Source: Staphylococcus phage PhiSepi-HH3. Taken from it: a stretch of DNA of 64,000 nucleotides. This document shows positions 1 through 64,000 of the stretch, piece after piece. How positions within the stretch are numbered: position 1 is the first letter of the stretch; the number at the start of each line of letters is the position of its first letter. Location: sequence record MT880872.1. One strand, 5' to 3'. A program made the position numbers and the translations under genes. The notes below the pieces were generated by a model. That model saw only the letters and a program-made list of their open reading frames with translations. It was not told the DNA's origin and made no database searches.

Positions 1-1
1 A

Positions 2-640
2 ATCGAATATCTAGAAAGTAGACCTTTTTCACCTGATCGTGCAAAACAGATTTCATATTTAAAAACAGAAATGCGAACTGCTTTAGAAACATTAAGAAAA
101 GTTATTCATATTCAACCAACCTCTTCTATTGATGAAACAATTCCTATGGATAGTTGGAATAGATTAAGTTTAAGAAACACTGATACATATATCGCTTTAT
201 TATTAGGTTACTATGACGCAACAAAGAAATACGACAATAAACCTTCAACTAGTTTTTGGGCTTTACTTAGAACATTTGAGCAAATATTAAATAACACTTT
301 ATGGACTAATGAAGAAAAAGTATTAATTGAGTTTATTCTTGAAACAGGTATCACTGATCAAAAACAAATCGCTTATGAGCTAGAAAAAGAAACAGGTAGT
401 ATCATATCTCAAAGTCAAATATCTAAATTAATCAATAAGCATATACCAAATAAATTACTTTATACATACGAAAAACAATTAGAAGACTGGATATGGACTT
501 ATCGTAGAAAAGGTTTATATAAAACATGTAAGCATTGTAATGAAGTTAAGCTTGCAGTAGACAATAGATATTTCAGTAAAGACACTAAAGGAATATATGG
601 TTTAAAAGCTAAATGTAAGGCATGCGAAAAGAAAAAATAA
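2..640 (+). CDS. phage regulatory protein, 5'-partial (helix-turn-helix plus C-terminal Cys4 zinc ribbon); the frame is open back to the window edge
   Basis: The frame of ORF 71..640 has no stop codon back to position 2. The helix-turn-helix-like segment is ITDQKQIAYELEKETGSIISQSQISKLINK. The C-terminus reads CKHCNEV...CKACEKKK. Confidence 0.45.
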   Translation: MEYLESRPFSPDRAKQISYLKTEMRTALETLRKVIHIQPTSSIDETIPMDSWNRLSLRNTDTYIALLLGYYDATKKYDNKPSTSFWALLRTFEQILNNTLWTNEEKVLIEFILETGITDQKQIAYELEKETGSIISQSQISKLINKHIPNKLLYTYEKQLEDWIWTYRRKGLYKTCKHCNEVKLAVDNRYFSKDTKGIYGLKAKCKACEKKK

Positions 641-899
641 TACATATTCGAGAAGTTTGGAATAAAAAATGACTTCTGTTGACAATACTTTATGAAGAGG
701 CATAAACAATCGTTGAGATTTAATTTATTTCCCTCTAAAGAAATAATATATAATAATAACAATTTAATAAAATTCGTGAAAGCTACCACTTGATTGGAGG
801 AGTAGCCTTTCACGTCTCATTCTTATGAGACTATTTAACATATCCAATCACAAAAATTAGGGAAGCCTTTAACAAGGCAAAAAAAGGAGAAAATATATT

Positions 900-1229
900 A
901 TGACAAAATTAGCTAAAAAAGATTTAATTAACGAATTACAAGAAAGTGCTCGTGTACGTGGTTTAGAAATCACTAAAAAAGACGCTGCAACATTATTCTC
1001 AGCATTTGAAGACACAGTAATTGAAGCAATTCACGCTGCTGATGAAGTTGGTTACGATAGCTTCTCAACAAACTTTGGTACATTCAAAATTGTTGAAGTT
1101 TCAGAAAAATCTGGTGTATCACGCTTAGGTGGAGAAGAAAAATTTTGGACATCACCAGCACACAAAACAGTTCGTTTTAAATTAAATAAATCAGTTAAAG
1201 ATAAATTAAAAGCAGAAACTTCTAAGTAA
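900..1229 (+). CDS. HU/IHF-family DNA-binding protein (phage-encoded; SPbeta yonN analogue)
   Basis: 109 aa. The HU-fold hallmarks are present: basic DNA-binding arm around KSGVSRLGGEEK...P..K and a helical N-terminal half. The AAAAAGGAG ribosome-binding site sits 8 nt upstream. Confidence 0.55.
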   Translation: MTKLAKKDLINELQESARVRGLEITKKDAATLFSAFEDTVIEAIHAADEVGYDSFSTNFGTFKIVEVSEKSGVSRLGGEEKFWTSPAHKTVRFKLNKSVKDKLKAETSK

Positions 1230-1254
1230 TATAATATAGGAGAGGAATTTCATC

Positions 1255-1440
1255 ATGGCACAAATTACTAATTCAATTTCATTTAAAAACGCAATTATCG
1301 ACCTAGAAAATAATCAAATCATCGAGCTTAACAAAGATACAGAGCAGCAATATTCATTATCAGAAGTATTTAGTCGTTTCCAAGACAAATATGTTTCATT
1401 AACTATCAAAGAGAATTCAGAATTAGGTTTTGAAGGATAA
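1255..1440 (+). CDS. hypothetical phage protein (61 aa)
   Basis: ORF with a GGAGAGGA ribosome-binding site. It is tightly spaced between the HU-like gene and the phosphoesterase gene. Confidence 0.35.
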   Translation: MAQITNSISFKNAIIDLENNQIIELNKDTEQQYSLSEVFSRFQDKYVSLTIKENSELGFEG

Positions 1441-1448
1441 TTCTCTCA

Positions 1449-2633
1449 ATGAGTTTAAATATTACTCGTGGTGATAATGAAACTTTAGCTCAGTATCACT
1501 TCAGACTTTATAAAAATAAAGAAGAGATGGGACTCAGCAATATTCAGATTGCTGACCTTCTCAATTCTGAATATGGTACAAATTACGATGAGTCTAAGTT
1601 CCGAAAAGAATATCAAGCTTACATAAACGTTTGGAAAGATATGATCGAAGAAAAGCACAAAACTTCATTACCAAATGGTATTGTTGAAGAACTTAGATAT
1701 GAACGAAATGAACTTAAAAAAGAAAAAATTCGCTTTAGTGATCAAAAACGTGAATTCAATAATATTCTTAGAAAGATGGCACGTTTAGAACACTTACAAG
1801 ATTACCTTAAAGAAACAGTTGAACAGTTAGAACCTGTAAGCTTGAACATTAAACCATCTCATACTGGTGTTAAAGAAGCTATGGTAGTCATCAGTGATAT
1901 GCACATAGGAATGCAAATTAACTCTCAATTTAACGTTTACAATAAAGACGTTGCTAAACAACGTTTAGAAAAACTTTGCAACAAAACATATGATAAGGTT
2001 CAAAAAGAGAATATTACAACATTACATATTGCGTCATTAGGCGATCAGATTAACGGTTTAATTCACTCAACGACTAGAATTAATAATGAAGAGAACGTAA
2101 TTGAACAAATTATTACAGTTAGTGAATATTTAAAACAGTTTGTTAAAGTTTTCCTAGATTTAGGTATTAAAGTTAAATTTTATAATGTGGTCGGTAATCA
2201 CAGCAGAGTGGTTGCGAATAAAAAAGACTCTATCGGTACTTCAGAGTCATTTGAGAGGTTAATCACAACAATTTTAGATACTTCTTTTGGAAAGTATTCT
2301 AATTATTACTCAGAAAGCGACACTGAAGGCTTTATAGTAATTAATATCTCTGGTAAGAATATAGTCTTAGCTCACGGTGACTTAGACAGAGGTGCTAACT
2401 CAATTACTAAGCTTTCACAATTATTAGGAATTCAAATACATTACATATTTACTGGACATGTACATCATCATTTTGTTAAAGAACATGGCTTAACTGTCCA
2501 GTATGGTGTTGGTTCTTTCTGCGGACTTGACCAATACGCTATTAGCGGTAGATTTTCTGGCCGCCCTTCTCAATTACTTGTAACATTTAATGAAGCAGAT
2601 ATTGAAGAAACTAATACAGTTTATTTAGACTAA
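1449..2633 (+). CDS. calcineurin-like metallophosphoesterase (Mre11/SbcD-type motif set)
   Basis: The motifs appear in order: ISDMH (D-x-H), LGDQING (GD), VGNHS (GNH), AHGD and TGHVHHH (GH-x-H). Confidence 0.6.
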   Translation: MSLNITRGDNETLAQYHFRLYKNKEEMGLSNIQIADLLNSEYGTNYDESKFRKEYQAYINVWKDMIEEKHKTSLPNGIVEELRYERNELKKEKIRFSDQKREFNNILRKMARLEHLQDYLKETVEQLEPVSLNIKPSHTGVKEAMVVISDMHIGMQINSQFNVYNKDVAKQRLEKLCNKTYDKVQKENITTLHIASLGDQINGLIHSTTRINNEENVIEQIITVSEYLKQFVKVFLDLGIKVKFYNVVGNHSRVVANKKDSIGTSESFERLITTILDTSFGKYSNYYSESDTEGFIVINISGKNIVLAHGDLDRGANSITKLSQLLGIQIHYIFTGHVHHHFVKEHGLTVQYGVGSFCGLDQYAISGRFSGRPSQLLVTFNEADIEETNTVYLD

Positions 2634-4206
2634 ATCAAACTGGTTCCTGAGTACAAAAAACCCTTTACCTAAGCACGATACGTCTGCTAGGAATTCTTAA
2701 AGGTGCTATTTGGTTACAGGTTTCGAATAGCCTTACTTTTTTTCTTAACGACAACTTTCTACACCCAGATGTAGAATTTTATTCTCGATATTTTATATCG
2801 ACTTTCAGTTAATAACTGAACTCATTCAACCATCTTGGTATGATGGTTTCTCAAAGGCTTTGCGAATGTGCCCGTTGAAACATATCGTATTAAAAGTTGC
2901 TGTTTCTAGAGCGGCAACCAGTCATTTGATAACTTTTGAAAGATTAGTTACTATCTCGATTTTGAAAAACAAAGAACAGATTACCAGTCTGGTCGAGATA
3001 TAGTTATAAAGTGTTGAACTTACTGGTTTGGTAAGCCTACTTCTTTTTAGGAGAAAGTTTAAGCGACTAATCTTTGCTTGAAAACTGTATCTAATATTAA
3101 TTAGGTATAGTTTTGAAGTATAGTTTCCTAACCAACGCCTCTTTTTAAAGCGAAACACGGTTAGGCTTTTTACTTTTAAAGGACTATACGTCCATCAAAC
3201 AATACACATAGCGATTAACTCGCAGCATTAAATTGCACTATGCTAAGCGTAATTCCTATTTCTTGATCGCATGCACTTGATTGTAGGTTGAAGGCATAGA
3301 ACCGAAATAACCTATATGGTTGTAAACTTTGTTTCTATTGAAATAATGTTGAGTTTTTATATGGTCACTTAATTGAAACCTAACTTTATTTATCTTGCTA
3401 ATAAATATTGAATTATGTTTCATTTATTTGACCGCTTCATCATAGGGTATATAGCTCCTTTAAGTCTATAAATCAAAATTAAGTGATGTAGTAATTGCTT
3501 AGTTCCCTGTACAAACTTAGTTGATGACTAAGGTCGCTTTTTGCGATATGTTTCAAGCTATGACGAAAAGACCTAATCAATCGTTTCCTCATAGATTGCA
3601 ATAATGATGTACACATTGATTGCAAAACCTTTATTGGTAGACGTATCAATAAAGTCACTTATTAAATGTTTCTATTTGGTAAGTGTAGGGCGTGGCAAAG
3701 CTGCCACCATAAATATAGCTCATTGATTGACTTTATTTAAATTATAGAGTTTTATGGTTCTCTTAAAAACCACTGTATATTCGAGTTTGTGATCCTCTCC
3801 AAAATCACACTGATGATCATCGTAAGAGTATTAAAATTAAGAAGTCCAGTATTTTAAAAAAACTTACTTTTTCGGACTGAAGTTGCTGGTTATAAGTCCA
3901 GTTTTTCTAATTAATAAAAGAACAATTTTATTATAAACGGTTTTCCTAATATGGTAGGCTCAGTTGGTTCGAAACCAAATAAACCGCCCTCTCTTATTTT
4001 ATTTAAAAGGGTGAGGTTACTCTTTTTCATAACTACTCTCTATAATTCCTCTTTTCTTTTTGATACTTTTTGACACACCTCCCTCACATATAAACACACT
4101 CACCCTTTTAATTGATTAATATTGTAATTAGAACCTAAACACAGCTTGGGTTTTAATTAGAGTGTTAATCACTCTCATTTTCCTTTCCATGATAAATTCC
4201 TTTCAG

Positions 4207-4237
4207 TTCCGACCTTCTCACAGGTCGGTTTTTTTGT
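4207..4237 (+). terminator. rho-independent terminator inside the ORF-poor segment
   Basis: The stem is ccgacc...ggtcgg (4209-4214 and 4224-4229). A T8 run follows. Confidence 0.6.
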
Positions 4238-4327
4238 TGGTTAGGTGAAGGTTTTTCCCTCTCCTAATCCTCTCCTTCCTTCACCTACCGAACAAAATTA
4301 AATTGACAACTAAAGATAGGTGAAATT

Positions 4328-5212
4328 ATGGCAATAAGAAAAAAAGCTGAAAAGAAATTAACTTGCATGTGCTGTAATAGAAACCTCACTCTTGATTTGA
4401 ACTATTATCCATTGAATGATAACAACCCAGCATTTCCAAACGGATATTATCCAATATGCAAAGATTGTTGTGCTGATATGTTAAAAGATGAGGAAAACGG
4501 TTATAAATCTTTCATTCAATTATTAAGAGTATTAGATTATCCGTTTAGATATGAAGCATTCGAACAGGTTAATTTTGATTATGTACGATACATGAATAAA
4601 GCTTCAATAAGACGTAACGCTTCTTTCATCGACTCAGACGCTCTAGTTAGTTCTAAAAGTGAAACATTAACTGAAGAGAATATCATGAAACTTACTCCAG
4701 ATGAGTTAAGACAATGTAAACTTTATTGGGGTGAAGGAGATTATACTGAAGATGATTATATTTACTTAATCAGTAGATATGAGAGTTACTGTAAGACATA
4801 TGATGTTGATAGTCCAACCTTTGAGAATATCATCACTCAAATATGTCAATTAGAGCTAGAAATTCGTAAGAAGCGTACTAAAGGTTCACAAAGCACTAAA
4901 GAAGAAACTAATTTAATTCTTAATTTAATGAAGAGTGCGGGTATCTCCCCTAACCAAGAAAAAGAAAGTAAGACTAATGATAAAGAAACTTTCGGTGTTT
5001 GGGTTAAACGTTGGGAGAATGATAAACCTGTACCCGAACCTTTAGAAGAGTTTAAAGACGTGGATGGAATTGAAAAATACGTTCAAAATAACTTCTTATC
5101 ACCTATGAGACGCTCACTTGATTTAGATGACAATTTCCATGACCAGTATCAAGAGCATATCGACAAATATGGTATCTCTACTGAAGAATTGTTAGGTGTT
5201 GAAGATGAGTAA
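4328..5212 (+). CDS. putative terminase small subunit / DNA-packaging zinc-ribbon protein
   Basis: It lies immediately upstream of the large terminase gene and overlaps it. The N-terminus carries CxxC...CxxCC cysteine pairs (CMCC...CKDCC). Confidence 0.4.
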   Translation: MAIRKKAEKKLTCMCCNRNLTLDLNYYPLNDNNPAFPNGYYPICKDCCADMLKDEENGYKSFIQLLRVLDYPFRYEAFEQVNFDYVRYMNKASIRRNASFIDSDALVSSKSETLTEENIMKLTPDELRQCKLYWGEGDYTEDDYIYLISRYESYCKTYDVDSPTFENIITQICQLELEIRKKRTKGSQSTKEETNLILNLMKSAGISPNQEKESKTNDKETFGVWVKRWENDKPVPEPLEEFKDVDGIEKYVQNNFLSPMRRSLDLDDNFHDQYQEHIDKYGISTEELLGVEDE

Positions 5213-7004
5213 GTTTGTTAACTCTAATAGTCCTTATAAAAATACTATTGATTTATTCAAACTAAGACGTAATAAACGTAATACTAAGTCTCGATCAGAG
5301 CAAACAATGGAAAACATTGCTGTTTGGATATCTTTTTATAGAGAGAACCCACATCGTTTTGTTCTAGACTTTATGAATATTAACCTACGTCCGTTCCAAT
5401 GTGTATTACTTTGGGCAATGATCCATCATCAATATTTCATGTTCTTAGCGTCAAGGGGACTTGGTAAGACTTTCTTATCTGCTGTATATTGTTTAACTCG
5501 TTGTATTTTATATCCGGGTACTAAGATAATTATTACAGCTCCTACCAAGTCTCAAGGTATCAATGTATTAGAAAAAATTGAAAACGAATTACTCTCCCCT
5601 CTTATTCACAGAGAAATTGAGTCTATAAATACTGGAAACCAGAAACCTATGATTGCTTTTCATAATGGTAGCTGGATAAGAGTAGTAGCTTCTAATGATA
5701 ATGCTCGTGGTCATCGTGCTAACCTATTATTAGTCGATGAGTTCGTTAAAGTTGATGAAGATTTAATAGATACAGTATTCAAGAAAATGTTAACCTCTCA
5801 ACGTGAACCAGCATTCTTACATAAGGCTAAATATAAAAATTACCCTCGTGAAGAAAATACTCAAATGTATTTATCATCTGCATGGATGAAATCACACTGG
5901 GCTTATGACTCAATGCGTTCGTTTACCAGACAAATGCTCAAGAAGAAAAGTGAAGATGACTTAAAGTCATTTGTTTGTCATATCCCCTACTATACAGGTG
6001 TTATGGAAAAACTTTATTCTCATAAACAAATGAAAGCCGAAGCTCAAGCAGAAGGTTTCAATAAGATGAAATTTGCTATGGAGATGGAAGCAGTTTGGTG
6101 GGGAGAAACTGAGTCAGCTTTCTTCAATTTTAATACGATTGACTTTAATAGAAAGCTTAGTCAAGCATTCTATCCTAAAGAAGTTTTAGTTCAAGCAGAT
6201 ATAAATAACCCAATCAAAGAGCCTAAAGAGAAACGTCTCTTAGCAGTCGATGTTGCCCGAATGGGTGGTAACTCAAATGACGCTTCTGTGTTCAGTTTGA
6301 TTAGATTATTACCTAAGGGAAAACAACAATATGAACGTCAACTTAACTACATGGAGGATATGGAAGGTATTGACTTCCAAACTCAAGCAATAAGAATTAG
6401 ACAATTATACGATGATTTTGATTGTGATTATATTGTACTTGACTTAAAAAATGTTGGTGCTGGTATCTTAGATAACTTGAGAATACCTTTAACCGATATT
6501 GATCGTGGTGTTGAATATGAGCCACTGAACGTTTCTAATGATGATGATTTAGCTTCTACTTGTAAATATCCAGAAGCACCAAGAGTTATTCACGTTATTA
6601 ACGCTACTAATGAACGTAACATGGAAATGGCTAACTTATTAGCCGATAACTTCATGCGAGGCAAATTTAGATTGTTAATTCGTGAAGAACAAGCTGAAGA
6701 GTTATTTAGACAAGATAAGAAACTTAAATACCTCAATCTCAACCCTTCTACTCAAGCTCTACTTAAATATCCATATCGACAAACTGAATTATTTATCAGT
6801 GAGGTCATGAACTTAGAGCAAGTAAACATGGATAATGGAGCATTTAAACTCGTTACTTCTGGCAGAGCACGTAAGGATAGATACTCTTCTGTTTCTTATG
6901 GAAATCAATTCGCTACTATTCTTGAAAGAGAATTAGCTCGTCACACAAGAAACATTGATTTCAAACGTTTTGGATCAGTCAGAAAACCTAAAAATATTAT
7001 ATAG
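5205..7004 (+). CDS. terminase large subunit
   Basis: The Walker A-like motif ASRGLGKTF and the LLLVDEF Walker B/DE motif are present. The size and its position before the portal gene fit. The start was moved to the ATG at 5205, which has an AGGTG ribosome-binding site; the track ORF starts at 5196. Confidence 0.7.
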   Translation: MSKFVNSNSPYKNTIDLFKLRRNKRNTKSRSEQTMENIAVWISFYRENPHRFVLDFMNINLRPFQCVLLWAMIHHQYFMFLASRGLGKTFLSAVYCLTRCILYPGTKIIITAPTKSQGINVLEKIENELLSPLIHREIESINTGNQKPMIAFHNGSWIRVVASNDNARGHRANLLLVDEFVKVDEDLIDTVFKKMLTSQREPAFLHKAKYKNYPREENTQMYLSSAWMKSHWAYDSMRSFTRQMLKKKSEDDLKSFVCHIPYYTGVMEKLYSHKQMKAEAQAEGFNKMKFAMEMEAVWWGETESAFFNFNTIDFNRKLSQAFYPKEVLVQADINNPIKEPKEKRLLAVDVARMGGNSNDASVFSLIRLLPKGKQQYERQLNYMEDMEGIDFQTQAIRIRQLYDDFDCDYIVLDLKNVGAGILDNLRIPLTDIDRGVEYEPLNVSNDDDLASTCKYPEAPRVIHVINATNERNMEMANLLADNFMRGKFRLLIREEQAEELFRQDKKLKYLNLNPSTQALLKYPYRQTELFISEVMNLEQVNMDNGAFKLVTSGRARKDRYSSVSYGNQFATILERELARHTRNIDFKRFGSVRKPKNII

Positions 7005-7021
7005 AAAGATGTGATAACACG

Positions 7022-8584
7022 TTGGAAGATAAAAAAGCTCCAGTAAATGAAGACTTTTTAAATTACATCAAAAACTATGCCGATGTAAGAAACATACCTC
7101 TTTCAAGACGTAAGATGGCCTCGTTGTTTCACACTTCTAAAACTGCAATTGATGATGTCTCACAAGAAAAACTAAATACTTGGTTACGAAAACCTGATAA
7201 GTTTTACGTGAATATTATCGAGCTTTCGAAAGACTTATATTACAAGTCTGGTGAATATCGTAGCTTACTTAATTACTTTATTGATATGGCTCGTTTCTAT
7301 TATGTGATTGATCCATTGTTTAGCAGCGATAGTAAGATGAGCAAGGAGAAAGTCAAAAAAGACCTCTCTAAAATATCTTTACAACTTAATAAAATGAATT
7401 TAAAACATGAGTTAGCTAAAATTTACAAAACATGTGTACTTGAAGATATTTTCTTTGGTTATGAAATCGAAGATAAAGACAATTACTTCATGTTAAAACT
7501 TGATCCAAAGTATTGTAAATTAGTTGGTATCTCTGACGGGATGTATACATATGCTTTCAACCTGTCCTATTTTGACGGTAATTTAGATTTATTAAAAACA
7601 TTCCCAGAAGAGTTTCAAAGAGCATATTTAGAACGCTCTATTGATAAGCAAGCTGACTTAAATTGGTTTATTCCAGACTTCACTAAATCAGTTGTTTTCA
7701 AAATTAATGAAGACGATCCTACTATTTTACCTCCATTTTCTACAATGTTTGAACCCCTATTAGATTTAAACGATTATAAAAAGCTTAAAAAAGCTGGAGC
7801 TAAAATTAATAACTACATGTTATTACATCAAAAAGTGCCAATGCATGATAATGCAAATAAAGATTATCAAGCTGATAACTTCGCAATCTCAGCTGAGGCA
7901 ATGGACTACTTCAGCGAGTTAGTTAACGAAAACTTACCAGATGAAATTGGTTCTATCGTTTCCCCTATGGAAGTTAACCCTATTAAATTAGATAGAGATG
8001 ATAAAACTGATAAGGTACTTGAAGCTACTAGAGATGTTTATAACGCTTCTGGTGTTTCTTCATTTATCTTTAACAATGATAAAAACTCTACTGGTGGTTT
8101 AACTTACTCAGTTCGTAAAGATGAGTTATTCGTAATTAATTTCTACCGACAAGTTGAGAGATGGTTAAATCGTAAAATCAGATATGGCAATATCGTAGCC
8201 AAAAATCAATGGAGAATTTCTCTATTAAATGTAACTGGAATGAGTGAAGATACTTACTTAGAGCAATTAACTAAGTCTGGTACATTCGGTTTCTCAGTTA
8301 GAGGACGTATTGCTGCATTACATGGTTTAGATTACCATACATTATCTCAAAGTTTAGAATTAGAAAACAATATCTTAGATTTAGATACTAATTTAATACC
8401 TCTTGCTAGTTCTCATACTGGTGGTTTAAATACTGCTGTTGAACAAACAAAAGGAAAAATAGAAGACTCTGGTGGCAGACCTACTAAAGAAACTAAAGAC
8501 TTGTCTGATAGCGGACAAGCAAATCGTGACTCTAGTAATTCTGAGACAAAATCTTTAGAAGGTGGTGACACTAATAATGAATAA
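7022..8584 (+). CDS. putative portal protein
   Basis: 520 aa. It is the gene directly after the terminase. Called by position and size only. Confidence 0.4.
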   Translation: MEDKKAPVNEDFLNYIKNYADVRNIPLSRRKMASLFHTSKTAIDDVSQEKLNTWLRKPDKFYVNIIELSKDLYYKSGEYRSLLNYFIDMARFYYVIDPLFSSDSKMSKEKVKKDLSKISLQLNKMNLKHELAKIYKTCVLEDIFFGYEIEDKDNYFMLKLDPKYCKLVGISDGMYTYAFNLSYFDGNLDLLKTFPEEFQRAYLERSIDKQADLNWFIPDFTKSVVFKINEDDPTILPPFSTMFEPLLDLNDYKKLKKAGAKINNYMLLHQKVPMHDNANKDYQADNFAISAEAMDYFSELVNENLPDEIGSIVSPMEVNPIKLDRDDKTDKVLEATRDVYNASGVSSFIFNNDKNSTGGLTYSVRKDELFVINFYRQVERWLNRKIRYGNIVAKNQWRISLLNVTGMSEDTYLEQLTKSGTFGFSVRGRIAALHGLDYHTLSQSLELENNILDLDTNLIPLASSHTGGLNTAVEQTKGKIEDSGGRPTKETKDLSDSGQANRDSSNSETKSLEGGDTNNE

Positions 8585-9956
8585 ATCAAGTAATTCTATT
8601 CCAATGTCTACTCAACTTTTAGAAGAATACACTTCAGAAGATGGTGATATTCGCTTCACGAAAGTTAAGTTATGGCTTATGCATACTGGCCTAAATTTAA
8701 ATGGTTCAGTCTTCAACAAAGACGTAGTAGAAAAAGCAATTCCTACTTTAGCTAACACACCTATTATGGCAAGTGTTTCTTATAACTTTGATGGAGAAAA
8801 AGACTTCGAAGGTCACGAAACTGATATAGAGATCACTGAAGACGGTGAAATAAAATTAATAAATTCGACTGTACCTTTTGGAGTTATCCCTGAAACAAAT
8901 AATGCAAAATTTGAAACTCGTCTTGGGGACGATATGGTTGAGCGTGAATATCTGACTTGTGAAGGTATTTTATGGAACAAGTGGGATGACGCTGTTGAAA
9001 TTTTGCAATCTAAAGGTGGAGTAACTGGACAATCTATGGAAATTTCACCTAATTATACTGGTTATTTTGATGGTGAAAACATGATATTTGAGACTTTCAG
9101 TTTCTATGGTGCTTGTCTATTAGGTGATGATGTTACACCAGCTATGAAGAACAGCACAGTAGAAATTAAGTATGCAGCTAAGACTGATGAATTAATTAAA
9201 GAAAAGCTACAAGTGTTTAACAATATTGTTTACGCTAATAAAGGAGGAAATGAAGTGCCTAAAAAAGACACAACTGTTTTTGACGAGCAAGAAACACATG
9301 TAAATGTTCAAGGAGACTCTACTACTGGGAAAAATGTAGAAGGAGAGCCTAAAGCAAATGCAAATGAAGCTTCTACTAAAGAAGAAAAATCTCTTGAAAC
9401 TGATGGACAAGAAGGACAAGAAAGAGAAGAAAAAGCTTCAGAAGAAACTATTATTGACTCTCCCCTAAGTGCTGAGGAGCAAGTTACAGTTCAAGTTGAA
9501 AATGTTGAAGATATTATCGACACTCACAAAGAGGTTAAAGAAGATATCGACAATTTGCCTGAAGCAGTAGACATGATTACTGTTGCTGGTGTTGAATATT
9601 CAGCTGAAGACATTGCTGCAAAACTTACTGAGTTAGCTTCTGTTAAATCTCAATTAGCAGAATATCAAAGCAAGTTTGAAGCATTACAAAAAGAAGTACA
9701 TGCTGAAAAAGTTGAAAAACTATTCTCTACTCATAAAGATAGCTTATCTATTGAGTCTATTGAGAAACTTAAAGCTCAAGCTGATGGCATTACATTGTCT
9801 GAACTTGAAACATTAATCTTTGCTGAGATTGGTAGACAAAATTATTCTGCTAAACCAAAAGCTGAGACTAAAGCTACAAACTTTTCACAAATTGCTATTC
9901 CAGTAAACAAAACTAGTAACAACTCTTTAGAAGATATCGTTGCTAGTTGGAAATAA
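8562..9956 (+). CDS. putative head morphogenesis / scaffolding protein (acidic, with a coiled-coil C-terminal half)
   Basis: It lies between the portal and capsid genes. It has an E/D-rich segment and a heptad-like C-terminus. Confidence 0.3.
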   Translation: MVTLIMNKSSNSIPMSTQLLEEYTSEDGDIRFTKVKLWLMHTGLNLNGSVFNKDVVEKAIPTLANTPIMASVSYNFDGEKDFEGHETDIEITEDGEIKLINSTVPFGVIPETNNAKFETRLGDDMVEREYLTCEGILWNKWDDAVEILQSKGGVTGQSMEISPNYTGYFDGENMIFETFSFYGACLLGDDVTPAMKNSTVEIKYAAKTDELIKEKLQVFNNIVYANKGGNEVPKKDTTVFDEQETHVNVQGDSTTGKNVEGEPKANANEASTKEEKSLETDGQEGQEREEKASEETIIDSPLSAEEQVTVQVENVEDIIDTHKEVKEDIDNLPEAVDMITVAGVEYSAEDIAAKLTELASVKSQLAEYQSKFEALQKEVHAEKVEKLFSTHKDSLSIESIEKLKAQADGITLSELETLIFAEIGRQNYSAKPKAETKATNFSQIAIPVNKTSNNSLEDIVASWK

Positions 9957-9983
9957 ATATAAAATCTTTGGAGGATCATATAA

Positions 9984-10424
9984 ATGGCAAAATTAAATTT
10001 AGACCGTGTAAAAGGTCACTACGTTGAAACAATTAAAGCTGACAAAGAATACGAAAACGGTTCTTTAGTTGGTAAAGGTTTATTAGAAGATGGAGAAATT
10101 CGTCTTTACAAAGCTGCTGAAGCTACTGCTGAAAACTGCTTCTTAGTTTCTACTCCGGAACTTGATTTAGCTGCTAAAGCAAACGGTCATGGTTCAATCG
10201 ACTTTGTTAACCCTAAAGGTTCAATCATGCGTGCTCATCAATTAGAAGTTGGAGATACATTTACAGTTGAACAAAAATTACATGGTACAGGTTTCGTTGC
10301 TGGTGAAGCTTTAACTGTTACTGATGGGAAATTCGCTAAAGGTGAAGGTGCATTCGTAGTTGAATATGTAACTACTATTGGTGCTGATCGCCGCCCTGCT
10401 TATTCAATTCGTAAAGTTAAGTAA
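9984..10424 (+). CDS. putative capsid decoration / minor head protein
   Basis: 146 aa. It uses highly-expressed-gene codons (cgt, gct, ggt, aac) and is followed by the capsid gene. Confidence 0.3.
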   Translation: MAKLNLDRVKGHYVETIKADKEYENGSLVGKGLLEDGEIRLYKAAEATAENCFLVSTPELDLAAKANGHGSIDFVNPKGSIMRAHQLEVGDTFTVEQKLHGTGFVAGEALTVTDGKFAKGEGAFVVEYVTTIGADRRPAYSIRKVK

Positions 10425-10462
10425 TAAATTATAATAACACAAATGTATGGAGGATAACTTAA

Positions 10463-11464
10463 ATGCCTAAATTTAGTAATGAATTAAAAGAAGTTGCTAT
10501 CCAAGCTGCTCATGGTGCAACTACTACTCAATTTTCAAATAAAGACTTATCGGACGCTGTTCGTAAAAAAATGATCGAGGAATTAGGTTCAGATACTTTA
10601 GATTATTCTACTTATCGCCGCCGCAAACATGATTTATTCGAATTCATCGAAGAAACTGTTGCCCCTATCGTAAATGAACGCACTGCTGAAATTTTCGGTC
10701 AGTTCGCTGAATACAAAAATATCGCTTTCGGTGATCAAAACAAATTCTTCATCGAAGATATTAAATTATTCCCTGTTGCTACTATCTCTACTGGTAACGG
10801 AAACGTAAAACGTCAACGTTTAGATAGTCAAGAATTAGTAGTACCAATGCATACAATCGGTGCTGGTGTATACGAAGAGTTAGTTCGCTTTTTAGCTGGT
10901 CGTACTGATTGGGCTCGTTTAACTGCTCGTTTAGCTGAGTCATTTGTAAATGATATCGCTCAACGTATTGGTGACGCTCTTTACAAATCAGTTGACTCTG
11001 TTGGTTCTACTTACAAAGCTAACGTTAGTGGTAGTAACAGTGAACTTAAAACTAAAGTATTAGAAATCGCTGATCACGTTGAAGCTGCTAATGGTCAAGC
11101 AGTAATCGTTGGTACTAAAGCTGCTCTTCGTAAATTAAAGCCAGAAGATAGCTCAGACTTACAAAAAGGTGCTAAAAACGAAGTTGGTTACTTCGGTTTT
11201 GTTGATGGAGTTGAATGCATTGCTTTACCTCAATTCCACAAAGCTGGTACTGATGAGTTCGGTCTTAAAAACGATGTTATTTTCGTATTACCAAGCTCAG
11301 ATGAAAAATTAGTTAAAGTTGTTCAAGACGGTCATTACATCGCTCGTGAAGAAGGCGGATCAGAAGGATATCGCACAGACTTACAAATGAGCTTAGACGT
11401 AATCACTCGTGTTGGTGTAGCTGTTGTTACTGCTGCTCGTTATGGTGCTGTTGAATTAAGTTAA
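10463..11464 (+). CDS. putative major capsid protein
   Basis: 333 aa with a strong ribosome-binding site (GGAGGATAA). Its codon usage is that of an abundant protein. A terminator follows at 11485-11514. Confidence 0.5.
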   Translation: MPKFSNELKEVAIQAAHGATTTQFSNKDLSDAVRKKMIEELGSDTLDYSTYRRRKHDLFEFIEETVAPIVNERTAEIFGQFAEYKNIAFGDQNKFFIEDIKLFPVATISTGNGNVKRQRLDSQELVVPMHTIGAGVYEELVRFLAGRTDWARLTARLAESFVNDIAQRIGDALYKSVDSVGSTYKANVSGSNSELKTKVLEIADHVEAANGQAVIVGTKAALRKLKPEDSSDLQKGAKNEVGYFGFVDGVECIALPQFHKAGTDEFGLKNDVIFVLPSSDEKLVKVVQDGHYIAREEGGSEGYRTDLQMSLDVITRVGVAVVTAARYGAVELS

Positions 11465-11484
11465 GCTTAATATGATTAAAGTTT

Positions 11485-11514
11485 GCTCCCTATTAATTTA
11501 GGGAGCTTATTTTA
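11485..11514 (+). terminator. rho-independent terminator after the capsid gene
   Basis: The stem is gctccc(t)...(a)gggagc. A ttatttta run follows. Confidence 0.6.
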
Positions 11515-11538
11515 TATGGAGAAAAAGGAGACATTTAA

Positions 11539-12090
11539 ATGGCTATTAAAAAAACTACAACTACTGAGAAATCTACTCAAAAAACTACTAAACCTACTGA
11601 AAAGAAAACAACTCGTACTGCTAAACCAAAGCGTAAAGAGGTTGATTTATCTCAATCAGTATTAGTTATTAATATGACTCAAGGTTCATTAACTTATGTA
11701 GCTAAAAAAGGTACAGGTTATTTAGAATTAAGTGAATACTTAGATAGTGATTATTTAACTGTTGAAGAGTTAAAAATCATGAAAAGTTCAGCTAGAGGCA
11801 TGTTTGATAAAGGTTGGTTGTTTGTTGATGATGAAGATGTAGTTGAATTTCTTGGAATTAAGAAACAAATGGACGCTATCTTATTACCTGATGAGTTAGA
11901 TGACCTATTCGAACTTCCAGCAGATGAACTTAGAGAGCGATTAAAAAGCTTATCACCTTCAGTGAAAGAAACAGTTCATTTAGCTATGAAGAAAAAATAT
12001 GAAGATGGTGAACTAGCAAACGCTCACGTTATTCGTGCTATCGAAGAGTCAGTGAATATTGATAATAACGTTTCAATTCTAAATATCTAG
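11539..12090 (+). CDS. phage structural/head protein with a Lys/Thr-rich N-terminal tail
   Basis: ORF with the ribosome-binding site GGAGAAAAAGGAG. The N-terminus reads KKTTTTEKSTQKTTKPTEKK. Confidence 0.35.
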   Translation: MAIKKTTTTEKSTQKTTKPTEKKTTRTAKPKRKEVDLSQSVLVINMTQGSLTYVAKKGTGYLELSEYLDSDYLTVEELKIMKSSARGMFDKGWLFVDDEDVVEFLGIKKQMDAILLPDELDDLFELPADELRERLKSLSPSVKETVHLAMKKKYEDGELANAHVIRAIEESVNIDNNVSILNI

Positions 12091-12107
12091 TTGGGAGGCA
12101 AATTCTC

Positions 12108-12542
12108 TTGACAGAATTTACTTTAATTTATGACAAATTTTTATCTAAACTAACAGATTTTTCTTTAGCGAGATTAGATAAAGACGTTTTAGAGTCAGAT
12201 TTACAAGAACGGTTAATAACTGCTCTTTCAGATTTTGCACAGTTACCCGAAGAGAAAACTGAAGTTGATTTAAGTACAAAAACTTTTACTAATGGTCTAA
12301 GTGTAGAAGAACAAAATATCATCGCAACTTTAATGGTTATCAATTATTTAGACAAATATATTTTGTCTGAAGATAATATGAGAATTCTATTAAACTCTAA
12401 AGACTATAAACAGTATTCACAAGCCGCTTTACTTAAAGAGCTTAAAGCTACTAAATCTGAATATCAATCAGATGTTGACGCTAAGCTTAATAGTTATAGC
12501 TTTAGACAAAAATTCCGAAAGAAAAAGAAAGATGAACAGTAA
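12108..12542 (+). CDS. phage head-tail joining protein (candidate)
   Basis: ORF in the packed structural block with the ribosome-binding site GGGAGG. Confidence 0.3.
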   Translation: MTEFTLIYDKFLSKLTDFSLARLDKDVLESDLQERLITALSDFAQLPEEKTEVDLSTKTFTNGLSVEEQNIIATLMVINYLDKYILSEDNMRILLNSKDYKQYSQAALLKELKATKSEYQSDVDAKLNSYSFRQKFRKKKKDEQ

Positions 12543-12849
12543 ATCTTATACTTTTTATCTCACGGAATTGAAAAATAGAGTTTTCAAAATATTGCCTTTA
12601 TGTGAAGAAAAGAATGACTACATAGATAAGTATTTAGAGAATTTGATCATTGAACTCAAAGGGCTTCCTAAAGCATATCCTGAAGTGTTTGATAGTCAAT
12701 CTGCTTGGTACGTTAGAGTGTTAAGCTCTTTATTTACTTTCTATGAAGACTTTTCTATCGCAGAATTACATAGTGTTGATGGAGTTCAAAGAGTAAGACG
12801 AATTATTCTATCATTAGTAAATTTGATAGATAAGGAGGTAGGACGTTAA
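12532..12849 (+). CDS. phage head-tail protein (candidate); start moved to the ATG that overlaps the upstream stop codon
   Basis: Translation begins MNSKSYTFYLTELKNRV.... Confidence 0.3.
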   Translation: MNSKSYTFYLTELKNRVFKILPLCEEKNDYIDKYLENLIIELKGLPKAYPEVFDSQSAWYVRVLSSLFTFYEDFSIAELHSVDGVQRVRRIILSLVNLIDKEVGR

Positions 12850-12852
12850 ATA

Positions 12853-13518
12853 ATGGACTACTTTGAAAGATATAAAAATATTAATATGCCTTATGGCACA
12901 GATTTAAGTTCACATGTCATTAACGCAAGTAAAGACAGTGCTTTGAGAACATTTCTCTCTTCCCCTACTCTATCTGATATTTATGTTGATAGTATTCCTA
13001 CTCAGTCAGTTGTAAGTAATTATTCTGGTGACTTTTTTGAGCGTACGTTCTTATTTGAGCCAGACTCAGACTTAGCTAAAGTAGGTAATTATATTGAACA
13101 TAGAGGCTATACATACTTAACTATGAAAAGTAATGATGATGATATTTATCCTAACCTACACGCTAAGTTATGCAATGAAGATTTTAAACTTCCATTAAAA
13201 ATTACTAAGAAGAAGGTTTCTACTGGTCGTGGTGGTTACACTTATGTTGATCAATTAGAGACCAAAGATATTCCTATTGTGGTTGATGTTAAAGGTTACT
13301 CAATTGCGGATAATGCTATCTTACCTTTAACTGAAGGCCGAGTAATTATCTATATGAAATACAGTAAGGAATACTTAGAAAAAATTAAACTTAACTATGA
13401 GTTTGAGTTATTTAATGATAGTTATAAAATCACTGATATTCAAACAGATAACATAATTAATCATCAAGGTTATATTGTATTATCTGCACAGAAAGTAGTT
13501 GAAACAAATGCAACTTAG
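12853..13518 (+). CDS. phage structural protein
   Basis: ORF with the ribosome-binding site AGGAGG. Confidence 0.3.
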   Translation: MDYFERYKNINMPYGTDLSSHVINASKDSALRTFLSSPTLSDIYVDSIPTQSVVSNYSGDFFERTFLFEPDSDLAKVGNYIEHRGYTYLTMKSNDDDIYPNLHAKLCNEDFKLPLKITKKKVSTGRGGYTYVDQLETKDIPIVVDVKGYSIADNAILPLTEGRVIIYMKYSKEYLEKIKLNYEFELFNDSYKITDIQTDNIINHQGYIVLSAQKVVETNAT

Positions 13519-14029
13519 ATATAAAACTTCTGGTCGTGGTGATATCTTACAGAAATTTATTAAGGTAATGGCAAATGATGAACACTTATTAAGATTGCTT
13601 TACTACAACCCTATTGATGAGAATGGCAATTATATAGAGTTCACAGACGCTTCTTTACCTAATATCACTGAGATGGACGAAGAGAAAAAAGACCAAATAG
13701 TAAATGATTTGATTAGAACGTCTCAAAAGAGTGACGACATAATCGAGATGAAAAAGACAGTTATTTTTGTATTTTATGGTAAATCGAGACCTAAGTATAA
13801 CAATCATACTCTTGTAGACAGAGAGATTATTTTTATGATCCTATCTCATAATGATTTCTCATTTGCTGATAGAATAGAGGAAATTTGTGATAGATTAGAT
13901 ACTTTGTTCGTTAATAAGCATATTGGTGGCATTGGTAGAACAAACATCGGAATATCATTCCCTGTTGAAGCTCCAAAAGAATACCTTGCTTTTGAACAAA
14001 AATACACTATCACTGATAAGCGGATGTGA
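13499..14029 (+). CDS. phage structural protein
   Basis: ORF overlapping the previous gene by 20 nt. Confidence 0.3.
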   Translation: MKQMQLRYKTSGRGDILQKFIKVMANDEHLLRLLYYNPIDENGNYIEFTDASLPNITEMDEEKKDQIVNDLIRTSQKSDDIIEMKKTVIFVFYGKSRPKYNNHTLVDREIIFMILSHNDFSFADRIEEICDRLDTLFVNKHIGGIGRTNIGISFPVEAPKEYLAFEQKYTITDKRM

Positions 14030-14034
14030 TTTAA

Positions 14035-14907
14035 ATGGAAGAGTTATTAGAAAATCTATTTGATGATCAGAGTATTCAAGATAAAGTTATCTTGAATTTG
14101 CCTATCGAAAGTCCATTTGGTGAATTAAAACCACTGAGTATTCATGATTACATGCAACGACTCTCTTCTATTTCAGTAATATCTCTTAACAAGAAATACT
14201 TACTCGCTGAGTATGGTAAAGGTTATCAAGAAGAAACTGGTCAAACTGATAATGAAATTTTCACAATGTTGAAAGACTTGAATGAAAAATATTCATTATT
14301 CTACTTTTTAAGAGAGATGTTCCAAGACCTTCTCCACCACTACATTATTATAACCCGATACGTTAAGTTCTACGATTATCAATACGATAAGAAAAACCCT
14401 CAATCTAGAAAAGACATTGATGAAAATAGTGATGACGATACACCTTTGAGTGAAAAGGAATTTACTGAGGCTATCTTAGAAAAATGTATTCAATTTGTAT
14501 TTTCATTAGATGATGATCAATTTGAGCTTTATCGTAAATACATATTACAACTTCATGGACAATCTGAACCTAGAGCTTTCTTAAACCCTAAGCTTCAACG
14601 TAATGAAGAGAGATCTAAAGCTTCAAAGCTTAAAAAGAAGGACTCAACGCCAACTTTATCTACTATGGTTACAAGTTGTGCAGTGTACATGGGCGTTGAT
14701 TACTCAGATATTATGAAATGGAATGCTTTACAATTACAACATTCATTCCAACGAATTTCACTATTCATTCAAAATAACGCTACAACGTTGTTTGCTACTG
14801 TTACTTCTGAAGTCGATTTAGTTAATTGGTCAGAAAATATTACTGACAATGAGAAAAAAGAAGATATGACTTTAGATACTTTCAGACAGAATGTAAGTGG
14901 AGTTTAG
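14035..14907 (+). CDS. phage structural protein (acidic)
   Basis: ORF in the structural block. Confidence 0.3.
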   Translation: MEELLENLFDDQSIQDKVILNLPIESPFGELKPLSIHDYMQRLSSISVISLNKKYLLAEYGKGYQEETGQTDNEIFTMLKDLNEKYSLFYFLREMFQDLLHHYIIITRYVKFYDYQYDKKNPQSRKDIDENSDDDTPLSEKEFTEAILEKCIQFVFSLDDDQFELYRKYILQLHGQSEPRAFLNPKLQRNEERSKASKLKKKDSTPTLSTMVTSCAVYMGVDYSDIMKWNALQLQHSFQRISLFIQNNATTLFATVTSEVDLVNWSENITDNEKKEDMTLDTFRQNVSGV

Positions 14908-14945
14908 TTAGAATATATATAAATTATTTTAGGAGGAATTGGAAT

Positions 14946-15737
14946 ATGCCTTTATATATCCAAGACACTGCGGACGCAGTATTAGAACGTAAATCGGACA
15001 AATTTGTTATCGCTACTGGTACAACTCAAACTGTTACTTTGAAACAAAAAGTTGACGAAGAAACAGTTAAAGGCGGTATTGGTAACGCTGCTCAATTCAC
15101 AATCAAATCTAACAAAGAGTTAGAAATCACTATGGAAGACGCTTTATTCAACTTCCAATGGTTAGCTGCTACTCAAGGTGTTAAAGTTGTTAACGACAAA
15201 TTAGTTGTTAAACGTACTGAGGTTGCTGAAGTAGAAGAAGGTGGAAAAGTTACTTCTGTTAATTCTAAATTAGCTGGTGAGTTAGTTGTTATCGACACTT
15301 ATGGTAAAAACGTTAAAGGTAAGTTCACTGCTGGTTCTGCAACTATCTCTGACTTGTCTTCACAAGTTGGTAAAAACGTAACTATCGTTACAGAAGAAGA
15401 AGTTCAAGGTGAAAAAGTTTCTATTCGTGCTGACCGTTTCGCTGAAAAGTATCGTTTACAATTATTCACTTATGCTTATGACCAAGATACTGAAGCAATT
15501 GCAAAAGACGTATTCTTGACATTCGATAACGTTTCTCCATCTTCTGAGTTTGACTTAAAACTTAAGGCTGGTGATCCATTATCTCCAGAATTACAATTGA
15601 AAGCTACTGCAAACCCAAAAACTAAAGAAATTGGTTCTTGGATGATTGTTGATCATAAAGAAGACGCTGGAGAAACAAATTCGGGTGCTGTTGTTGCTGG
15701 TAGAAGATCTGAAGAGTCAGGTTCACATTTAGGCTAA
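14946..15737 (+). CDS. putative major tail protein
   Basis: 263 aa with the ribosome-binding site AGGAGGAATTGG and high-expression codon usage. A strong terminator lies just downstream. Confidence 0.45.
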   Translation: MPLYIQDTADAVLERKSDKFVIATGTTQTVTLKQKVDEETVKGGIGNAAQFTIKSNKELEITMEDALFNFQWLAATQGVKVVNDKLVVKRTEVAEVEEGGKVTSVNSKLAGELVVIDTYGKNVKGKFTAGSATISDLSSQVGKNVTIVTEEEVQGEKVSIRADRFAEKYRLQLFTYAYDQDTEAIAKDVFLTFDNVSPSSEFDLKLKAGDPLSPELQLKATANPKTKEIGSWMIVDHKEDAGETNSGAVVAGRRSEESGSHLG

Positions 15738-15751
15738 TAATTTAGTCATAA

Positions 15752-15784
15752 GAGTGGGAGATTAGTTTCTCCCCTCTTTTTTAT
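15752..15784 (+). terminator. rho-independent terminator after the major tail gene
   Basis: The stem is gggaga-ttagtt-tctccc. A T-run follows. Confidence 0.65.
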
Positions 15785-15820
15785 TTATCCAAATTTATAG
15801 AATAAAAGGAGAATTTTATC

Positions 15821-16378
15821 ATGAAAATAAACGACAATAACGATAAAAATGTCGAACAAAATGCTGTTGTTGACTTAAAAAAGGTCTTAGAAATGGCTAA
15901 ATCTTATGATGAAATTGAAAGATACACTTTATCAAACGGTGAAGACATTGAATTCTATCCCCACTTCTCTCGTACAAAGATTAAAGAAATCATTGAAGAG
16001 TATAAAGGATATTTAATTTCTGAAGATAAAGATGATATGAAATTCATGGATATGGTTTCTAAAGATGATGTAAGCTTAGTCCTTTTCTGGTACTTCTTAG
16101 CTGTTAAAAAATTCACTCATTTTGGTGAGTCTATGAAACGTATTAAGAAAGTTAAATCTTTAGCTCCTTATTACAATGCATTATTAGAAACGGGTATCTT
16201 AGAAGAAATTTGTAATGACGCTTTTGCTTATGAAGAGTTATCAAAAGTTACTGAAATGTTTGCAAAAGAAGCTGCAATTAATGTAACTGCTAATGAATTT
16301 GTAAACAAATATGAAGATGAAATTGAAGTAGCTCGTGAAAAATTTGCTAACACTTATTTAAACAAGAGTGAAGATTAA
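15821..16378 (+). CDS. tail assembly chaperone-like acidic protein
   Basis: It is one of two small acidic proteins placed between the major tail protein and the tape measure protein. Confidence 0.3.
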   Translation: MKINDNNDKNVEQNAVVDLKKVLEMAKSYDEIERYTLSNGEDIEFYPHFSRTKIKEIIEEYKGYLISEDKDDMKFMDMVSKDDVSLVLFWYFLAVKKFTHFGESMKRIKKVKSLAPYYNALLETGILEEICNDAFAYEELSKVTEMFAKEAAINVTANEFVNKYEDEIEVAREKFANTYLNKSED

Positions 16379-16851
16379 TGCCTCATTTTAGTGATTTACA
16401 AAGCCTTAATAACTATGTACTTAGAGCAATAACTGAAGTAATGAGAAATGAAGTTGCTGACGCAGTTAGACAAGAATGGATAGCTATGATGGAAAAGAAT
16501 GTGTATGGAACGTATCAACCCTGGTCATATGAACGTAGACATAAACAAGGTGGTTTAGCTGATCCAAGAAATATTCAAATCGTTTCAGAAAAAGTTGCTG
16601 CTGACTCTGCTGCTATCGTAATGGAGAACTTGACTAAAGGTCAAGGTTGGGATCATTACTATGGTGATTTAATCAATACGATGATTGAAAGTGCAGACGG
16701 TTTTGCTGGTAATTCAGCTTTAGGAATGCCTAAACGTCCTTATACTGAAGAAGCAGTTGATTTCATGACAAAAGGAATTGGTAGAAATACTATATTGGAC
16801 GCTCTCACATCAGGTTTAGCTAGAAGAGGTATTAATGTCAATATTAAATAG
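16378..16851 (+). CDS. tail assembly protein (candidate)
   Basis: Its start overlaps the upstream stop codon (TAATG). Confidence 0.3.
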   Translation: MPHFSDLQSLNNYVLRAITEVMRNEVADAVRQEWIAMMEKNVYGTYQPWSYERRHKQGGLADPRNIQIVSEKVAADSAAIVMENLTKGQGWDHYYGDLINTMIESADGFAGNSALGMPKRPYTEEAVDFMTKGIGRNTILDALTSGLARRGINVNIK

Positions 16852-16866
16852 AAAGTAGGAATTAGT

Positions 16867-17883
16867 ATGGCAATCGAGAAAAACATGCTGAGAGAAAGAG
16901 CCAAAAAGCTTCCGACAATTACAGATGAAATGTGGGAAAAGGTACATCCTATTTACAAGGAACTTTTAAGTGAGTATTTAGGTTCAGTAGATTTATCGAG
17001 AGACACTAAAAAACAATATACTTCAGCATTGAAACAATTTGGTTGGTTTGTTGCTGATAGTTTAAACAATAAACCCCTATTCAAATTAAAGAAACGTGAC
17101 GCATTGCGTTATATGAACTATTTAAGAGAAGACCGTAAGATGTCATCATCTGGAATTAACTTAAAGAAATCTGCTGTATCTGCTTTCTGTCAATGGATAG
17201 AAAACTATATCGCTGATGACTATGAAGATGAAAATGGAGACCTAGTTTTTGAAACATTTCGTAATTTCATGACAGGCTTACCACCAGTTGTAAAAAATCA
17301 AGTATACGATAAGAAGAAAGTTACATTCGAAGAGTATCAAGAAATGATGAAAGCTCTAAGAAGTGATGAAGATTATTTAGGTATGGCTTGGTTAGCTACT
17401 GCATTTAATGTTGGTGCAAGACGCAGCGAAATTATACAATTTAAAACATCTTTATTCGATCATGAGTGGAATGAAGAAGGAAACTTCTTAATGTCTCATA
17501 ACGTTCGTGGTAAAGGTCGTGGTGAAGATGGTAAGATACTTCAATTTATGATCAATGATGAAGCACTTAAATATATGAAGCTTTGGGTAGAAAAACGTGG
17601 ATATGAAGACGAATACATCTTTACAGTTGGAAATGAGAACACTCATAGGCAAATGAGTAAGTCTTGGGCTGATTATTTCTGCGAGCATACTCTATCTCAT
17701 ATTTTAGGAAGACGTGTTAACCCTCATATCTTTAAAGCTAGTTGTGTAACCTATCTATTAGAAGTTAAAAAGGTTGATATTAAACACGTATCTAAATTAG
17801 TGGCACATCATGAGTCAGTTGAAACTACTCAAATATATGATTTAAGAGACTCTGAAGAAGAGAGAAATTCTATCTTTAGTTAA
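16867..17883 (+). CDS. tyrosine recombinase / phage integrase-family protein (SPbeta YomM-like)
   Basis: The N-terminus resembles the XerD-like core-binding domain. Catalytic-domain motifs are present: GARRSE (Arg), H-I-F-K where the canonical box is HxxR, and AHHESVETTQIYDL with the Tyr nucleophile. Confidence 0.6.
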   Translation: MAIEKNMLRERAKKLPTITDEMWEKVHPIYKELLSEYLGSVDLSRDTKKQYTSALKQFGWFVADSLNNKPLFKLKKRDALRYMNYLREDRKMSSSGINLKKSAVSAFCQWIENYIADDYEDENGDLVFETFRNFMTGLPPVVKNQVYDKKKVTFEEYQEMMKALRSDEDYLGMAWLATAFNVGARRSEIIQFKTSLFDHEWNEEGNFLMSHNVRGKGRGEDGKILQFMINDEALKYMKLWVEKRGYEDEYIFTVGNENTHRQMSKSWADYFCEHTLSHILGRRVNPHIFKASCVTYLLEVKKVDIKHVSKLVAHHESVETTQIYDLRDSEEERNSIFS

Positions 17884-17979
17884 TCTAGTTTTGAATTCTT
17901 GTGGGAATATTTAGTTCTCATAAGACTTGAATACTAGATTTTTTATAATGATTTCGAGAATAAAAGGAGTGAATATAGC

Positions 17980-20900
17980 GTGGCAAGTGATTTTAATATA
18001 GGTATATTATCTACCTTAGAGATAGACTCTAGCTCCTCAAGAAAGAAGATTAACGACACACTTAAAAATATTGAAGCAAATATTAATAGCATTAAAGCAG
18101 ACTTAGAAGTTTCAGATACAAAGAAATCAGAAAATAATGCTATAAAAAGTGCAAACAACGTAATCAGAAACATCAATTCAAACGGTAATTTAAAGAAATT
18201 AAATGTTGAACTAGATGTAAACTTAACAAAAAGTAGACAAAACATTCAAAGAGCATTATCTACTCTATCAAAAGATTTTAAGAATAAGAAAATTGATATT
18301 GAAGTTAATGCTAAAGCTAATAAAAATTCAATCGGACAAGTTAAGAATTCTATTTCTAAAGGTGCAAGTCAGCCACTAGAAATTAAAGAGTCCCCTAGTA
18401 GTAGAAGCACTAGTAGAGATATTAAAGAACAGCAGTCTTTAATGACAGGTTTAGCAAATTCTTATAAGAACTTAGATGATTTAACAAGAGCTTTAAATAC
18501 AAGTACATTTGAAGGGCTTAGAAAAACTGTAAAAGAAATTAAGAACGCAGATAATTCTCTTAAAAGTTATCAAGTTACTTTAGAACGTGTTAACCAAGAA
18601 GGTAAAAAATTAGGCTCTCAAAGATTTGATTATACCCCTTCTGCAAATGGTTTGAAGTTAAACAAAACTCAATTAACTGATCAAACAGATAAAGCTCGTA
18701 AAGAAGAAAATGCTGCTATTAATAAATTATTAGAAAATGAAGTTTCTAAGTATGATCGTTTATTGAATAAAGGTAAAATTGATATTAAACAACATCAAAC
18801 TTTACTTCAAACTCTTAGACAAATTACTAATGAGAAATCAAAAGCTAACCAATTTAATAGAACTGATTTCAATAGAGTAGCAAAAGCTGCTGCTGATGAA
18901 GCAAAAGAATATCAATATCAAAATGATATGCTTCGAAAGAAATTAGCTTTAACTTCTCAAATTGAGCGTATTGAAAACAGAATGGCTGCTACAATTGATA
19001 AGCAACAAACAAATGCTTTGAAAAATCAATTGAATTCTTTAGGTAATAATAGAACACCATTCGGTAAAGAAGCAGCTTTCCATATGAACCAAATTCAAGA
19101 CAAGGTTCGTCAAATCTCTGCTGAAGCTGAAAGAGCAACTAGAACTCAGTTAAGTTTTGTTGATCAATTCAGAGAAGCAATGACAAAATTCCCAGTTTGG
19201 ATGGGTGCTACTACCCTATTCTTCGGTGCCATAAATGGTGCTAAAGAAATGCTTGATGTAATTACTGAAATTGATGGAAAAATGATTACTCTTGCAAAAG
19301 TTACTGGTGATGACAATGCACTTCAACAAACATTTATTGACGCAAATAATGCTGCTTCTCAATTCGGACAGACATTAGGAAGCGTATTAGATGTATATGC
19401 AGAATTCGCTAGACAAGGTGTTAAAGGTAATGAGTTATCTCAATTCTCAAATGCAGCATTAATTGCTGCTAACGTTGGTGAGATTGACGCTAAACAAGCT
19501 TCTGAATATTTAACTTCTATGTCTGCTCAGTGGGAAACGACTGGAAACCAAGCTATGAGACAAGTTGACTCACTCAACGAAGTTTCCAATAAATATGCTA
19601 CAACTGTTGAAAAGTTAGCACAAGGTCAAGCAAAAGCTGGCTCTACTGCTAAATCAATGGGACTTACTTTTGATGAAACTAATGGTATTATTGGTGCATT
19701 AACAGCTAAGACTAAGCAATCTGGGGACGAAATTGGTAACTTTATGAAAGCCACTTTACCTAAACTTTATAGTGGTAAAGGTAAATCAACTATTGAAGGC
19801 TTAGGCATTAGTATGAAAGATGAAAATGGACAATTAAAATCTGCCATTTCTCTTTTAGAAGAAGTTTCTCAGAAAACTAAAAACTTAGAAAAAGACCAAA
19901 AAGCCGCTGTTATAAATGGCTTGGGTGGAACATACCACTACCAACGTATGCAAGTATTATTAGATGATTTATCTAAAACAGATGGCTTATATAAACAAAT
20001 TAAAGAAAGTTCCGAAAGTTCAGCTGGCTCTGCATTACAAGAGAATGCAAAATACATGGAGTCAATTGAAGCTAAAGTTAACCAAGCAAAAACAGCATTC
20101 GAACAATTCGCATTAGCTGTTGGTGAAACATTTGCTAAATCAGGAATGCTTGATGGTATCAGAATGGTTACTCAACTTTTAACTGGTTTAACTCATGGAA
20201 TTACTGAATTAGGCACAACTGCTCCGATTTTCGGCATGGTTGGTGGTGCTGCCTCATTAATGAGTAAGAATGTTAGAAGTGGTTTTGAAGGTGCTAGAAG
20301 TAGTGTTGCTAATTATATTACTGAGGTAAATAAATTAGCTAAAGTTAACAATGCTGCTGGTCAAGTTGTTGGACTTCAAAAAGTTCAAACTGGTACAGCT
20401 TCACAACTTCAGTTTAATAAAAATGGTGAATATGATAAAGCTGCTTCACAAGCAAAGGCTGCTGAACAAGCAACTTACCAATTCTCTAAAGCTCAAAAAG
20501 ATGTATCAGCTAGTGCTATGATCGCTTCAGGTGCAATCAACAAAACAACTGTGGCTACCACAGCAAGCACTGTTGCCACTCGTGCTGCTACACTTGCAGT
20601 TAATGGTTTAAAATTAGCCTTTAGAGGCTTGTTGGCTGCTACTGGTGTCGGGTTAGCAATAACTGGTGTTTCTTTTGTACTGGAAAAAGTTGTAGGTAGT
20701 TTTAATGCTGCAAGTCAAGCTGCTGAACAATATAAACAAAAACAAGAGCAAACGAAGCAAGCAATAGCTTCTATGAGTAATGGTGAAATTAATTCACTTA
20801 TTAGTAGTTACGATAAACTACAACAAAAAATGAATTCTGGTAGTGCATTTAATACAGCGGAAGCTGAGAAATATAAAGAAGTAACAAGTCAATTAGCTAA

Positions 20901-23900
20901 TATATTCCCCGATTTAGTTACTGGTGAAAACCGTTATGGTAAGGAAATGGCCGGTAATAAAGAAGTAATGAAACAGAAAATTGAGTTAATCAAGCAAGAA
21001 ATGGAGCTTGAAAGACAAAAGAATGCTATCAAACAAAAAGAAGAGCAAGACGCTTACATCAAAGAACAAGATAGCTTAGCTAAGAAAAACAGAGGTCAAA
21101 AATGGTATCAACTTGGTCAAACACCAGAGTTGAAACTTCAGGAACAAGCACGTCCTACTACTGTTTCTGATAATAGTAACATTAACAAAATTAATGCCAC
21201 TATCCAAAAAGTGAAGAGTCAAGCCCAAGCTGAAAAAGCATTAGAACAAGTTGATAAGCAACTTGCTCAATCTCAAACTAAGAATAGACAAAATGAAGTT
21301 CAGCACTTACAAAAAGTTAGACAAGCTTTACAAGATTATATTACTAAAACTGGTCAAGCAAATCAGGCAACAAGAGCTGCGGTATTAACTGCACAGCAAC
21401 AATTCACTAACCAGATAGCAACAATGAAAAAGCTTGGTACTACTGGTCAACAAGTGATGACTACTATTTCTAACTCAGTTGCGAAAACAGCAAAGTCTGG
21501 TAAAGCTGCTCAAGCAACCTTCAAGTCGTTTGAAACCTCATTAGTTAAAAGCTCTTCATTCAAAAGCAAGATGGCTAGTTATGAAGCTTCTGTTAAGAAA
21601 TTTAAAAATGCTGCTAACCAATCTGCTAAAATTGCTGCTCTTAAAGACGTAGAACGTGATTACTCTAAAGTTGCTAAAGGTATTATGCAAGCGGCAAAAG
21701 CGGCAAACATGAGTAAATCTCAAATGAAAGATTTGAAAAAATCTCTTCAACAAAATATACAAGCAGAAACAGGCTTTAGAGCTTCAGTAAGTAAAGCTGG
21801 TAAAGTTACTATTGATCAATCTAAGAAAATCAAACAGAATACTGCTGAAACAAGACGTAACTCAAGTGCTAAATTACAAAATGCTGACGCTTCAGACCAA
21901 GCTTCTGAAGAAAATAAAGAGTTAGCAGACTCAATGCGTGCTGGTATTGAAAGTTCTCAATTACTTGGAAAAGCGATGGGAGAATTACAATCTCAAGGAA
22001 CACTTAGTACAGAAACTTTAATTGAATTAACTGAGAAGTATGGAGACGAAATTTTAGCTGTTGCTGGAGATCAGGAAGCTTTAAGTAACTTCATCATGCA
22101 AAAGCAAAATGAAGAAACTGATAACTACAACAAAAACCTTAAAACTAAATTAGAAAACTCTTCATCATACTATAAGGCGGTAGCTGGAGCTGACTCTGCC
22201 CTATCCAACTACTTAATGGAAAACTATGGTATTGATACTAAAAACTATAAGAGTTTAACAGAAGTCAAAGCTAAAATTACAGACCTTTACTACAATGGTT
22301 CAGCTGAAGAACAAGCTAAAGTAGTAGACGCTATCGCAAAAGCTTACCATATTGACTTATCTAACTATGGCTCTCTGAATGAGAAAAAAGAAGCATTAGA
22401 GAACCAATTGATGAAAATCTTAGGTAGTAAGTGGAAAAAATATATTGGTAGCGTAGCTAAGGATATGAAATCTCTTGGTGTTGACGCTGGTGAAGTTGGA
22501 GCAGATGGTTTTGATGACAGTAAAATGTTCAATCCGGGTGCTCTTATCGGTGCTAACAATTTCCAAAACGTTTCTAACCTAAGTAATATCAGTAATGTAT
22601 TCAACTCACTTAATGGTGCATTTAATGAAGCTAAGAATGAAGCTGCTGGTGTTAGTAGAGGCTTAGATGACGCTGCTAGTGGCTTAAAAGATGTTGGTGA
22701 CAGTGCTGGCTCAGCTGGTAGTGGTTTAGGTAAAACTGCTAAAGGCGCGGATAAAGCGTCTGACAGTTTAGATGGTACTAATAAAGAATTAGAAAAAACT
22801 AAAGAAAAAGCTGAAGAAGCTGGTGTCACAGTTAAACAACTTTATAAGCAATTTACAGTTACTACTTATGTTGCTGATAAACTAAGTATGGCTTTAGATA
22901 AAATTAATAATAAGTTAGAGAAACAAAAACTTTTAACTGAAAAATACGCAACTTGGTCAAGCAGTTATCGTAACTCACTTAAAGCAGAAAATAAATTGCT
23001 CGATGAAAAGACCGCTAAGATTAAAAAACAAATCGAGTCAATGAAAGAACAAATCGCTCAAGGTAAAGTTATTGAGTATGGTTTAGTTGGTAAAGATATT
23101 AATGTTCCTTACTATGAATATACTGCAAATAATTTAGATGATGGAGAAACTGGTCGTATTTCTCGATATACCGGTAATTCAACTCAAGCTAAGGTTTGGA
23201 ATTTCTTTAAATCTAAAGGGTTATCTGATCATGCTGTTGCGGGTATCATGGGTAATATGGAACGTGAGTCTAGATTTAAACCGGGAGCTCAAGAACAAGG
23301 CGGTACTGGTATTGGTTTAGTACAACTTTCATTTGGGCGTGCAAATAATTTAAGAAATTATGCTGCTAGAAGAGGAAAAAGCTGGAAAGACTTAAATACT
23401 CAACTTGACTTCATTTGGAAAGAATTAAATACTACTGAAGTTAATGCTTTACGAGGACTTAAATCAGCTACTTCAGTTATTGGTGCAGCAAACTCTTTCC
23501 AAAGATTATATGAACGTGCTGGTGTTGTAGCACAAGGAGAACGTAATGCGGCAGCTAAAAAGTATTACAGACAATTTAAAGGTACTAATGGTTCATCTGG
23601 CTTCCTAAGTGGTGGCGTGGTCGCTGGAACAAATGGTAAACCACTTACTTCAGATAGAAACGCTTATATCTTAGATAGACAATTCGGACGATATAATGGT
23701 GGTGGTGTCCATCACGGAAGAGATATCACGAGTGCTACTATTAACGGATCACCTATTAAAGCTGCACGTTCAGGTATAGTTACTTTTAAAGGATGGACTG
23801 GTGGTGGTAATACACTATCTATATTTGATGGTAAAAATACTTATACATACATGCATATGAAGAACCCGGCAAGAGTGGTAAAAGGACAACGAGTTAAAGC

Positions 23901-24474
23901 TGGACAAATTGTTGGTAACGTTGGTACTACGCATGATAGAAGATTAGGTGGCTTCTCTACTGGCCCTCACCTTCACGTACAAGTAAACTTAGGAAAAACT
24001 CCTTCTGGTACATTTATGAACACTTTCAATGGTGCTCATAGAGCAGTCGATCCTGTTAAATATGGATATACTAGAGTTTCTGGTGGCGGTAGTCTAAACT
24101 TAGGCTCGCTAACTTCTGGACATTCAGCGATGTCTGGTTCTATCAGTGCTGCAATGGCTGAAGACTTAAATGAAGCTGAACAAGAGCGTTTAAACAAAAT
24201 TGAACAAGCAATTAACGCACATAATAAAGCTGAAGAAATGAAGCAAAAAGTTGATGAGCTTAGAAAAACGTTAATGGATAAACAGCTTGAAGAAGTTCAA
24301 ACTGCTAAAGAAAAAAGTGAAAATCTTTATAACATCCAAAAATCTCACGTAGAAGAATATGATCATTGGAGAACATTACAAGAAGCACGATCTGCTAAAT
24401 TAGAATACGAATTAAACAAAATCGAATTCGAAAAAGGTAGAAATACTAAAGAATGGCGTAATAAAAATAAATAA
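17980..24474 (+). CDS. tail tape measure protein (2164 aa) with C-terminal tail-lysozyme-like and M23 peptidase domains
   Basis: GTG start with the ribosome-binding site AAAGGAG. The long helical N-terminal region has a central hydrophobic stretch. The lysozyme-like block GLSDHAVAGIMGNMERESRFKPGA...GIGLVQ lies at about 23200-23560. The M23 block GRDI...HMHM...GPHLHVQV lies at about 23690-24010. Confidence 0.8.
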   Translation: MASDFNIGILSTLEIDSSSSRKKINDTLKNIEANINSIKADLEVSDTKKSENNAIKSANNVIRNINSNGNLKKLNVELDVNLTKSRQNIQRALSTLSKDFKNKKIDIEVNAKANKNSIGQVKNSISKGASQPLEIKESPSSRSTSRDIKEQQSLMTGLANSYKNLDDLTRALNTSTFEGLRKTVKEIKNADNSLKSYQVTLERVNQEGKKLGSQRFDYTPSANGLKLNKTQLTDQTDKARKEENAAINKLLENEVSKYDRLLNKGKIDIKQHQTLLQTLRQITNEKSKANQFNRTDFNRVAKAAADEAKEYQYQNDMLRKKLALTSQIERIENRMAATIDKQQTNALKNQLNSLGNNRTPFGKEAAFHMNQIQDKVRQISAEAERATRTQLSFVDQFREAMTKFPVWMGATTLFFGAINGAKEMLDVITEIDGKMITLAKVTGDDNALQQTFIDANNAASQFGQTLGSVLDVYAEFARQGVKGNELSQFSNAALIAANVGEIDAKQASEYLTSMSAQWETTGNQAMRQVDSLNEVSNKYATTVEKLAQGQAKAGSTAKSMGLTFDETNGIIGALTAKTKQSGDEIGNFMKATLPKLYSGKGKSTIEGLGISMKDENGQLKSAISLLEEVSQKTKNLEKDQKAAVINGLGGTYHYQRMQVLLDDLSKTDGLYKQIKESSESSAGSALQENAKYMESIEAKVNQAKTAFEQFALAVGETFAKSGMLDGIRMVTQLLTGLTHGITELGTTAPIFGMVGGAASLMSKNVRSGFEGARSSVANYITEVNKLAKVNNAAGQVVGLQKVQTGTASQLQFNKNGEYDKAASQAKAAEQATYQFSKAQKDVSASAMIASGAINKTTVATTASTVATRAATLAVNGLKLAFRGLLAATGVGLAITGVSFVLEKVVGSFNAASQAAEQYKQKQEQTKQAIASMSNGEINSLISSYDKLQQKMNSGSAFNTAEAEKYKEVTSQLANIFPDLVTGENRYGKEMAGNKEVMKQKIELIKQEMELERQKNAIKQKEEQDAYIKEQDSLAKKNRGQKWYQLGQTPELKLQEQARPTTVSDNSNINKINATIQKVKSQAQAEKALEQVDKQLAQSQTKNRQNEVQHLQKVRQALQDYITKTGQANQATRAAVLTAQQQFTNQIATMKKLGTTGQQVMTTISNSVAKTAKSGKAAQATFKSFETSLVKSSSFKSKMASYEASVKKFKNAANQSAKIAALKDVERDYSKVAKGIMQAAKAANMSKSQMKDLKKSLQQNIQAETGFRASVSKAGKVTIDQSKKIKQNTAETRRNSSAKLQNADASDQASEENKELADSMRAGIESSQLLGKAMGELQSQGTLSTETLIELTEKYGDEILAVAGDQEALSNFIMQKQNEETDNYNKNLKTKLENSSSYYKAVAGADSALSNYLMENYGIDTKNYKSLTEVKAKITDLYYNGSAEEQAKVVDAIAKAYHIDLSNYGSLNEKKEALENQLMKILGSKWKKYIGSVAKDMKSLGVDAGEVGADGFDDSKMFNPGALIGANNFQNVSNLSNISNVFNSLNGAFNEAKNEAAGVSRGLDDAASGLKDVGDSAGSAGSGLGKTAKGADKASDSLDGTNKELEKTKEKAEEAGVTVKQLYKQFTVTTYVADKLSMALDKINNKLEKQKLLTEKYATWSSSYRNSLKAENKLLDEKTAKIKKQIESMKEQIAQGKVIEYGLVGKDINVPYYEYTANNLDDGETGRISRYTGNSTQAKVWNFFKSKGLSDHAVAGIMGNMERESRFKPGAQEQGGTGIGLVQLSFGRANNLRNYAARRGKSWKDLNTQLDFIWKELNTTEVNALRGLKSATSVIGAANSFQRLYERAGVVAQGERNAAAKKYYRQFKGTNGSSGFLSGGVVAGTNGKPLTSDRNAYILDRQFGRYNGGGVHHGRDITSATINGSPIKAARSGIVTFKGWTGGGNTLSIFDGKNTYTYMHMKNPARVVKGQRVKAGQIVGNVGTTHDRRLGGFSTGPHLHVQVNLGKTPSGTFMNTFNGAHRAVDPVKYGYTRVSGGGSLNLGSLTSGHSAMSGSISAAMAEDLNEAEQERLNKIEQAINAHNKAEEMKQKVDELRKTLMDKQLEEVQTAKEKSENLYNIQKSHVEEYDHWRTLQEARSAKLEYELNKIEFEKGRNTKEWRNKNK

Positions 24475-24540
24475 CTTCAAGCTTCTAGACAACTTGAAGT
24501 TAATTTCGAAGACTCAAAAATACAATATATTAATAAAGCA

Positions 24541-26253
24541 TTGAAGAAGAATGCAAATAAAATATTTGGTAAAAATACAGTAAATCGTGATGAGTTTGAA
24601 ACAATGAAGCGAGACGCTCAACAAAATATAAGAGATTTAAAAGCTGGTATTCAAACTGCTTCTGGTGAAATTGCTACTTCAATGATTGATCAAATTCTTG
24701 ATGAATATGAAGACCGTGTAGGTAAAGTTTCAGCTAAAATTGAAAAGATGGGTAAACAAAAAGAAAAACTTGATTTAGCCGATAATAAACAGGCTTTGAA
24801 AAGTTCATCCCTAAGTAGACAACAAGCTAAAGACTCTAAGTCACTAGCTAGTTACATTAATTTCTATATCAAACAATTAGAACGCCAGTTAAAATTAACG
24901 GGTAAAAACCATGAATTACAACAAAAAGTAAAAGAACAAATTAAAGAAATGAAAGTTGCTTATGATGACGCTACCCTAGCCGCTCATCAATATATTACTG
25001 AAGCTGCTGAAGTTGATACAGAAAGACAACTTCAATTAAACGCTAATCGTTTAAGAGACGCACAAAACGAGTTGTCTAAAGCTGATTATAAAGCTGGTTT
25101 CATTTCACAAGAATATCAAATTGACCTATACCGAAAAAATCAAGAAGCTAAGTTCAAAGGTTACTTAAAAGAAAAAGAAGCACTTGAACAAAATAAATCA
25201 GAACTTCAAGACATGTATGAGATTTATAAATCTGTCCCTACTCAAGCTCAAAAAATCAAAGAAGCTCTAATTGAAACCAAAAATGCTATTAGAGATAATA
25301 ATAAAGGTCTCTATGATTTGAAATATGATATGGCTAACAGTGTTATAAATCAAATTAAGGATATCTATTCAAAACAACTAGAGGTTGCCACGAAAGCGTA
25401 TGATGATGAATACAAAGCATACGAAAAAATGATCAACAAAAAGCTTAAACTTATTGATGATGAACAAACTCAAGAGTCATTCAATAAAGATGTCCGTGAT
25501 AGAACTGAAGCAATGGATAAAATTAGAGATGAAATTGCTCAAAGAAGTGGTGACGATAGTTTAGCTAACCAAAAGAAACTTAAAGATTTAAGAGAACAAT
25601 TAAAACAACAAGAAGAAGACTATACGATGTTCATTAACAATAAAAATCGTGATGACAGAAGAAAAGCTTTACAAGATGAGCTAAACGATAAAAACGAACA
25701 AATACAAGAACAAAAAGAAGATTTAAATAAAGCTTTCCAAGACTTAATTGGTGATACACGAAGATTTAATGCGATCCAAGAGTCACTTATGGAAGGTCAA
25801 ATTGATAAATATAAATCTCTAATTGCTGACTTAACTAAATACGTCAACGATAATATGAAAGAAATTGGACGTTCTACTAGTGAAGGAATATTAGATGGTC
25901 TTGCTGCTTCATTTAAAGGTTTGTCTTCTTTATCTAAAGAACTTCAGAAACAAGAAAAAAATAATTTGAACCCAGTACCTAATTCAAAATTAAAACCTAC
26001 TAAGGTTGATGAAGCTACAATCGCTGCCATTAAGAAAGTTAATGGTTTATCCCCTACTACTATACTTCAAGGTTTAGATATCAAACCTGTTAACCTTCCT
26101 AAAGATGTAAAACCAAGTAAAACAGTTACTAACAATAATAAAACGACTGCTAAAGCATTAGTTAACATTGAAAACTTCAACGGTACAAAAGCTGAAGCAG
26201 ATAAATTAGCTAATAACTTAGCAACTGCCATGAGAAAACAAGGCGTATTATAA
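24541..26253 (+). CDS. coiled-coil tail protein, in the same frame as the tape measure ORF and separated from it by a single TAA (possible C-terminal continuation of the tape measure protein)
   Basis: 17980 and 24541 are both congruent to 1 modulo 3. The 22 codons after the TAA at 24472-24474 are all sense codons. No ribosome-binding site precedes TTG 24541 or ATG 24604. Confidence 0.45.
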   Translation: MKKNANKIFGKNTVNRDEFETMKRDAQQNIRDLKAGIQTASGEIATSMIDQILDEYEDRVGKVSAKIEKMGKQKEKLDLADNKQALKSSSLSRQQAKDSKSLASYINFYIKQLERQLKLTGKNHELQQKVKEQIKEMKVAYDDATLAAHQYITEAAEVDTERQLQLNANRLRDAQNELSKADYKAGFISQEYQIDLYRKNQEAKFKGYLKEKEALEQNKSELQDMYEIYKSVPTQAQKIKEALIETKNAIRDNNKGLYDLKYDMANSVINQIKDIYSKQLEVATKAYDDEYKAYEKMINKKLKLIDDEQTQESFNKDVRDRTEAMDKIRDEIAQRSGDDSLANQKKLKDLREQLKQQEEDYTMFINNKNRDDRRKALQDELNDKNEQIQEQKEDLNKAFQDLIGDTRRFNAIQESLMEGQIDKYKSLIADLTKYVNDNMKEIGRSTSEGILDGLAASFKGLSSLSKELQKQEKNNLNPVPNSKLKPTKVDEATIAAIKKVNGLSPTTILQGLDIKPVNLPKDVKPSKTVTNNNKTTAKALVNIENFNGTKAEADKLANNLATAMRKQGVL

Positions 26254-26274
26254 GATTGTGAGGAGATGAGATAA

Positions 26275-28356
26275 GTGCCAGATATATTCTCAATGGAATA
26301 TACAGAGCTGAGAAATGCTCCCCACTTTATTTTTAACGGTTATCATACTCGTGATTTCAATGTAAAAAATGTACAAGTAGACAACGGTTTAGCAAGCGAC
26401 ACGTTCCTTGCTGACCGTACGCCTACTATTGAAAAAACAAGGTTCAGTGAGAAGACTTATTTACTAGGTTATACTGAAGAACCGCTTAAATTTAAAGTTA
26501 GATTATTATTTGATGAACATAAATTCACATTGAATAATATTATGACGTTAAGACGAATGATTGACACTGCTGGCTTTAAAGAATTTAGATTTGACAATGA
26601 AGAAGAGTCTGCATTAAATATTGTAGTTTATGCAATGATTACTGGAGCTTCTAATTTAACTCATAATGTAATCAATGATGGTTATGTTGACTTAGAATTC
26701 CAAACTAATAGTCCAAGAAGATATTCTGAAATCATGATTGATGAATATGACTTTAGTCGATCAGGTTCAGACAGATTAATTACTGAATTCAAAAGCGAAT
26801 TAAATAGTATTGTTCAATTAGAAGAAACTTTCTCTCATGAAATTAAGCAATACACTGCTAGAACAAACTATGCAAATATTGAAGAATTTTTTGAAGATAA
26901 GAATAAAGATAGTATTCCAGATGGTTGGAAAATTATCTCTGGTAATAAAAGTGGAATTGTTCTAAATAAAGACAAAAGTTTATCATTAACTAATGTAAAA
27001 CTTAGAAAACGTTTCTACCCTATTAATAACAGAAATTACTACATTAGATTTCATGGTAATGGTGGAAAGTTTAGAATTCATGAAGATACTTATAAAATCA
27101 CAGATGGTTTAGTCCATGAATTTAAATATAGAAGAAACCTTTTAGGCCATAGTGGTACTTTTGATTTAGATAGTTCTAGTGATGGAATTGGTGAAGGTTG
27201 GACTCAAAAAGGAGATAATGGTGCTTTTACTATTAATAAAGTAAGTGAGTTTCAGCAAATTACTGATGGTGGTATTTTAACCTCTCCTATTTCCATTCAA
27301 AAAATGCAAAAATATGTAGTGATTGCAGATGATTTAAATAAAAATTCTACTATCAAAGTTGGTAAAAACACAGTAACCAATACTACTTCACTACTCACAA
27401 AGATGAAGTTTATTGGTAGCTTGTCAGATCATGATATTACTATCAGTGCAGCCACTCCAACTGATAAAGCAATGTTATCACATATTCGAGTATTTGCAGT
27501 TACAGACGATGAATATGCAGAATTCGATACATTGACTGACCAGCAAATTAAAAATAAATACCCACATACTGACGCTCACGACTATTTCGAATTAGATTTT
27601 CTAGATACAGCTGGAAAAATTAATTATATAGATATGTGGGAATTAAGTGATGTTAATAAAAAGAAATTAGATAAAGGAACTAAAATAGAAGATATTATTT
27701 ATACACCTTATAAGAAATATCTAGCATTCCTTAATAAATACAAAGCTAATTTCACTCGAATGAAGGTTGAATTACTTGATAACTTCGCTAAAGTAAGCGG
27801 AGATCCAACAATTAACTTCAGACCACTTCGGGATAAAACAACGATTTTATTGCAAAAATTCAATCTACTTTTACAGAGTTTATCATTCGGTGACAATATG
27901 AAAAAGTATCAGTGGGCTGACTTACAACCATATTATCACCAAGTTTTATCAATCAAAGAGGAAACTGCGAAGCTTTTACCAGATTTGATCAGTTTCGTTA
28001 AACTGAATTCGAATAAGATTGATTTAATTTCAAACTTAGCTAACAGTAAAATTACAGTTTATAACTTTGGTGATAAACCTGTTTACCCTACTTTTACATT
28101 TGAGTCAACAAATGGCTCAGATATATTAGTAAGAAACTTAGACACCAATCAACAAACAATCATCAGTGATAATCTTGCTGGTGAGACAATCACTATGATT
28201 GGTGCAAGCGAACAAATTTATTCTTCTCGACCAGCTCCATATTTTAAATATGACGCACATGATGATAATTTTATCAGATTGGGTGTTGGAAGTAACGATT
28301 TAGAATTCGCTGGCAATTTTAAACTGAAAATTAAATATCAATTTGTATTACTATAA
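26275..28356 (+). CDS. distal tail protein (Dit-like), long form
   Basis: GTG start with the ribosome-binding site GAGGAGA. It holds the position after the tape measure gene and before the giant tail protein gene. Confidence 0.45.
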   Translation: MPDIFSMEYTELRNAPHFIFNGYHTRDFNVKNVQVDNGLASDTFLADRTPTIEKTRFSEKTYLLGYTEEPLKFKVRLLFDEHKFTLNNIMTLRRMIDTAGFKEFRFDNEEESALNIVVYAMITGASNLTHNVINDGYVDLEFQTNSPRRYSEIMIDEYDFSRSGSDRLITEFKSELNSIVQLEETFSHEIKQYTARTNYANIEEFFEDKNKDSIPDGWKIISGNKSGIVLNKDKSLSLTNVKLRKRFYPINNRNYYIRFHGNGGKFRIHEDTYKITDGLVHEFKYRRNLLGHSGTFDLDSSSDGIGEGWTQKGDNGAFTINKVSEFQQITDGGILTSPISIQKMQKYVVIADDLNKNSTIKVGKNTVTNTTSLLTKMKFIGSLSDHDITISAATPTDKAMLSHIRVFAVTDDEYAEFDTLTDQQIKNKYPHTDAHDYFELDFLDTAGKINYIDMWELSDVNKKKLDKGTKIEDIIYTPYKKYLAFLNKYKANFTRMKVELLDNFAKVSGDPTINFRPLRDKTTILLQKFNLLLQSLSFGDNMKKYQWADLQPYYHQVLSIKEETAKLLPDLISFVKLNSNKIDLISNLANSKITVYNFGDKPVYPTFTFESTNGSDILVRNLDTNQQTIISDNLAGETITMIGASEQIYSSRPAPYFKYDAHDDNFIRLGVGSNDLEFAGNFKLKIKYQFVLL

Positions 28357-28416
28357 AGAGTCACTTTTGTGGCTCTTTTATATTTGAGTTTTTTAAGAAT
28401 ATAAGGAGGAAACAAA

Positions 28417-31400
28417 ATGACTTTAAATAACCATTTTGCATATACATTTGAGGAGAGACCTACCCCAAAATTATGGCTTTGTAAACCAGATGGAACTAGA
28501 ATTGAAAGAATTGCAGATTTTTCAAAACTTGGTGGAACATTCAAATTCACTAATGTGAACACTTTACATTTTGATTTGCCATTGCAAGTATTTAGTGAAG
28601 ATACTAAGCAAATTGAAAGAAATAAAGTAGTTGATTTAGTAAAAAATAAATACTTAATTGATTATAGATATAACGGATATAGAGATATCTTTGTAATTGA
28701 TGATATTAAAAAATCTGCTAATGACTCTGATTTTATTACATTAAATTTAGACTCAAGAGCGTCTGAATTAAATAAGAAAGCTGCAAATGAAATTGAATTA
28801 TTAGGTTCTACTATCCCTCAAATGATGAACAAAATCTTATCAGTTTATGCTCCACTATGGAAACTTGGACATGTTGATGGAAAAATTATTGATGTTAAAC
28901 GTGAGTTAACTGGTTCTAATACAACTGTTAACGCTCTTATTGATAATATTTGTTCTCTTTTTGACGCAGTTGCTATTTATAACAACATTAATAGAACAAT
29001 AAGCTTCTATCATAAAGACAATGTTGGTACTAATCGTGGTTTAAGAGTTAGGGAAAATAGTTATTTAAAATCATTTGAAGATCAATTTGTATCAAAGGAT
29101 ATCGTTACTAGATTATATCCATTTGGTCAAAGTGGTTTAACAATTCAAAGTGTTAACCCAGCTGGCTCTTCTTATATTGAAGACTTCTCTTATTTCATGT
29201 CACCATTCAAACGTGATAATAACAGAAATGTATTACAACATAGTGATTATATGTCTGATGAATTATGTCACGCTTTGTTAGATTATCAAGAGTTTTATGC
29301 TAGTAAGAAGGATCAAGCTGGTGAATTATCTAAACAATATAGTGCAATTCTTAAAGAGCATTCACAAGAAGACTTCAGATTAAATCAATTAAGTGCTACA
29401 CTTCAACGACTAAATGAGCGTGTTGAATTAGTTAAACCTAAATCAGAATATATTGACTTAGGAACAAAGGTTAAGAATTTCAAAATCACTGTACCTAAAT
29501 CATCATATTATTTAATCATGATTAGAAATGATGGTAGTTTCACTAGAATTAAATTCAATAATAAACAGTATGATATTCCAAGTGGTGAGTGGTTGTATAT
29601 CAAACTTAAAACTGGTAAGTTTAATGACGCTACTAAGTTTGAGAAACAATTAGAATACCCTCTTGAAATATTAAGTGCAAACGCTAATTTAAGAGTGGTA
29701 TATACTCGTTCTTCTGAAGGAGATTATGAAGAAGAAGATACTAAGACAATCGAAGAAAAATACAACTTAGAAAAATATAAAATTTTAGTAAAAGATCAAG
29801 AAAAAGTAGTCGCTTCAATCGAAAGACGATTAAAAGCTTTTGAAGACCAAAAAGCAAGTGTAATACGTTCAATGAATGCAAAGAATTTCTTATCTGAAAA
29901 ACTTTATAATGAACGTGAGTTATATGTTTTTGAGTCTGTTTGGACGGAAGAAAATCATACAGACGCTCAAGAATTATATGATGACGCTGTAAAACAAATG
30001 AAGGAACAAAAGAAAATCAATAGAACGATTACAGTTGATTTAGTTAACTTCATTCAATCGCTTGACCATAAAGATGATTGGGATAAATTAAATGTTGGAG
30101 ATAAAGTTGTTTTCCAAAACAAAATCTTCAATACTAAAATCAAAGCCTATATCACTGAAATGCAATTAGATTTCCAAACTAATCAAGTAAAAATTACTAT
30201 TAGTGATATTTTTGATTACAAAGATTTAGACACAATCATCGCTGAAAAATTAGCCCAAACTACCTCTACTTCTTCTCAAGTTGATTTCCATAAACAACAA
30301 ATTAGAGAGCAAACCGGAAGAATTACAGATATGACTCGTCTTATCGAAGGTGAGTGGGACGCAAATAAAAAGCGTGTGATGGCTGGTAATGAAACAGTTG
30401 ATATTGGTTCACATGGTGTTAAAGTCATTTCAAAAGAGAACCCTAACGAATTCGTAATCATGGTTGGTGGCGTAATTGCTATGACTCGTGATAACGGTGA
30501 AACATTTAAAACTGGTATTACACCAGAAGGTATCAATGCTGAAATGCTTATCGGTAAGATGATCGTTGGTGAAACTTTAACTTTTGAAAATGAGTCTGGT
30601 ACAGTTAAATTCGACAAAGATGGACTTTATGTTAACTCTAAAAACTTCCATTTAGTTTCAAATGATGGAGAAGAAGACTACTTCGATAAATTAAAACGTG
30701 AAATGTCTGAAAACGCTAAACAACAAACAGACAGAATGTTAGAAGAGTATAAAAAAGAAGTTTCACAAACTATTTCTGAAGCTACTGACGTTAGAAACAT
30801 TGTTGATAATGCAGCAGATATTCTTCAAGCAGCTTTTGCTGATGGAGTTATCACAGATGTTGAAAAACGTTTGATTTCTGAAACTCTTGCTCAACTTGAA
30901 AAAGAAAATAGAGAATTCGAAGATAAAATTAACTTAGCTTTAAACCACCCTTACATCACTGAGGAAGATACTATTGAGTTAAATAATTCTATCGTTGAAT
31001 ATAGCTCAATGTATGAAACACTTGTTATTTCTATTAATGAAAGTGTTAGTGACAAGATGATCACACCTCAAGAGTCTGAAGAAATTAATCAAAATATTAT
31101 AAACTTCAGAGAAGAGATCAAAGACATCTTATCATTAGTAGAAGAAATTATTGAACGAACTAAAAATGCTCAACTACAAGCTACTTTAGAAGAAGCAAAA
31201 GATTATACAACAAGAGTTCGTGACGATATTAAAGATGAATTAAAAGACTTAAATAATTCATTTAAATCTTTAAATAGTACAGTTGAAGAGTCATTACAAG
31301 ATAATATTTTTGACGCTGCTGAATTAGAAGCTATTAAAACAGTTGTATTAGTAACTAAATCAGAATATCAAGATATTACAAATAGATATTCTTCAATGTC

Positions 31401-34400
31401 TGCAAATACAGATTTAAAATCGGAAAGTAAATTAGATTTAACAAAATCTTATAAAACTTTAGATACTAGCTTTAATGACTTTGTTAAATATATTGACGAA
31501 ATGACAATGGATAGAATTGCAGATGAGACTGAGAAAGTTAATTACAAAAAGAAATATGATACTTTACAAAAGAACTTATCAGATTATATGAAAAAATATG
31601 ATAACTGTATTTTGGAAATATCTAAAAAGTATTCTAATGACGCAGCAGATAAAGTGTTAGGTGACTTCACAGCTATTGCTACTGAATTACAAAATGATTT
31701 CCAAGATGTTAAAGACAATTGGGCTGAATTCAAGCAAACTACTCTTGAGTCATTTAAAGATGGTATAGTAACTGAGGCAGAAAAAGCTCGACTAAGAGTA
31801 CAATTAGATATGCTTGATCGTGAAAGCATAGATATTGAAGAACGATATAAAAGCTTACTTGCTAACCAATATACTAATACTGATATTAAAAATCGCTTAA
31901 CTGCTTCACGTTCTCCTTACTTATCAGTTCATGCTAGTTTAAGAAAAGTAATTGAACAAATAATTGCTGACGGAAAAGTTGATGAAAGTGAAAAAACATT
32001 AGCTAATAATTCACTTAATACATACAACACAACATTAACTGCTTATTCTAAAACAATTCAAGAAGCTCTAAATACATTATCACAAATCATCTCTTCTGAT
32101 GTAGCAAGTAAAAAAGTTGAAGAATTCAATGGTGTAATAACTACAATTTCTTCAGACGTTGATACAATCAAGAAACAAAGAGATGGTGCAGTAATCACTT
32201 ATTATTATAGCGGTGTACCTACATTATCTAACGATCCAGCTAAAAGTTGGACGACTAATGATTTAAAAGACTTACATATTAAAGATATGTATTTAGACAC
32301 TAAATCTGGTTATGCATATACTTTCACTAAATCTGGTACTAGTTATTCTTGGAAACCACTTACTGACCAAGTTATTGTTAGCTCATTGAAACAAGCAAAA
32401 AATGCACAAGACACAGCGGACAATAAACGTAGAGTTTTTGTAACTCAACCTATTCCTCCTTATGATCAAGGAGATATGTGGACTCAAGGTTCACAAGGAG
32501 ATATTTATGTCTGTGGAACTTCGAGAGCTACTGGCTCATTCGTAAGTAGCGACTGGGTTAAAGCGAGCAAATACACTGACGATACAGTAGCTAAACAGGC
32601 AGCAAAAGATTTAGAAGATTATAAAGTCAAAATGACTAAAGACTTCAAAGATTTAAATGACGGTGTATCTACTTTTAAAACTGAAGTGGTTAAAGATTTC
32701 AAAGATGGAATTGTAACTGAAGCTGAGAAAACTAGATTACGTGTTCAATTAGATATCTTAGATAGAGAAAGTCAAGATATCGAAGAAAGATATAATAGTA
32801 TCTTTAACAGTCAATATGCAGATACTCAAGTTAAAACTTCTATTTCTAACGCACGCTCTACTTATAATAACTCTCTTACTAAGTTAAGAAACACTATTCA
32901 AACCGTGATTGAAGATGGAAAAGTAACGCCTACTGAGAAAACTACTGCTAATCAAACTTTAACCGCATATAATAATGCTTTAACGAGTTATTCAGCTGCT
33001 ATCCAAGAAGCATTAAATAGCATGTCAAAAGTAATTGCTCAAAAAGAAGCTACTAGTCAAGTAAATCAATTCAATGAAGTTATCAAAAATATAAATACAA
33101 ATATTACTGATATTCAAAAACAAGTTGATGGTGCAATTGAAACTTTCTATTACAGTGGAGTACCAACACTTACTAATATCCCCGCTTCGTATTGGACAAC
33201 TGCTAGTAAACGTGAAGCTCATTTAGGTGATTTATATTTAGACACTGCTACTGGTGTTGCTTATCGTTTCTTAAAAAAAGGAACAACTTCCCCTACTTAC
33301 TATTGGTCTCCAATTTCTGATCAAATTATTACAGACGCATTGAATAGAGCAAAAACAGCTCAAGACACCGCCGATGGAAAAAGAAGAGTTTTTGTAAATA
33401 CACCTGTTCCACCATACGACACTGGTGACATGTGGACGCAAGGAGCTAGTGGTGACATCTTAGTTTGTAAAACACCTAAAGCTAAAGGTGGTATTTACTC
33501 AATAAGCGACTGGGTAAAAGCTAGTAAGTATACAGATGATACAGTAGCAAACAGTGCTGTTCAACAATTAAATGAATACAAACGCACTAATAATCTTGAT
33601 ATCGCAGACCTAAAGAGAAAAACTAGTGACTTCGAAAAAACAGTTGTAAATGCATTTGACGATAGAGTCATTAGTATTTCCGAGTCTTCATCTATTAAAG
33701 GACAACTTGCTCTACTTAATCACGAAAAAGATAGATTAACTAGACAATACGAAAATATAATCAGAAATTCTAATCTTGTTGGAGCAGAAAAAACTAAATT
33801 ATCTACTGCATATTCAAATATAAATACTAAGCTTAGTGATTTAAGTACAACTATTAATAGTGCAATTGTTGATAATAAAATTGTTGACGCTGAAAGTAAA
33901 TCTGTAACTTCAAAATTTGAATTGTATAAAGCTTCAGTTAATGAATATCAAATCGCTTTTGATAATGCTCTAAACTCAATTATTAGAGAAATCGCTTCTT
34001 CCCAAGCTAAAGATAGATTAGATGAATGGAAACGTACAGAATTTAGTACAGACTCAGACGGTATTATTGAAAGAGTAGCTGGTGCTAAGTTTGACTCAAA
34101 ATGGACTGATACTTGGAGAAATACAGTTAACCCAGCTATTCAACAAGTGAGTAATATAACATATGGAAGTGAAAACCTATTACTTAATAGCGAAAGTCGA
34201 AGTGACGGTGCTAATACCACGACTCACTCTTTTATAAGATACTACCTGACACGCCCTTTAGAAACAGGGAAAACTTATACTTTAAAAGCTAGTGTTTTAA
34301 CAACTGATGAAAGACAAAGTGGACAAATTAGTGTTTATCCATACTCCCCTAACGGAGCAAGAGAGACAGTAAATATTAAAGACGGTAAAATTACTTATAC

Positions 34401-36462
34401 ATTTACTGCACAAACTGAAAGTACACAATTTCTTATTTATAAAGACGTGGCTGGTCAATCTGATGTAGACTTAAATGTAACAATCGAGAAGGCTATTTTA
34501 GTCGAAGGAAATAAAGTTACAGGGTGGTCTCCAGCACCAGAGGAGACTTCTTCTGCTTTACGAGATTATAATACTCGTATCTCCTCAGCAGAAACATTCA
34601 TTGAGAAAAACAAAGAAAAGATTTCTCAAATTGCTACTAAATCTGATGTTGACGCTTCACTTAGTAAAGTAGCTACTTATGAAACTCAATATAATGTTTC
34701 TAGCGGAACTAACTATCAAATTCCTCTTCAAGAATACAATGGTTCATTCTTTACCGACAACTACACTTATGAAGTTGTAGCTAAAAATAACTCTTTAAGT
34801 TCTAACAACGTAGCAACTGCTATATTCGTAAGTAAAGGTTCAAACAATGGTTATGAATTGGTTGAATTAGACAACATGTCTAAAACTGGTGCTAACCCTA
34901 GATTTGTTTTAGACAGTAAAGGTAGACCTTCTATCTCTACTTTCTCCCCTCAATCTACTACTCAAGATATTTCAGTTATTTACACTAAATATTTAGGTAG
35001 TGCTTCAGCAATCAATACAACTAAATCATTGATTGAGCAAACTGCTAGTTCTATTGAATTACAAGTTAAGAAACTTACTGCTGAGACTGAATACAACAAC
35101 ATATTATTAAATTCAGACTTCTCTTCTGGCTGGGAAGGTTGGATAAATGTTGATCCTCAGTATAGTATTGTTGATAAAAATACTTTTGGTATCACTCTTC
35201 CTGACGCAATCACTAATAAAAATAAGAAATATAATACAGTTAAAATGACATACAATAAAAATACAAATTACCCTTCTGTATTTTCTAATTTTATTTCTGT
35301 TGGAAAAGGTCAAGAGGTAGCTATTGGTGAACATTTAACACTAACTTGTTATGCCTATATCCCTTCTTCATCTAAAGGTAAATTAACTGGTAACATATAT
35401 ATTGAATTCGCTGGTTACTATGAAAAAGACCAAAAATCAAACCCAATGATTGCTAGACATGAAATATTACCTAAAGATTTTGAATATAATAAATGGTTCA
35501 GAATGACAGCTAGTACTGCTATTCCTTCTACTAACTCTGAGGGTAAAAAAATCAATTATATTAGAGCTTGTTTACGTTATGACGGTAAAAATCAAAGCGT
35601 AAATAATAGTGCTATATTCTATTATGCGTTACCTCAATTAGAGCGTGGATCAAAACCAACCGAGTGGTCGTTATCAAGACTTGACGTATTTAGCACTGAA
35701 CAATTGGCAGCTAAGATTGCCTTAAACCCAGAGAGTGTGGATATTATCGCAAGAAATATTGATTTCAATACTGACTCAATGAAGATTTATAATTCTAACG
35801 GTACATTAAACATTTCTGGAGATACTTTAACAATTAGTAACAACAATAGTTCTAATGAAGTAATTATAAATCCAAAAGGTTTTACACTTAAAAAAGATGG
35901 TGTAGTTAAGTTTAAAAATGGACTAGACACAAGCGATTATAGTGTCCAAGCTTATGAACCACAGTTTAGTTCATGGAATAATATTAAAGCTACTGATCCC
36001 GCTGCTAAGAGTAAGTATAATTACATTCGACATATTGAGCCGGGGATGAATGGTTATTACACTATAAATACTGGTGTTTACAATTTTGCAGTACAACACA
36101 AACAACTATTAGAGGTAAATAATACAAAAAATGCGAGAGTTAACAGGTATACATATCTTTACAACAAAAGGTATTTAAAAATACAAATGTCTGCTTCTTC
36201 TCGAGGTAAAAGTAAGCTTTATATAATATTCAAGACAAAAACTGGAGATACTACACTCCATCAAGAAATAGTTAGTTCTAGTTCAATGGTATACCCAGAT
36301 ATAACAATTGACTTACAGGCTAAATTAGGTTATCCGCCTAACAATTTGCCAGACTTTTTTGAATTACAAGCTGGTATTGCCTATGGAGAAAATAATTCTA
36401 TTGATGGTTTCTTTAGAATTAGACGTATGGCAATGACAGATACACCAAATGCGGAGGTTTAA
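28417..36462 (+). CDS. giant tail-associated protein (Tal-like; 2681 aa) with an internal tandem duplication of about 300 aa
   Basis: Ribosome-binding site AAGGAGG. The N-terminal 400 aa resemble a prophage-tail domain. Two homologous units start DFKDGIVTEAEK.RLRVQLD.LDRES.DIEERY and end WVKASKYTDDTVA. The C-terminus is rich in beta-strand residues. Confidence 0.65.
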   Translation: MTLNNHFAYTFEERPTPKLWLCKPDGTRIERIADFSKLGGTFKFTNVNTLHFDLPLQVFSEDTKQIERNKVVDLVKNKYLIDYRYNGYRDIFVIDDIKKSANDSDFITLNLDSRASELNKKAANEIELLGSTIPQMMNKILSVYAPLWKLGHVDGKIIDVKRELTGSNTTVNALIDNICSLFDAVAIYNNINRTISFYHKDNVGTNRGLRVRENSYLKSFEDQFVSKDIVTRLYPFGQSGLTIQSVNPAGSSYIEDFSYFMSPFKRDNNRNVLQHSDYMSDELCHALLDYQEFYASKKDQAGELSKQYSAILKEHSQEDFRLNQLSATLQRLNERVELVKPKSEYIDLGTKVKNFKITVPKSSYYLIMIRNDGSFTRIKFNNKQYDIPSGEWLYIKLKTGKFNDATKFEKQLEYPLEILSANANLRVVYTRSSEGDYEEEDTKTIEEKYNLEKYKILVKDQEKVVASIERRLKAFEDQKASVIRSMNAKNFLSEKLYNERELYVFESVWTEENHTDAQELYDDAVKQMKEQKKINRTITVDLVNFIQSLDHKDDWDKLNVGDKVVFQNKIFNTKIKAYITEMQLDFQTNQVKITISDIFDYKDLDTIIAEKLAQTTSTSSQVDFHKQQIREQTGRITDMTRLIEGEWDANKKRVMAGNETVDIGSHGVKVISKENPNEFVIMVGGVIAMTRDNGETFKTGITPEGINAEMLIGKMIVGETLTFENESGTVKFDKDGLYVNSKNFHLVSNDGEEDYFDKLKREMSENAKQQTDRMLEEYKKEVSQTISEATDVRNIVDNAADILQAAFADGVITDVEKRLISETLAQLEKENREFEDKINLALNHPYITEEDTIELNNSIVEYSSMYETLVISINESVSDKMITPQESEEINQNIINFREEIKDILSLVEEIIERTKNAQLQATLEEAKDYTTRVRDDIKDELKDLNNSFKSLNSTVEESLQDNIFDAAELEAIKTVVLVTKSEYQDITNRYSSMSANTDLKSESKLDLTKSYKTLDTSFNDFVKYIDEMTMDRIADETEKVNYKKKYDTLQKNLSDYMKKYDNCILEISKKYSNDAADKVLGDFTAIATELQNDFQDVKDNWAEFKQTTLESFKDGIVTEAEKARLRVQLDMLDRESIDIEERYKSLLANQYTNTDIKNRLTASRSPYLSVHASLRKVIEQIIADGKVDESEKTLANNSLNTYNTTLTAYSKTIQEALNTLSQIISSDVASKKVEEFNGVITTISSDVDTIKKQRDGAVITYYYSGVPTLSNDPAKSWTTNDLKDLHIKDMYLDTKSGYAYTFTKSGTSYSWKPLTDQVIVSSLKQAKNAQDTADNKRRVFVTQPIPPYDQGDMWTQGSQGDIYVCGTSRATGSFVSSDWVKASKYTDDTVAKQAAKDLEDYKVKMTKDFKDLNDGVSTFKTEVVKDFKDGIVTEAEKTRLRVQLDILDRESQDIEERYNSIFNSQYADTQVKTSISNARSTYNNSLTKLRNTIQTVIEDGKVTPTEKTTANQTLTAYNNALTSYSAAIQEALNSMSKVIAQKEATSQVNQFNEVIKNINTNITDIQKQVDGAIETFYYSGVPTLTNIPASYWTTASKREAHLGDLYLDTATGVAYRFLKKGTTSPTYYWSPISDQIITDALNRAKTAQDTADGKRRVFVNTPVPPYDTGDMWTQGASGDILVCKTPKAKGGIYSISDWVKASKYTDDTVANSAVQQLNEYKRTNNLDIADLKRKTSDFEKTVVNAFDDRVISISESSSIKGQLALLNHEKDRLTRQYENIIRNSNLVGAEKTKLSTAYSNINTKLSDLSTTINSAIVDNKIVDAESKSVTSKFELYKASVNEYQIAFDNALNSIIREIASSQAKDRLDEWKRTEFSTDSDGIIERVAGAKFDSKWTDTWRNTVNPAIQQVSNITYGSENLLLNSESRSDGANTTTHSFIRYYLTRPLETGKTYTLKASVLTTDERQSGQISVYPYSPNGARETVNIKDGKITYTFTAQTESTQFLIYKDVAGQSDVDLNVTIEKAILVEGNKVTGWSPAPEETSSALRDYNTRISSAETFIEKNKEKISQIATKSDVDASLSKVATYETQYNVSSGTNYQIPLQEYNGSFFTDNYTYEVVAKNNSLSSNNVATAIFVSKGSNNGYELVELDNMSKTGANPRFVLDSKGRPSISTFSPQSTTQDISVIYTKYLGSASAINTTKSLIEQTASSIELQVKKLTAETEYNNILLNSDFSSGWEGWINVDPQYSIVDKNTFGITLPDAITNKNKKYNTVKMTYNKNTNYPSVFSNFISVGKGQEVAIGEHLTLTCYAYIPSSSKGKLTGNIYIEFAGYYEKDQKSNPMIARHEILPKDFEYNKWFRMTASTAIPSTNSEGKKINYIRACLRYDGKNQSVNNSAIFYYALPQLERGSKPTEWSLSRLDVFSTEQLAAKIALNPESVDIIARNIDFNTDSMKIYNSNGTLNISGDTLTISNNNSSNEVIINPKGFTLKKDGVVKFKNGLDTSDYSVQAYEPQFSSWNNIKATDPAAKSKYNYIRHIEPGMNGYYTINTGVYNFAVQHKQLLEVNNTKNARVNRYTYLYNKRYLKIQMSASSRGKSKLYIIFKTKTGDTTLHQEIVSSSSMVYPDITIDLQAKLGYPPNNLPDFFELQAGIAYGENNSIDGFFRIRRMAMTDTPNAEV

Positions 36463-36464
36463 AA

Positions 36465-36839
36465 ATGGAAATCATAAAAACTTATGACTCACTCATTAAC
36501 TTAGAAAATGGAGATTATTACACGGATCGCTATGTATTAGCTGTTCCATACACTTCTATTGGTGAGGATGGAAAAATATTCGGTGATTACTCTTTTGGCT
36601 CAACCTTTCACACGGTTGTTCCTTGTGCTACTTTAATTATTGACGAAAATACGCATAATCAATTAGAAAGTTTAAGACTTAAAATTATTGATGGCGTATA
36701 TAAATTAGTAGCACCAGATGGTTATAAATTCATAACTGTTGAAGAAAATGAAAGCGAAGAAGACCGTGAAATTCGTGAATTAGAAGAAATGTTAGCAAAA
36801 TTAAGATCGAAAAAAAGGAGTTTAAATAATAATGAATAA
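36465..36839 (+). CDS. hypothetical tail-associated protein (acidic C-terminus)
   Basis: ORF starting 3 nt after the stop codon of the giant tail protein gene. Confidence 0.3.
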   Translation: MEIIKTYDSLINLENGDYYTDRYVLAVPYTSIGEDGKIFGDYSFGSTFHTVVPCATLIIDENTHNQLESLRLKIIDGVYKLVAPDGYKFITVEENESEEDREIRELEEMLAKLRSKKRSLNNNE

Positions 36840-36999
36840 AAATGATTTAAATTTACAAATACAAAGATTACAAGCACAAAATGAGAAGTTATCAACTGTT
36901 GTTGGAAATCAAGCAAATTATATTGCTGAGCTTGAAGTGACGAATGAAATGTTGTTATCTCAAATTCAAAATAATGATGAACAAGAAGCTCAAGGTTAA
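36832..36999 (+). CDS. small coiled-coil protein (56 aa; XkdX-like position), not listed in the ORF track
   Basis: Translation: ATG 36832...MNKNDLNLQIQRLQAQNEKLSTVVGNQANYIAELEV...*. The ribosome-binding site AAAAAAGGAG lies upstream. It overlaps the stop codon of the upstream gene. Confidence 0.35.
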   Translation: MNKNDLNLQIQRLQAQNEKLSTVVGNQANYIAELEVTNEMLLSQIQNNDEQEAQG

Positions 37000-37040
37000 T
37001 ACCTTGAGTTTTCTTATGTAGAATACAAGGAGTGTTTTAA

Positions 37041-39710
37041 TTGTCATATTTTAATAATGTCTATACGTTAAAATTAGATATCAAGCAACAAAACCCTAAC
37101 CCAGTAATTCGTATTGTTCAATATGACTCAGCTGTTTTTAAAATAGAGTTATATGATAATGGACGAAAAATAGATATCAAAGATGGCGAGAGATTTACGG
37201 TTAGTGTAGAACATGAGGCTACTGGTGAAACTCATTCTGGTATCGCTAAATACGATGGTGAACAATTTGTTGTTTATGATTTAAGAAAAGCTGATATGAA
37301 AAATATTGGTACATATAGAGCAAGATTTGCCTCTTATAAAGATAGAAACCGTGTTTCTTCACTAATGTTCAGATATGAAGTTTATGAAGATTATGAAACT
37401 GTTGGAGACGCTAGTGAATTAACTATGCTCCAAGAACTATTCCAAGAAGTTGAAGAAGTTGGAAGAGTTACACAACGTCAAGGTGAATATGCTGAGGATC
37501 GTGGAGATTATGCTAATGCAGCTGGTGACTATGCAAACCGTGCTGGAGACTCTCAGATTATGAATTGGCTACCTTACGTTAAGACCTTAGCTGAAAGAAA
37601 TAAACTATATCCAAACCCGGAAAACGGCGATACTGTTTATGTTATTGATGAAAATAAAGTATTCAGGTATGACGGAATTGACGCATTAGACTGGGAAGCA
37701 ATTTCTGGATATGACACTTCAGTTATTCAAGACATTTATAATACTAAAGAAGATAAAACAGTTGTTGCTAAATTAAGAGAAGATTTAAATTCATTAACTA
37801 TTGGTGCTAGAAACTTACTCACAGGTACAGATTTCGAAAAACCTATGAATTTAAAATATACCTCACCTACCTTTACTTTCACTCAAAATAAATCAGACTC
37901 ATCTATGACATTAGCCCCTACTGATAAATACGTTTCAACTTCTGCTGTATACTTTGATTTAGAAAAAGAAGCTCTCGAAAATAATTTCTTTACCCTTTCA
38001 TTTAACGTAAAAGTATTAAGTGGTAGTGCTACACTCAAGTTTAAAGTTGGTGACGCTGCTTATTCTGAGCCTGTTACTGTAAAAGCTTCATCTAATTACC
38101 AACGTGTAGTATTAACTGCTTCAACTCAAGATTTAAAAACGAATAAAACTAACCTTTTATTGCAAACTACAAGTGCTATTGCCATTGAAAAAGAAAGCTT
38201 TAAAGCAGAAATCGGTAATAGAGCAACTACTTGGACACCTTCTTATCTAGATGTAAAAACAAAACTGGATGACTATGGTACTAGAATTAAAGGTTTAGAA
38301 GTTGAAATGAACACAAACGTAGTTAAGAAATCGGTCTATGAAGCTGATAAATCTAAAAATGAAGAGAAGCTCAGTAAGATTATACAAGACGCTAATAGTT
38401 TAACATCTATCGTTTCTAAGAAAGTTGATAAAGGTCAAGTTAAATCTATGATCAACCAAACTGCTGAACGTATCAAAATTAAAGCAAGTAATATTGATTT
38501 TGATGGAGTAGTTGTATTCAAAAACAGAAACAATAAGATTGATCCTAACGCTTTTGTAAGAATTAACGGTGGAGAATTAACTGCTAAAGGTTACTACCGA
38601 AGAGTATGGCGTGATGGTAAAGCTCGTAACCGTGTTCAAGTTGTTCAACTTACAGACGGAATGCTAAGAATTTCCGATCCAAAAGGTGACTTAGTTGACT
38701 CAACAAAAGATAGAGACTATCGCTATGATATTGATGTTAATGGTAAGAAAGTTTATAGTACAGTTCGTTCTCTTTACTATTCTTCAGATGGTGTCTCTAC
38801 TTACCGTGACGGTTCTGGTAAAGCATTTAATAAAGAAGGTAAAGTAGTTTCTTCTGGTACTATCGAATTCTTCTCACATGAATATTCTAGAAGTCGTGGT
38901 TTAACATTATATTCTGCTGGTGGTACAATTGGTTTACAAGCAGCTAACAATGCTATTCATATTGACGCAGCGGCTACTTTATATAATCGTTCAAGACAAG
39001 CTAATGTAATAATTCGACCTCATGAGAACGTTCGTAAAGGTATCAACGACTTCAAATTTGGTATTAGTGCTGATAATACAGGTAGACTTGTTTATGGTGA
39101 TGAAAGTAAACGTTTAGGTGTAGGACTTAGATTTTCTAAATCATCTAAAAACAAAGTAATTACAGGTATTGACTCAACTGGACGTGCTAGTTCAGATGTA
39201 CGTTTGGAAATTGGTGAAGTAAGAGCTAACAAAATTTTATCAAGAGATGGTAAGGAAACAGTTTACTTCAACAATGCTGGTAGTGGTAACTTAACTCAAT
39301 CAGCTACTTTACGTGCTGGCGGTATCAAAACTAATGCAACTAACTTCTATGTTGGTGTACGTGGTGAACTACGTGTTACTAATACTAGAGGTGCTAACTT
39401 TGGTAAAGGTATTGGTTACATGCCTGTAAGAGCAAGTAAATTTAACTCTGTATCTAGTAGAAAATATAAAACAAATATTAAAGATTTAGAAATTAATTCT
39501 TTAGATGTTTTGAATTCTACTGATATTAAACAATACAATCTTAAATCTGATTTAAATGACGGTATCGACAAAGTTAAATATGGTGTGATCCTTGAAGACT
39601 CTCATGACGCTTTAAAAGAAGGAGACGCAATTGACGTTTATACTATGACTTCTATCCTTTGGGATGTTGTTAAAAAGCAACAAAAAGAAATCGAGCAATT
39701 GAAAAAATAA
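37041..39710 (+). CDS. tail fibre / receptor-binding protein with BppU-like N-terminus and a C-terminal intramolecular-chaperone (peptidase S74-like) domain
   Basis: TTG start with the ribosome-binding site AAGGAG. The C-terminal roughly 120 aa (KYKTNIKDLEINSLDVLNSTDIKQYNL...LWDVVKKQQKEIEQLKK) look like the auto-cleaving chaperone domain of tail spikes. Confidence 0.5.
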   Translation: MSYFNNVYTLKLDIKQQNPNPVIRIVQYDSAVFKIELYDNGRKIDIKDGERFTVSVEHEATGETHSGIAKYDGEQFVVYDLRKADMKNIGTYRARFASYKDRNRVSSLMFRYEVYEDYETVGDASELTMLQELFQEVEEVGRVTQRQGEYAEDRGDYANAAGDYANRAGDSQIMNWLPYVKTLAERNKLYPNPENGDTVYVIDENKVFRYDGIDALDWEAISGYDTSVIQDIYNTKEDKTVVAKLREDLNSLTIGARNLLTGTDFEKPMNLKYTSPTFTFTQNKSDSSMTLAPTDKYVSTSAVYFDLEKEALENNFFTLSFNVKVLSGSATLKFKVGDAAYSEPVTVKASSNYQRVVLTASTQDLKTNKTNLLLQTTSAIAIEKESFKAEIGNRATTWTPSYLDVKTKLDDYGTRIKGLEVEMNTNVVKKSVYEADKSKNEEKLSKIIQDANSLTSIVSKKVDKGQVKSMINQTAERIKIKASNIDFDGVVVFKNRNNKIDPNAFVRINGGELTAKGYYRRVWRDGKARNRVQVVQLTDGMLRISDPKGDLVDSTKDRDYRYDIDVNGKKVYSTVRSLYYSSDGVSTYRDGSGKAFNKEGKVVSSGTIEFFSHEYSRSRGLTLYSAGGTIGLQAANNAIHIDAAATLYNRSRQANVIIRPHENVRKGINDFKFGISADNTGRLVYGDESKRLGVGLRFSKSSKNKVITGIDSTGRASSDVRLEIGEVRANKILSRDGKETVYFNNAGSGNLTQSATLRAGGIKTNATNFYVGVRGELRVTNTRGANFGKGIGYMPVRASKFNSVSSRKYKTNIKDLEINSLDVLNSTDIKQYNLKSDLNDGIDKVKYGVILEDSHDALKEGDAIDVYTMTSILWDVVKKQQKEIEQLKK

Positions 39711-39753
39711 TCTCTAAGGTGGCTATTTATTAGTCACCTATCTTCTTTATAAG

Positions 39754-40218
39754 GTGGTGATAACCATTAGAAAGCTAAATGAGTTAAGAGAACTTCTCAA
39801 GAAAAACTTATTACAGTTGAATATAGCCACAATTGGTTTTGACGTATTAATCATAAGTACAAGTATAATTGGTATGATCAAATCAATAGAATGGATCAAT
39901 AAGAACACTAGTGAATTAAAAAATGCTTCTGTATTCTACTATAATATCTCTGAAGTTGTTGATATACAGATAATGGGATGGTTGCTTTTAGTATCATGTT
40001 TAATATTATTAATTTCAGTATTCATTAGAACACCAAATGAATTCAGACTTATGATTTTAGGTGGCTTGGTATCAGGCTTAGTTTATTTTGCATTTGGCAT
40101 TCTTGCAGTGGATAACGCTTCTTTATACGCAACATATTACAATAATCTTATCAATGGATGGGTTCAAATATTAATAGCAGGAATGGGTGCAATTGGCATA
40201 TGGAAAACGAAAGTATAA
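39754..40218 (+). CDS. polytopic membrane protein (about 4 transmembrane segments) at the head of the lysis cassette; the start codon is uncertain
   Basis: The hydrophobic segments are IATIGFDVLIISTSIIGMI, WLLLVSCLILLISVFI, LMILGGLVSGLVYFAFGILAV and WVQILIAGMGAIGIW. Confidence 0.35.
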   Translation: MVITIRKLNELRELLKKNLLQLNIATIGFDVLIISTSIIGMIKSIEWINKNTSELKNASVFYYNISEVVDIQIMGWLLLVSCLILLISVFIRTPNEFRLMILGGLVSGLVYFAFGILAVDNASLYATYYNNLINGWVQILIAGMGAIGIWKTKV

Positions 40219-40712
40219 TCGAGGTGCAATTATCTGGTATTAAGGAAGATGTAACAAAACTACAAGAAGATCATGACAAAACAAAAGAGCGTCAAGATAA
40301 ACTTGACACCAAAATTGAAAAAACTTTAGATAAAATGCAAAAGTATCAAGATATGAACAATGAAAAGTTTTTACAGTTAAGTATAAACAATGCTCAAATG
40401 TTAGAGATGACTAAAAATGTAGAAAAAAATACTGAAAGAACTGCGGATATCATGGAGAAAATGGTTGAAGAAGATAAAGAAACAAAGGCTTCAATTGATA
40501 AAAAGTTTGCTGAAGTCGATGACGATATTAGTGACTTGAAATCAGAAATTCATACTAAAATCAATTCTATTGAGACTACTAGTATTAGTGAAGATGGAGA
40601 GTCGAGAATATCTGGTAAGACTTGGGGTACAATTTTGATTGCCCTTTTTGCACTTATGGAAACAATGATTAAGGTAGTAGCTCCCCTACTAGCTCCATTA
40701 ATCACAAAATAA
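40200..40712 (+). CDS. XhlA-like lysis-associated protein (coiled coil with a C-terminal transmembrane segment)
   Basis: Translation begins MENESIIEVQLSGIKEDVTKLQEDHDK. A heptad-like helical region is followed by the C-terminal transmembrane segment WGTILIALFALMETMIKVVAPLLAPLI. It sits directly upstream of the holin gene, as xhlA does in Bacillus PBSX. The start is uncertain (ATG at 40158 or 40200). Confidence 0.45.
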   Translation: MENESIIEVQLSGIKEDVTKLQEDHDKTKERQDKLDTKIEKTLDKMQKYQDMNNEKFLQLSINNAQMLEMTKNVEKNTERTADIMEKMVEEDKETKASIDKKFAEVDDDISDLKSEIHTKINSIETTSISEDGESRISGKTWGTILIALFALMETMIKVVAPLLAPLITK

Positions 40713-40733
40713 ATTTAAAGGAGATAAAATATA

Positions 40734-41063
40734 ATGATTAAACTTGATAAAGGATCACTTGTTAGAGGTGTTTTAGGTTTACTTGCTTTCTTAAACGTAG
40801 CTTTAGAATTGTCTGGTCATAACCCTATTCCTATTGATGAAGGTGCAATTAATACATTTATTACTCTAGCCTTCTTAGGTGTTACAACTATTCTTGGTTA
40901 TTATAAGAACTTCAATGTAACTCAAGAGGCACATGTTGCTCAAGCTAACTTAAACGCTTTGAAACAACAAAAGAAATACGCACAAAACACAGGTGGAGTA
41001 ATCTCAGCAGCTATGGCTAATGAAGATAGTCTTCCTAACAAACATTTAGATCAAACTATTTAA
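40734..41063 (+). CDS. holin (two transmembrane segments; XhlB/BhlB-like)
   Basis: 109 aa with the ribosome-binding site AAGGAGATAAA. The transmembrane segments are GVLGLLAFLNVALEL and FITLAFLGVTTILGYY, followed by a charged C-terminus. Confidence 0.6.
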   Translation: MIKLDKGSLVRGVLGLLAFLNVALELSGHNPIPIDEGAINTFITLAFLGVTTILGYYKNFNVTQEAHVAQANLNALKQQKKYAQNTGGVISAAMANEDSLPNKHLDQTI

Positions 41064-41114
41064 TCTAAGCCGAGTTATCTATTAACTCGGTTTTAATTAA
41101 TAAGGAGTGCAATA

Positions 41115-43508
41115 ATGAGAAGAAATTTAATTAATAATTATCGTTTCTTAGAATTCCCACAAGAGACTTCTATTGAAATTAAACAAGGTGACTTTACTCC
41201 TATCTCTGTTAAATTGGACTCTACTGAGATGATTAAAGATGATGGTAAAGACGCAAAAGTTATTTTAATCAACACTGATAATGAAAAAGTATTTGAAACT
41301 AGCGTACCAGCGAAAAATAGAATTATTGAGTTTGTTATCAATAAGAACTTACCTAAAGGAAGATACTTTTTAGAAATCGTTTATAATCAAATGAAGTTTC
41401 CTTCTAGAGATTATAAAACTATCATTATTAATGGATCAGCTTCATTAGGTAGTTTAAAAGAGATTAATATCATTAGTTCAGATGATATTAAAAATAGATT
41501 TATTTCTGAAGCTAAAAAAGAATTATCAGCGGATATTGATCAACTAGTTAGTGAGAAACTTAATAAGTATGTCATTGAAAATCAAGAAGATTTAAAAGGT
41601 CAATCGATATCTATTGCTAACCACGAATTCGATGAAAAAGGTAATCTAAATATTACTTTTAGCGATCAAACATTTATTCAGATACCAAAAGGAAAAGATG
41701 GCCACAACGGTGAAGATGGTCGAGATGGCTTGAACGGAAGAGATGGTCAATCTGTAACCACTATCACTGAACGTGGAATTAGTAATAATAGCAGTGGTAT
41801 CTATGTTCGTACATACAAAGTTGATCATGAAGGTATTAAACAAGATTTAATCAGTGAAACTTTCGTGTCTGATGGAAAAGATGGTAAAGATGGAACGTCA
41901 GTTGAAATCGACCATACTGAAGAAATTGACAACGACCTCAAAATATACTTTACAAATGGCAAATCTTTATTCTTACCAAAGACAAAAGTTGTAGAAACTA
42001 ATACCTCAGCCAGCACAGAAATCTCACAACTTAAAGATTTAGTAGGTGTGTTTATTGGTGATAGTATTACTGAAGTTAACTTACGAACAGAAAAGAACTA
42101 CCATCAATTTATTGCTGATCGTACTGGGCTTAAAAATATTAACTTAGGTCATAGTGGTACAGGTTATCAAGATAGAAAAAATGCTTTCACTGAAATAAAA
42201 GAGGCACCCGATTTCATCACCGTGTTCTTGGGAACAAATGACTATGGTTTAGTTGGTGGAAAAACTAGAGAGTTAGGAACTGCGAAAGAACATAAAGCTG
42301 GAACAGTTGCGGGTAGTATTTATTATACATTATTACAACTTTCAAACTCATTCCCTACTACGCCTATTGGTGTAATGACTCCTATTCCTAGAGCTGAATG
42401 TAACCCGTTCAAAGAAGTTGCTAACTCTAAGGGATATACTTTAGGCCAATTAACTGAAGTAATTAAAGAATTGGCTAGTTCATTCTCATTCCCTGTTTTA
42501 GATTTGTATAATGAAAGTAATCTAAGAGTTTGGAATGAAACTGTTAATAAGACTTTCTTTAGTCTTTCAAATGGTTCATACGATGGTTTACACCCTAATG
42601 CTAAAGGTCATGAGTATTTATCTTATATGATTGAAAGATTTATTGAAGATAAATTAGTTGTGGGTACACGATTTGATTACGAACATGTTGATACTACTCC
42701 AACAAGTCTAGGTAATGATGTCTTTAAAAAAGCTATTAAACCAGAAGGTATGTTTTGGAATACAACCCAAAGCCTCATTATTAATGTTACTGCTAGTGAC
42801 ATTGATTTAGATAAGTTTAAATTGCTGAAAATAAAATATAAAAACTATAAAATTATTGATCCTAGTGGTATATTAAGTGGTTCTCCTTATTGGTACACTT
42901 TACCTAACTACGCTGATAAAGATAAGTTTAATAGAACTTCAGATGTCACTGAGTTTGTTAAAGGTTTTGAAGTTATGGATATTACTGAAAGTCGTGGTAA
43001 TGAATATATGCCAGATTATGTAGAATTCATATACACTCTCAAAACTAATACAGATGTTGTAGCGGATATTAATAAAGATTACGTCTTGAAGTCTGCTGCA
43101 CAACCGACTACACCTTCTACTTCAACACCTACTTCTCCAACAACAAATACAAAAGAGAAAGTAACACCAGTTGATAATGGTGATGGAACATTTACCGCTA
43201 CTATCACTCCAACTAAGATTTCTTGGAAGCAAGATCAAAGCTTCATGATTAACACAGATGGAGAACAATTAGATTTAACTGGTAAGCAAGTTAAAAAAGT
43301 AGAGTCTGGTGATTATTCAATTCTAAACCCAAATACAACTGCTTCTAACTACTTCTTCTGGTATTCTGTTCCTACTTCTACTGAAGGTACTATGTTCAAT
43401 AAAACACCAGACATTAATAAATTCGTTGCTGGCTTAACTGTTGATAAAACTGAAGCTGATGGAAGAATAGTATATAAACTTGTACCAGTAAAAATTACAT
43501 ACAAATAA
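41115..43508 (+). CDS. SGNH/GDSL-family hydrolase with collagen-like Gly-X-Y repeats, a Thr/Pro linker and two C-terminal repeat modules
   Basis: SGNH blocks: GDSITE (block I, catalytic Ser), LGHSGTGY (block II), FLGTNDYG (block III), DGLHPNAKGH (block V, DxxH). The collagen-like run is GKDGHNGEDGRDGLNGRDGQ (7 G-X-Y triplets), followed later by DGKDGKDG. The linker reads PTTPSTSTPTSPTTNT. Two modules of about 45 aa, each with a W-Y-T/S-x-P core, follow it. Confidence 0.6.
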   Translation: MRRNLINNYRFLEFPQETSIEIKQGDFTPISVKLDSTEMIKDDGKDAKVILINTDNEKVFETSVPAKNRIIEFVINKNLPKGRYFLEIVYNQMKFPSRDYKTIIINGSASLGSLKEINIISSDDIKNRFISEAKKELSADIDQLVSEKLNKYVIENQEDLKGQSISIANHEFDEKGNLNITFSDQTFIQIPKGKDGHNGEDGRDGLNGRDGQSVTTITERGISNNSSGIYVRTYKVDHEGIKQDLISETFVSDGKDGKDGTSVEIDHTEEIDNDLKIYFTNGKSLFLPKTKVVETNTSASTEISQLKDLVGVFIGDSITEVNLRTEKNYHQFIADRTGLKNINLGHSGTGYQDRKNAFTEIKEAPDFITVFLGTNDYGLVGGKTRELGTAKEHKAGTVAGSIYYTLLQLSNSFPTTPIGVMTPIPRAECNPFKEVANSKGYTLGQLTEVIKELASSFSFPVLDLYNESNLRVWNETVNKTFFSLSNGSYDGLHPNAKGHEYLSYMIERFIEDKLVVGTRFDYEHVDTTPTSLGNDVFKKAIKPEGMFWNTTQSLIINVTASDIDLDKFKLLKIKYKNYKIIDPSGILSGSPYWYTLPNYADKDKFNRTSDVTEFVKGFEVMDITESRGNEYMPDYVEFIYTLKTNTDVVADINKDYVLKSAAQPTTPSTSTPTSPTTNTKEKVTPVDNGDGTFTATITPTKISWKQDQSFMINTDGEQLDLTGKQVKKVESGDYSILNPNTTASNYFFWYSVPTSTEGTMFNKTPDINKFVAGLTVDKTEADGRIVYKLVPVKITYK

Positions 43509-43523
43509 CATATAAAAATCTCA

Positions 43524-43553
43524 AGAACTAGTTAACGCTAGTTCTTTTTTTTA
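43524..43553 (+). terminator. rho-independent terminator between the SGNH hydrolase gene and the endolysin gene
   Basis: The stem is agaactag-ttaacg-ctagttct. A T9 run follows. Confidence 0.6.
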
Positions 43554-43584
43554 TTACATAAATTTAACTAAGGAGTGTTGTTCT

Positions 43585-45087
43585 TTGAAAACTCAAAAAC
43601 AAGTTGCTGAAAGATTACGTGCTTACGTTAACGGTACTGTTGATAGTCCATATCGAGTTAGAGATTGGACTCATTATGATGATGATTTTGGAACAATGGA
43701 ACCGGGCTGTATTGATGTTGATCGTAGCTTCCATGCTCAATGTATGGATCTCGTAATCGACTATTGTTTATGGATATCTGATAATCAATTTAGAATTCGT
43801 GGTAATGCAAAACAAGCTATCGACAACCCTCTTCCAAAAGGCTGGAAAATTATTCGTAATGAAAGAGCCACAGTGCCGAAACAGGGCTGGATAGGTGTTA
43901 ATACAAGCACATATTATGGTCATATTTGGCTCGTTGATAAAGGTGCTACTCAAATGACTATGCCTGTTATTGAGCAAAACTGGAATTCGTTAGCGAACTT
44001 AAAACCAAAACGTAGACTTGATTACTACTATGGTTGTACTCACTTTATCGTTCCGCCAATTAGTTCAAATAATGCTATTGTGAGAGCTGCTAAGAACGTT
44101 TTACCTAGTCCTAAACCTATGAAAGTATTACTTGTAGCTGGACATGGTAAAGGTGCTTATTCAAACGATCCTGGTGTAGTAAATACTGAATTAGATATTT
44201 GTGAAAGAGACTTTGTTAGACAAAAAATCGTTCCTAATGTTGCTAAGTATCTTAAACAAGCAGAAGTAAATGTTCAGTTGTATGGTGGTTCTACTATGAA
44301 CCAAGACATGTACCAAGACACTAGATATGGTGTTAATCTTGGAGATACTAAGAGATATGGAATGTACTGGGCTGCTCGACAAGGTTTCGATCAAATTGTT
44401 GAATTCCATTTGGACGCAGCTAGTCCACAAGCTTCTGGTGGTCATGTAATTATTGATAATAACGTATATCAAGATAAGATTGATGAAAGACTTCATAAAG
44501 TTATTGATAAATACGTTGGTACAATTCGAGGTATAGACAAGCGTGATAACTTATTGAATGCTAACGTATCTGCCGACCTAAACCAAAATTATAGATTAGT
44601 TGAATTAGGTTTCATTACTAATAAAACTGATGTAAGAAATATCGAGAGACATCTTGAAGCTTTCACTAAAGAAATGGCTGAAGCTATTGTTGGTAATGTT
44701 ATCGGTAATAACTTAGGTTCTCAAGATATAAAGCCTTCTACTAAAAAAGGTACTAAATCTAAACCTTCTAAGAAAAAACCTGAACCTCAACAAATTGAGT
44801 GGAAGTGGTCTGGCACTTTCTACCCTAATACATCGATCAAAGTTAGAAGAAACTGGGGGCTTAACGGTGAAGAAGTTCCTAGAAAATTCTGGCTTAATGG
44901 AGAAAAAGACTGGGTATATATCCATTCAGTTATCAAAGATACTAAGAATAAATTATGGTGGGCTAAGATGACTTATCCTCAAAACAAGGAAATTAAATAC
45001 TTCTATTGTGCTTTAGGTAAAATCACTGATAAAGAAGCCAAAATTAAAAAAGAAAAAGAATTATATGGTAAAATTAAATGGAAGTAA
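43585..45087 (+). CDS. endolysin: CHAP + N-acetylmuramoyl-L-alanine amidase (Amidase_3) + SH3b-like cell-wall-binding domain
   Basis: TTG start with the ribosome-binding site TAAGGAGTG. The CHAP Cys/His blocks are FHAQCMDLV and YYGHIWLV. The Amidase_3 blocks are KVLLVAGHGKG...E...EFHLDA...GGHVII...LVELGFITN. A Lys-rich linker leads to a C-terminal beta-rich domain. Confidence 0.75.
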   Translation: MKTQKQVAERLRAYVNGTVDSPYRVRDWTHYDDDFGTMEPGCIDVDRSFHAQCMDLVIDYCLWISDNQFRIRGNAKQAIDNPLPKGWKIIRNERATVPKQGWIGVNTSTYYGHIWLVDKGATQMTMPVIEQNWNSLANLKPKRRLDYYYGCTHFIVPPISSNNAIVRAAKNVLPSPKPMKVLLVAGHGKGAYSNDPGVVNTELDICERDFVRQKIVPNVAKYLKQAEVNVQLYGGSTMNQDMYQDTRYGVNLGDTKRYGMYWAARQGFDQIVEFHLDAASPQASGGHVIIDNNVYQDKIDERLHKVIDKYVGTIRGIDKRDNLLNANVSADLNQNYRLVELGFITNKTDVRNIERHLEAFTKEMAEAIVGNVIGNNLGSQDIKPSTKKGTKSKPSKKKPEPQQIEWKWSGTFYPNTSIKVRRNWGLNGEEVPRKFWLNGEKDWVYIHSVIKDTKNKLWWAKMTYPQNKEIKYFYCALGKITDKEAKIKKEKELYGKIKWK

Positions 45088-45110
45088 TAAATTAGAGTTA
45101 TTATAATTTA

Positions 45111-45151
45111 TCCCCTCTGACTATTTTAAATAGTTGGAGGGGAATTTTTTT
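45111..45151 (+). terminator. rho-independent terminator ending the phage late/lysis transcription unit
   Basis: The stem is cccctc...gagggg. A T7 run follows. Confidence 0.7.
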
Positions 45152-45162
45152 GTGCATATATC

Positions 45163-45363
45163 TTATACTAGCTTTAAATTTATTGTTTGTGCCATCAAAC
45201 ACTTAGTTACTATCGTACTTGTTTGTAAATCAGTTAGTCTTATAGTATAAGAACCTTCTTTAGTTCTTATAACGATCATTACATCTTCAATTTTTTCCGT
45301 CTCGATATCTGGAATAATTAGTCCTTGTGCAGCTTTACCAATAAAATTTACGTTCATCTCCAT
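45163..45363 (-). CDS. small protein P1 (66 aa), paralogue of P2
   Basis: Ribosome-binding site GGGAGGA. It shares the core DV(M/V)xV(I/L)RxxEEG/EGSxTI with the 58-aa ORF at 45743-45919. Confidence 0.4.
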   Translation of the reverse strand: MEMNVNFIGKAAQGLIIPDIETEKIEDVMIVIRTKEGSYTIRLTDLQTSTIVTKCLMAQTINLKLV

Positions 45364-45742
45364 TCAAACTTTGTCCTCCCAATTATGCTATAAACGTAAT
45401 AAAAATGCGAAACTATTTGTAACTATGTAAACTCTTTTTGATAATTAGTTGATAATTCTTAAATAAATAATAAGAACTCGTACAAGAAAAATAAATAAGT
45501 TATTTAACTTATTCTAAAGCAAAATGTTTATATAATTACTAATGTCATTAATTCGTTTCCCAATTATAATTACTCTTATTTATATTTCTTAAAATAATAA
45601 TACAAAAATAAATATATCACGATTATAATATTTATAGTATAAGTAATATTTACATAAAATTTATAAAAGTATCTTAAATGTAGCAAAAGTATTTCTTTTA
45701 TTCAAAATTTTTATATTTTTTAAACATTTCTTTTTCAAGCAT

Positions 45743-45919
45743 TTATATTTCTTTAAATTGTATATTAAAATCTTTTGTACTTTTTATAACTATTGTTCTC
45801 CCCTCTTCATTTGCTCTAAGAACTGTAACTACGTCAAAAATATTTTCATTAGAAAATTGTAGCAACTCCTCTTCTGTGAAATCTCTCTCACCTTCAATTA
45901 CAATTCGATATTTTTTCAT
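45743..45919 (-). CDS. small protein P2 (58 aa; MKKYRIVIEGERDFTEEELLQFSNENIFDVVTVLRANEEGRTIVIKSTKDFNIQFKEI), not listed in the ORF track
   Basis: ATG with the ribosome-binding site AAAGGATGATG. It lies downstream of a near-consensus sigma-A promoter. It is a paralogue of P1. Confidence 0.4.
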   Translation of the reverse strand: MKKYRIVIEGERDFTEEELLQFSNENIFDVVTVLRANEEGRTIVIKSTKDFNIQFKEI

Positions 45920-45971
45920 AGTACATCATCCTTTCGCAAAATTTAAATATGAGAACGTTTGTTCGGTATTT

Positions 45972-46000
45972 ATATTAAGTTATTATTAGAGTGATGTCAA
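45972..46000 (-). promoter_or_regulatory. near-consensus sigma-A promoter on the minus strand (TTGACA, 17-nt spacer, TAATAT) reading into P2 and P1
   Basis: Read on the minus strand: ttgaca-tcactctaataataact-taatat. Confidence 0.5.
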
Positions 46001-46057
46001 CAAAAACAAAAAAGCTCAATGGTAAATAACCAAAGAGCATACTAGATATTTGTACTA

Positions 46058-47704
46058 CTATGACTTATCTTCCACCAAATATTCAACTGGAATTTTACTA
46101 AGTATTAAATCTTTTGACAACTGTTCATCGTATTTAATAATAATCAGTTTCACATCATTTTGATCACATAGTTGTTGCTTACGCTTATCTCTCACCTGTT
46201 GTTTCTTTAGACTTTCTTCTCCTCCCCAATGTTCAACTGGCTTATAGTGTTGAACACCATTATATTCAAAACCAATTTTCAATTCCGGTACATAAATATC
46301 TATTTCTAAACCTTCAAGAAAGTTTGGTCTACAATGACGTTCGCATTCATAATTTTCAAAGATATCTTCAACAATTTTAAACATCATAGTTTCAGATATC
46401 CAACCTTCTCCTATTTTAGCTACACCATATTCTTCTCTTAGAATATTTTCAGCTTCTTTTCCATAGATATCGTTATCTAAGTCGTTTTCTATTTGAACTT
46501 GATCAATATACCAACCATGATACTTTCTAAATTTACTATCATTACTTGAGTATATGCGATTAGGAGTTGTTTTATTACATCTAAAGCATATATTATCTTT
46601 GAATTGAATGTCATCAACTATGTTAGTATTATCATCATTTAGATATGCTTTAATAACTGGAGGTAAATATACTTTTACATTTAGTTTATTTACTTTTAAT
46701 TTATGTAAAGCTTTTTTAGTACAACTACACATATATGGCTCTTGATCGAATGAGTCTCTAAATGCAAAGAATTTTGTTTCATGTTCTAATGGATAATAAG
46801 TTATATATGCTCTATTGTCATCATTTAATACAAAATCAAAACTATTTCCATAGCTATAATTTAATATTCTCTTAATTCTATTTTCGGCATGTGATACAAA
46901 TTCTCTATATTCAATTAAATATTTTTGGTATAGTTTCTCTTCTAAATAAATTTCTTTATTTTTCCAATTCTTAATTAAAAAGAATATGTTTTCAATGTCA
47001 TCTCTATGTTCAAGATATTCCATATCGCTAGTTACTTTTATACTATATTTATTATCTTCAAATTCAAAGTTATCGAAACGCTTCATTAAATTGATTGCAG
47101 TCTCGAAATACTTCGATTTACTTTTAGATATTGTAATTCTTAATAAATCTTTTTCTTTATTCAATTCGTCTAATTCATCTATGTTAGGTTTGTATTGATT
47201 AGGGTTATCTAACAAAAGTCTGTCTAATGCTCCATAATATTTACCATTTATCTCAACTTCCTCAAAACGATCATTCAAAGGATGTAGCTCTGGTCTATTA
47301 TCTACAAGAACCTCTTCAATTATATTATGGATATGATTTTGAGTATCTCTGCCTCTCTCAATGATATTAATAATTTCTTTAGAGTCCTTTATAGTTCCAA
47401 TACTGATATAATTTGTGAAACTTTTATTGTTGTCACCATAAGTTATTCTAATAGGCTTATTTCCTAATGTTTCATCTAATTCTATTTGAATAACATCTTT
47501 AAAGGGAATTTTATATGCGAAATCTTCTACTTGATTTACCATATAAATTGAATTAATTGATAAATAAAATGAACAGTATATATTTCTGTATGTGCCATCG
47601 AAGGTATACTCGAAGTTACAAACAGTTTTATAATAAATTTCAACATTGCCAAACTTTTTTTCAAGATATTCATCGTTCATTTTTAAATCAGAATAAAAGT
47701 CCAT
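46058..47704 (-). CDS. 548-aa protein with a C-terminal Vsr/DUF559-like PD-(D/E)xK endonuclease domain and a novel N-terminal region of about 400 aa that contains a Cys cluster
   Basis: Ribosome-binding site AGGAGAAATAGG. The C-terminus (EGWISETMMFKIVEDIF...RPNFLEGLEIDIYVPELKIGFEYNGVQHY...VRDKRKQQL...VKLIIIKYDE) matches the DUF559 pattern of D, a hydrophobic residue, P-E-x-K and then I/L-E-x-D/N-G-x-Q-H. Cysteines occur at CSCTKK...CFRCNK. Confidence 0.55.
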   Translation of the reverse strand: MDFYSDLKMNDEYLEKKFGNVEIYYKTVCNFEYTFDGTYRNIYCSFYLSINSIYMVNQVEDFAYKIPFKDVIQIELDETLGNKPIRITYGDNNKSFTNYISIGTIKDSKEIINIIERGRDTQNHIHNIIEEVLVDNRPELHPLNDRFEEVEINGKYYGALDRLLLDNPNQYKPNIDELDELNKEKDLLRITISKSKSKYFETAINLMKRFDNFEFEDNKYSIKVTSDMEYLEHRDDIENIFFLIKNWKNKEIYLEEKLYQKYLIEYREFVSHAENRIKRILNYSYGNSFDFVLNDDNRAYITYYPLEHETKFFAFRDSFDQEPYMCSCTKKALHKLKVNKLNVKVYLPPVIKAYLNDDNTNIVDDIQFKDNICFRCNKTTPNRIYSSNDSKFRKYHGWYIDQVQIENDLDNDIYGKEAENILREEYGVAKIGEGWISETMMFKIVEDIFENYECERHCRPNFLEGLEIDIYVPELKIGFEYNGVQHYKPVEHWGGEESLKKQQVRDKRKQQLCDQNDVKLIIIKYDEQLSKDLILSKIPVEYLVEDKS

Positions 47705-47846
47705 TCCTATTTCTCCTAATTTATTAATTTAATTATCTTATATTTTACAATACTTTTAATAATAATAAATACAAAAAATAACCCCTTGATTAAGAAATCA
47801 AAGAGTTATTTTGGAGTTTAGATTTTACGAATATGATACTTATAAA

Positions 47847-48452
47847 TTATTTAGAATTAGAAGTACGTCTAAATGCTAATAATGAACCAGCTGCTAATAA
47901 TACTGAAGCGATGATTGTTGCTAAACCAGAGTTAGATTGTTCGCCTGTTTCTGGTAAAGCTTTTGTTGTTTGAGCTTCTTTAGTTTGAGTTGATTGTGTA
48001 TTGTTTTCTTGAGTAGAAACATCGTTATCAGTTGTAGCAGTAGTAGTGTTGTTATTTGTTGCTGCTTGATTATTGTCAGTACTTTGTGTATTGTTTGGTG
48101 CGTCAATTGTTAATACATTGTTTGCGTCTCTAGGAGTCTGAGCTTCAATACGTCCATCTTTATAAACTTTTGCAGCACCTACACCGTTGTCTTTTTCACC
48201 AGAAAAAATAACAGTATAATAGTCACCATTGTCTTTTACTCCATTGTCTTTATCAGTAACGCCACCACCATGTCCTCCAATTGATACAGAACCCGCTTCA
48301 GTATATTTTGAACCAATAGCATTTTTAGCATAATCTCTAACATTTGAGTCATTTACATAATCAGCTGCATGTGCATTATGTGTAGCTCCTACACCTGTAA
48401 ATAATAATGCTCCCGCTAATGTAGTTGTTGCTAAAACTTTAGATTTTTTCAT
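47847..48452 (-). CDS. LPXTG (LPETG) cell-wall-anchored surface protein with a signal peptide and a Thr/Asn/Gln-rich stalk
   Basis: The start was reset to MKKSKVLATTTLAG..., which has the ribosome-binding site GGGAGGAAAATAAAA. The motif LPETG is followed by a hydrophobic segment and RRTSNSK, the sortase sorting signal. The track ORF extends spuriously upstream. Confidence 0.7.
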   Translation of the reverse strand: MKKSKVLATTTLAGALLFTGVGATHNAHAADYVNDSNVRDYAKNAIGSKYTEAGSVSIGGHGGGVTDKDNGVKDNGDYYTVIFSGEKDNGVGAAKVYKDGRIEAQTPRDANNVLTIDAPNNTQSTDNNQAATNNNTTTATTDNDVSTQENNTQSTQTKEAQTTKALPETGEQSNSGLATIIASVLLAAGSLLAFRRTSNSK

Positions 48453-48603
48453 TTTTATTTTCCTCCCAAAAAATAATATGTAATCACGGTTTAAATATTC
48501 GACACGTGTATATCTAATGTTAAACATCAGAATGGACATATAATGTCCTTGTCTAAACAATTTAGATTTATTTTAATTGTCCAATGTAACTCAATGAGAA
48601 TAA

Positions 48604-48646
48604 AAGAAACTCTTTGATCGCTATTTTTTGATCAAAGAGTTTTTAT
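48604..48646. terminator. bidirectional rho-independent terminator
   Basis: The stem is aaactctttgatc...gatcaaagagttt, with an A-run on one side and a T-run on the other. Confidence 0.6.
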
Positions 48647-48757
48647 CATACTCAAATTATTTAAAAATCTAATTTCAATCAATTTAGAAAAATACTTGTA
48701 TTCTTTGTTATAACGGGGATAGGACAACTTTTGGTACTTGATTATATTTCGACTTAA

Positions 48758-49069
48758 TTAAGTACAGTTCCACCAAGTTCCAGTCGCGCATCCTCCAGCT
48801 AATACTATCCCTATTCCAAAAATGAAAGATCCCAAAATAGTTCCTATAACTGGAAATGTTTCTGCTGGAACCTCAATAATATTTAAGTGCTTTAGAATAA
48901 GTAAACCAATACTTTGGACTGTAATAGCAATAAGCAATGCATAAAACATTTTGTTACTCTTCTGAACGTACATATCTCTAAATCCACCAGCTAAACAAAA
49001 TCTTGTTCTCTGCATTACAAATCCTAGCAATATGCCAACGACTAGTCCGCTTATAATTGTCCACACCAT
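48758..49069 (-). CDS. YeeE/YedE-family (DUF395) membrane protein, short form of 103 aa; possibly partial
   Basis: The N-terminal signature of the family is present: GxxxGxxFGxxxQRxRFCxxGGFRD. The C-terminal LAGGCATG loop is present. Confidence 0.45.
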   Translation of the reverse strand: MVWTIISGLVVGILLGFVMQRTRFCLAGGFRDMYVQKSNKMFYALLIAITVQSIGLLILKHLNIIEVPAETFPVIGTILGSFIFGIGIVLAGGCATGTWWNCT

Positions 49070-49155
49070 TTTATCACCTTTTTCCGATATAAATACTAAG
49101 GTATTATAGTAAAAAGGACCATATTTTGCAAATTCTTAATTTTCTTTATTATGTT

Positions 49156-49446
49156 TTAATATAAATATTTTGTGAGTTTGTTTAAGTCACTCTTAGATAA
49201 GTTACTAAATTTATACCACTCCTGATCAGAATAATAAATAAACAATTTATTTCCTAATAACCCTTTAGATGTTCTATACCGCACAATGCTAGAGAGTTCG
49301 AATTGTATATTGAATGGATTATTGTTTTGACTATATGCCTTAAACTCCAACTTATTTTCATGTATTAACAATATACCGGGAACTGTCATTATTCTGGGGA
49401 TATGTGATTTGAAATTACAATTTATTTCTTGAGTCATTTGTTTCAA
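49156..49446 (-). CDS. hypothetical small protein (96 aa)
   Basis: ORF between the yeeE-like gene and rex. Confidence 0.3.
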   Translation of the reverse strand: MKQMTQEINCNFKSHIPRIMTVPGILLIHENKLEFKAYSQNNNPFNIQFELSSIVRYRTSKGLLGNKLFIYYSDQEWYKFSNLSKSDLNKLTKYLY

Positions 49447-49577
49447 TCTCCCATTACAATAAATATCAACTTACAATTTTTTGTTAAGAAAGTTTCGTAT
49501 TTATAATCTATTGTAACTGTTTAATATAAAAAAAGCACTCTCACTTGAGAGTACTATGTTAAGGTGATTTTTATTAA

Positions 49578-50213
49578 TTATTTACTATAATTTTTCATGA
49601 AGAACAATAATGATTGTAACTCTATACCAAAATCAATATGATGTACTTGGACATCTTGGGGCGTTTTAATTCGACGTGGCGTAAAGTTTAGTATACCTTT
49701 AACACCGGCTTTAACAAGTTCATCAGCTACTTGTTGTGCCACATTATCTGGTGTTGTTAAAATGACTACATCAATATCTTCTGATTCTAATGTCATTTTG
49801 ATATCATCGCTATGTTTTACCACAACGTCACCGATATTCTCACCTATAATATCTGGTCTAATATCAAAAGCTTCAGTAATTGTCATCTCATCATGTATTG
49901 AAAAGTTATATGTAAGTAATGCACGCCCTAAATTACCGATACCTATAATGGCAATTTTAATTTGATCGCTCTCACTTAATTCCGATTTAAAGAATTCAAG
50001 CATACTATCTATATTATATCCATATCCTTTTTTTCCTAATTCACCAAAGTATGAAAAGTCTCTTCTTATTGTAGCTGAATCAATTTGTAGTGCTTCACTT
50101 ATTGTTTTAGAATTAACACGATCTATACCTTTACCTTTCAAAATACTGACAAATCGGTAATATAAAGGTAGACGTTTTAACGTAGCGCGAGGAATTTTAA
50201 AATCATCTGGCAT
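49578..50213 (-). CDS. rex: redox-sensing transcriptional repressor Rex
   Basis: Translation begins [21 protein letters not shown]...[10 protein letters not shown], carrying the winged-helix and Rossmann fold. It closely matches staphylococcal Rex. The start was set at the Met 31 residues into the track ORF. Confidence 0.85.
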
Positions 50214-50559
50214 ATATCTAACCCCCTTTTTCGCGTATATTATGCATGTATCATTAAAATCAGTAAATGAGTTAAAACATATGTTGAATGTCATCTCATA
50301 ATACAAATAATTGTCTACAACGAATACTTAAACATTATACATTATTAATTTTTAAAAATAAATATCCTAGTTTCATGTGTTCTATGAATACTGTAGAATA
50401 GAAGTAATTGAGTTTAACATCATTTCAAGATAACGTACGCAATTTATTTTTCTATTTAAAATTCGATAATATAGAATTAACAAAAATTTAAATATTCAAA
50501 AACAAATACTTTATATATAGTTTAAACCTATTTCAAATACATAGAAAGGTGAGAATCGA

Positions 50560-52494
50560 ATGATACTTTTACAACTTAATGACATCTCCAAATCGTTCGA
50601 TGGTGAAGATATCTTCACAGATGTTAATTTTGAGGTGAAAACTGGCGAAAGAATAGGCGTAGTAGGCCGTAATGGAGCTGGTAAATCGACATTAATGAAA
50701 ATCATAGCAGGTGTGGAAAATTACGATAGTGGTCATATATCAAAAATCAAAAATTTAACAATGAGTTATTTAACTCAACAAATGACACTCAATTCAGAAG
50801 CTACTGTCTTTGAAGAAATGTCTAAGCCTTTTGAACATATAAAGAAAATTGAAAATTTAATTAAGGATGAAACCGATTGGCTTGCACGAAATGGACAAGA
50901 TTATAAATCTGATGAATATCAATCACATATTGAAAAATATGAAACTTTAACGAATCGTTATGAGCAATTAGATGGTTATCAATATGAAAGTAAAATTAAA
51001 ACAGTCCTGCACGGACTTAACTTTACAGAAAGCGATTTTAACAAACCAATTAATGATTTTAGTGGTGGTCAAAAAACACGTCTTTCTCTTGCTCAAATGT
51101 TACTTAAAGAACCCGATTTACTACTTCTTGATGAACCAACTAACCATCTAGACATGGAAACAACCAAGTGGTTAGAGGATTACTTAAAGTACTTTAAAGG
51201 GGCAATTGTAATTATCAGTCATGATAGATATTTTTTAGATAAAATTGTCACTCAAGTATATGATGTTGCTCTAGGAAATGTAAAACACTATGTAGGAAAC
51301 TATGAGCAATTTATAAAGCAACGTAATCAGTATTACGAAAAACGCATGCAAGAATTTGAAAAGCAACAAGAAGAAATCAAGCGTTTAGAAACCTTTGTAG
51401 AAAAAAATATTACTCGTGCATCTACAAGTGGCATGGCTAAGAGTAGACGTAAAACATTGGAAAAAATGGAACGTATTGATAAACCTATGATAGATGCTAG
51501 AAGTGCAAATATACAATTTGGCTTCGACCGTAATACTGGTAATGATGTGATGCACATTCATGATTTAAAAATTGGTTACGACTCACCTATTACACTACCT
51601 ATAAACCTCGAAGTCTTTAAAGGGGATCATATAGCTATCATTGGTCCAAATGGTGTTGGTAAAACAACATTGATAAAAACAATTGCTGAAAAACAAAATA
51701 AACTAGGTGGTCAAATTATCTTTGGTGCTAATTTACAAATTGGTTACTATGATCAAAAACAAGCTGAATTTAAATCAAATAAAACCATTCTCGATTATGT
51801 TTGGGATCAATATCCACACATGAATGAAAAAGATGTACGTGCAGTATTAGGACGTTTCTTGTTCGTTCAAGAAGACGTAAAAAAAATTATCAATGACTTA
51901 TCCGGCGGTGAAAAAGCACGATTACAATTAGCACTTTTAATGTTGCAACGTGATAATGTTCTTATCTTAGATGAACCGACTAACCATTTAGATATTGATT
52001 CTAAAGAAATGCTTGAACAAGCATTGAAAGATTTTGAAGGCACAATTATTTTTGTATCACATGATCGTTATTTTATTAACCAACTTGCAAATAAAGTTTT
52101 TGATTTAAATATTAATGGTGGCCAAATGTTTTTGGGAGATTATCAGTATTATATTGAGAAAACTGAAGAAGCTGCAGCTATCAAAGCACATGAAACAGTA
52201 ACTCAAAATAATTTTGAAAATAAAGAGATTAATCAAGACGCAAATACTTCAACCTACATCAGTCAAAAGCAACAAAAAAGACAACAACGTAAATTAGAAA
52301 GACAAATTGAACATTGTGAAAGACAAATCGAAGAATTAGAAGCACAAATATCACATATCGAAGAACAGTTAACACAACCTGAAGTATTTAACGACCCTCT
52401 AAAAGCTAGTAAATTTGCCAATCAAAAATCCGATATCGAACAAAAATTAGAACAAATAATGTTGGAGTGGGAAAAATTACAAGAAAAGCTCTAA
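50560..52494 (+). CDS. ABC-F family ATPase (two ABC domains, no transmembrane region; YdiF/Uup-like)
   Basis: It has two Walker A motifs (GRNGAGKST and GPNGVGKTT) and two LSGGQ/LSGGE signatures. The inter-domain linker and the C-terminal tail are coiled coils. Confidence 0.85.
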   Translation: MILLQLNDISKSFDGEDIFTDVNFEVKTGERIGVVGRNGAGKSTLMKIIAGVENYDSGHISKIKNLTMSYLTQQMTLNSEATVFEEMSKPFEHIKKIENLIKDETDWLARNGQDYKSDEYQSHIEKYETLTNRYEQLDGYQYESKIKTVLHGLNFTESDFNKPINDFSGGQKTRLSLAQMLLKEPDLLLLDEPTNHLDMETTKWLEDYLKYFKGAIVIISHDRYFLDKIVTQVYDVALGNVKHYVGNYEQFIKQRNQYYEKRMQEFEKQQEEIKRLETFVEKNITRASTSGMAKSRRKTLEKMERIDKPMIDARSANIQFGFDRNTGNDVMHIHDLKIGYDSPITLPINLEVFKGDHIAIIGPNGVGKTTLIKTIAEKQNKLGGQIIFGANLQIGYYDQKQAEFKSNKTILDYVWDQYPHMNEKDVRAVLGRFLFVQEDVKKIINDLSGGEKARLQLALLMLQRDNVLILDEPTNHLDIDSKEMLEQALKDFEGTIIFVSHDRYFINQLANKVFDLNINGGQMFLGDYQYYIEKTEEAAAIKAHETVTQNNFENKEINQDANTSTYISQKQQKRQQRKLERQIEHCERQIEELEAQISHIEEQLTQPEVFNDPLKASKFANQKSDIEQKLEQIMLEWEKLQEKL

Positions 52495-52510
52495 TTTCCA
52501 ACATAATGAC

Positions 52511-52562
52511 AAGACACCTGAAAGTTGAATATATGACTTTTCGGTGTCTTTTAGTATTTTTT
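52511..52562 (+). terminator. putative terminator after the ABC-F gene
   Basis: The sequence is aagacacc...ggtgtctt followed by a T-rich tract. The loop is long. Confidence 0.4.
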
Positions 52563-52603
52563 TACACAAATATTATTAACAGCTTGAATTACTTTCATAA
52601 TCA

Positions 52604-52735
52604 CTATCCACAGAGTTATCCTACTTATCCACAAGTAAATTGACACTTTTTCTTTTTTAATTTTACTTATTTATTTACATATCCACAAACAACTTCACTA
52701 CTTACCCACAACTTACTCACATTTTGTTGATAAGT
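52604..52735. promoter_or_regulatory. cluster of at least 6 DnaA-box-like nonamers (TTATCCACA and variants with one mismatch)
   Basis: The boxes are cTATCCACA (52604-52612), TTATCCACA (52625-52633), aTATCCACA (52679-52687), TTAcCCACA (52702-52710), TTAcTCACA (52713-52721) and TTATCaACA on the minus strand at about 52724-52734. Confidence 0.6.
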
Positions 52736-52835
52736 ACGCACGTTCCCTATTGACAACTTATTTTCTATTTTCAATTGTTTACGATATTCATTTATGAAAT
52801 AATTTATTTAGAAAGAAAAAGGAGAACTAAACTTC

Positions 52836-54452
52836 ATGACGAACAATCAAACCTTAGTACTAATTATATTAACTTTCATCATCCTAATTACACTTGTAAA
52901 TGTAATTATCTCTATTATAGAGAGACGTAAACAGATTGCTAAAATAAATACTTTATGGGATAACAAATTAAAATTAGAAAGTTTTATACGTCCTAATTCA
53001 CGATTCGATGCCCAATATCACGCTTACCGTGATCATTACAATGAGCAGTCATTTATCGACGATAAGACTTGGTCAGACCTAAATATGGATACGTTATTTC
53101 ATAAAATTAATTTTAATTTCACTGCAATTGGTGAAATGCGACTATATGCAACTTTAAGAGGTATGTTTAAGGTAAATCAAACCTCATTGATAAACAAGTT
53201 TAAAGATAATAAAGTATTTCGTTTAAATGTATCTTACATTCTTTCTAAAATTGGTAAAAATGTATACCCTTTATTTCCAGATCAAATGTTACCCACTAAG
53301 CGAAATATTTTATTAATGTTTTGTCCGTTGTTACCATTTATCGGGGTCGCATTCATTTTTTTAATTCCTTCAAAAGGTATATTAATATGTCTTACTTTTA
53401 TGATTTTAAATGCAATATTATCTTTCAAACTAAAAAAATCTTATGACCAAGATTTAAAATCAATTTTTTATACTGCTAATGTTATAAAGCAAAGTCAAGC
53501 TTTAAGTAAGATTGAGAGCACGCCCGCGATAAGTGTTGATTTTACTCATTTTAAAGCTTCACGCCGTTTTAGTGGTTTATTAGTTAGAGTAGAATCACAA
53601 GATATGGCGAGTAGCATAATCATGTTTATTAAATTAGTATTCATGATAGATTATTTTTTATTTCATTTAATACAACGCAGCTACTTTAAGTATCAAGAAG
53701 AAGTTATGGCATGTTATGACTATATAAGCATATTAGATAATCATTACTCTATAGCTATGTATCAACATACTTTGACACATTATTGTTATCCTAAAATCAA
53801 TCACAATATTAATGGGCTTCAAATGAAATCAATCATTCATCCTCTACTAGATGAAGAAAATGCGATTGCTAACACAATTGACATTTCAAATCATATATTA
53901 CTCACAGGCTCTAATGCATCAGGAAAATCTACATTTATGAAAGCAGTTGCACTAAATTTGATTTTAGCTCAATCGATACAAACTGCAACAGCTCACTCAT
54001 TTATTTATCAACCTGGCTATGTAATGACATCAATGGCAAATGCGGATGACGTTTTAAGTGGTGACAGTTATTTCATGTCAGAACTTAAGTCTATTCGTAG
54101 ATTATTTAACACTCATCAGTGCAATAAGATATATTGTTTTATAGATGAAATTTTTAAAGGAACGAATACAACTGAACGTATTGCGGCTTCTGAATCAGTT
54201 TTATCGTATTTAGATAATCAAAAAGCATATCAGGTTATCGCTGCGACACATGATGTTGAATTATCAACATTATTAGAAAATACATATAATAATTATCATT
54301 TTAATGAATCTATTCAAGAAAATAGCATATTTTTCGATTACAAAATTAAACCTGGTAAAGCCAATACACGTAATGCAATTGAATTACTACGCATTACGCA
54401 GTTTCCTATCGATATTTATCAGCGTGCTCAACAAAATATTCGAAACCTCTAG
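52836..54452 (+). CDS. membrane-anchored MutS-domain-V ATPase protein (MutS-related; no Smr or endonuclease domain seen)
   Basis: The N-terminus has hydrophobic transmembrane segments. The C-terminal ABC-like ATPase carries the Walker A motif GSNASGKST and a MutS domain V signature. Confidence 0.6.
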   Translation: MTNNQTLVLIILTFIILITLVNVIISIIERRKQIAKINTLWDNKLKLESFIRPNSRFDAQYHAYRDHYNEQSFIDDKTWSDLNMDTLFHKINFNFTAIGEMRLYATLRGMFKVNQTSLINKFKDNKVFRLNVSYILSKIGKNVYPLFPDQMLPTKRNILLMFCPLLPFIGVAFIFLIPSKGILICLTFMILNAILSFKLKKSYDQDLKSIFYTANVIKQSQALSKIESTPAISVDFTHFKASRRFSGLLVRVESQDMASSIIMFIKLVFMIDYFLFHLIQRSYFKYQEEVMACYDYISILDNHYSIAMYQHTLTHYCYPKINHNINGLQMKSIIHPLLDEENAIANTIDISNHILLTGSNASGKSTFMKAVALNLILAQSIQTATAHSFIYQPGYVMTSMANADDVLSGDSYFMSELKSIRRLFNTHQCNKIYCFIDEIFKGTNTTERIAASESVLSYLDNQKAYQVIAATHDVELSTLLENTYNNYHFNESIQENSIFFDYKIKPGKANTRNAIELLRITQFPIDIYQRAQQNIRNL

Positions 54453-54483
54453 AATTAATTAGTTTAATATTTATAAAAAAGTT

Positions 54484-54526
54484 AAGCGCCTATCTAAAAG
54501 TAGTTACTCTTAGATAGGCGCTTTGA
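54484..54526. terminator. bidirectional terminator between the convergent MutS-like gene and tsaD
   Basis: The 13-bp stem is aagcgcctatcta...tagataggcgctt. Confidence 0.7.
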
Positions 54527-54534
54527 AATATTAT

Positions 54535-55557
54535 TTAAACAGAAAAAGTTTCAATATCAATATTATTTTGTCCATTTAAAGCTAAATCGCCACGCAAACC
54601 AGCTTGATATAAATAATATCCAGCAGCACCAATCATCGCTGCATTATCAGTGCAAAGAACAGGACTTGGAATAGTAAGGTGTATGCCCTCTTTTTTACAT
54701 GCTTCACTTAGTGCAGTTCTTAATCCTTTATTACTAGCAACACCACCAGCAACAATTAAGCGATTAACATGATAGGTTTTACAAGCATGAATAGCTTTAT
54801 AGGTTAAAACTTCTACAACACTATTTTGGAAACTCGTTGCAACATCTTCAGCTACAATTTCAATATTTTTCTGTCTTAAATTATGCAGTTTATTTATTAC
54901 AGCACTTTTAAGACCACTAAAACTAAAATCATAACTATCTTTTTCGAGCCAAACTCTTGGAAAATCATATACATCTTTACCTTTAGCTGCTAATCGATCA
55001 ATATGTGGTCCACCAGGATAAGGAAGATTGATTGTTCGAGCAACTTTATCATAAGCTTCTCCTACTGCATCATCTCTCGTTTCACCAATCACTTCGAAAT
55101 CTAAATGATTTTTCATATATACCAGTTCAGTATGACCACCAGATACAATCAATGACATAAGTGGAAATGTTAATGGTTGTTCTAAGTGATTAGCATAAAT
55201 ATGACCAGCAATATGATGTACTGGAATAATAGGCTTATCATAAGCAAATGCCAAAGCTTTAGCCGCATTAATACCAATTAATAAAGCTCCTATTAATCCT
55301 GGGCCTTGTGTTACTGCAATAGCGTCAATGTCTTCCATTTTCACTTTTGCACTCACTAACGATTCATCTATAGTTGCTGTTATTCCTTCAACATGATGTC
55401 TACTAGCAACTTCAGGTACAACACCACCAAAACGTTTGTGACTATCTATTTGACTTAAAACAGTATTAGATAATAGTTCAGTGCCATTCTTTATTACACT
55501 TACACTCGTTTCATCACAACTTGTTTCTATTGCTAAGATTAATTTATTATTTGTCAT
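54535..55557 (-). CDS. tsaD: tRNA N6-threonylcarbamoyladenosine synthase TsaD (Gcp/Kae1 family)
   Basis: Translation begins [21 protein letters not shown] and contains ...HHVEGH.... The start overlaps the rimI stop codon (ATGA). Confidence 0.9.
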
Positions 55558-56015
55558 TTCAAATTCACCCACATGACTAATGCGTCCTCGCCTTCTCCAT
55601 AATAATTCTTTCTTTTGCCACCATTTTGGAATCCCAAATTCCTATAAACATGTTGTGCAACATCATTATCTATTCTTACCTCTAAACTCATCACATCACA
55701 AGAAAAACGTGCATAGTTCATTGCATATTTAAGTAAAAGTTGACCAAGACCATAGCCTCTAAATGCCTTTGATATAGCTATCGTTGTAATTTGTGCTTGA
55801 TCAACGACTAACCATAAACCAACATATCCAATTATTTTGTCACTAAATTCTATAACAAAATATGTAGCAAATTCGTTGTTTTCTATTTCATGATAAAATG
55901 CATCAATTGACCACGAACTGTGTGAGAAACTATTTCTTTCTATATCAAAAACTTTAGGAACATCTTCCACACTCATTTTCCTAATATTCAATTGTTCTCT
56001 TGTTGGTTTAACCAA
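55554..56015 (-). CDS. rimI: ribosomal-protein-alanine N-acetyltransferase (GNAT)
   Basis: The GNAT motifs are [17 protein letters not shown]. Its position inside the tsa operon is conserved. Confidence 0.8.
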
Positions 56016-56650
56016 TTTCGTTCCGCCTCTGATAATTTATGATATTTAGGAGTAAATGAATGTATATTTTCTGGTTTTTGAATTAATTGCTTCATACTTG
56101 AAGCTTGTGGTAACTGTTCTACGATGTCACTGTCTAATAAATGTTTTATTTTTTCGGTATGATATCCTACAAACACATATGGTTGGTTTAATTGATGAAG
56201 TTTTTCAATAAGTTCAAAAATAGGTATATAAGTGTCATCAATAATGGTTATTAATTCATTGTCCTGATATTGATAAACACCTGCATAAACTGCTTCTCTT
56301 CTAGCATCAAAAATGGGTACTAACAACTTCGTACTGTCTTTTACTGTGCTAGCAAGTGCTTTAAGTGATGAGACACCATATAAGTTAGTGTTTAATGCAT
56401 ACGCTAATGTTTTAGCAACAGTAACCCCTATTCTAAGACCGGTATATGAACCTGGACCTTTCGCTACCACGATATCAGTTATTTCTGTTTTATTTATTTT
56501 ACTTTCTGTAAGAATTTCTGCTATTTCAGGCATGAGTTGCACTGAATGATTCTTTTTGATATCAGTTGTTTTTTCAGCAATCACTTCATTATCTTTCATA
56601 ATAGCAACTGATAAAGGTTGGTTTGACGTATCAATTAGAAGATAGTTCAT
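55988..56650 (-). CDS. tsaB: tRNA threonylcarbamoyladenosine biosynthesis protein TsaB
   Basis: The inactive Gcp-like N-terminus reads MNYLLIDTSNQPLSVAI.... It lies between tsaE and rimI. Confidence 0.8.
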   Translation of the reverse strand: MNYLLIDTSNQPLSVAIMKDNEVIAEKTTDIKKNHSVQLMPEIAEILTESKINKTEITDIVVAKGPGSYTGLRIGVTVAKTLAYALNTNLYGVSSLKALASTVKDSTKLLVPIFDARREAVYAGVYQYQDNELITIIDDTYIPIFELIEKLHQLNQPYVFVGYHTEKIKHLLDSDIVEQLPQASSMKQLIQKPENIHSFTPKYHKLSEAERNWLNQQENN

Positions 56651-57092
56651 TCAAAATTGCCTCCTTTACTAATGCATAATGTTGCCCATGTGTTTCAATG
56701 GATACTTGTCTCTCATTCGCATTTTTGACACTTATATTAATCGTTAAGTGATTAGGAGGAAGGAAATCTTTGATAAATTTACTCCACTCTATAACTATGA
56801 TAGCATTGTCTTCAAAATATTCATCGAAACCTAAATCATCTTCCTCACCTTCTAGTCGATAACAGTCCATATGATGTAATCGTATGCTAGAACCTTTATA
56901 AGATTTGATTATATTAAATGTTGGTGAGTTTATCGTTCTTTTAACACCTAACGCTTTTCCTATAAATTGCGTTAATGTAGTTTTCCCTGCTCCTAGGTCA
57001 CCATTTAATAAAATCAAGTCCTTAGCACTTAAATGTTTTACAAGTATTTGAGCAAATTTATCCATTTCATTTAAATTGTGAATAGTTATCAA
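56631..57092 (-). CDS. tsaE: tRNA threonylcarbamoyladenosine biosynthesis ATPase TsaE
   Basis: P-loop GDLGAGKTT. It is 153 aa and is the first gene of the operon. Confidence 0.8.
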   Translation of the reverse strand: MITIHNLNEMDKFAQILVKHLSAKDLILLNGDLGAGKTTLTQFIGKALGVKRTINSPTFNIIKSYKGSSIRLHHMDCYRLEGEEDDLGFDEYFEDNAIIVIEWSKFIKDFLPPNHLTINISVKNANERQVSIETHGQHYALVKEAILNELSSN

Positions 57093-57240
57093 TTTTTACT
57101 CTCCTATATATGATTATTTAAAATCAAATTATCTCTATATTTAAAGATATATAAACATTTCTACATGGTTTATTAACTTATTCATTGTAACAAATTTTAA
57201 TTCAAATTTCTTCGTAAAATATTTAATCTTGTCCTCTGTA

Positions 57241-57255
57241 AATTTTTAGAAAATT
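57241..57255 (+). promoter_or_regulatory. CodY box (AATTTTTAGAAAATT, 14 of 15 positions matching the AATTTTCWGAAAATT consensus) upstream of the ilv promoter
   Basis: A direct match by eye. It lies 13 nt upstream of the TTGACA at 57268. Confidence 0.6.
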
Positions 57256-57267
57256 CTAAATTTATTA

Positions 57268-57296
57268 TTGACACAATTCACCACATGTAGTAAATT
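57268..57296 (+). promoter_or_regulatory. ilv-leu operon promoter candidate (TTGACA, 17-nt spacer, TAAATT)
   Basis: The sequence is ttgaca-caattcaccacatgtag-taaatt. Confidence 0.45.
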
Positions 57297-57368
57297 GAAT
57301 TTATCAAATTTTAAAACAATTCAAACTATTAAGAATAAATGACCATTCAACGAAAGGAGTATAATAAA

Positions 57369-57437
57369 ATGACTTATCTATCTACGCTAGACCTACCAAC
57401 AACTCAACAAGCTATTATCATTTTATTATACTCGTAA
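57369..57437 (+). CDS. ilv-leu leader peptide (22 aa, [22 protein letters not shown]), rich in Leu and Ile
   Basis: The ribosome-binding site AAAGGAG lies 8 nt upstream. The peptide has 5 Leu and 4 Ile in 22 residues. Alternative hairpins lie directly downstream. Confidence 0.6.
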
Positions 57438-57497
57438 GGACTCGAACTTTAGAAAAGTTTTAACTTCTAAATGTTTAAGTCCTATTTCTAGTTGGAT

Positions 57498-57540
57498 GGG
57501 ACTTAACAACGTCCCAATATTCATTGGGACGTTTTTTTAT
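57498..57540 (+). terminator. attenuator of the ilv-leu operon: an antiterminator (gggac...gtccc) overlapping a terminator (gtccca...tgggac plus T7)
   Basis: Mutually exclusive stems share the gtccc segment. The terminator stem spans 57511-57530 and the T-run spans 57532-57538. An upstream pause/anti-antiterminator stem is formed by aggact...agtcct. Confidence 0.65.
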
Positions 57541-57570
57541 TTTCTAAATAATTATATGGGGGAACGATAT

Positions 57571-59259
57571 ATGCGAAGTGATATGATCAAAAAAGGAGAT
57601 CACCAAGCTCCTGCAAGAAGTCTTTTACATGCGACTGGCGCTTTTAAACAACCTACAGATATGAATAAACCTTTCGTAGCAATTTGTAACTCTTATATTG
57701 ATATTGTTCCTGGGCACGTTCATTTAAGAGAATTAGCAGATATCGCAAAGGAAGCTATTAGAGAAGCAGGTGCTATCCCATTCGAATTTAATACTATTGG
57801 TGTTGACGATGGAATAGCTATGGGACATATTGGCATGAGATATTCCTTACCTTCAAGAGAAATTATCGCAGATGCAGCTGAAACAGTTATTAACGCACAT
57901 TGGTTTGATGGTGTATTTTACATTCCTAATTGCGATAAAATTACGCCAGGAATGTTACTCGCAGCTGTTAGAACAAATGTACCAGCTATCTTTTGCTCAG
58001 GAGGCCCAATGAAAGCAGGTCTTTCCGCTCAAGGTAAGGCTTTGACATTATCTTCAATGTTTGAAGCGGTTGGAGCTTTTAAAGAAGGAACAATCTCAAA
58101 AGAAGCATTTTTAGACATGGAGCAAAACGCTTGTCCTACATGTGGTTCATGCGCCGGTATGTTTACCGCAAACTCAATGAACTGTTTAATGGAAGTTTTA
58201 GGTTTAGCCCTACCATATAATGGTACAGCTCTAGCTGTGAGTGACCAACGTCGTGAAATGATTAGACAAGCTGCATTCAGGTTGGTTGAAAATATTAAAA
58301 ATGATATTAAACCTCGCGATATTATCACACAAGATGCGATTGATGATGCTTTTGCTCTTGATATGGCCATGGGAGGTTCTACTAATACTGTTCTTCATAC
58401 TCTTGCAATTGCAAATGAAGCAGGTATTGACTACGATTTAGAACGTATTAATGAAATTGCTAAAAAAACACCTTACCTTTCTAAAATTGCACCTAGTTCT
58501 TCTTATTCTATGCACGATGTTCATGAAGCAGGTGGCGTCCCAGCTATTATAAATGAATTGATGAAAAAGGATGGTACTTTACATCCGGATAGATTAACAG
58601 TTACGGGTAAAACCTTGAGAGAAAATAATGAAGGTAAAAACATCAAAAATTTTGAAGTTATTCATCCTCTTGAAAACCCTTATGATAAGCAAGGTGGATT
58701 ATCTGTTTTATTCGGAAACCTCGCACCTAAAGGAGCGGTAATCAAGGTCGGTGGAGTTGATCCTTCAATTAAAGTATTTACAGGAAAGGCAATTTGTTTC
58801 AATTCTCATGATGAAGCTGTTGAAGCCATTGATAATCATACAGTTAGAGAAGGACATGTTGTTGTTATTAGATATGAGGGACCTAAGGGAGGTCCTGGAA
58901 TGCCAGAAATGCTAGCCCCTACGTCTTCCATAGTGGGCAGAGGATTAGGTAAAGATGTTGCATTAATTACGGACGGTAGATTTTCGGGAGCAACTAGAGG
59001 TATTGCAGTTGGACATATTTCACCTGAAGCCGCTTCAGGTGGACCCATTGGCTTAATAAGAGATGGTGATAAAATTACGATTGATTTAATCAATAGAACT
59101 CTAAACGTAGATCAATCTGAAGAAGAACTATATCGCCGTAAAAATCAGCTTGAACCATTCAGAGCAAAGGTTAAAACAGGCTACTTAGCTAGATATACTA
59201 GTTTAGTCACAAGCGCTAATACTGGAGGTATTATGCAAGTTCCGGAAAACCTTATTTAA
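57571..59259 (+). CDS. ilvD: dihydroxy-acid dehydratase
   Basis: Translation begins [19 protein letters not shown]... and contains CDKITPGM, a [2Fe-2S] Cys motif. The start was reset downstream of the attenuator. The track ORF starts at 57496, inside the terminator. Confidence 0.9.
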
Positions 59260-59275
59260 TTAGGAGATGATTAAA

Positions 59276-61018
59276 ATGTCAAATCAAAAATCAATGGTTT
59301 CGCCTCACCCTTCTGAACATCAAACAAAGGAATCACAACCCTTAATAACACGCAGTGGTTCACAATTATTAGTTGAAGCACTTCAGCAGGAAGATGTAGA
59401 TTTTATCTTCGGTTATCCCGGTGGAGCTGTCTTACCTTTATACGATACATTTTATGACGGGAAAATCAAACATATTCTTGCTCGTCATGAACAAGGTGCT
59501 ACACATGCTGCTGAAGGATATGCGCGTGTCTCTGGTAAAACAGGAGTCGTTGTTGTGACAAGTGGACCCGGTGCAACAAATGCCATTACAGGTATTACTG
59601 ATGCATATAGCGACTCTTTACCATTAGTCGTTTTTACTGGTCAAGTTGCTACACCTGGTATTGGTAAAGATGCTTTCCAAGAAGCTGATTTACTCTCGAT
59701 GACCACACCTATTACAAAACACAATTATCAAGTTAAAAAGATTGAAGACATTCCAAGAATTGTTCATGAAGCCTTTCATTTAGCGAACACTGGAAGAAAA
59801 GGTCCTGTAGTGATTGATTTCCCTAAAGATATGGGTGTGCTTAAAACTGATGTTGAACTTACAAAAGATATTAATATTCCTGGTTATGAAGTTAATAGTA
59901 GCCCAAATAAAGAGGATATTAATAAGTTAATATATATGATTAAAGAAGCTAAGAAACCTCTTATTCTTGCAGGTGCTGGTATTAATCACTCTAAATCTAA
60001 TCATTTATTAACAGAATTTGTGACAAGACATCAAATCCCTACAGTCACAACTCTCCTAGGACTTGGAGCAGTACCTTATCATCACCCTTTATTCTTAGGT
60101 ATGGGGGGTATGCATGGATCTTATGCAAGTAATATGGCTTTAACAAATTGTGATTTACTTATCAATTTAGGTAGTCGATTCGATGATCGTCTTGCAAGTA
60201 AGCCTGATGCGTTCGCACCAAATGCAAAGGTTGTACATGTAGATATCGACCCTTCTGAAATAAATAAAGTTATTAATACAGATTTAGGTATAGTCGCTGA
60301 TTGCAAGCATGTGCTTGAAAACTTATGCCATGAGCAAGTTTTAACATCCTCCCACGAAGAATGGAACGATTATTGTATTAATAACAAAAGTAACTATCCA
60401 TTTAAATATGATGAAAATGATAAAACCTTTTGCAAACCACAAAAAGCGATTGAATATATTGGTAAAGTTACCAATGGAAATGCAATTGTTACAACTGACG
60501 TAGGACAACACCAAATGTGGACAGCACAATTCTATCCATTTAAAAATTATGGACAATGGGTAACAAGTGGTGGTTTAGGTACTATGGGATTTGGAATTCC
60601 ATCAGCAATAGGAGCACAATTAGCTGAACCGGAGAAAACAGTTGTATGTTTTGTAGGAGATGGCGGTTTTCAAATGACGAACCAAGAAATGGCTTTACTT
60701 CCAGAATATGGACTTAACGTCAAAATAGTACTTATTAATAACGGAACTTTAGGTATGGTAAAACAATGGCAAGATAAATTCTTTAATAAACGATTTTCTC
60801 ATTCTGTATTTAACGATCAACCTGATTTTATGAAAATGGCGGAAGCATATGGCATTAAGGGATTCTTGATAGATTCTCCAGATAAATTAGAATCTTCAAT
60901 TGATGAAGCATTTGCATATCATGGACCGGCACTCATTGAAGTTAGAATCTCACCTATAGAACCAGTTAATCCAATGGTACCTAGTGGCAAATCAAATCAT
61001 GAAATGGAGGGTTACTAA
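59276..61018 (+). CDS. ilvB: acetolactate synthase large subunit
   Basis: The thiamine-pyrophosphate enzyme motifs GYPGGA...GPGATN...GDGGFQM are present. The start could be 59267 or 59276; 59276 has the better ribosome-binding site spacing. Confidence 0.85.
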   Translation: MSNQKSMVSPHPSEHQTKESQPLITRSGSQLLVEALQQEDVDFIFGYPGGAVLPLYDTFYDGKIKHILARHEQGATHAAEGYARVSGKTGVVVVTSGPGATNAITGITDAYSDSLPLVVFTGQVATPGIGKDAFQEADLLSMTTPITKHNYQVKKIEDIPRIVHEAFHLANTGRKGPVVIDFPKDMGVLKTDVELTKDINIPGYEVNSSPNKEDINKLIYMIKEAKKPLILAGAGINHSKSNHLLTEFVTRHQIPTVTTLLGLGAVPYHHPLFLGMGGMHGSYASNMALTNCDLLINLGSRFDDRLASKPDAFAPNAKVVHVDIDPSEINKVINTDLGIVADCKHVLENLCHEQVLTSSHEEWNDYCINNKSNYPFKYDENDKTFCKPQKAIEYIGKVTNGNAIVTTDVGQHQMWTAQFYPFKNYGQWVTSGGLGTMGFGIPSAIGAQLAEPEKTVVCFVGDGGFQMTNQEMALLPEYGLNVKIVLINNGTLGMVKQWQDKFFNKRFSHSVFNDQPDFMKMAEAYGIKGFLIDSPDKLESSIDEAFAYHGPALIEVRISPIEPVNPMVPSGKSNHEMEGY

Positions 61019-61251
61019 TGGAACGAACAATTCATTTTACATTAGTTGATCAAGTGAGTACTTTGAACAGAATTACTAGCGCCTTCGTTCGCTTACAATG
61101 TAATATTGATGAACTTCATGTTAAACATTCAGACAAAGAAGGAATTTCTAATATGAAACTTAAAGTCAATATTAAAGATGATGATACTTTTAAAATTGTT
61201 CTTAAAAAACTATCACAACAAGTAAATGTACTAAGTGTTAAAAGTGAATAA
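61018..61251 (+). CDS. ilvN: acetolactate synthase small (regulatory) subunit, ACT domain
   Basis: 77 aa. It overlaps the ilvB stop codon (ATGG...). The ACT-like sequence is TLVDQVSTLNRITSAF. Confidence 0.7.
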   Translation: MERTIHFTLVDQVSTLNRITSAFVRLQCNIDELHVKHSDKEGISNMKLKVNIKDDDTFKIVLKKLSQQVNVLSVKSE

Positions 61252-61353
61252 ACGTTTTGATGCGCTAGTTAAAAAAATCAACTAAACATAACTAACATCA
61301 TACACCTTTTATAAATAAATTATTTTGAAAATTCAGAACTTTCTATAAAATGA

Positions 61354-62373
<1,020 letters not shown>

Positions 62374-62395
62374 CAACATTAGAGGGGTGTTTTTA

Positions 62396-63931
62396 ATGGA
62401 AGAACATATTCAAATTTTTGATACAACACTTAGAGATGGTGAACAAACGCCAGGAGTCAATTTTACCTTTGATGAAAGATTGAAAATTGCCAAGCAACTA
62501 GAAAAATGGGGAGTAGATGTACTAGAAGCAGGTTTTCCTGCTTCTAGTACTGGTAGCTTTAAATCAGTAGAAGCTATAGCTAAAACTTTGACTACAACAG
62601 CAGTGTGTGGATTAGCTAGATGTAAAAAATCTGATATTGATGCTGTATATGAAGCTACTAAAGAAGCTATAAAACCTCAAGTACATGTATTCATTGCAAC
62701 CTCCCCTATTCATTTAGAACATAAATTAAAAATGACTCAAGATGAAGTTTTAACATCGATAAAAGAACACGTTTCTTATGCAAAACAATTTTTTGAAGTC
62801 GTACAATTCTCTCCAGAGGATGCAACAAGAACTGAAATTCCATTTTTAATTGAATGTGTTCAAACTGCGATAAACGCAGGAGCCACAATTATTAACATCC
62901 CTGATACAGTTGGATTTAGTTATCCTACTGAGTATGGCGAAATTTTTAAGCAATTAACACAGGCCGTTAAGTCAAATTCTAAAATTATCTTTAGTGCACA
63001 TTGTCATGATGATCTTGGTATGGCAGTTGCTAATAGTTTAGCAGCTATTGAAGGTGGAGCTAGACGTATTGAAGGTACCGTGAACGGTATTGGTGAAAGA
63101 GCAGGAAATGCCTCACTTGAAGAAGTCGCTTTGGCTTTATATGTAAGAAAGGACCACTATGGTCTTGAATCTCAAATTAACCTTAAAGAAACTAAGAAAA
63201 CATCTGACTTAATTTCAAGATATGCTGGTATCCGTGTACCTAGAAATAAAGCTATAGTCGGTCAAAATGCATTTAGTCACGAATCCGGAATTCACCAAGA
63301 CGGTGTCCTTAAACATCGTGAAACCTATGAAATCATGACACCTCAACTTGTAGGTGTAAATACAACAGAATTGCCACTAGGTAAATTGTCTGGTAAACAT
63401 GCATTTGCCGAAAAGCTTAAAGCTCTAGGGTATGAAATTAAATTGGAAGATCAAGTTACATTATTTAAACAATTTAAAGAAATTGCTGATAAGAAAAAAA
63501 ATGTATCCGATAGAGATATTCATGCGATTATACATGGCTCTGAACATGAACACAATGCTATTTTTCAACTTGATAACTTACAACTTCAATACGTATCTAA
63601 AGGTCTACAAAGTGCAGTAGTAGTTATAAAGGAAAGAAACGGACAAGTTAAACAAGATTCAAGTATTGGAACGGGTTCAATTGTTGCAATTTATAATGCT
63701 GTTGACCGAATTTTCAAGAAAGACGCAGAATTAATTGATTATCGTATTGATTCTGTAACAGAAGGTACTGATGCTCAAGCAGAAGTACATGTACGAATCA
63801 TTATTAATCATATTGAAGTGACAGGCATAGGTATAGACCACGATATATTAAAAGCTTCATGTAAAGCATATATCGATGCTCATGCTAAATATATTTCAGA
63901 ATATGAGTTGAAAGAAGGTATACGTACATGA
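62396..63931 (+). CDS. leuA: 2-isopropylmalate synthase
   Basis: Translation begins [17 protein letters not shown]...[12 protein letters not shown]. The start was reset to the ATG with the ribosome-binding site AGAGGGG. Confidence 0.9.
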
Positions 63932-64000
63932 GTTATAAAATAGTTGCCTTACCTGGAGATGGTATAGGACCAGAGATTCTATCTGGTACATTAGAACTTT
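63928..64000 (+). CDS. leuB: 3-isopropylmalate dehydrogenase, 5' fragment (runs past the window end)
   Basis: Translation begins [20 protein letters not shown]. The start overlaps the leuA stop codon. Confidence 0.8.

What the first reader, a model, noticed from the sequence alone, without database searches (positions are those of the whole stretch)
17980..24474. The tape measure protein carries two different muralytic domains (a tail-lysozyme-like domain and an M23 peptidase domain)
The C-terminal 400 aa contain a glycosidase-like block (GLSDHAVAGIMGNMERESRF...GIGLVQLSFGRANNL, the same family as SPbeta YomI) followed by an M23/LytM block (HxxxD...HMHM...GPHLHVQV). Two cell-wall-degrading activities built into the tape measure protein would act as virion-associated lysins during injection through the thick staphylococcal wall. 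Such domains are potential enzybiotic modules.
Basis: partly seen in the sequence, partly recalled or inferred. Interest (0 to 1): 0.4.

Follow-up and report, generated by a model that had tools for sequence, protein, structure and literature searches.

The report
Truncated tape measure gene with two lysins
The two cell-wall-cutting domains are real and look catalytically intact, but this layout is already known for SPbeta-type phages, and in this window the gene is cut short by a premature stop codon, so the domains are not really at the protein's end.

Summary
ORF 17980-24474 has a tape-measure core (aa 416-761), a phi29-gp13-type tail lysozyme domain (PF18013, aa 1735-1866, E 4e-41) and an M23 peptidase domain (aa 1910-2006, E 1e-17). 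The catalytic residues are all present: E1763, Y1905, H1911, D1915, H1959, H1997 and H1999.

Three corrections are needed.
1. The ORF is incomplete. A C>T change at 24472 turns CAA into TAA. Twelve other copies examined carry C there, and nine of them (counting KT429160/NC_029119 as one) read on to 26253 (2757 aa). The module therefore sits at 63-73% of the protein, not in its C-terminal 400 aa. The missing 593 aa are the conserved end that, in phage 80alpha, docks in the tail tip. This copy is probably a pseudogene in a defective prophage.
2. The glycosidase block is not in YomI/CwlP's family. CwlP has an SLT domain; only the M23 domain and the overall layout are shared.
3. The window is a Staphylococcus SPbeta-like prophage, 99.98% identical to NC_029119 and 100% identical to GCA_016884965.1 over 22 kb. 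Its tape measure protein is widely annotated, in a cluster of 517 members.

A tape measure protein carrying two lysin domains was characterised for SPbeta CwlP in 2010. The finding is ordinary and of low interest.

The parts
17980..26253 (+). Complete tape measure protein gene as it stands in intact relatives (8274 nt, 2757 codons). In this window it is interrupted by a stop at 24472.
   Evidence: NC_029119 and MT955612 annotate one CDS over this span. Loci L017, L019 and L020 have a 2757-aa gene. PHROG 4211 'tail length tape measure protein' matches residues 2-2757.
17980..24474 (+). The ORF as flagged: the 5' 78.5% of the tape measure gene (2164 codons plus TAA).
17964..17969 (+). Shine-Dalgarno-like AAGGAG, 10 nt upstream of the GTG start.
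   Evidence: Sequence read. Gene callers in other genomes use the same start.
19225..20262 (+). Tape measure core domain (aa 416-761). Pfam PhageMin_Tail covers aa 456-650.
   Evidence: TIGR01760 E 1.6e-43; PF10145 E 9.5e-37.
19183..19239 (+). Hydrophobic segment aa 402-420 (TKFPVWMGATTLFFGAING), a possible membrane-inserting stretch.
   Evidence: The sequence was located, but it did not reach the mean >1.5 hydropathy threshold used in that scan. The role is inferred.
20614..20694 (+). Hydrophobic segment about aa 879-905 (LLAATGVGLAITGVSFVL), a possible membrane-inserting stretch.
   Evidence: Kyte-Doolittle scan, mean >1.5 over 19 residues. The role is inferred.
23182..23577 (+). Phage tail lysozyme domain (PF18013, phi29 gp13 N-terminal type), aa 1735-1866.
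   Evidence: Pfam E 4.2e-41. phmmer hit to 3csq/3csr. Foldseek hits to 3csq (E 5e-14) and 3csr (target TM-score 0.68).
23266..23268 (+). Codon for Glu1763, the counterpart of the proposed catalytic Glu45 of phi29 gp13 (NMERES aligns with NMQSES).
   Evidence: Alignment. Invariant in 17 two-domain homologues. The role of Glu45 is taken from PMC10394673.
23578..23706 (+). Gly/Ser-rich flexible linker between the two catalytic domains (aa 1867-1909). Its 3' end holds Tyr1905.
   Evidence: pLDDT is below 50 for aa 1872-1885. Y1905 aligns with LytM Tyr204 (role from PMC9662197).
23707..23997 (+). Peptidase M23 domain, aa 1910-2006. Active-site codons: H1911 (23710-12), D1915 (23722-24), H1959 (23854-56), H1997 (23968-70), H1999 (23974-76).
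   Evidence: Pfam E 1.1e-17. Alignments to lysostaphin 4qp5 and LytM 2b0p. These residues are invariant or nearly invariant. Foldseek target TM-scores are 0.75-0.79 to LytM and lysostaphin.
24472..24474 (+). Premature ochre stop TAA (C>T at 24472). The ancestral codon is CAA, Gln2165.
   Evidence: The only other copy with T is L018 (GCA_016884965.1), which is 100% identical to the window over 22,082 bp.
24475..26253 (+). Orphaned 3' part of the tape measure gene (592 codons plus stop). It is in frame with the upstream ORF and has no convincing ribosome-binding site at its internal start codons.
   Evidence: Matches PHROG 4211 positions 2035-2550, E 8.8e-129. No Pfam or NCBIfam hit.
24472..24502 (.). 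Inverted repeat whose perfect stem grows from 9 to 10 bp through the C>T change.
   Evidence: Any role in producing the mutation is speculation.

Best explanation
The locus is the tail tape measure protein gene of a Staphylococcus SPbeta-like prophage.

In its intact form the protein is 2757 aa. It has an N-terminal TP901-type tape-measure core with hydrophobic segments, long helical spacer regions and an internal two-enzyme module. That module is a phi29-gp13-type lysozyme-like glycosidase (catalytic Glu1763) joined by a flexible Gly/Ser linker to a canonical LytM/lysostaphin-type zinc M23 endopeptidase (Y1905, H1911, D1915, H1959, H1997, H1999). About 750 residues follow the module.

Inferred mechanism in intact phages:
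- Three copies fill the tail tube, with the C-terminus docked in the tail tip.
- On adsorption the protein is expelled first.
- The glycosidase cuts glycan strands and the M23 domain cuts peptide cross-links locally in the thick staphylococcal wall.
- The hydrophobic segments help to form the passage for DNA.

A separate CHAP-amidase-SH3b endolysin (43585-45087) handles lysis from within.

In this window a single C>T change at 24472 creates a TAA stop after codon 2164. It removes the conserved C-terminal 593 aa. This copy is most likely a pseudogene, and the prophage is probably unable to build functional tails, although the lysin module's coding sequence is still intact.

Shown: domain identities, catalytic residues, fold, truncation, synteny. 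Inferred: virion location, enzymatic activities and specificity, loss of tail assembly.
For: Domains:
- Pfam PF18013 4e-41, PF01551 1e-17, PF10145 1e-36; TIGR01760 1.6e-43; PHROG 4211 over the whole length.
- The best solved relative is phi29 gp13, with both domains in the same order. It is followed by lysostaphin and LytM.
- The AlphaFold model has mean pLDDT 78, with both domains at 80-97.
- E63, H211, D215, H259 and H297 of the fragment (E1763, H1911, D1915, H1959, H1997) are invariant, and H299 (H1999) nearly so, in 17 two-domain homologues of 31-65% identity.

Architecture:
- Relatives whose module is 52-65% identical (three of the four nearest checked against Pfam) keep core, lysozyme2 and M23 in 2754-2845 aa, with the module at about 1700-2130.
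- The SPbeta-type CwlP homologue has core, SLT, M23 and about 620 further aa.

Truncation.

Synteny: YomO/YomN/YomM-like genes lie upstream and tail proteins downstream.

No rescue route found: there is no tRNA, and so no suppressor, in the window, and no Shine-Dalgarno sequence at the downstream starts.

Separate endolysin.
Against: - No experiment here shows enzyme activity, presence in the virion or tail defects.
- A single-base substitution could be an assembly error. The only other copy with T (L018) may be the very assembly the window was cut from, so it is not independent confirmation.
- A folded module of about 35 kDa, 750 aa from the C-terminus, is hard to fit inside a tail-tube lumen. 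Where it sits in the virion is unknown.
- An induced Mammaliicoccus relative (phi6255) is also deposited with a split tape measure gene, at a frameshift in an A-run. This may mean that split genes are tolerated, or it may simply be a sequencing error.
Confidence: 0.8

Rival explanations
1. The gene is really intact. The T at 24472 is a base-calling or assembly error, so the prophage encodes the normal 2757-aa tape measure protein with an internal lysin module.
For: It is one substitution in an otherwise 99.98-100% identical sequence. Every independent copy has C. The exact 2164-aa product is not on record in the gene-call collection. The reference phage record itself carries probable homopolymer errors elsewhere.
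Against: The same T is present in a deposited assembly (L018, GCA_016884965.1), where no gene is called across the span. Substitution errors are uncommon in finished assemblies. Other genomes carry independent real-looking lesions in this gene: a 1-nt deletion, a 1-nt insertion and an IS256-family insertion. Decay of this gene in prophages is therefore common.
Confidence: 0.15
2. The truncated gene still gives a working tail. This could happen by stop-codon read-through or suppression, or by separate translation of the 3' part (24541/24604-26253) so that two polypeptides together replace the single protein.
For: The downstream part stays in frame and undamaged, and a 549-aa product from ATG 24604 is called as a gene in four contigs with other lesions. 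The induced phage phi6255 is deposited with a two-piece tape measure gene. A stable hairpin starts exactly at the stop codon.
Against: There is no Shine-Dalgarno motif before any internal start and no suppressor tRNA in the window. Intactness of the 3' part is expected for a very recent mutation and is not evidence of selection. The 12 other copies examined all have a sense codon at this position, and those without other lesions encode a single polypeptide. Tape-measure function requires one continuous chain from the tail tip to the tail terminator (established knowledge; PMC7048315).
Confidence: 0.04
3. The module is not an entry enzyme. It would be a secreted bacteriolysin or autolysin of the ALE-1/lysostaphin kind, as the GenBank record KT429160 labels the gene, or an accessory lysis enzyme.
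For: The M23 half is most similar to lysostaphin and LytM among solved structures. KT429160 names the CDS 'glycyl-glycine endopeptidase ALE-1 precursor'.
Against: The domains lie 1700 residues into a protein with a TP901-type tape-measure core, in the tail gene block. No signal peptide or SH3b wall-binding domain was found by Pfam. The phage has its own holin and CHAP-amidase-SH3b endolysin. The homologous architecture in SPbeta CwlP is regarded as virion-associated (PMC5380687, PMC9662197).
Confidence: 0.02

Closest known systems
Bacillus subtilis prophage SPbeta CwlP (YomI). Compared here through its phi3Ts homologue, annotated 'similar to SP beta lytic transglycosylase CwlP'.
   Same: Both are giant tape measure proteins (2294 vs 2757 aa) in the same gene neighbourhood: YomO, YomN and the YomM-like recombinase upstream, YomG-like giant tail protein downstream. 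Both have the order core, glycosidase, M23, then a 600-750 aa tail. The M23 domains are 34% identical, E 8e-14. CwlP is reported to be a muramidase plus DD-endopeptidase (Sudiarta et al. 2010, as cited in PMC5380687 and PMC9662197).
   Different: The glycosidase domain comes from a different Pfam family: SLT PF01464 in CwlP and PF18013 here. The pairwise match is not significant (E 3.5). The host peptidoglycan has Gly-rich cross-bridges rather than direct D-Ala-mDAP links (textbook knowledge), so the endopeptidase target must differ. The copy in this window is truncated.
Bacteriophage phi29 gp13 (tail-knob 'morphogenesis protein 1', PDB 3CSQ)
   Same: It is the same two-domain module in the same order: an N-terminal lysozyme-like domain with a catalytic Glu (E45, matching E1763), a flexible linker and a C-terminal M23 domain. 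It is the best hit by sequence (2.7e-11) and by fold (5e-14, 314 aligned columns).
   Different: gp13 is a free-standing 365-aa protein at a podovirus tail tip, not part of a tape measure protein. Its M23 domain has an H(x)7D motif and Gln at the oxyanion position (PMC9662197), whereas this one has the canonical Hx3D and Tyr1905. The M23 halves align poorly (6.2 bits).
Lysostaphin, LytM and ALE-1 (staphylococcal glycyl-glycine M23 endopeptidases)
   Same: These are the best solved matches for the M23 half: 45.6 and 43.9 bits, target TM-scores 0.75-0.79. The full active-site set is shared (Tyr, Hx3D, His, HxH).
   Different: Identity is only about 30-36%. There is no SH3b targeting domain. Bond specificity has not been tested. 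The context is a phage structural protein.
Tail-associated lysins with PF18013 plus M23 in other Gram-positive phages: enterococcal Tal architecture 'DA3', Staphylococcus phage Lacachita 'putative endopeptidase', Streptococcus thermophilus phages CHPC926 and SW22
   Same: They carry the same pair of domains, covering about 78% of the module at 28-30% identity. The pair is described for enterococcal tail lysins in PMC10194240.
   Different: In Lacachita, and by that paper's account in enterococcal phages, the pair sits in the tail-tip (Tal-position) protein, after the tape measure protein and Dit, rather than inside the tape measure protein. The enterococcal survey found only GH23 lytic transglycosylases inside tape measure proteins.
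Tape measure proteins with embedded muralytic motifs in general (T5 Pb2, mycobacteriophage TM4, S. aureus siphophage proteins with M23)
   Same: The principle of a wall-degrading activity carried by the tape measure protein is shared (Boulanger 2008 and Piuri & Hatfull 2006, as cited in PMC5380687 and PMC10194240). Many S. aureus phage tape measure proteins match the M23 part at 37-40% identity.
   Different: Those carry one lytic domain or motif. This family carries two, as CwlP does.

Membership tests
Phage tail tape measure protein (TIGR01760 / PF10145 / PHROG 4211) | Tape-measure core domain scoring above the curated cut-off | tested here: met
   TIGR01760: 149.1 bits against a cut-off of 28.8, aa 416-761. 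PF10145: 127.3 bits against 33.2. PHROG 4211: E = 0.
Phage tail tape measure protein (TIGR01760 / PF10145 / PHROG 4211) | Position in the tail gene block, after the tail tube and chaperone-like genes and before the distal tail and tail-tip genes | tested here: met
   The order is virion structural protein, YomO, YomN, YomM-like, tape measure gene, DUF6558 tail protein, YomG-like 2681-aa tail protein.
Phage tail tape measure protein (TIGR01760 / PF10145 / PHROG 4211) | One continuous reading frame reaching the conserved C-terminus that docks in the tail tip | tested here: not met
   TAA at 24472-24474 removes 593 aa that match PHROG 4211 positions 2035-2550. The feature is met in relatives L017, L019, L020, NC_029119 and MT955612.
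Phage tail tape measure protein (TIGR01760 / PF10145 / PHROG 4211) | Presence inside the tail tube of virions, with protein length setting tail length | not testable with these tools
   Needs virion proteomics, electron microscopy or deletion mutants.
Phage_lysozyme2 (PF18013; phi29 gp13 N-terminal domain type) | Profile match above the gathering score | tested here: met
   140.9 bits against 28.2, profile positions 2-140 of 140.
Phage_lysozyme2 (PF18013; phi29 gp13 N-terminal domain type) | Catalytic glutamate equivalent to gp13 Glu45 | tested here: met
   E1763 aligns with E45 and is invariant in 17 homologues. The role of Glu45 is taken from PMC10394673.
Phage_lysozyme2 (PF18013; phi29 gp13 N-terminal domain type) | Helical lysozyme-like fold | tested here: met
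   The model has seven helices with pLDDT 77-97. Foldseek gives 3csq at E 5e-14 and 3csr at target TM-score 0.68.
Phage_lysozyme2 (PF18013; phi29 gp13 N-terminal domain type) | Glycosidase activity on peptidoglycan | not testable with these tools
   A homologous domain of PrgK is reported to be a muramidase (bioRxiv 10.1101/2024.02.15.580431). The gp13 family has no CAZy number for lack of functional data (PMC10394673).
Peptidase M23 (M23B, LytM/lysostaphin type) | Profile match above the gathering score | tested here: met
   64.4 bits against 28.7.
Peptidase M23 (M23B, LytM/lysostaphin type) | Zinc ligands Hx3D and the second His of HxH; catalytic His residues; oxyanion Tyr | tested here: met
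   H1911-x3-D1915, H1959, H1997-L-H1999 and Y1905 align with the corresponding LytM and lysostaphin residues. The motif definitions come from PMC9662197.
Peptidase M23 (M23B, LytM/lysostaphin type) | M23 beta-sheet fold | tested here: met
   Foldseek target TM-scores are 0.75-0.79 to 4qpb, 2b13 and 4zyb.
Peptidase M23 (M23B, LytM/lysostaphin type) | Bond cleaved (Gly-Gly, D-Ala-Gly or other) | not testable with these tools
   Only a lean is available: lysostaphin and LytM are the best solved matches and the Tyr-type oxyanion residue is present.
SPbeta CwlP/YomI-type tape measure protein with two lysin domains | Order core, glycosidase, M23, long C-terminal region, in SPbeta-type synteny | tested here: met
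   This holds for the intact allele; the window copy lacks the C-terminal region.
SPbeta CwlP/YomI-type tape measure protein with two lysin domains | Glycosidase domain of the SLT/GH23 family | tested here: not met
   The CwlP homologue has PF01464 at E 1e-34, while this protein has PF18013 and no SLT hit. BLASTP between the two blocks gives E 3.5.
SPbeta CwlP/YomI-type tape measure protein with two lysin domains | Homologous M23 domain | tested here: met
   34% identity over 143 aligned columns, E 8e-14.

The most novel reading that the evidence does not exclude
The premature stop may not be a random lesion. It could be one instance of recurrent inactivation of the tape measure gene in these large staphylococcal SPbeta-like prophages, which carry a gene for an LPXTG surface protein. 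Such inactivation would lock the prophage and its cargo into the chromosome (domestication). The C>T change may itself have arisen by template switching within the quasi-palindrome at 24472-24502.

A still more speculative variant: the truncated 2164-aa product, with its lysin module now near the C-terminus, is released on induction and acts as a free bacteriolysin.

Evidence so far: independent lesions in the same gene in other genomes, namely a 1-nt deletion, a 1-nt insertion and an IS256-family insertion, plus several shortened cluster members. The mutation also lengthens a perfect inverted repeat from 9 to 10 bp.

Against this: the gene is one of the two largest mutational targets in the prophage, and no test for selection was possible.
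Probability: 0.12. Interest if true: 0.4.

Novelty: already known. Interest (0 to 1): 0.12.

Why it matters
The finding matters little as a discovery, for three reasons:
- The gene is annotated as a tape measure protein in RefSeq.
- Its three Pfam domains are precomputed in public collections.
- A tape measure protein carrying two lysin domains was characterised biochemically for SPbeta CwlP.

There is some practical value. The module at aa 1730-2035 is a compact pair, a gp13-type glycosidase plus a LytM/lysostaphin-type endopeptidase, native to a Staphylococcus epidermidis phage. Its predicted active sites are intact, so it is a reasonable but unexceptional candidate for an antibacterial enzyme.

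The useful corrections for anyone following up:
- The ORF in this window is a truncated allele.
- The natural protein is 2757 aa.
- The glycosidase belongs to the gp13 family, not the SLT family, so CwlP data cannot be transferred to it directly.

Tried and rejected
- **Exact-product look-up.** The 2164-aa product (with Met start) was not on record.
- **Genome-collection scans.** Two pattern scans of the species-representative genome collection around the stop codon found nothing. The prophage is absent from the representative genomes, or differs there.
- **Word-indexed homology search.** The module returned only 4 hits at E <= 1e-10. I used the exhaustive representative search instead.
- **Suppressor tRNA.** None was found in the window.
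- **Promoter and terminator scan of 17500-26600.** Promoter-like sites were no more frequent than in shuffles. The terminator-like sites include only the coding-region hairpin at the stop. There is no sign of a separate transcription unit for the 3' part.
- **Internal restart sites after the stop.** TTG 24541, ATG 24604 and the others lack Shine-Dalgarno motifs.
- **CwlP primary paper.** PMC3009849 is not held in the library, so CwlP properties are cited from reviews. Two SPbeta papers contain nothing on YomI as a tape measure protein.
- **Lysis enzyme or secreted bacteriocin reading** (the GenBank 'ALE-1 precursor' label). Rejected on architecture, synteny and the presence of a separate endolysin.
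- **Opposite-strand ORFs** inside the gene (17943-18245 and 22365-22829). Not pursued, because they lie wholly inside a strongly supported coding region.

Full report
**Where the window comes from**

The flagged ORF matches Staphylococcus phage SPbeta-like (KT429160 / NC_029119, host S. epidermidis 36-1) and SPbeta-like 2 (MT955612, S. haemolyticus) at essentially 100% identity. Over window 1-48774 there are only nine differences from NC_029119, plus the absence of a roughly 1.27-kb insertion (annotated IS3-family transposase genes) that the phage record carries. After 48774 the window diverges.

Window 16275-38356 is 100.000% identical to a 2.62-Mb contig of assembly GCA_016884965.1 (locus L018). 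The window is therefore a prophage in a staphylococcal chromosome, very likely that one. The neighbouring tail gene's exact product is indexed in 1123 blocks of the public collection and was seen on 788 contigs. The tape measure protein's 90%-identity cluster has 517 members, named 'phage tail tape measure protein' in S. epidermidis, S. aureus, S. hominis and S. haemolyticus. This is a common, annotated element.

**Checking the observation**

ORF 17980-24474 exists. It has a GTG start with AAGGAG 10 nt upstream and 2164 codons. Profile searches place three regions:

| Region (aa) | Family | E-value |
|---|---|---|
| 456-650 | PhageMin_Tail | 9.5e-37 |
| 416-761 | TIGR01760 tape_meas_TP901 | 1.6e-43 |
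| 1735-1866 | Phage_lysozyme2 PF18013 | 4.2e-41 |
| 1910-2006 | Peptidase_M23 PF01551 | 1.1e-17 |

All are far above the curated cut-offs.

**The catch: the ORF is a truncated gene**

Both phage records annotate one CDS of 8274 nt (2757 aa) that corresponds to window 17980-26253. The window differs by a single C>T at 24472, which turns CAA (Gln2165) into TAA.

- The 592 codons that follow stay in frame. They match the C-terminal part of PHROG 4211 'tail length tape measure protein' (profile positions 2035-2550, E 8.8e-129).
- C is present in every other copy examined: three IMG/VR contigs, two metagenome/WGS contigs and genome loci L015, L016, L017, L019 and L020. Only L018, which is identical to the window, has T.
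- Relatives L009, L011 and L012 read through to the stop at 26251-26253.
- More distant relatives, with 52-65% identity in the module, are 2754-2845 aa long with the module at about 1700-2130. The three of these checked against Pfam have the same three domains.

The module therefore lies at 63-73% of the natural protein, and 751 aa follow the M23 domain. 'C-terminal 400 aa' is an artefact of the nonsense mutation.

**What the two blocks are**

A sequence search of aa 1701-2040 against solved structures gives phi29 gp13 (3CSQ) as the best hit. Both halves align in the same order. Lysostaphin and LytM follow for the second half.

An AlphaFold model built on 17 homologues has mean pLDDT 78. Both domains score 80-97 and the Gly/Ser linker is disordered. 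Foldseek against the PDB again ranks 3CSQ first (E 5e-14, 314 aligned columns). It gives target TM-scores of 0.75-0.79 for LytM and lysostaphin, and 0.68 for the isolated gp13 N-domain.

*Glycosidase half.* E1763 in NMERES aligns with gp13 Glu45 in NMQSES, the proposed catalytic residue (PMC10394673). It is invariant in the 17-sequence alignment.

*Peptidase half.* Y1905, H1911-x3-D1915, H1959 and H1997-x-H1999 match the LytM/lysostaphin set of oxyanion Tyr, Hx3D, catalytic His and HxH. The alignments are, the positions, conservation and the motif roles in PMC9662197.

According to that review, gp13's own M23 domain has H(x)7D and Gln at the oxyanion position. The M23 half here is therefore canonical rather than gp13-like, which fits its weak alignment to gp13's C-domain (6.2 bits).

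**Relation to SPbeta YomI/CwlP**

The CwlP homologue of Bacillus phage phi3Ts (2294 aa) has PhageMin_Tail at 391-581, SLT PF01464 at 1423-1531 and M23 at 1577-1672.

- The overall layout and the gene neighbourhood are the same. That neighbourhood includes the odd tyrosine-recombinase-like YomM gene directly upstream.
- The M23 domains are homologous (34% identity, E 8e-14).
- The glycosidase blocks belong to different Pfam families and do not match significantly (E 3.5). The weak alignment does put MERES/GLVQL over QQES/GLMQL, which hints at a common lysozyme-like ancestry.

**How it most likely works (inferred)**

In phage 80alpha the C-terminus of the tape measure protein sits inside the Tal trimer at the tail tip. 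Tail assembly is thought to start from a Dit-Tal-tape measure nucleus, and the protein is thought to leave first at infection (PMC7048315).

By analogy with CwlP, gp13 and other virion-associated lysins (PMC5380687, PMC9662197), the intact 2757-aa protein would be expelled on adsorption. Its glycosidase and endopeptidase would then open the peptidoglycan locally. Two hydrophobic segments (aa 402-420 and about 879-905) may help to cross the membrane.

The phage has a separate holin and a CHAP-Amidase_3-SH3b endolysin, so the module is not the lysis enzyme.

Specificity is untested. The canonical LytM-like site and the Gly-rich staphylococcal cross-bridges (textbook knowledge) make Gly-Gly or D-Ala-Gly cleavage more likely than the D-Ala-mDAP cleavage reported for CwlP and gp13.

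**Consequence of the stop**

Losing the conserved C-terminal 593 aa should prevent the protein from nucleating a tail, so this prophage copy is probably defective.

- No suppressor tRNA is encoded in the window.
- No internal start has a Shine-Dalgarno motif.
- An assembly error cannot be excluded, because L018 may be the window's own source.
- Other genomes show independent lesions in the same gene. L015 has a 1-nt deletion at the equivalent of 24565. L016 has a 1-nt insertion at 23218 and an IS256-family insertion with an 8-bp duplication. Several cluster members are shortened.

Decay of this very large gene in resident prophages is evidently common.

**How widespread and how new**

The exhaustive search found 19,200 proteins at E <= 1e-3 and 2,225 at E <= 1e-10. 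Many are of tape-measure size and many carry both domains.

In phage genomes the pair also occurs in a tail protein encoded just after Dit (Staphylococcus phage Lacachita), in S. thermophilus CDSs annotated as tape measure proteins, and in phi29-like gp13. It has been described for enterococcal tail lysins (PMC10194240).

The only paper found that discusses the phage mentions its tape measure protein in passing (PMC6507118).

**Verdict**

This is a correct but unsurprising domain observation on a known, annotated gene. It needs two important corrections: the allele is truncated, and the family analogy for the glycosidase is wrong. Interest is low.

Noticed in passing
window 24472-24502: The nonsense C>T lies at the outer edge of an inverted repeat. 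It lengthens the perfect stem from 9 to 10 bp (DNA fold -7.8 vs -6.7 kcal/mol). This pattern is what template-switch 'quasi-palindrome correction' mutations produce, but it could be coincidence.
   Followed up: partly
L015 (Logan SRR30018388) and L016 (GCA_030290475.1, CP127769.1), equivalents of window 23218, 24545-24552 and 24565: The same tape measure gene carries independent inactivating lesions in other genomes. There is a 1-nt deletion giving 2200-aa and 549-aa genes, and a 1-nt insertion inside the lysozyme domain together with an IS256-family (PF00872) insertion flanked by an 8-bp duplication.
   Followed up: partly
window 16867-17883 (+): A tyrosine-recombinase-like gene (Phage_integrase plus SAM-like N-domain, YomM homologue) sits inside the tail operon directly upstream of the tape measure gene. 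The position is conserved in Bacillus phi3Ts (an SPbeta relative), Staphylococcus SPbeta-like phages and Mammaliicoccus phages. Its role in a structural module is unexplained.
   Followed up: no
L013 (Mammaliicoccus phage phi6255, PV389083.1) 2825-11097: This induced prophage is deposited with its tape measure gene split into 1615-aa and 1112-aa CDSs by a frameshift next to an A-run. The split lies upstream of the lysin module. The sister phage phi36 has one 2767-aa CDS. It is either a sequencing error or a tolerated split.
   Followed up: partly
window 5899-5900 and 10819, compared with NC_029119: Relative to the window, the reference phage record lacks GG and T at these sites. In the reference this splits a 602-aa ORF (5196-7004) and a 333-aa ORF (10463-11464) into two CDSs each. 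The window's versions are intact, so the reference probably carries indel errors.
   Followed up: partly
window 28417-36462 (+): A giant 2681-aa tail protein has a YOMG_N domain and stretches matching a PHROG annotated as glycerophosphoryl diester phosphodiesterase. It may be a teichoic-acid-degrading activity at the tail tip, complementing the lysins of the tape measure protein.
   Followed up: no
window 43535-43585, compared with NC_029119 71251-72518: Just upstream of the CHAP-Amidase_3-SH3b endolysin gene (window 43585-45087), the window lacks the roughly 1.27-kb insertion, annotated as IS3-family transposase genes, that interrupts the reference phage there.
   Followed up: partly
window 47847-48560 (-) and 48775-64000: An LPXTG-anchored surface protein gene sits next to the point where the window stops matching NC_029119. 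The remaining 15 kb matches only S. aureus phage 'SA 1306 Kay' records, at about 78%. This is a different replication or early-gene module, a sign of mosaicism among SPbeta-like staphylococcal prophages.
   Followed up: no
PDB 9k2v_A (fold search): The two-domain model also aligns over 351 columns with a 907-aa chain of the cyanophage A4 'pre-ejectosome' (E 1.2e-8). This suggests the same lysozyme-M23 pair is used in ejection proteins of a podovirus that infects cyanobacteria.
   Followed up: no

Follow-up and report, generated by a model that had tools for sequence, protein, structure and literature searches.

The window analysed here is a stretch of 64,000 nucleotides from Staphylococcus phage PhiSepi-HH3 (record MT880872.1), in which a gene for a 797-residue protein with an SGNH/GDSL esterase domain lies between a holin gene and an endolysin gene, as had been noticed from the sequence (Table 1). 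The window itself matches the known Staphylococcus phage SPbeta-like at 100% identity, and the product is 100% identical to gp060 of that phage, for which the annotations "GDSL-like lipase/acylhydrolase" and "virion structural protein" already exist; in RP62A the ortholog is SERP1649. The family phrog_13015 ('virion structural protein') matches residues 145-797, and the PHROG neighbours of the protein are tail-fibre or virion proteins. The original prediction regarded neither of its proposed roles as standard in annotated Staphylococcus phage lysis cassettes. The view that the arrangement is non-standard or unannotated had to be given up, since the record of the identical phage already annotates the gene and SPbeta-like Staphylococcus prophages keep to this arrangement throughout.

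Table 1. Features of the esterase locus and their coordinates in the window
Feature	Position (nt)	Strand	Residues	Evidence and remarks
Holin	40734..41063	+		Upstream neighbour; Pfam Holin_SPP1, E 1.6e-23; phrog_263 holin
Stable hairpin, then UUUUAAUU	41067..41093	+		Between holin stop and esterase gene; direct reading
Ribosome-binding site AAGGAGTG	41102..41109	+		Direct reading; ATG 5 nt downstream
Gene of the putative fibre with SGNH esterase head	41115..43508	+	797 aa	ORF list
N-terminal beta-sandwich domain, putative virion anchor	41115..41459	+	1-115	Invariant part of the locus
Long alpha-helix, probable trimeric coiled-coil neck	41478..41579	+	122-155	AF2 secondary structure
Putative stalk	41607..41984	+	165-290	Hairpin units, Gly-X-Y runs, beta module
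'xIxFSDxxxxxIPKG' beta-hairpin units			165-192 and 263-290	Part of the stalk
Gly-X-Y run 1	41691-41753	+	193-213	7 triplets; regex
Beta module of the stalk			214-253	
Gly-X-Y run 2	41874-41900	+	254-262	3 triplets; regex
SGNH/GDSL esterase domain	42048..42620	+	312-502	Pfam, PDB 3dc7, family profile
C-terminal module 1, beta-sandwich/barrel, putative ligand-binding	42696..43049	+	528-645	
Thr/Pro/Ser-rich flexible linker	43095..43163	+	661-683	Sequence; AF2 pLDDT <50 at model residues 147-165
C-terminal module 2	43164..43505	+	684-797	Same evidence as module 1
Terminator-like hairpin and T-run	43523..43554	+		Gap between esterase gene and endolysin; terminator scan
Endolysin	43585..45087	+		Downstream neighbour; CHAP + Amidase_3 + SH3b_P2 (Pfam); phrog_489

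The esterase gene and the endolysin gene start behind the same AAGGAGTG octamer. RNA folding gives the hairpin upstream of the esterase gene a stability of -14.8 kcal/mol (z -6.2), which was equalled in 0 of 200 shuffles, and the downstream one -11.4 kcal/mol (z -5.2). In the reference SPbeta-like phage record, an IS3 element sits in the gap between the esterase and endolysin genes. Upstream, a 184-aa coiled-coil/TM protein was considered as a homolog of DUF2951 or XhlA, an assignment that turned out to be without sequence support. The 797-residue protein itself has no hydrophobic segment, signal peptide or TM segment (maximum KD19 0.95), which leaves no means of Sec export or membrane anchoring, and a Pfam search detected no muralytic domain in it.

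The esterase head and its C-terminal modules

The assignment of the head to the SGNH family is firm. PF13472 (Lipase_GDSL_2) covers residues 313-500 with 66.1 bits (cutoff 32.9; E 7e-18), and PF00657 (Lipase_GDSL) reaches 58.1 bits (cutoff 23.6; E 1.8e-15). All the blocks quoted in the original prediction were located, namely GDS at 315-317 (Ser317), GHSGTG at 345-350 (Gly348), GTND at 373-376 (Asn375) and DGLHP at 490-494 (Asp490 and His493), and they are at least 90% conserved in an alignment of 30 family members. The domain aligns with PDB 3dc7 at E 1e-12 with its catalytic blocks, the Ser, Asp and His included, in register; the family profile matches the same structure at 3e-22 and the SGNH domain of the 80alpha Tal protein gp59 (residues 340-629) at 4e-8. 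The nearest solved structures are uncharacterised proteins, acetyl-xylan esterases matching weakly and in part. No study assaying the function, activity or substrate of a Staphylococcus phage SGNH protein turned up in the literature, and the activity of the Tal SGNH domain of 80alpha and phi11 is not established (PMC7048315, PMC4876445).

Across the four types of anchor and the three phage groups in which the head occurs, all the catalytic residues have been kept. This speaks for retained catalysis, and the head looks like an active esterase. There is thus very little chance that it is a catalytically inert SGNH fold serving as the binding head of a receptor-binding protein, or that the gene is a host-benefiting 'lipase' moron of lysogenic conversion. 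The historical annotation as lipase/acylhydrolase, the moron-like bracketing by hairpins and the distance of about 5 kb to the prophage end, with a SesI/SasX-type cargo gene nearby, would all suit such readings. However, they have to face not only the conservation of every catalytic residue but also the presence of the gene in strictly lytic Kayviruses, and they leave the fibre architecture of the N-terminal part unexplained. As for a secreted lipase acting in lysogenic conversion, it was rejected on account of these lytic carriers and of the missing signal peptide, since a lysogen could not secrete the protein.

Behind the head come two homologous modules separated by the Thr/Pro linker, which is present where it had been described. 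The duplication is clear, residues 528-628 aligning with 684-783 at 33% identity (E 2e-19). The span of this alignment means that each module comprises about 105-118 aa; the initial estimate of about 45 aa was thus too small, although the duplication itself was rightly recognised. No solved or predicted structural homolog of the modules was found outside their own family, and when 1.84 billion cluster representatives were scanned with phmmer, only 26 proteins were retrieved at E<=1e-3. The full-length ones among these matches belong to this Staphylococcus-phage family, the weaker ones being short partial matches to long repetitive proteins.

An invariant N-terminal part and exchangeable heads

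The N-terminal domain is predicted by AF2 to contain 7-8 strands over residues 19-112, with a pLDDT of about 63-79. It matches phrog_6487 (E 1.2e-9) and is 38% identical (E 4e-5) to the N-terminus of P0098, a protein of S. epidermidis siphovirus prophages, the conserved motifs being IKQGD, AKV.L, IN..LP.G.Y.LEI and FPSD. A homolog search with the N-terminal 192 aa returned 7 close fragments and nothing more. The Ig-like anchor BppU_N (PF10651) gave no Pfam match in this domain, and two profile comparisons with hhalign reached E values of 0.12 and 0.22, the value staying at about 0.2 even with a 15-sequence profile, which does not demonstrate homology.

The 7+3 collagen-like triplets announced for the region in front of the catalytic blocks are found there, and none of 20000 composition-preserving shuffles produced a run of seven. 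Pfam Collagen (PF01391) has no match at E<=0.01 in the window allele, whereas it is present on allelic proteins with 28-42 triplets. Taken alone, runs of 7 and 3 triplets are short for a collagen helix to be stable. Interleaved with the beta-hairpin units, the Gly-X-Y runs may form a thin, probably trimeric stalk.

Comparison with sister SPbeta-like prophages reveals where the protein is divided. At the same slot, the first 195 codons are kept at 93-95% nucleotide identity and everything after codon 195 is replaced up to the stop codon. With the allele that carries a CE4 polysaccharide deacetylase, homology stops at nt 41701, where the collagen begins, and homology to the sister loci resumes at nt 43503. 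The heads found at this slot are SGNH, CE4 or, in P0046, none at all, this allele being an enzyme-free collagen-only fibre with a tail-fibre-type C-terminus. The stalk also varies in length among the sister alleles, which carry 5-42 Gly-X-Y triplets and as many as 4 hairpin units. No relationship was found between the C-terminus of the CE4 variant and the modules described above. Such a pattern of swapping is what would be expected of a host-range fibre locus. The alternation of SGNH and CE4 heads further suggests that the target is an acylated glycan, for which O-acetylated peptidoglycan, a teichoic acid and PIA/PNAG come into consideration.

The same head also occurs on other anchors. In the S. 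aureus prophage protein P0055, a BppU_N N-terminus of the FibU type (FibU being a baseplate fibre of phage 80alpha) carries it at 44% identity, followed by three modules, and the gene lies precisely at the FibU slot, with Hyd in front of it and the holin and endolysin genes behind. P0098 combines its homologous N-terminus with the same SGNH head and one module. It also lies at the FibU slot, and the next genes encode a Holin_SPP1 holin and a CHAP-Amidase_3-SH3b_P2 endolysin, so that P0098 and these two make up the three types of gene seen in the window; at this locus (L008), the holin and the endolysin are 34 and 41% identical to those of the window, respectively. NCBIfam has no model matching the 797-residue protein or its relatives P0055, P0098 and P0075.

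A third setting is provided by the Kayvirus 'lipase/acylhydrolase domain protein' (for example Stab21 g038c, Maine gp034, G15, S25-4; PHROG 13015), which shares the SGNH domain and two modules at 52-58% identity and is annotated as a virion structural protein, its gene being flanked by terminators. It differs from the window protein by a short Ig-like N-terminus of the major-tail-protein type, devoid of collagen, and by its stand-alone gene in the left arm, away from the lysis genes. The esterase head, with its one to three orphan, putatively binding modules, thus behaves as a portable cassette, found on four anchors in three phage groups (SPbeta-like phages, siphoviruses and Kayvirus myoviruses). 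More generally, SGNH domains are widespread on Staphylococcus phage baseplates, as seen with Tal, the fibres at the FibU slot and the Kayvirus protein. The Tal proteins (gp59 of 80alpha, Gp44 of phi11) resemble the window protein by a C-terminal SGNH domain on a baseplate protein. Tal is, however, a central tail-tip protein with a gp27-like N-terminal domain, lacking collagen stalk and C-terminal tandem modules, and its sequence relationship to the window protein is distant.

A putative baseplate fibre next to the lysis genes

On balance, the gene most likely encodes a collagen-stalked tail or baseplate fibre tipped with an SGNH esterase, the counterpart of FibU in 80alpha. FibU (gp68; PDB 6V8I) is a non-essential upper baseplate fibre whose gene stands just before those of the holin and lysin, and it consists of an Ig-like N-terminal domain, a helical segment and collagen at residues 178-208 before its head (PMC7048315). 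Both proteins thus follow the order beta-sandwich, helix, collagen from about residue 180-190 and distal head, both genes adjoin holin and endolysin, and the S. aureus FibU allele P0055 bears the very head and modules discussed here. The differences are also clear. The N-terminal domain of the window protein shows no detectable sequence similarity to BppU_N, the FibU head is a non-enzymatic knob of roughly 180 aa, and the 80alpha gene lies upstream of the holin whereas the window gene lies downstream. The phages themselves are not alike, a 127-kb SPbeta-like siphovirus on one side and a 44-kb Dubowvirus on the other.

In such a fibre, the beta-sandwich and the helical neck would attach the protein to the virion, the stalk would carry the esterase as its distal head, and the tandem modules would probably keep this head attached to a glycopolymer of the cell surface. 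As the phage adsorbs, the head could then free a wall or matrix polymer of its ester-linked acyl groups, candidate targets being O-acetyl groups on peptidoglycan MurNAc, teichoic acid esters, and O-acyl groups of PIA/PNAG or capsule. Removal of these groups may unmask or remodel the receptor, as other phage SGNH fibre enzymes do on acetylated polysaccharides. Gp63.1 of E. coli phage G7C (PDB 4QNL) is reportedly an SGNH esterase tailspike or fibre which deacetylates its polysaccharide receptor. The deacetylase of Acinetobacter phage Aristophanes is likewise reported to be a virion esterase acting on an acetylated polysaccharide receptor (PMC8471582). The likeness to these two enzymes is one of concept, a virion-borne SGNH esterase modifying a surface glycan and not cleaving it. 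The term 'depolymerase' used in the original prediction was ill chosen, since an esterase removes substituents and leaves the chains uncut.

The neighbourhood of the lysis genes initially led to another interpretation, in which the free cytoplasmic protein would pass through the holin lesions and remove peptidoglycan O-acetyl groups (the OatA modification) or teichoic acid esters, making the wall a better substrate for the endolysin. Peptidoglycan de-acetylating members do exist in both the SGNH and CE4 families, and a protein without signal peptide would, like endolysins, depend on the holin. Besides the position between holin and endolysin and the octamer shared with the latter, this role could explain why SERP1649 is co-upregulated with the prophage holin in RP62A (PMC11265418). 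We nevertheless regard it as improbable. An anchor, a helical neck and a collagen stalk are needless for a soluble helper enzyme, and an enzyme-free fibre fills the same slot in sister prophages. Homologous heads are fused to a FibU/BppU baseplate anchor upstream of the holin in siphoviruses, and the Kayvirus homolog stands away from the lysis genes. A terminator-like hairpin separates the gene from the endolysin. When membership in the lysis cassette is considered, only the position fits, the protein having no membrane segment, signal peptide or muralytic domain; apart from gene position, nothing speaks for the lead reading of the original prediction.

The virion fibre, which that prediction had held as its alternative, is favoured by the comparisons made here, through the anchor-helix-collagen order, the exchangeable head, the FibU/BppU-anchored relatives and the lack of signal peptide or TM segment. 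The gene would then owe its place beside the lysis genes to an inherited gene order. Staphylococcus siphoviruses have their FibU-type fibre gene at the end of the structural genes, just ahead of holin and endolysin, the order of holin and fibre being reversed in the window. Stab21 g038c, the Kayvirus homolog, has been detected in particle preparations (PMC7077315), which is weak evidence since DNA polymerase, ribonucleotide reductase and other non-structural proteins are also present in this particle proteome. A literature search found no induction or virion data on the SPbeta-like phage. The bracketing hairpins and the co-induction of SERP1649 with the holin are equally compatible with a function at the time of lysis.

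The two roles could also be combined. Influenza C HEF and coronavirus HE are receptor-destroying esterases, and by analogy the virion fibre could be accompanied by an excess of free trimers which, once set free by lysis, clear debris and neighbouring cells of the acylated receptor and so limit futile re-adsorption of the progeny. Both roles are in keeping with a fibre architecture and with late expression linked to lysis, and virion esterases modifying acetylated polysaccharide receptors are known in other phages, but the proposal adds an assumption to the fibre hypothesis and we give it a slim chance. A broader version, in which the two modules would be an undescribed Staphylococcus-specific cell-wall-glycopolymer-binding domain and the esterase part of a receptor-editing fibre, perhaps free at lysis too, appears improbable to us as a whole. 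Expression of the fibre gene as an insulated unit within the lysis cassette suggests that free protein might also act at lysis, where it might de-O-acetylate the wall, potentiating the endolysin, or destroy receptors on debris. This would amount to the recruitment of a structural fibre gene for the lysis programme.

Considered as a tail or baseplate fibre gene, the locus is ordinary in that it is already annotated and resembles known phage fibres, and existing annotation and analogy largely account for it. Knowledge of the substrate would clarify the host-range determinants of the SPbeta-like prophages that carry sasX/sesI, and it might also lead to enzymes that modify biofilms or the wall and to a new cell-wall-binding domain.

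The gene and its SGNH domain

The reading frame of gp060 was confirmed in the ORF list of the window, as that of a 797-aa protein, and a strong ribosome-binding site (AAGGAGTG) is read 5 nt before its ATG. The gene recurs with 100% identity in phage SPbeta-like (KT429160 / NC_029119), where it is gp060, and in SPbeta-like 2 (MT955612). Assemblies of S. epidermidis, S. capitis, S. haemolyticus and S. aureus encode identical 797-aa proteins. The identical records already carry the labels "GDSL-like lipase/acylhydrolase", "virion structural protein" and "SGNH/GDSL hydrolase family protein", and the PHROGs family phrog_13015, "virion structural protein", spans residues 145-797. The gene is therefore new neither as a sequence nor as an annotation, and it fits a known, already annotated kind, the virion-associated SGNH esterase fibre. 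In NC_029119, an IS3-family element with three ORFs lies between the gp060 gene and the endolysin gene. The corresponding 76-bp gap of the window is intact, with its terminator hairpin kept, so the window holds a different, uninterrupted copy.

By Pfam, residues 312-502 make up a GDSL/SGNH domain (66.1 bits, against a gathering score of 32.9). All four catalytic blocks of the original prediction were recovered, namely GDS (Ser317), GHSGTG (Gly348), GTND (Asn375) and DGLHP (Asp490, His493); they line up with the blocks of 3dc7, an SGNH protein of solved structure, and are at least 90% conserved in the family alignment (n=30). Judged by this profile and the complete set of blocks, gp060 belongs to the SGNH superfamily. 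In profile comparisons, the closest solved structures are uncharacterised proteins and acetyl-xylan esterases give weak, partial matches only. A clear match was obtained to the SGNH domain of the 80alpha baseplate protein Tal, likewise uncharacterised; literature searches turned up no substrate for any Staphylococcus phage SGNH domain.

Putative anchor, stalk and C-terminal modules

The AlphaFold2 model of residues 1-300 is of low confidence overall (pLDDT 52). In it, residues 19-112 form a beta-sandwich of moderate confidence and residues 122-155 a long helix, and short beta units flank the Gly-X-Y runs on both sides. These runs were found as predicted, with seven triplets (193-213) and three triplets (254-262), and a seven-triplet run was reached in none of 20000 shuffles of the protein. 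The stalk alternates collagen runs with a repeated hairpin unit, "xIxFSDGxxxxIPKG", and its alleles carry up to four hairpin units and 5-42 triplets. Pfam Collagen detects the long alleles, so that by sequence the collagen assignment is firm for these and borderline for the short window allele. No hydrophobic segment, and thus no export signal, was found in gp060.

The predicted C-terminal duplication is real (residues 528-628 against 684-783: 33% identity, E 2e-19), with modules of about 105-118 aa each, larger than the 45 aa or so first proposed. Residues 515-797 are confidently modelled (pLDDT 84) as two separate beta-sandwich/barrel modules, connected by a disordered Thr/Pro/Ser linker. 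In BFVD, they match significantly only the ortholog from Kayvirus. An exhaustive phmmer search of 1.84 billion cluster representatives matched 26 proteins, the strong matches being Staphylococcus-phage family members and the remainder short partial ones. The modules, present in one, two or three copies across the family, thus appear to be orphans.

Slot, head exchange and neighbouring genes

Between the same holin and endolysin, sister SPbeta-like prophages always have a gene that opens with the same ~195 codons and continues with another distal part. This part is a CE4 polysaccharide deacetylase head in allele P0075 (locus L005). In P0046 (locus L006), the gene encodes a collagen-only fibre whose C-terminus is of the tail-fibre type, and an extra 175-aa ORF comes after it. 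Against the window, nucleotide identity is 93-95% as far as nt 41701 for L005 and nt 41884 for L006. It is lost beyond, and is back at 97% from nt 43503, which precedes the stop codon by 5 nt. The second collagen run of the window and the last one of the long P0046 allele share a 24-nt exact repeat, which encodes DGKDGKDG. This link between distant stalk positions suggests that stalks are shortened when collagen-coding repeats recombine, which would account for the length polymorphism. The 175-aa ORF (phrog_2981, unknown function), missing from the window, could encode a fibre chaperone or a separate tip protein.

The same head is found on other anchors. In the S. aureus prophage protein P0055, the N-terminus is clearly a homolog of 80alpha FibU (BppU_N), and an SGNH head 44% identical to that of gp060 comes next, with three modules. 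P0055 occupies the exact FibU position (RBP, FibL, DUF2977, XkdX, DUF2951, Hyd, P0055, holin, endolysin). In FibU, an Ig-like N-terminal domain leads into collagen (residues 178-208) and then into a knob. FibU builds the upper ring of the baseplate as well as thin fibres, and can be dispensed with under laboratory conditions (PMC7048315). The gp060 N-terminus gives no BppU_N signal, by Pfam or profile–profile comparison, and gp060, although apparently FibU-like in working, cannot therefore be assigned to the BppU family. The N-terminal domain of gp060 and that of P0098 are homologous (38% identity, E 4e-5; phrog_6487 for both). P0098 is common in siphovirus prophages of S. epidermidis, S. capitis and S. 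caprae, and bears the same SGNH head and one module. It lies in the FibU slot, ahead of a holin (Holin_SPP1) and an endolysin (CHAP-Amidase_3-SH3b_P2) that share 34% and 41% identity with their window counterparts. From these likenesses, the three-gene block of the window reads as the familiar fibre–holin–endolysin end of a Staphylococcus late operon, with its first two genes swapped. Four anchor types thus bear the head: SPbeta-like, P0098-type, BppU/FibU-type and a Kayvirus Ig-like domain. In Kayvirus, the homologous gene stands by itself between terminators, apart from the lysis genes. In phage Maine, it has annotated terminators on either side and adjoins tRNA-Met and metallophosphatase genes. 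Only some Kayviruses carry it (Stab21 for example, but not Stab20, Stab22 or Stab23).

Upstream of the holin, the 'exonuclease' label of the 184-aa ORF (via phrog_11953) is probably a mis-annotation. Its architecture is like that of XhlA/DUF2951 holin-associated proteins, and no XhlA/DUF2951 sequence match was found. The YomG_N-type giant protein appears, by eye in translation, to contain a long internal duplication, DGIVTEAEKxRLRVQLDxLDRESxDIEERY and RRVFVxxPxPPYDxGDMWTQG occurring twice each. The C-terminal ~90 aa of the 548-aa ORF resemble, by eye, a DUF559/Vsr-type endonuclease motif. Similarity to phage records stops near 48.8-48.9 kb, which is therefore the prophage right end, the rest being presumably host chromosome.

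Coordinates of the features discussed (window unless another record is named)
Feature	Coordinates	Strand	Remark
YomG_N-type giant protein	28417..36462	+	2681 aa
154-aa ORF	39754..40218	+	multi-TM; labelled 'tail protein'; overlaps 184-aa ORF
184-aa ORF	40158..40712	+	coiled-coil with C-terminal TM segment
Holin	40734..41063		Holin_SPP1
gp060 gene	41115..43508	+	797 aa
24-nt repeat	41870-41893; L006 7470-7493		DGKDGKDG
Gap before endolysin	43509-43584		76 bp
Endolysin	43585..45087		CHAP-Amidase_3-SH3b_P2
548-aa ORF	46058..47704	-	without annotation
Last cargo gene	47847..48560	-	LPXTG surface protein, SesI/SasX type
Prophage right end	~48775-48930		
IS3-family element	NC_029119 71295-72432 (L001 segment 16466-17603)	-	three ORFs
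175-aa ORF	L006 7662-8189		phrog_2981
Maine homolog	L002 segment 6549-8519		

Fibre tip or lysis helper

The best reading of the sequence is that gp060 is a peripheral baseplate or tail fibre, probably trimeric, with an esterase tip. The original prediction had put first a lysis helper acting with the holin and endolysin; both neighbours are indeed as it described, and this position was its sole basis. The RP62A counterpart SERP1649, which we take as the ortholog by name and location, is co-induced with the holin. Two RNA hairpins insulate the gp060 gene, one after the holin (-14.8 kcal/mol) and one with a T-run before the endolysin (-11.4 kcal/mol); both are significantly stable, as none of 200 shuffles folds as well in either case. 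The co-induction and the hairpins would suit a lysis role just as well. The sole particle proteome with a gp060 homolog also has many non-structural proteins, and lends weak support to a fibre. A lysis helper, the less likely reading, is nevertheless hard to reconcile with the anchor–stalk architecture, with an allele free of enzyme in this slot, and with the settings in which siphoviruses and Kayviruses carry homologous heads.

As a fibre, gp060 would be kept on a cell-surface glycopolymer by its tandem modules, and its esterase tip would strip ester-linked acyl groups during adsorption. The alternation of SGNH with CE4 deacetylase heads suggests an acetylated glycan as target. Candidates are O-acetylated peptidoglycan, teichoic-acid esters, and PIA/PNAG or capsule. 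The portable head cassette common to three phage groups and the orphan tandem modules are of modest interest, as is the SGNH/CE4/no-enzyme polymorphism at one fixed slot.

Follow-up and report, generated by a model that had tools for sequence, protein, structure and literature searches.

The Vsr-fold superfamily of nucleases takes in the Vsr, EDxHD and DUF559 types. The Vsr endonuclease of E. coli (PDB 1VSR, 1CW0) is a repair enzyme of about 155 aa, which is small, single-domain and genetically coupled to dcm. It carries a zinc site within its catalytic domain, as well as intercalating Trp residues. The I-Bth0305I/EDxHD family of homing endonucleases, which includes the phage Hef-type enzymes, is known for an invariant E/D/E/H/D set with an extra acidic residue at the position of Vsr F62 (PDB 3R3P; PMC3239194). 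I-Bth0305I is phage-borne and bipartite, with a targeting region N-terminal to the nuclease. A phage homing endonuclease is also known to be active in phage-phage competition (PMC11620839). Another kind of nuclease protein is the single-gene defence protein of the PADLOC/DefenseFinder class, in which a constant C-terminal nuclease is joined to swapped N-termini that form a variable sensor. Such genes are sporadic and lack a conserved partner; they turn up in the accessory regions of prophages as well as in defence or variable islands.

A stand-alone nuclease gene encoding a protein of 548 aa is present in Staphylococcus phage PhiSepi-HH3, within the window analysed here (64,000 nucleotides of record MT880872.1), at 46058..47704 on the minus strand. 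The ORF corresponds to gp067, and phrog_27771 matches the protein over its full length. The copies in KT429160, NC_029119 and MT955612 are 100% identical to it. It is proposed that the protein is a stand-alone, metal-dependent DNA endonuclease, which would act as a single-gene exclusion nuclease against competitor DNA. This reading is tentative, and a probability of roughly 0.45 is given to it. Judged from sequence, the protein is a plausible candidate for a role in defence.

The staphylococcal SPβ-like prophage carries the gene at its end, where it adjoins the sasX/sesI colonisation gene. On the phage map, it takes an attP-side position next to this optional cargo, an LPXTG surface-protein gene (47847..48452, minus strand) that sits between the nuclease gene and attP. 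An earlier note on this DNA had recognised accessory DNA beside the prophage attachment site, which is borne out. It had also placed the region just ahead of the first gene that is clearly chromosomal; what follows, however, is the phage-borne sasX/sesI, and the junction between prophage and chromosome falls at about 48777, within a yeeE-like fragment. The genes were said to run antiparallel to all phage genes. This holds for the late operon only, as on the circular map the nuclease gene and the small ORFs point the same way as the integrase and the entire early arm. The edge of the region is marked by a terminator-like hairpin 3' of the endolysin gene (45111..45143, plus strand). An AT content of about 80% had been given for the surroundings, and it is indeed seen in the spacer at 45250-46000 (GC 0.21), but the long gene has an AT content of 70-76%, in a background of 64-70%. 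An Rfam scan of 44900-49200, with E up to 1, found no RNA family in the AT-rich spacer. Nor is the sequence undescribed, since it represents gp065-gp067 of a published phage genome (Staphylococcus phage SPbeta-like).

The nuclease gene is insulated by terminator-like hairpins on each flank. One of them lies between sasX/sesI and the nuclease gene (47775..47812, minus strand), while the other, with a U-run, stands directly 3' of the stop codon (46002..46038, minus strand; dG -14.6 kcal/mol, z -2.8). A promoter-like TTAAAA-16-GATAAT (47759-47732) and an AGGAG ribosome-binding site (47717-47713), both consensus matches only, occupy 47713..47759 on the minus strand. The gene is predicted to be monocistronic. 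In S. aureus as well as coagulase-negative staphylococci, all the well-assembled SPβ-like elements that were examined have an intact copy, and in two error-prone assemblies (L098 and L099) it is split like their other genes. It also occurs alone in some staphylococcal chromosomes, with a syntenic site in the sister species S. petrasii and S. pragensis. The S. petrasii locus was considered as a decayed SPβ-like prophage end, and this was set aside as doubtful: its genes stand in a swapped order when compared with the phage, and the nucleotide homology is limited to the coding sequence. A functional linkage of the nuclease with sasX was also rejected because S. pragensis and the viral contig L185 lack sasX.

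The catalytic domain comprises residues 416-540 (46085..46459, minus strand). The Foldseek list for the full-length model was swamped by the PH-like domain described below, and therefore a second, separate model of residues 290-548 was made. It is through fold comparison alone that the nuclease fold was recognised: in the model, the domain has a Vsr-type restriction-endonuclease-like fold. The Vsr/DUF559-type nuclease fold suggested earlier is supported in this way, with no match from the Pfam model of DUF559. The DUF559, DUF2726 and Vsr models of Pfam matched neither the 548-aa protein nor the isolated domain nor any of 51 family members (E up to 0.01). Similarly, phmmer and two profile hmmsearches against PDB sequences (E up to 10) gave no match to the nuclease domain, and Pfam, NCBIfam and PADLOC gave none for the full protein or its sub-domains. 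The full protein had no Pfam match with E up to 1; the isolated N-terminal fragment, with E up to 10, had one unrelated, marginal match to Cyclophil_like2 (E 0.053).

Across 75 diverse relatives, the residues E438, D469, E480, H486, D506 and K509 show no variation. The spacing D-11-E-2-N-4-H, along with an RDxxK motif, parallels D51, F62, H64, H69 and D97 of Vsr, residues described in PMC3239194. Further, hhalign pairs D506 with Vsr D97, in a weak alignment (E 0.017). In the protein, E438, D469, H486 and D506 are joined by an acidic residue, E480, where Vsr has F62, as is typical of EDxHD enzymes. The putative match to E170, D196, H213 and D222 of I-Bth0305I rests on the motif spacing and on this single weak hhalign pairing of D506. 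The modelled domain is shown to combine the Vsr fold with an EDxHD-type residue set.

The N-terminal part had been taken for a single region of about 400 aa. The models instead resolve it into a PH-like domain, a linker, a middle domain and a Cys module. The PH-like domain (residues 1-120; 47345..47704, minus strand) is a seven-stranded beta-sandwich capped by a C-terminal helix in the secondary structure of the AF2 model (pLDDT 84). The top 50 Foldseek matches for this domain in the PDB are all PH/PTB, with probability 1.0, E of about 5e-4 and TM to target of 0.5-0.66. At the sequence level it is an orphan: the bPH families of Pfam do not match it, and among 1.84e9 representatives no relatives were found beyond Staphylococcus. 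A chromosomal bPH_3 ORF at 49156-49446 was considered as its kin and proved unrelated. The alpha/beta middle domain (residues 186-290; 46835..47149, minus strand) is common to Clostridia-type relatives and phrog_16260/phrog_559. It is followed by a Cys-rich, probably zinc-binding module (residues 291-415; 46460..46834, minus strand) with C326, C328, C373 and C376. At least three Cys are present in this region in 66 of 72 family members, the common element being a CxxC pair. A strict CxC...CxxC was rejected as the family-wide motif, as it fits only 22 of the 72; the broader description is a shared CxxC with variable partner ligands. Between the CxC and CxxC pairs lies a hypervariable two-allele cassette (residues 301-368; 46601..46804, minus strand), a candidate specificity element. 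Its nucleotide identity is 69%, against 94-95% in the flanks (dN 0.34, dS 0.69), and it is swapped by recombination.

In the genomes of bacteria and archaea, the family defined by the Cys module and the Vsr-fold nuclease comprises at least 539 loci. At present, it is unannotated in domain and defence databases. PADLOC-DB v2.0.0 (5027 models, E up to 1), which covers defence systems described up to 2023, gave no match for any of the three proteins of the region. The idea of a variable, non-catalytic front end is supported, as PH-like, TerB_N and pentapeptide domains are swapped on the constant nuclease. The chromosomal relatives are located in defence or variable islands. The neighbours of distant relatives include a Card1-like nuclease, RHS, iSTAND-trypsin, DUF1016, MmeI- and XamI-type R-M and Hhe, along with CARF, SoFic, MkoA, PbeA, PDC candidates and transposases. 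This association is semi-quantitative, being a list of matches with no per-locus statistic against background.

How might such a protein act? It is proposed that the Cys module and the middle domain bind DNA, while the hypervariable cassette would set the target specificity. The bound DNA would then be cut by the Vsr-type active site, with D469, E480 and D506 as metal ligands and H486 as the general base. The PH-like domain may regulate or localise the nuclease. A lysogen that makes the protein could cleave the incoming DNA of a competitor phage or mobile element, and the protein would therefore resemble a domesticated homing-endonuclease or a restriction-like exclusion nuclease encoded by a single gene. 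No immunity, methyltransferase or antitoxin partner that would account for the sparing of self DNA was found. A paper on phage resistance in ST239 (PMC11599779) was considered as evidence and has no bearing on the nuclease gene because its strain has only two prophages of about 40 kb, and φSPβ is undiscussed.

What counts against the exclusion reading is the kinship with homing endonucleases: the nearest relative that has been characterised is one, and so are many phage homologues, whose genes occupy positions typical of such enzymes. The gene could be a free-standing, selfish EDxHD homing endonuclease, which would cut a site in related phage genomes without the gene and enter them through recombinational repair, with no benefit to phage or host. 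Some phage homologues of the catalytic domain are found beside TerS, either upstream of it or between it and TerL, and others between NAD-salvage genes; one of them was annotated by its depositor as 'homing endonuclease EDxHD, HHpred 3R3P 97%'. Viral contigs contain at least 459 relatives of the catalytic core, and a single jumbo contig has two copies. The bipartite arrangement of N-terminal targeting and C-terminal nuclease is that of I-Bth0305I, and further homing elements are present in the nrd genes of SPβ-like phages. In two different contexts, a sasX-like gene is flanked by the nuclease gene on one side or the other, which also suits a mobile gene. However, the gene is present in all the SPβ-like elements examined, none of which offers an empty allele. 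Selfish homing genes usually decay once they are fixed. The nuclease gene, by contrast, is under strong purifying selection (dN/dS of about 0.10) and is retained at a syntenic chromosomal site in two species. It lies in no intron or intein, and no NUMOD/HTH region was detected by Pfam on the full protein or its isolated sub-domains (E up to 10). Its attP-proximal accessory position, away from the conserved replication and structural genes, and the placing of chromosomal relatives in defence or variable islands also speak against selfish homing, which is held to be unlikely. The homing endonuclease family did not figure in the earlier reading as the nearest characterised relative.

A three-component system, similar to a toxin-antitoxin or defence module, had been suggested as well, with two small ORFs as paralogous regulators, antitoxins or anti-defence partners. 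These are a 58-aa ORF (gp066, phrog_23230; 45743..45919, minus strand), which has its own promoter-like site at 46000-45972, and a 66-aa ORF (gp065; 45163..45363, minus strand). The order 548-58-66 is constant across SPβ-like elements, and the 58-aa ORF is under high constraint. BLASTP finds a weak local similarity between the two proteins (9/20 identities, E 0.007). Their supposedly clear homology fails statistically, as the Smith-Waterman score is reached by 246 of 20,000 shuffles and the hhalign probability is 7%; paralogy is not statistically supported at the sequence level. A terminator-like hairpin, and then the separate promoter-like site, stand between the nuclease gene and the 58-aa ORF. 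Both ORFs are confined to SPβ-like elements, being absent beside the chromosomal homologues in S. petrasii and S. pragensis and beside all distant relatives. The 66-aa ORF is frameshifted in the S. aureus φSPβ copies, in which the nuclease gene is intact. No conserved, co-transcribed partner is seen in the wider family either, as no gene recurs among 132 neighbouring ORFs of 33 distant loci. With PADLOC and Pfam also silent, the three-component system is quite improbable, and the two ORFs are better taken as separate small phage genes outside the nuclease system.

Repair is still less probable as the function. A Vsr-like nickase would correct T:G mismatches that arise when 5-methylcytosine made by a C5 DNA methyltransferase of the phage itself is deaminated. 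Such an enzyme, hhaIM (gp089), is indeed encoded by the SPβ-like phage, and several type II methyltransferases occur near distant relatives. But hhaIM belongs to another transcription unit, at a distance of about 17 kb, and no methyltransferase adjoins the chromosomal homologues. The three extra domains and E480, the mark of the EDxHD branch, also set the protein apart from Vsr, and a hypervariable cassette is unexpected in a repair enzyme. Lastly, an inactive, RAP-like nucleic-acid-binding regulator that keeps the Vsr fold without cleavage is scarcely tenable, as the invariance of all the predicted catalytic residues in 75 family members is unexpected for an inactivated fold.

Both sasX/sesI and aminoglycoside resistance spread with the φSPβ-like prophage among MRSA ST239 and coagulase-negative staphylococci, which gives this prophage its clinical importance. 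A conserved nuclease beside sasX, predicted to be active, could influence which phages and mobile elements the lysogens accept, which bears on phage therapy and gene flow. In a broader proposal, possible but doubtful, the family would have arisen from EDxHD homing endonucleases as a new class of nucleases directed against mobile elements, encoded by single genes, targeted by sequence and equipped with a swappable specificity cassette. Through the SPβ-like copy and its PH-like sensor, epidemic sasX-positive MRSA and coagulase-negative staphylococcal lysogens would be protected from competing phages. A widespread nuclease family, unnamed in current domain and defence databases, is now defined and structurally linked to the EDxHD homing endonucleases. 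Its compact, naturally swapped cassette may set DNA specificity and is of relevance to the domestication of selfish nucleases and to nuclease engineering.

Compared with known systems, the 548-aa protein differs from E. coli Vsr in having several domains and no adjacent methyltransferase, and in carrying E480 for F62 and N482 for H64. From the DUF559/DUF2726-type Vsr-like domains (e.g. NGO0050, PDB 3HRL) it is set apart by the failure of their Pfam models. With the I-Bth0305I/EDxHD family, it shares the invariant residues, the bipartite layout and a phage-borne gene, in a sequence relation too remote for HMMER. It is, however, twice the size of I-Bth0305I (266 aa), with PH-like, middle and Cys modules in place of NUMOD/HTH; its gene is fixed, under purifying selection and outside any intron or intein, with a syntenic chromosomal site too. 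The single-gene nuclease defence proteins resemble it in architecture, sporadic occurrence, location and lack of a conserved partner, while it matches none of the 5027 PADLOC models.

At the prophage end, three ORFs lie on the minus strand exactly where the earlier note had placed them: a 66-aa ORF (gp065, 45163-45363), a 58-aa ORF (gp066, 45743-45919) and a long gene encoding a 548-aa protein (gp067, 46058-47704). They are preceded by a plus-strand CHAP/Amidase_3/SH3b endolysin gene (43585-45087), after which comes a strong terminator-like hairpin (45111-45143). The GC content is 0.21 in the spacer 45250-46000, 0.24-0.30 along the long gene and 0.30-0.36 in the phage late region. From 45000 to 47900, the DNA matches two deposited phages at 100% identity: Staphylococcus phage SPbeta-like (KT429160/NC_029119, 127.7 kb, host S. 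epidermidis 36-1) and SPbeta-like 2 (MT955612, S. haemolyticus). In these records gp065, gp066 and gp067 are all labelled 'hypothetical protein'; thus, the stretch was already deposited, though never interpreted. An IS3-family insertion separates the SGNH tail protein gene from the endolysin gene in NC_029119 (71295-72432; 17310-18447 of comparison locus L001). The window, compared at 43508-43585, lacks it and is, therefore, not the S. epidermidis 36-1 copy.

The proposed location at a prophage end is borne out. Against a circular-junction contig, the boundary between prophage and chromosome falls near 48777, within a yeeE-like Sulf_transp fragment (48758-49069, minus strand; Pfam Sulf_transp, E 3.5e-30), in agreement with the φSPβ insertion into yeeE reported in the literature. 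The truncated yeeE-like gene adjoins rex (49578-50306), and a 96-aa chromosomal ORF with a bacterial PH domain (49156-49446, minus strand; bPH_3, E 3.3e-5) lies beside the att site. The gene that had been read as the first on the chromosome belongs to the phage cargo: it is the LPXTG gene gp068 (47847-48452, minus strand). It is identified by sequence as sasX/sesI, the published sasX primers matching without mismatch at 48350-48374 and with 2 mismatches at 47921-47945. On the circular phage map, gp068 comes after gp067, with the serine-recombinase integrase gp069 immediately beyond it, and all three share their strand with the entire early arm. The module is antiparallel to the late operon, but not, as had been claimed, to all phage genes. 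In a 120-kb SPβ-like viral contig (L185, 9474-12933), the order is endolysin-66-58-548, with the recombinase 275 bp further on and no sasX. Because this contig passes from the nuclease gene directly to the serine recombinase, sasX is optional cargo.

According to the full-length AlphaFold2 model (mean pLDDT 84), the 548-aa protein has four parts. It begins with a beta-sandwich that ends in a helix (residues 1-120); a linker of low confidence and a middle domain of alpha/beta type (186-285) come next, and the last part is a Cys region rich in beta strands (290-410) with an alpha-beta-beta-beta-alpha-beta domain (416-540) after it. In a Foldseek search against the PDB, each of the top 50 matches fell on the N-terminal domain and was a PH or PTB domain; the bPH_3 ORF at 49156-49446 has no detectable similarity to this PH-like N-terminus. 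Fold matches of the C-terminal part also include RAP domains, Bax1, Can2 and restriction enzymes. Fold comparison shows the Vsr-type nuclease fold claimed for the C-terminus to be correct.

Among 75 diverse C-terminal domains, E438, D469, E480, Y481, G483, Q485, H486, G494, G495, D506 and K509 are invariant. Their spacing fits the Vsr/EDxHD active site of the homing endonuclease I-Bth0305I, which consists of E170, D196, H213 and D222 plus one more acidic residue, placed where Vsr has F62 (PMC3239194). A weak hhalign alignment sets D506 opposite Vsr D97 (the numbering of the Vsr query fits the residues cited in PMC3239194). An inactivated fold is unlikely on this residue pattern, and an inactive binder is a minor alternative, as is a Vsr-type repair role for the same fold. 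Structure search recovered the nuclease fold. Neither the protein nor its isolated sub-domains nor 51 relatives match any Pfam, NCBIfam or PADLOC model, and HMMER profiles reach no PDB sequence. In PHROGs, the protein is phrog_27771, with further matches of its C-terminus to several phrogs that carry a homing or HNH endonuclease annotation.

The earlier note had joined the nuclease to the two mini-proteins in a candidate three-component defence or exclusion system. Terminator-like hairpins flank the long gene on both sides, one after sasX (47812-47775) and the other, with a U-run, behind the stop codon of the long gene (46038-46014; dG -14.6 kcal/mol, z -2.8), and the promoter-like TTGACA-17-TAATAT of the 58-aa ORF comes only after the latter. 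In S. petrasii, a 541-aa homologue lies amid core genes, in the interval from an acyltransferase gene to a PTS gene; a 65-aa membrane ORF and a sasX-like LPXTG gene come after it. In S. pragensis, the homologue occupies the same syntenic site without the LPXTG gene. Beside both chromosomal homologues the mini-ORFs are missing; they occur in SPβ-like elements only. The 66-aa ORF of two S. aureus genomes, independent and complete, has lost 1 nt from an A-run, which shifts its frame after about residue 24 (φSPβ loci L097 and L100, about 6526-6762), with the 549-aa nuclease and 58-aa genes intact beside it. The supposed paralogy of the mini-proteins amounts to 9 of 20 identities, a score reached by 246 of 20000 shuffles, at an hhalign probability of 7%. 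Hairpins, distribution, frameshift and weak paralogy together indicate a nuclease that acts as a single gene. The earlier observation is partly confirmed and its interpretation partly supported: the nuclease fold and the accessory location at the prophage end hold, whereas the paralogy and the three-gene system do not, the latter being left as a minor alternative.

The mini-ORFs are separate small phage genes. Constraint on the 58-aa ORF is strong: across SPβ-like lineages it keeps 96.6% identity, with 5 synonymous changes and 1 nonsynonymous, against about 76% in the 380-bp spacer that separates the mini-ORFs (45364-45742), which is 79% AT and matched no Rfam family. The 65-aa ORF, with two predicted membrane helices, is conserved in both chromosomal species (S. 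petrasii/S. pragensis loci L003 11821-12018 and L014 9819-10016) and is unrelated to the phage mini-ORFs. One SPβ-like prophage (L101 1-8300) is integrated beside tyrS-htrA-acyltransferase, the same locus as that of the lone 541-aa homologue (L003 9257-13061; L014 7231-10325), which may hint at historical capture or an alternative att site.

Full-length relatives occur in Staphylococcus only; identity is 82-91% for those from SPβ-like elements and 46-49% for those from S. petrasii, S. pragensis and allies. A search of 1.84 billion representative proteins gave no relatives beyond Staphylococcus for the N-terminal 185 residues, and found the middle domain again in a few proteins of Clostridia type. 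Relatives of residues ~301-538 or shorter occupy at least 539 genome loci in Bacteria and Archaea; the nuclease is always C-terminal, and the N-terminal regions differ, TerB_N and pentapeptide repeats being among them. What at least 459 viral-contig loci share is mostly the catalytic core, one jumbo-phage contig having two copies. Most members carry a Cys cluster upstream of the nuclease (at least 3 Cys in 66 of 72). A CxxC pair matching C373/C376 is its common element, with differing partner ligands, and the cluster points to a putative zinc site. Recognised homing elements were also observed in the ribonucleotide reductase genes of related SPβ-like phages, namely a LAGLIDADG-bearing intein in nrdE and, between nrdF and nrdE, an HNH ORF (L007 1-1886; L009 1-2556; L001 30680-31504).

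Between the CxC and CxxC pairs, residues ~301-368 come in two allelic types that share only 40-50% identity, although the SPβ-like variants carrying them agree at 88-99% elsewhere. Nucleotide identity is 69% in this cassette against 94-95% in its flanks; its dN is 0.34, dS 0.69 and dN/dS 0.50, against a dN/dS of 0.06-0.23 in the flanks. As dN and dS are both raised, a diverged cassette was swapped by recombination, under relaxed or diversifying constraint. Such a pattern would be expected of a specificity-determining element.

The likeliest reading, to which we give a probability of about 45%, is a putative single-gene, sequence-targeted exclusion nuclease working like a domesticated homing endonuclease. 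The main rival, a purely selfish homing endonuclease, is less likely. In its favour, EDxHD homing endonucleases are the closest characterised relatives, and phages carry homologues of the catalytic domain where homing-endonuclease genes typically lie: S. thermophilus phages between TerS and TerL, a Clostridium phage upstream of TerS, and Klebsiella phage Muenster between NAD-salvage genes (depositor: HHpred 97% to 3R3P). The selfish reading sits poorly with a gene that none of the SPβ-like elements examined, from S. aureus and several coagulase-negative staphylococci, lacks, and that has a dN/dS of ~0.10, similar to the endolysin, is retained at a syntenic chromosomal site in two species and holds an attP-proximal accessory position beside optional cargo.

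Distant chromosomal relatives of the candidate exclusion nuclease have no conserved partner among 132 neighbouring ORFs, which match 114 Pfam families, none of them seen more than 3 times. Their defence or mobile neighbours include a Card1-like nuclease, RHS, iSTAND-trypsin, DUF1016, MmeI- and XamI-type R-M, Hhe, CARF, SoFic, MkoA, PbeA, several PDC candidates and transposases, which is a list of matches rather than a statistic against background. Phage homing endonucleases acting in phage-phage competition provide a precedent (PMC11620839). The catalytic domain is a member of a known superfamily; new, as far as database and literature searches show, are the architecture of PH-like domain, middle domain, Cys module and Vsr-fold nuclease, the swappable cassette and the wide reach of a family that has no annotation.
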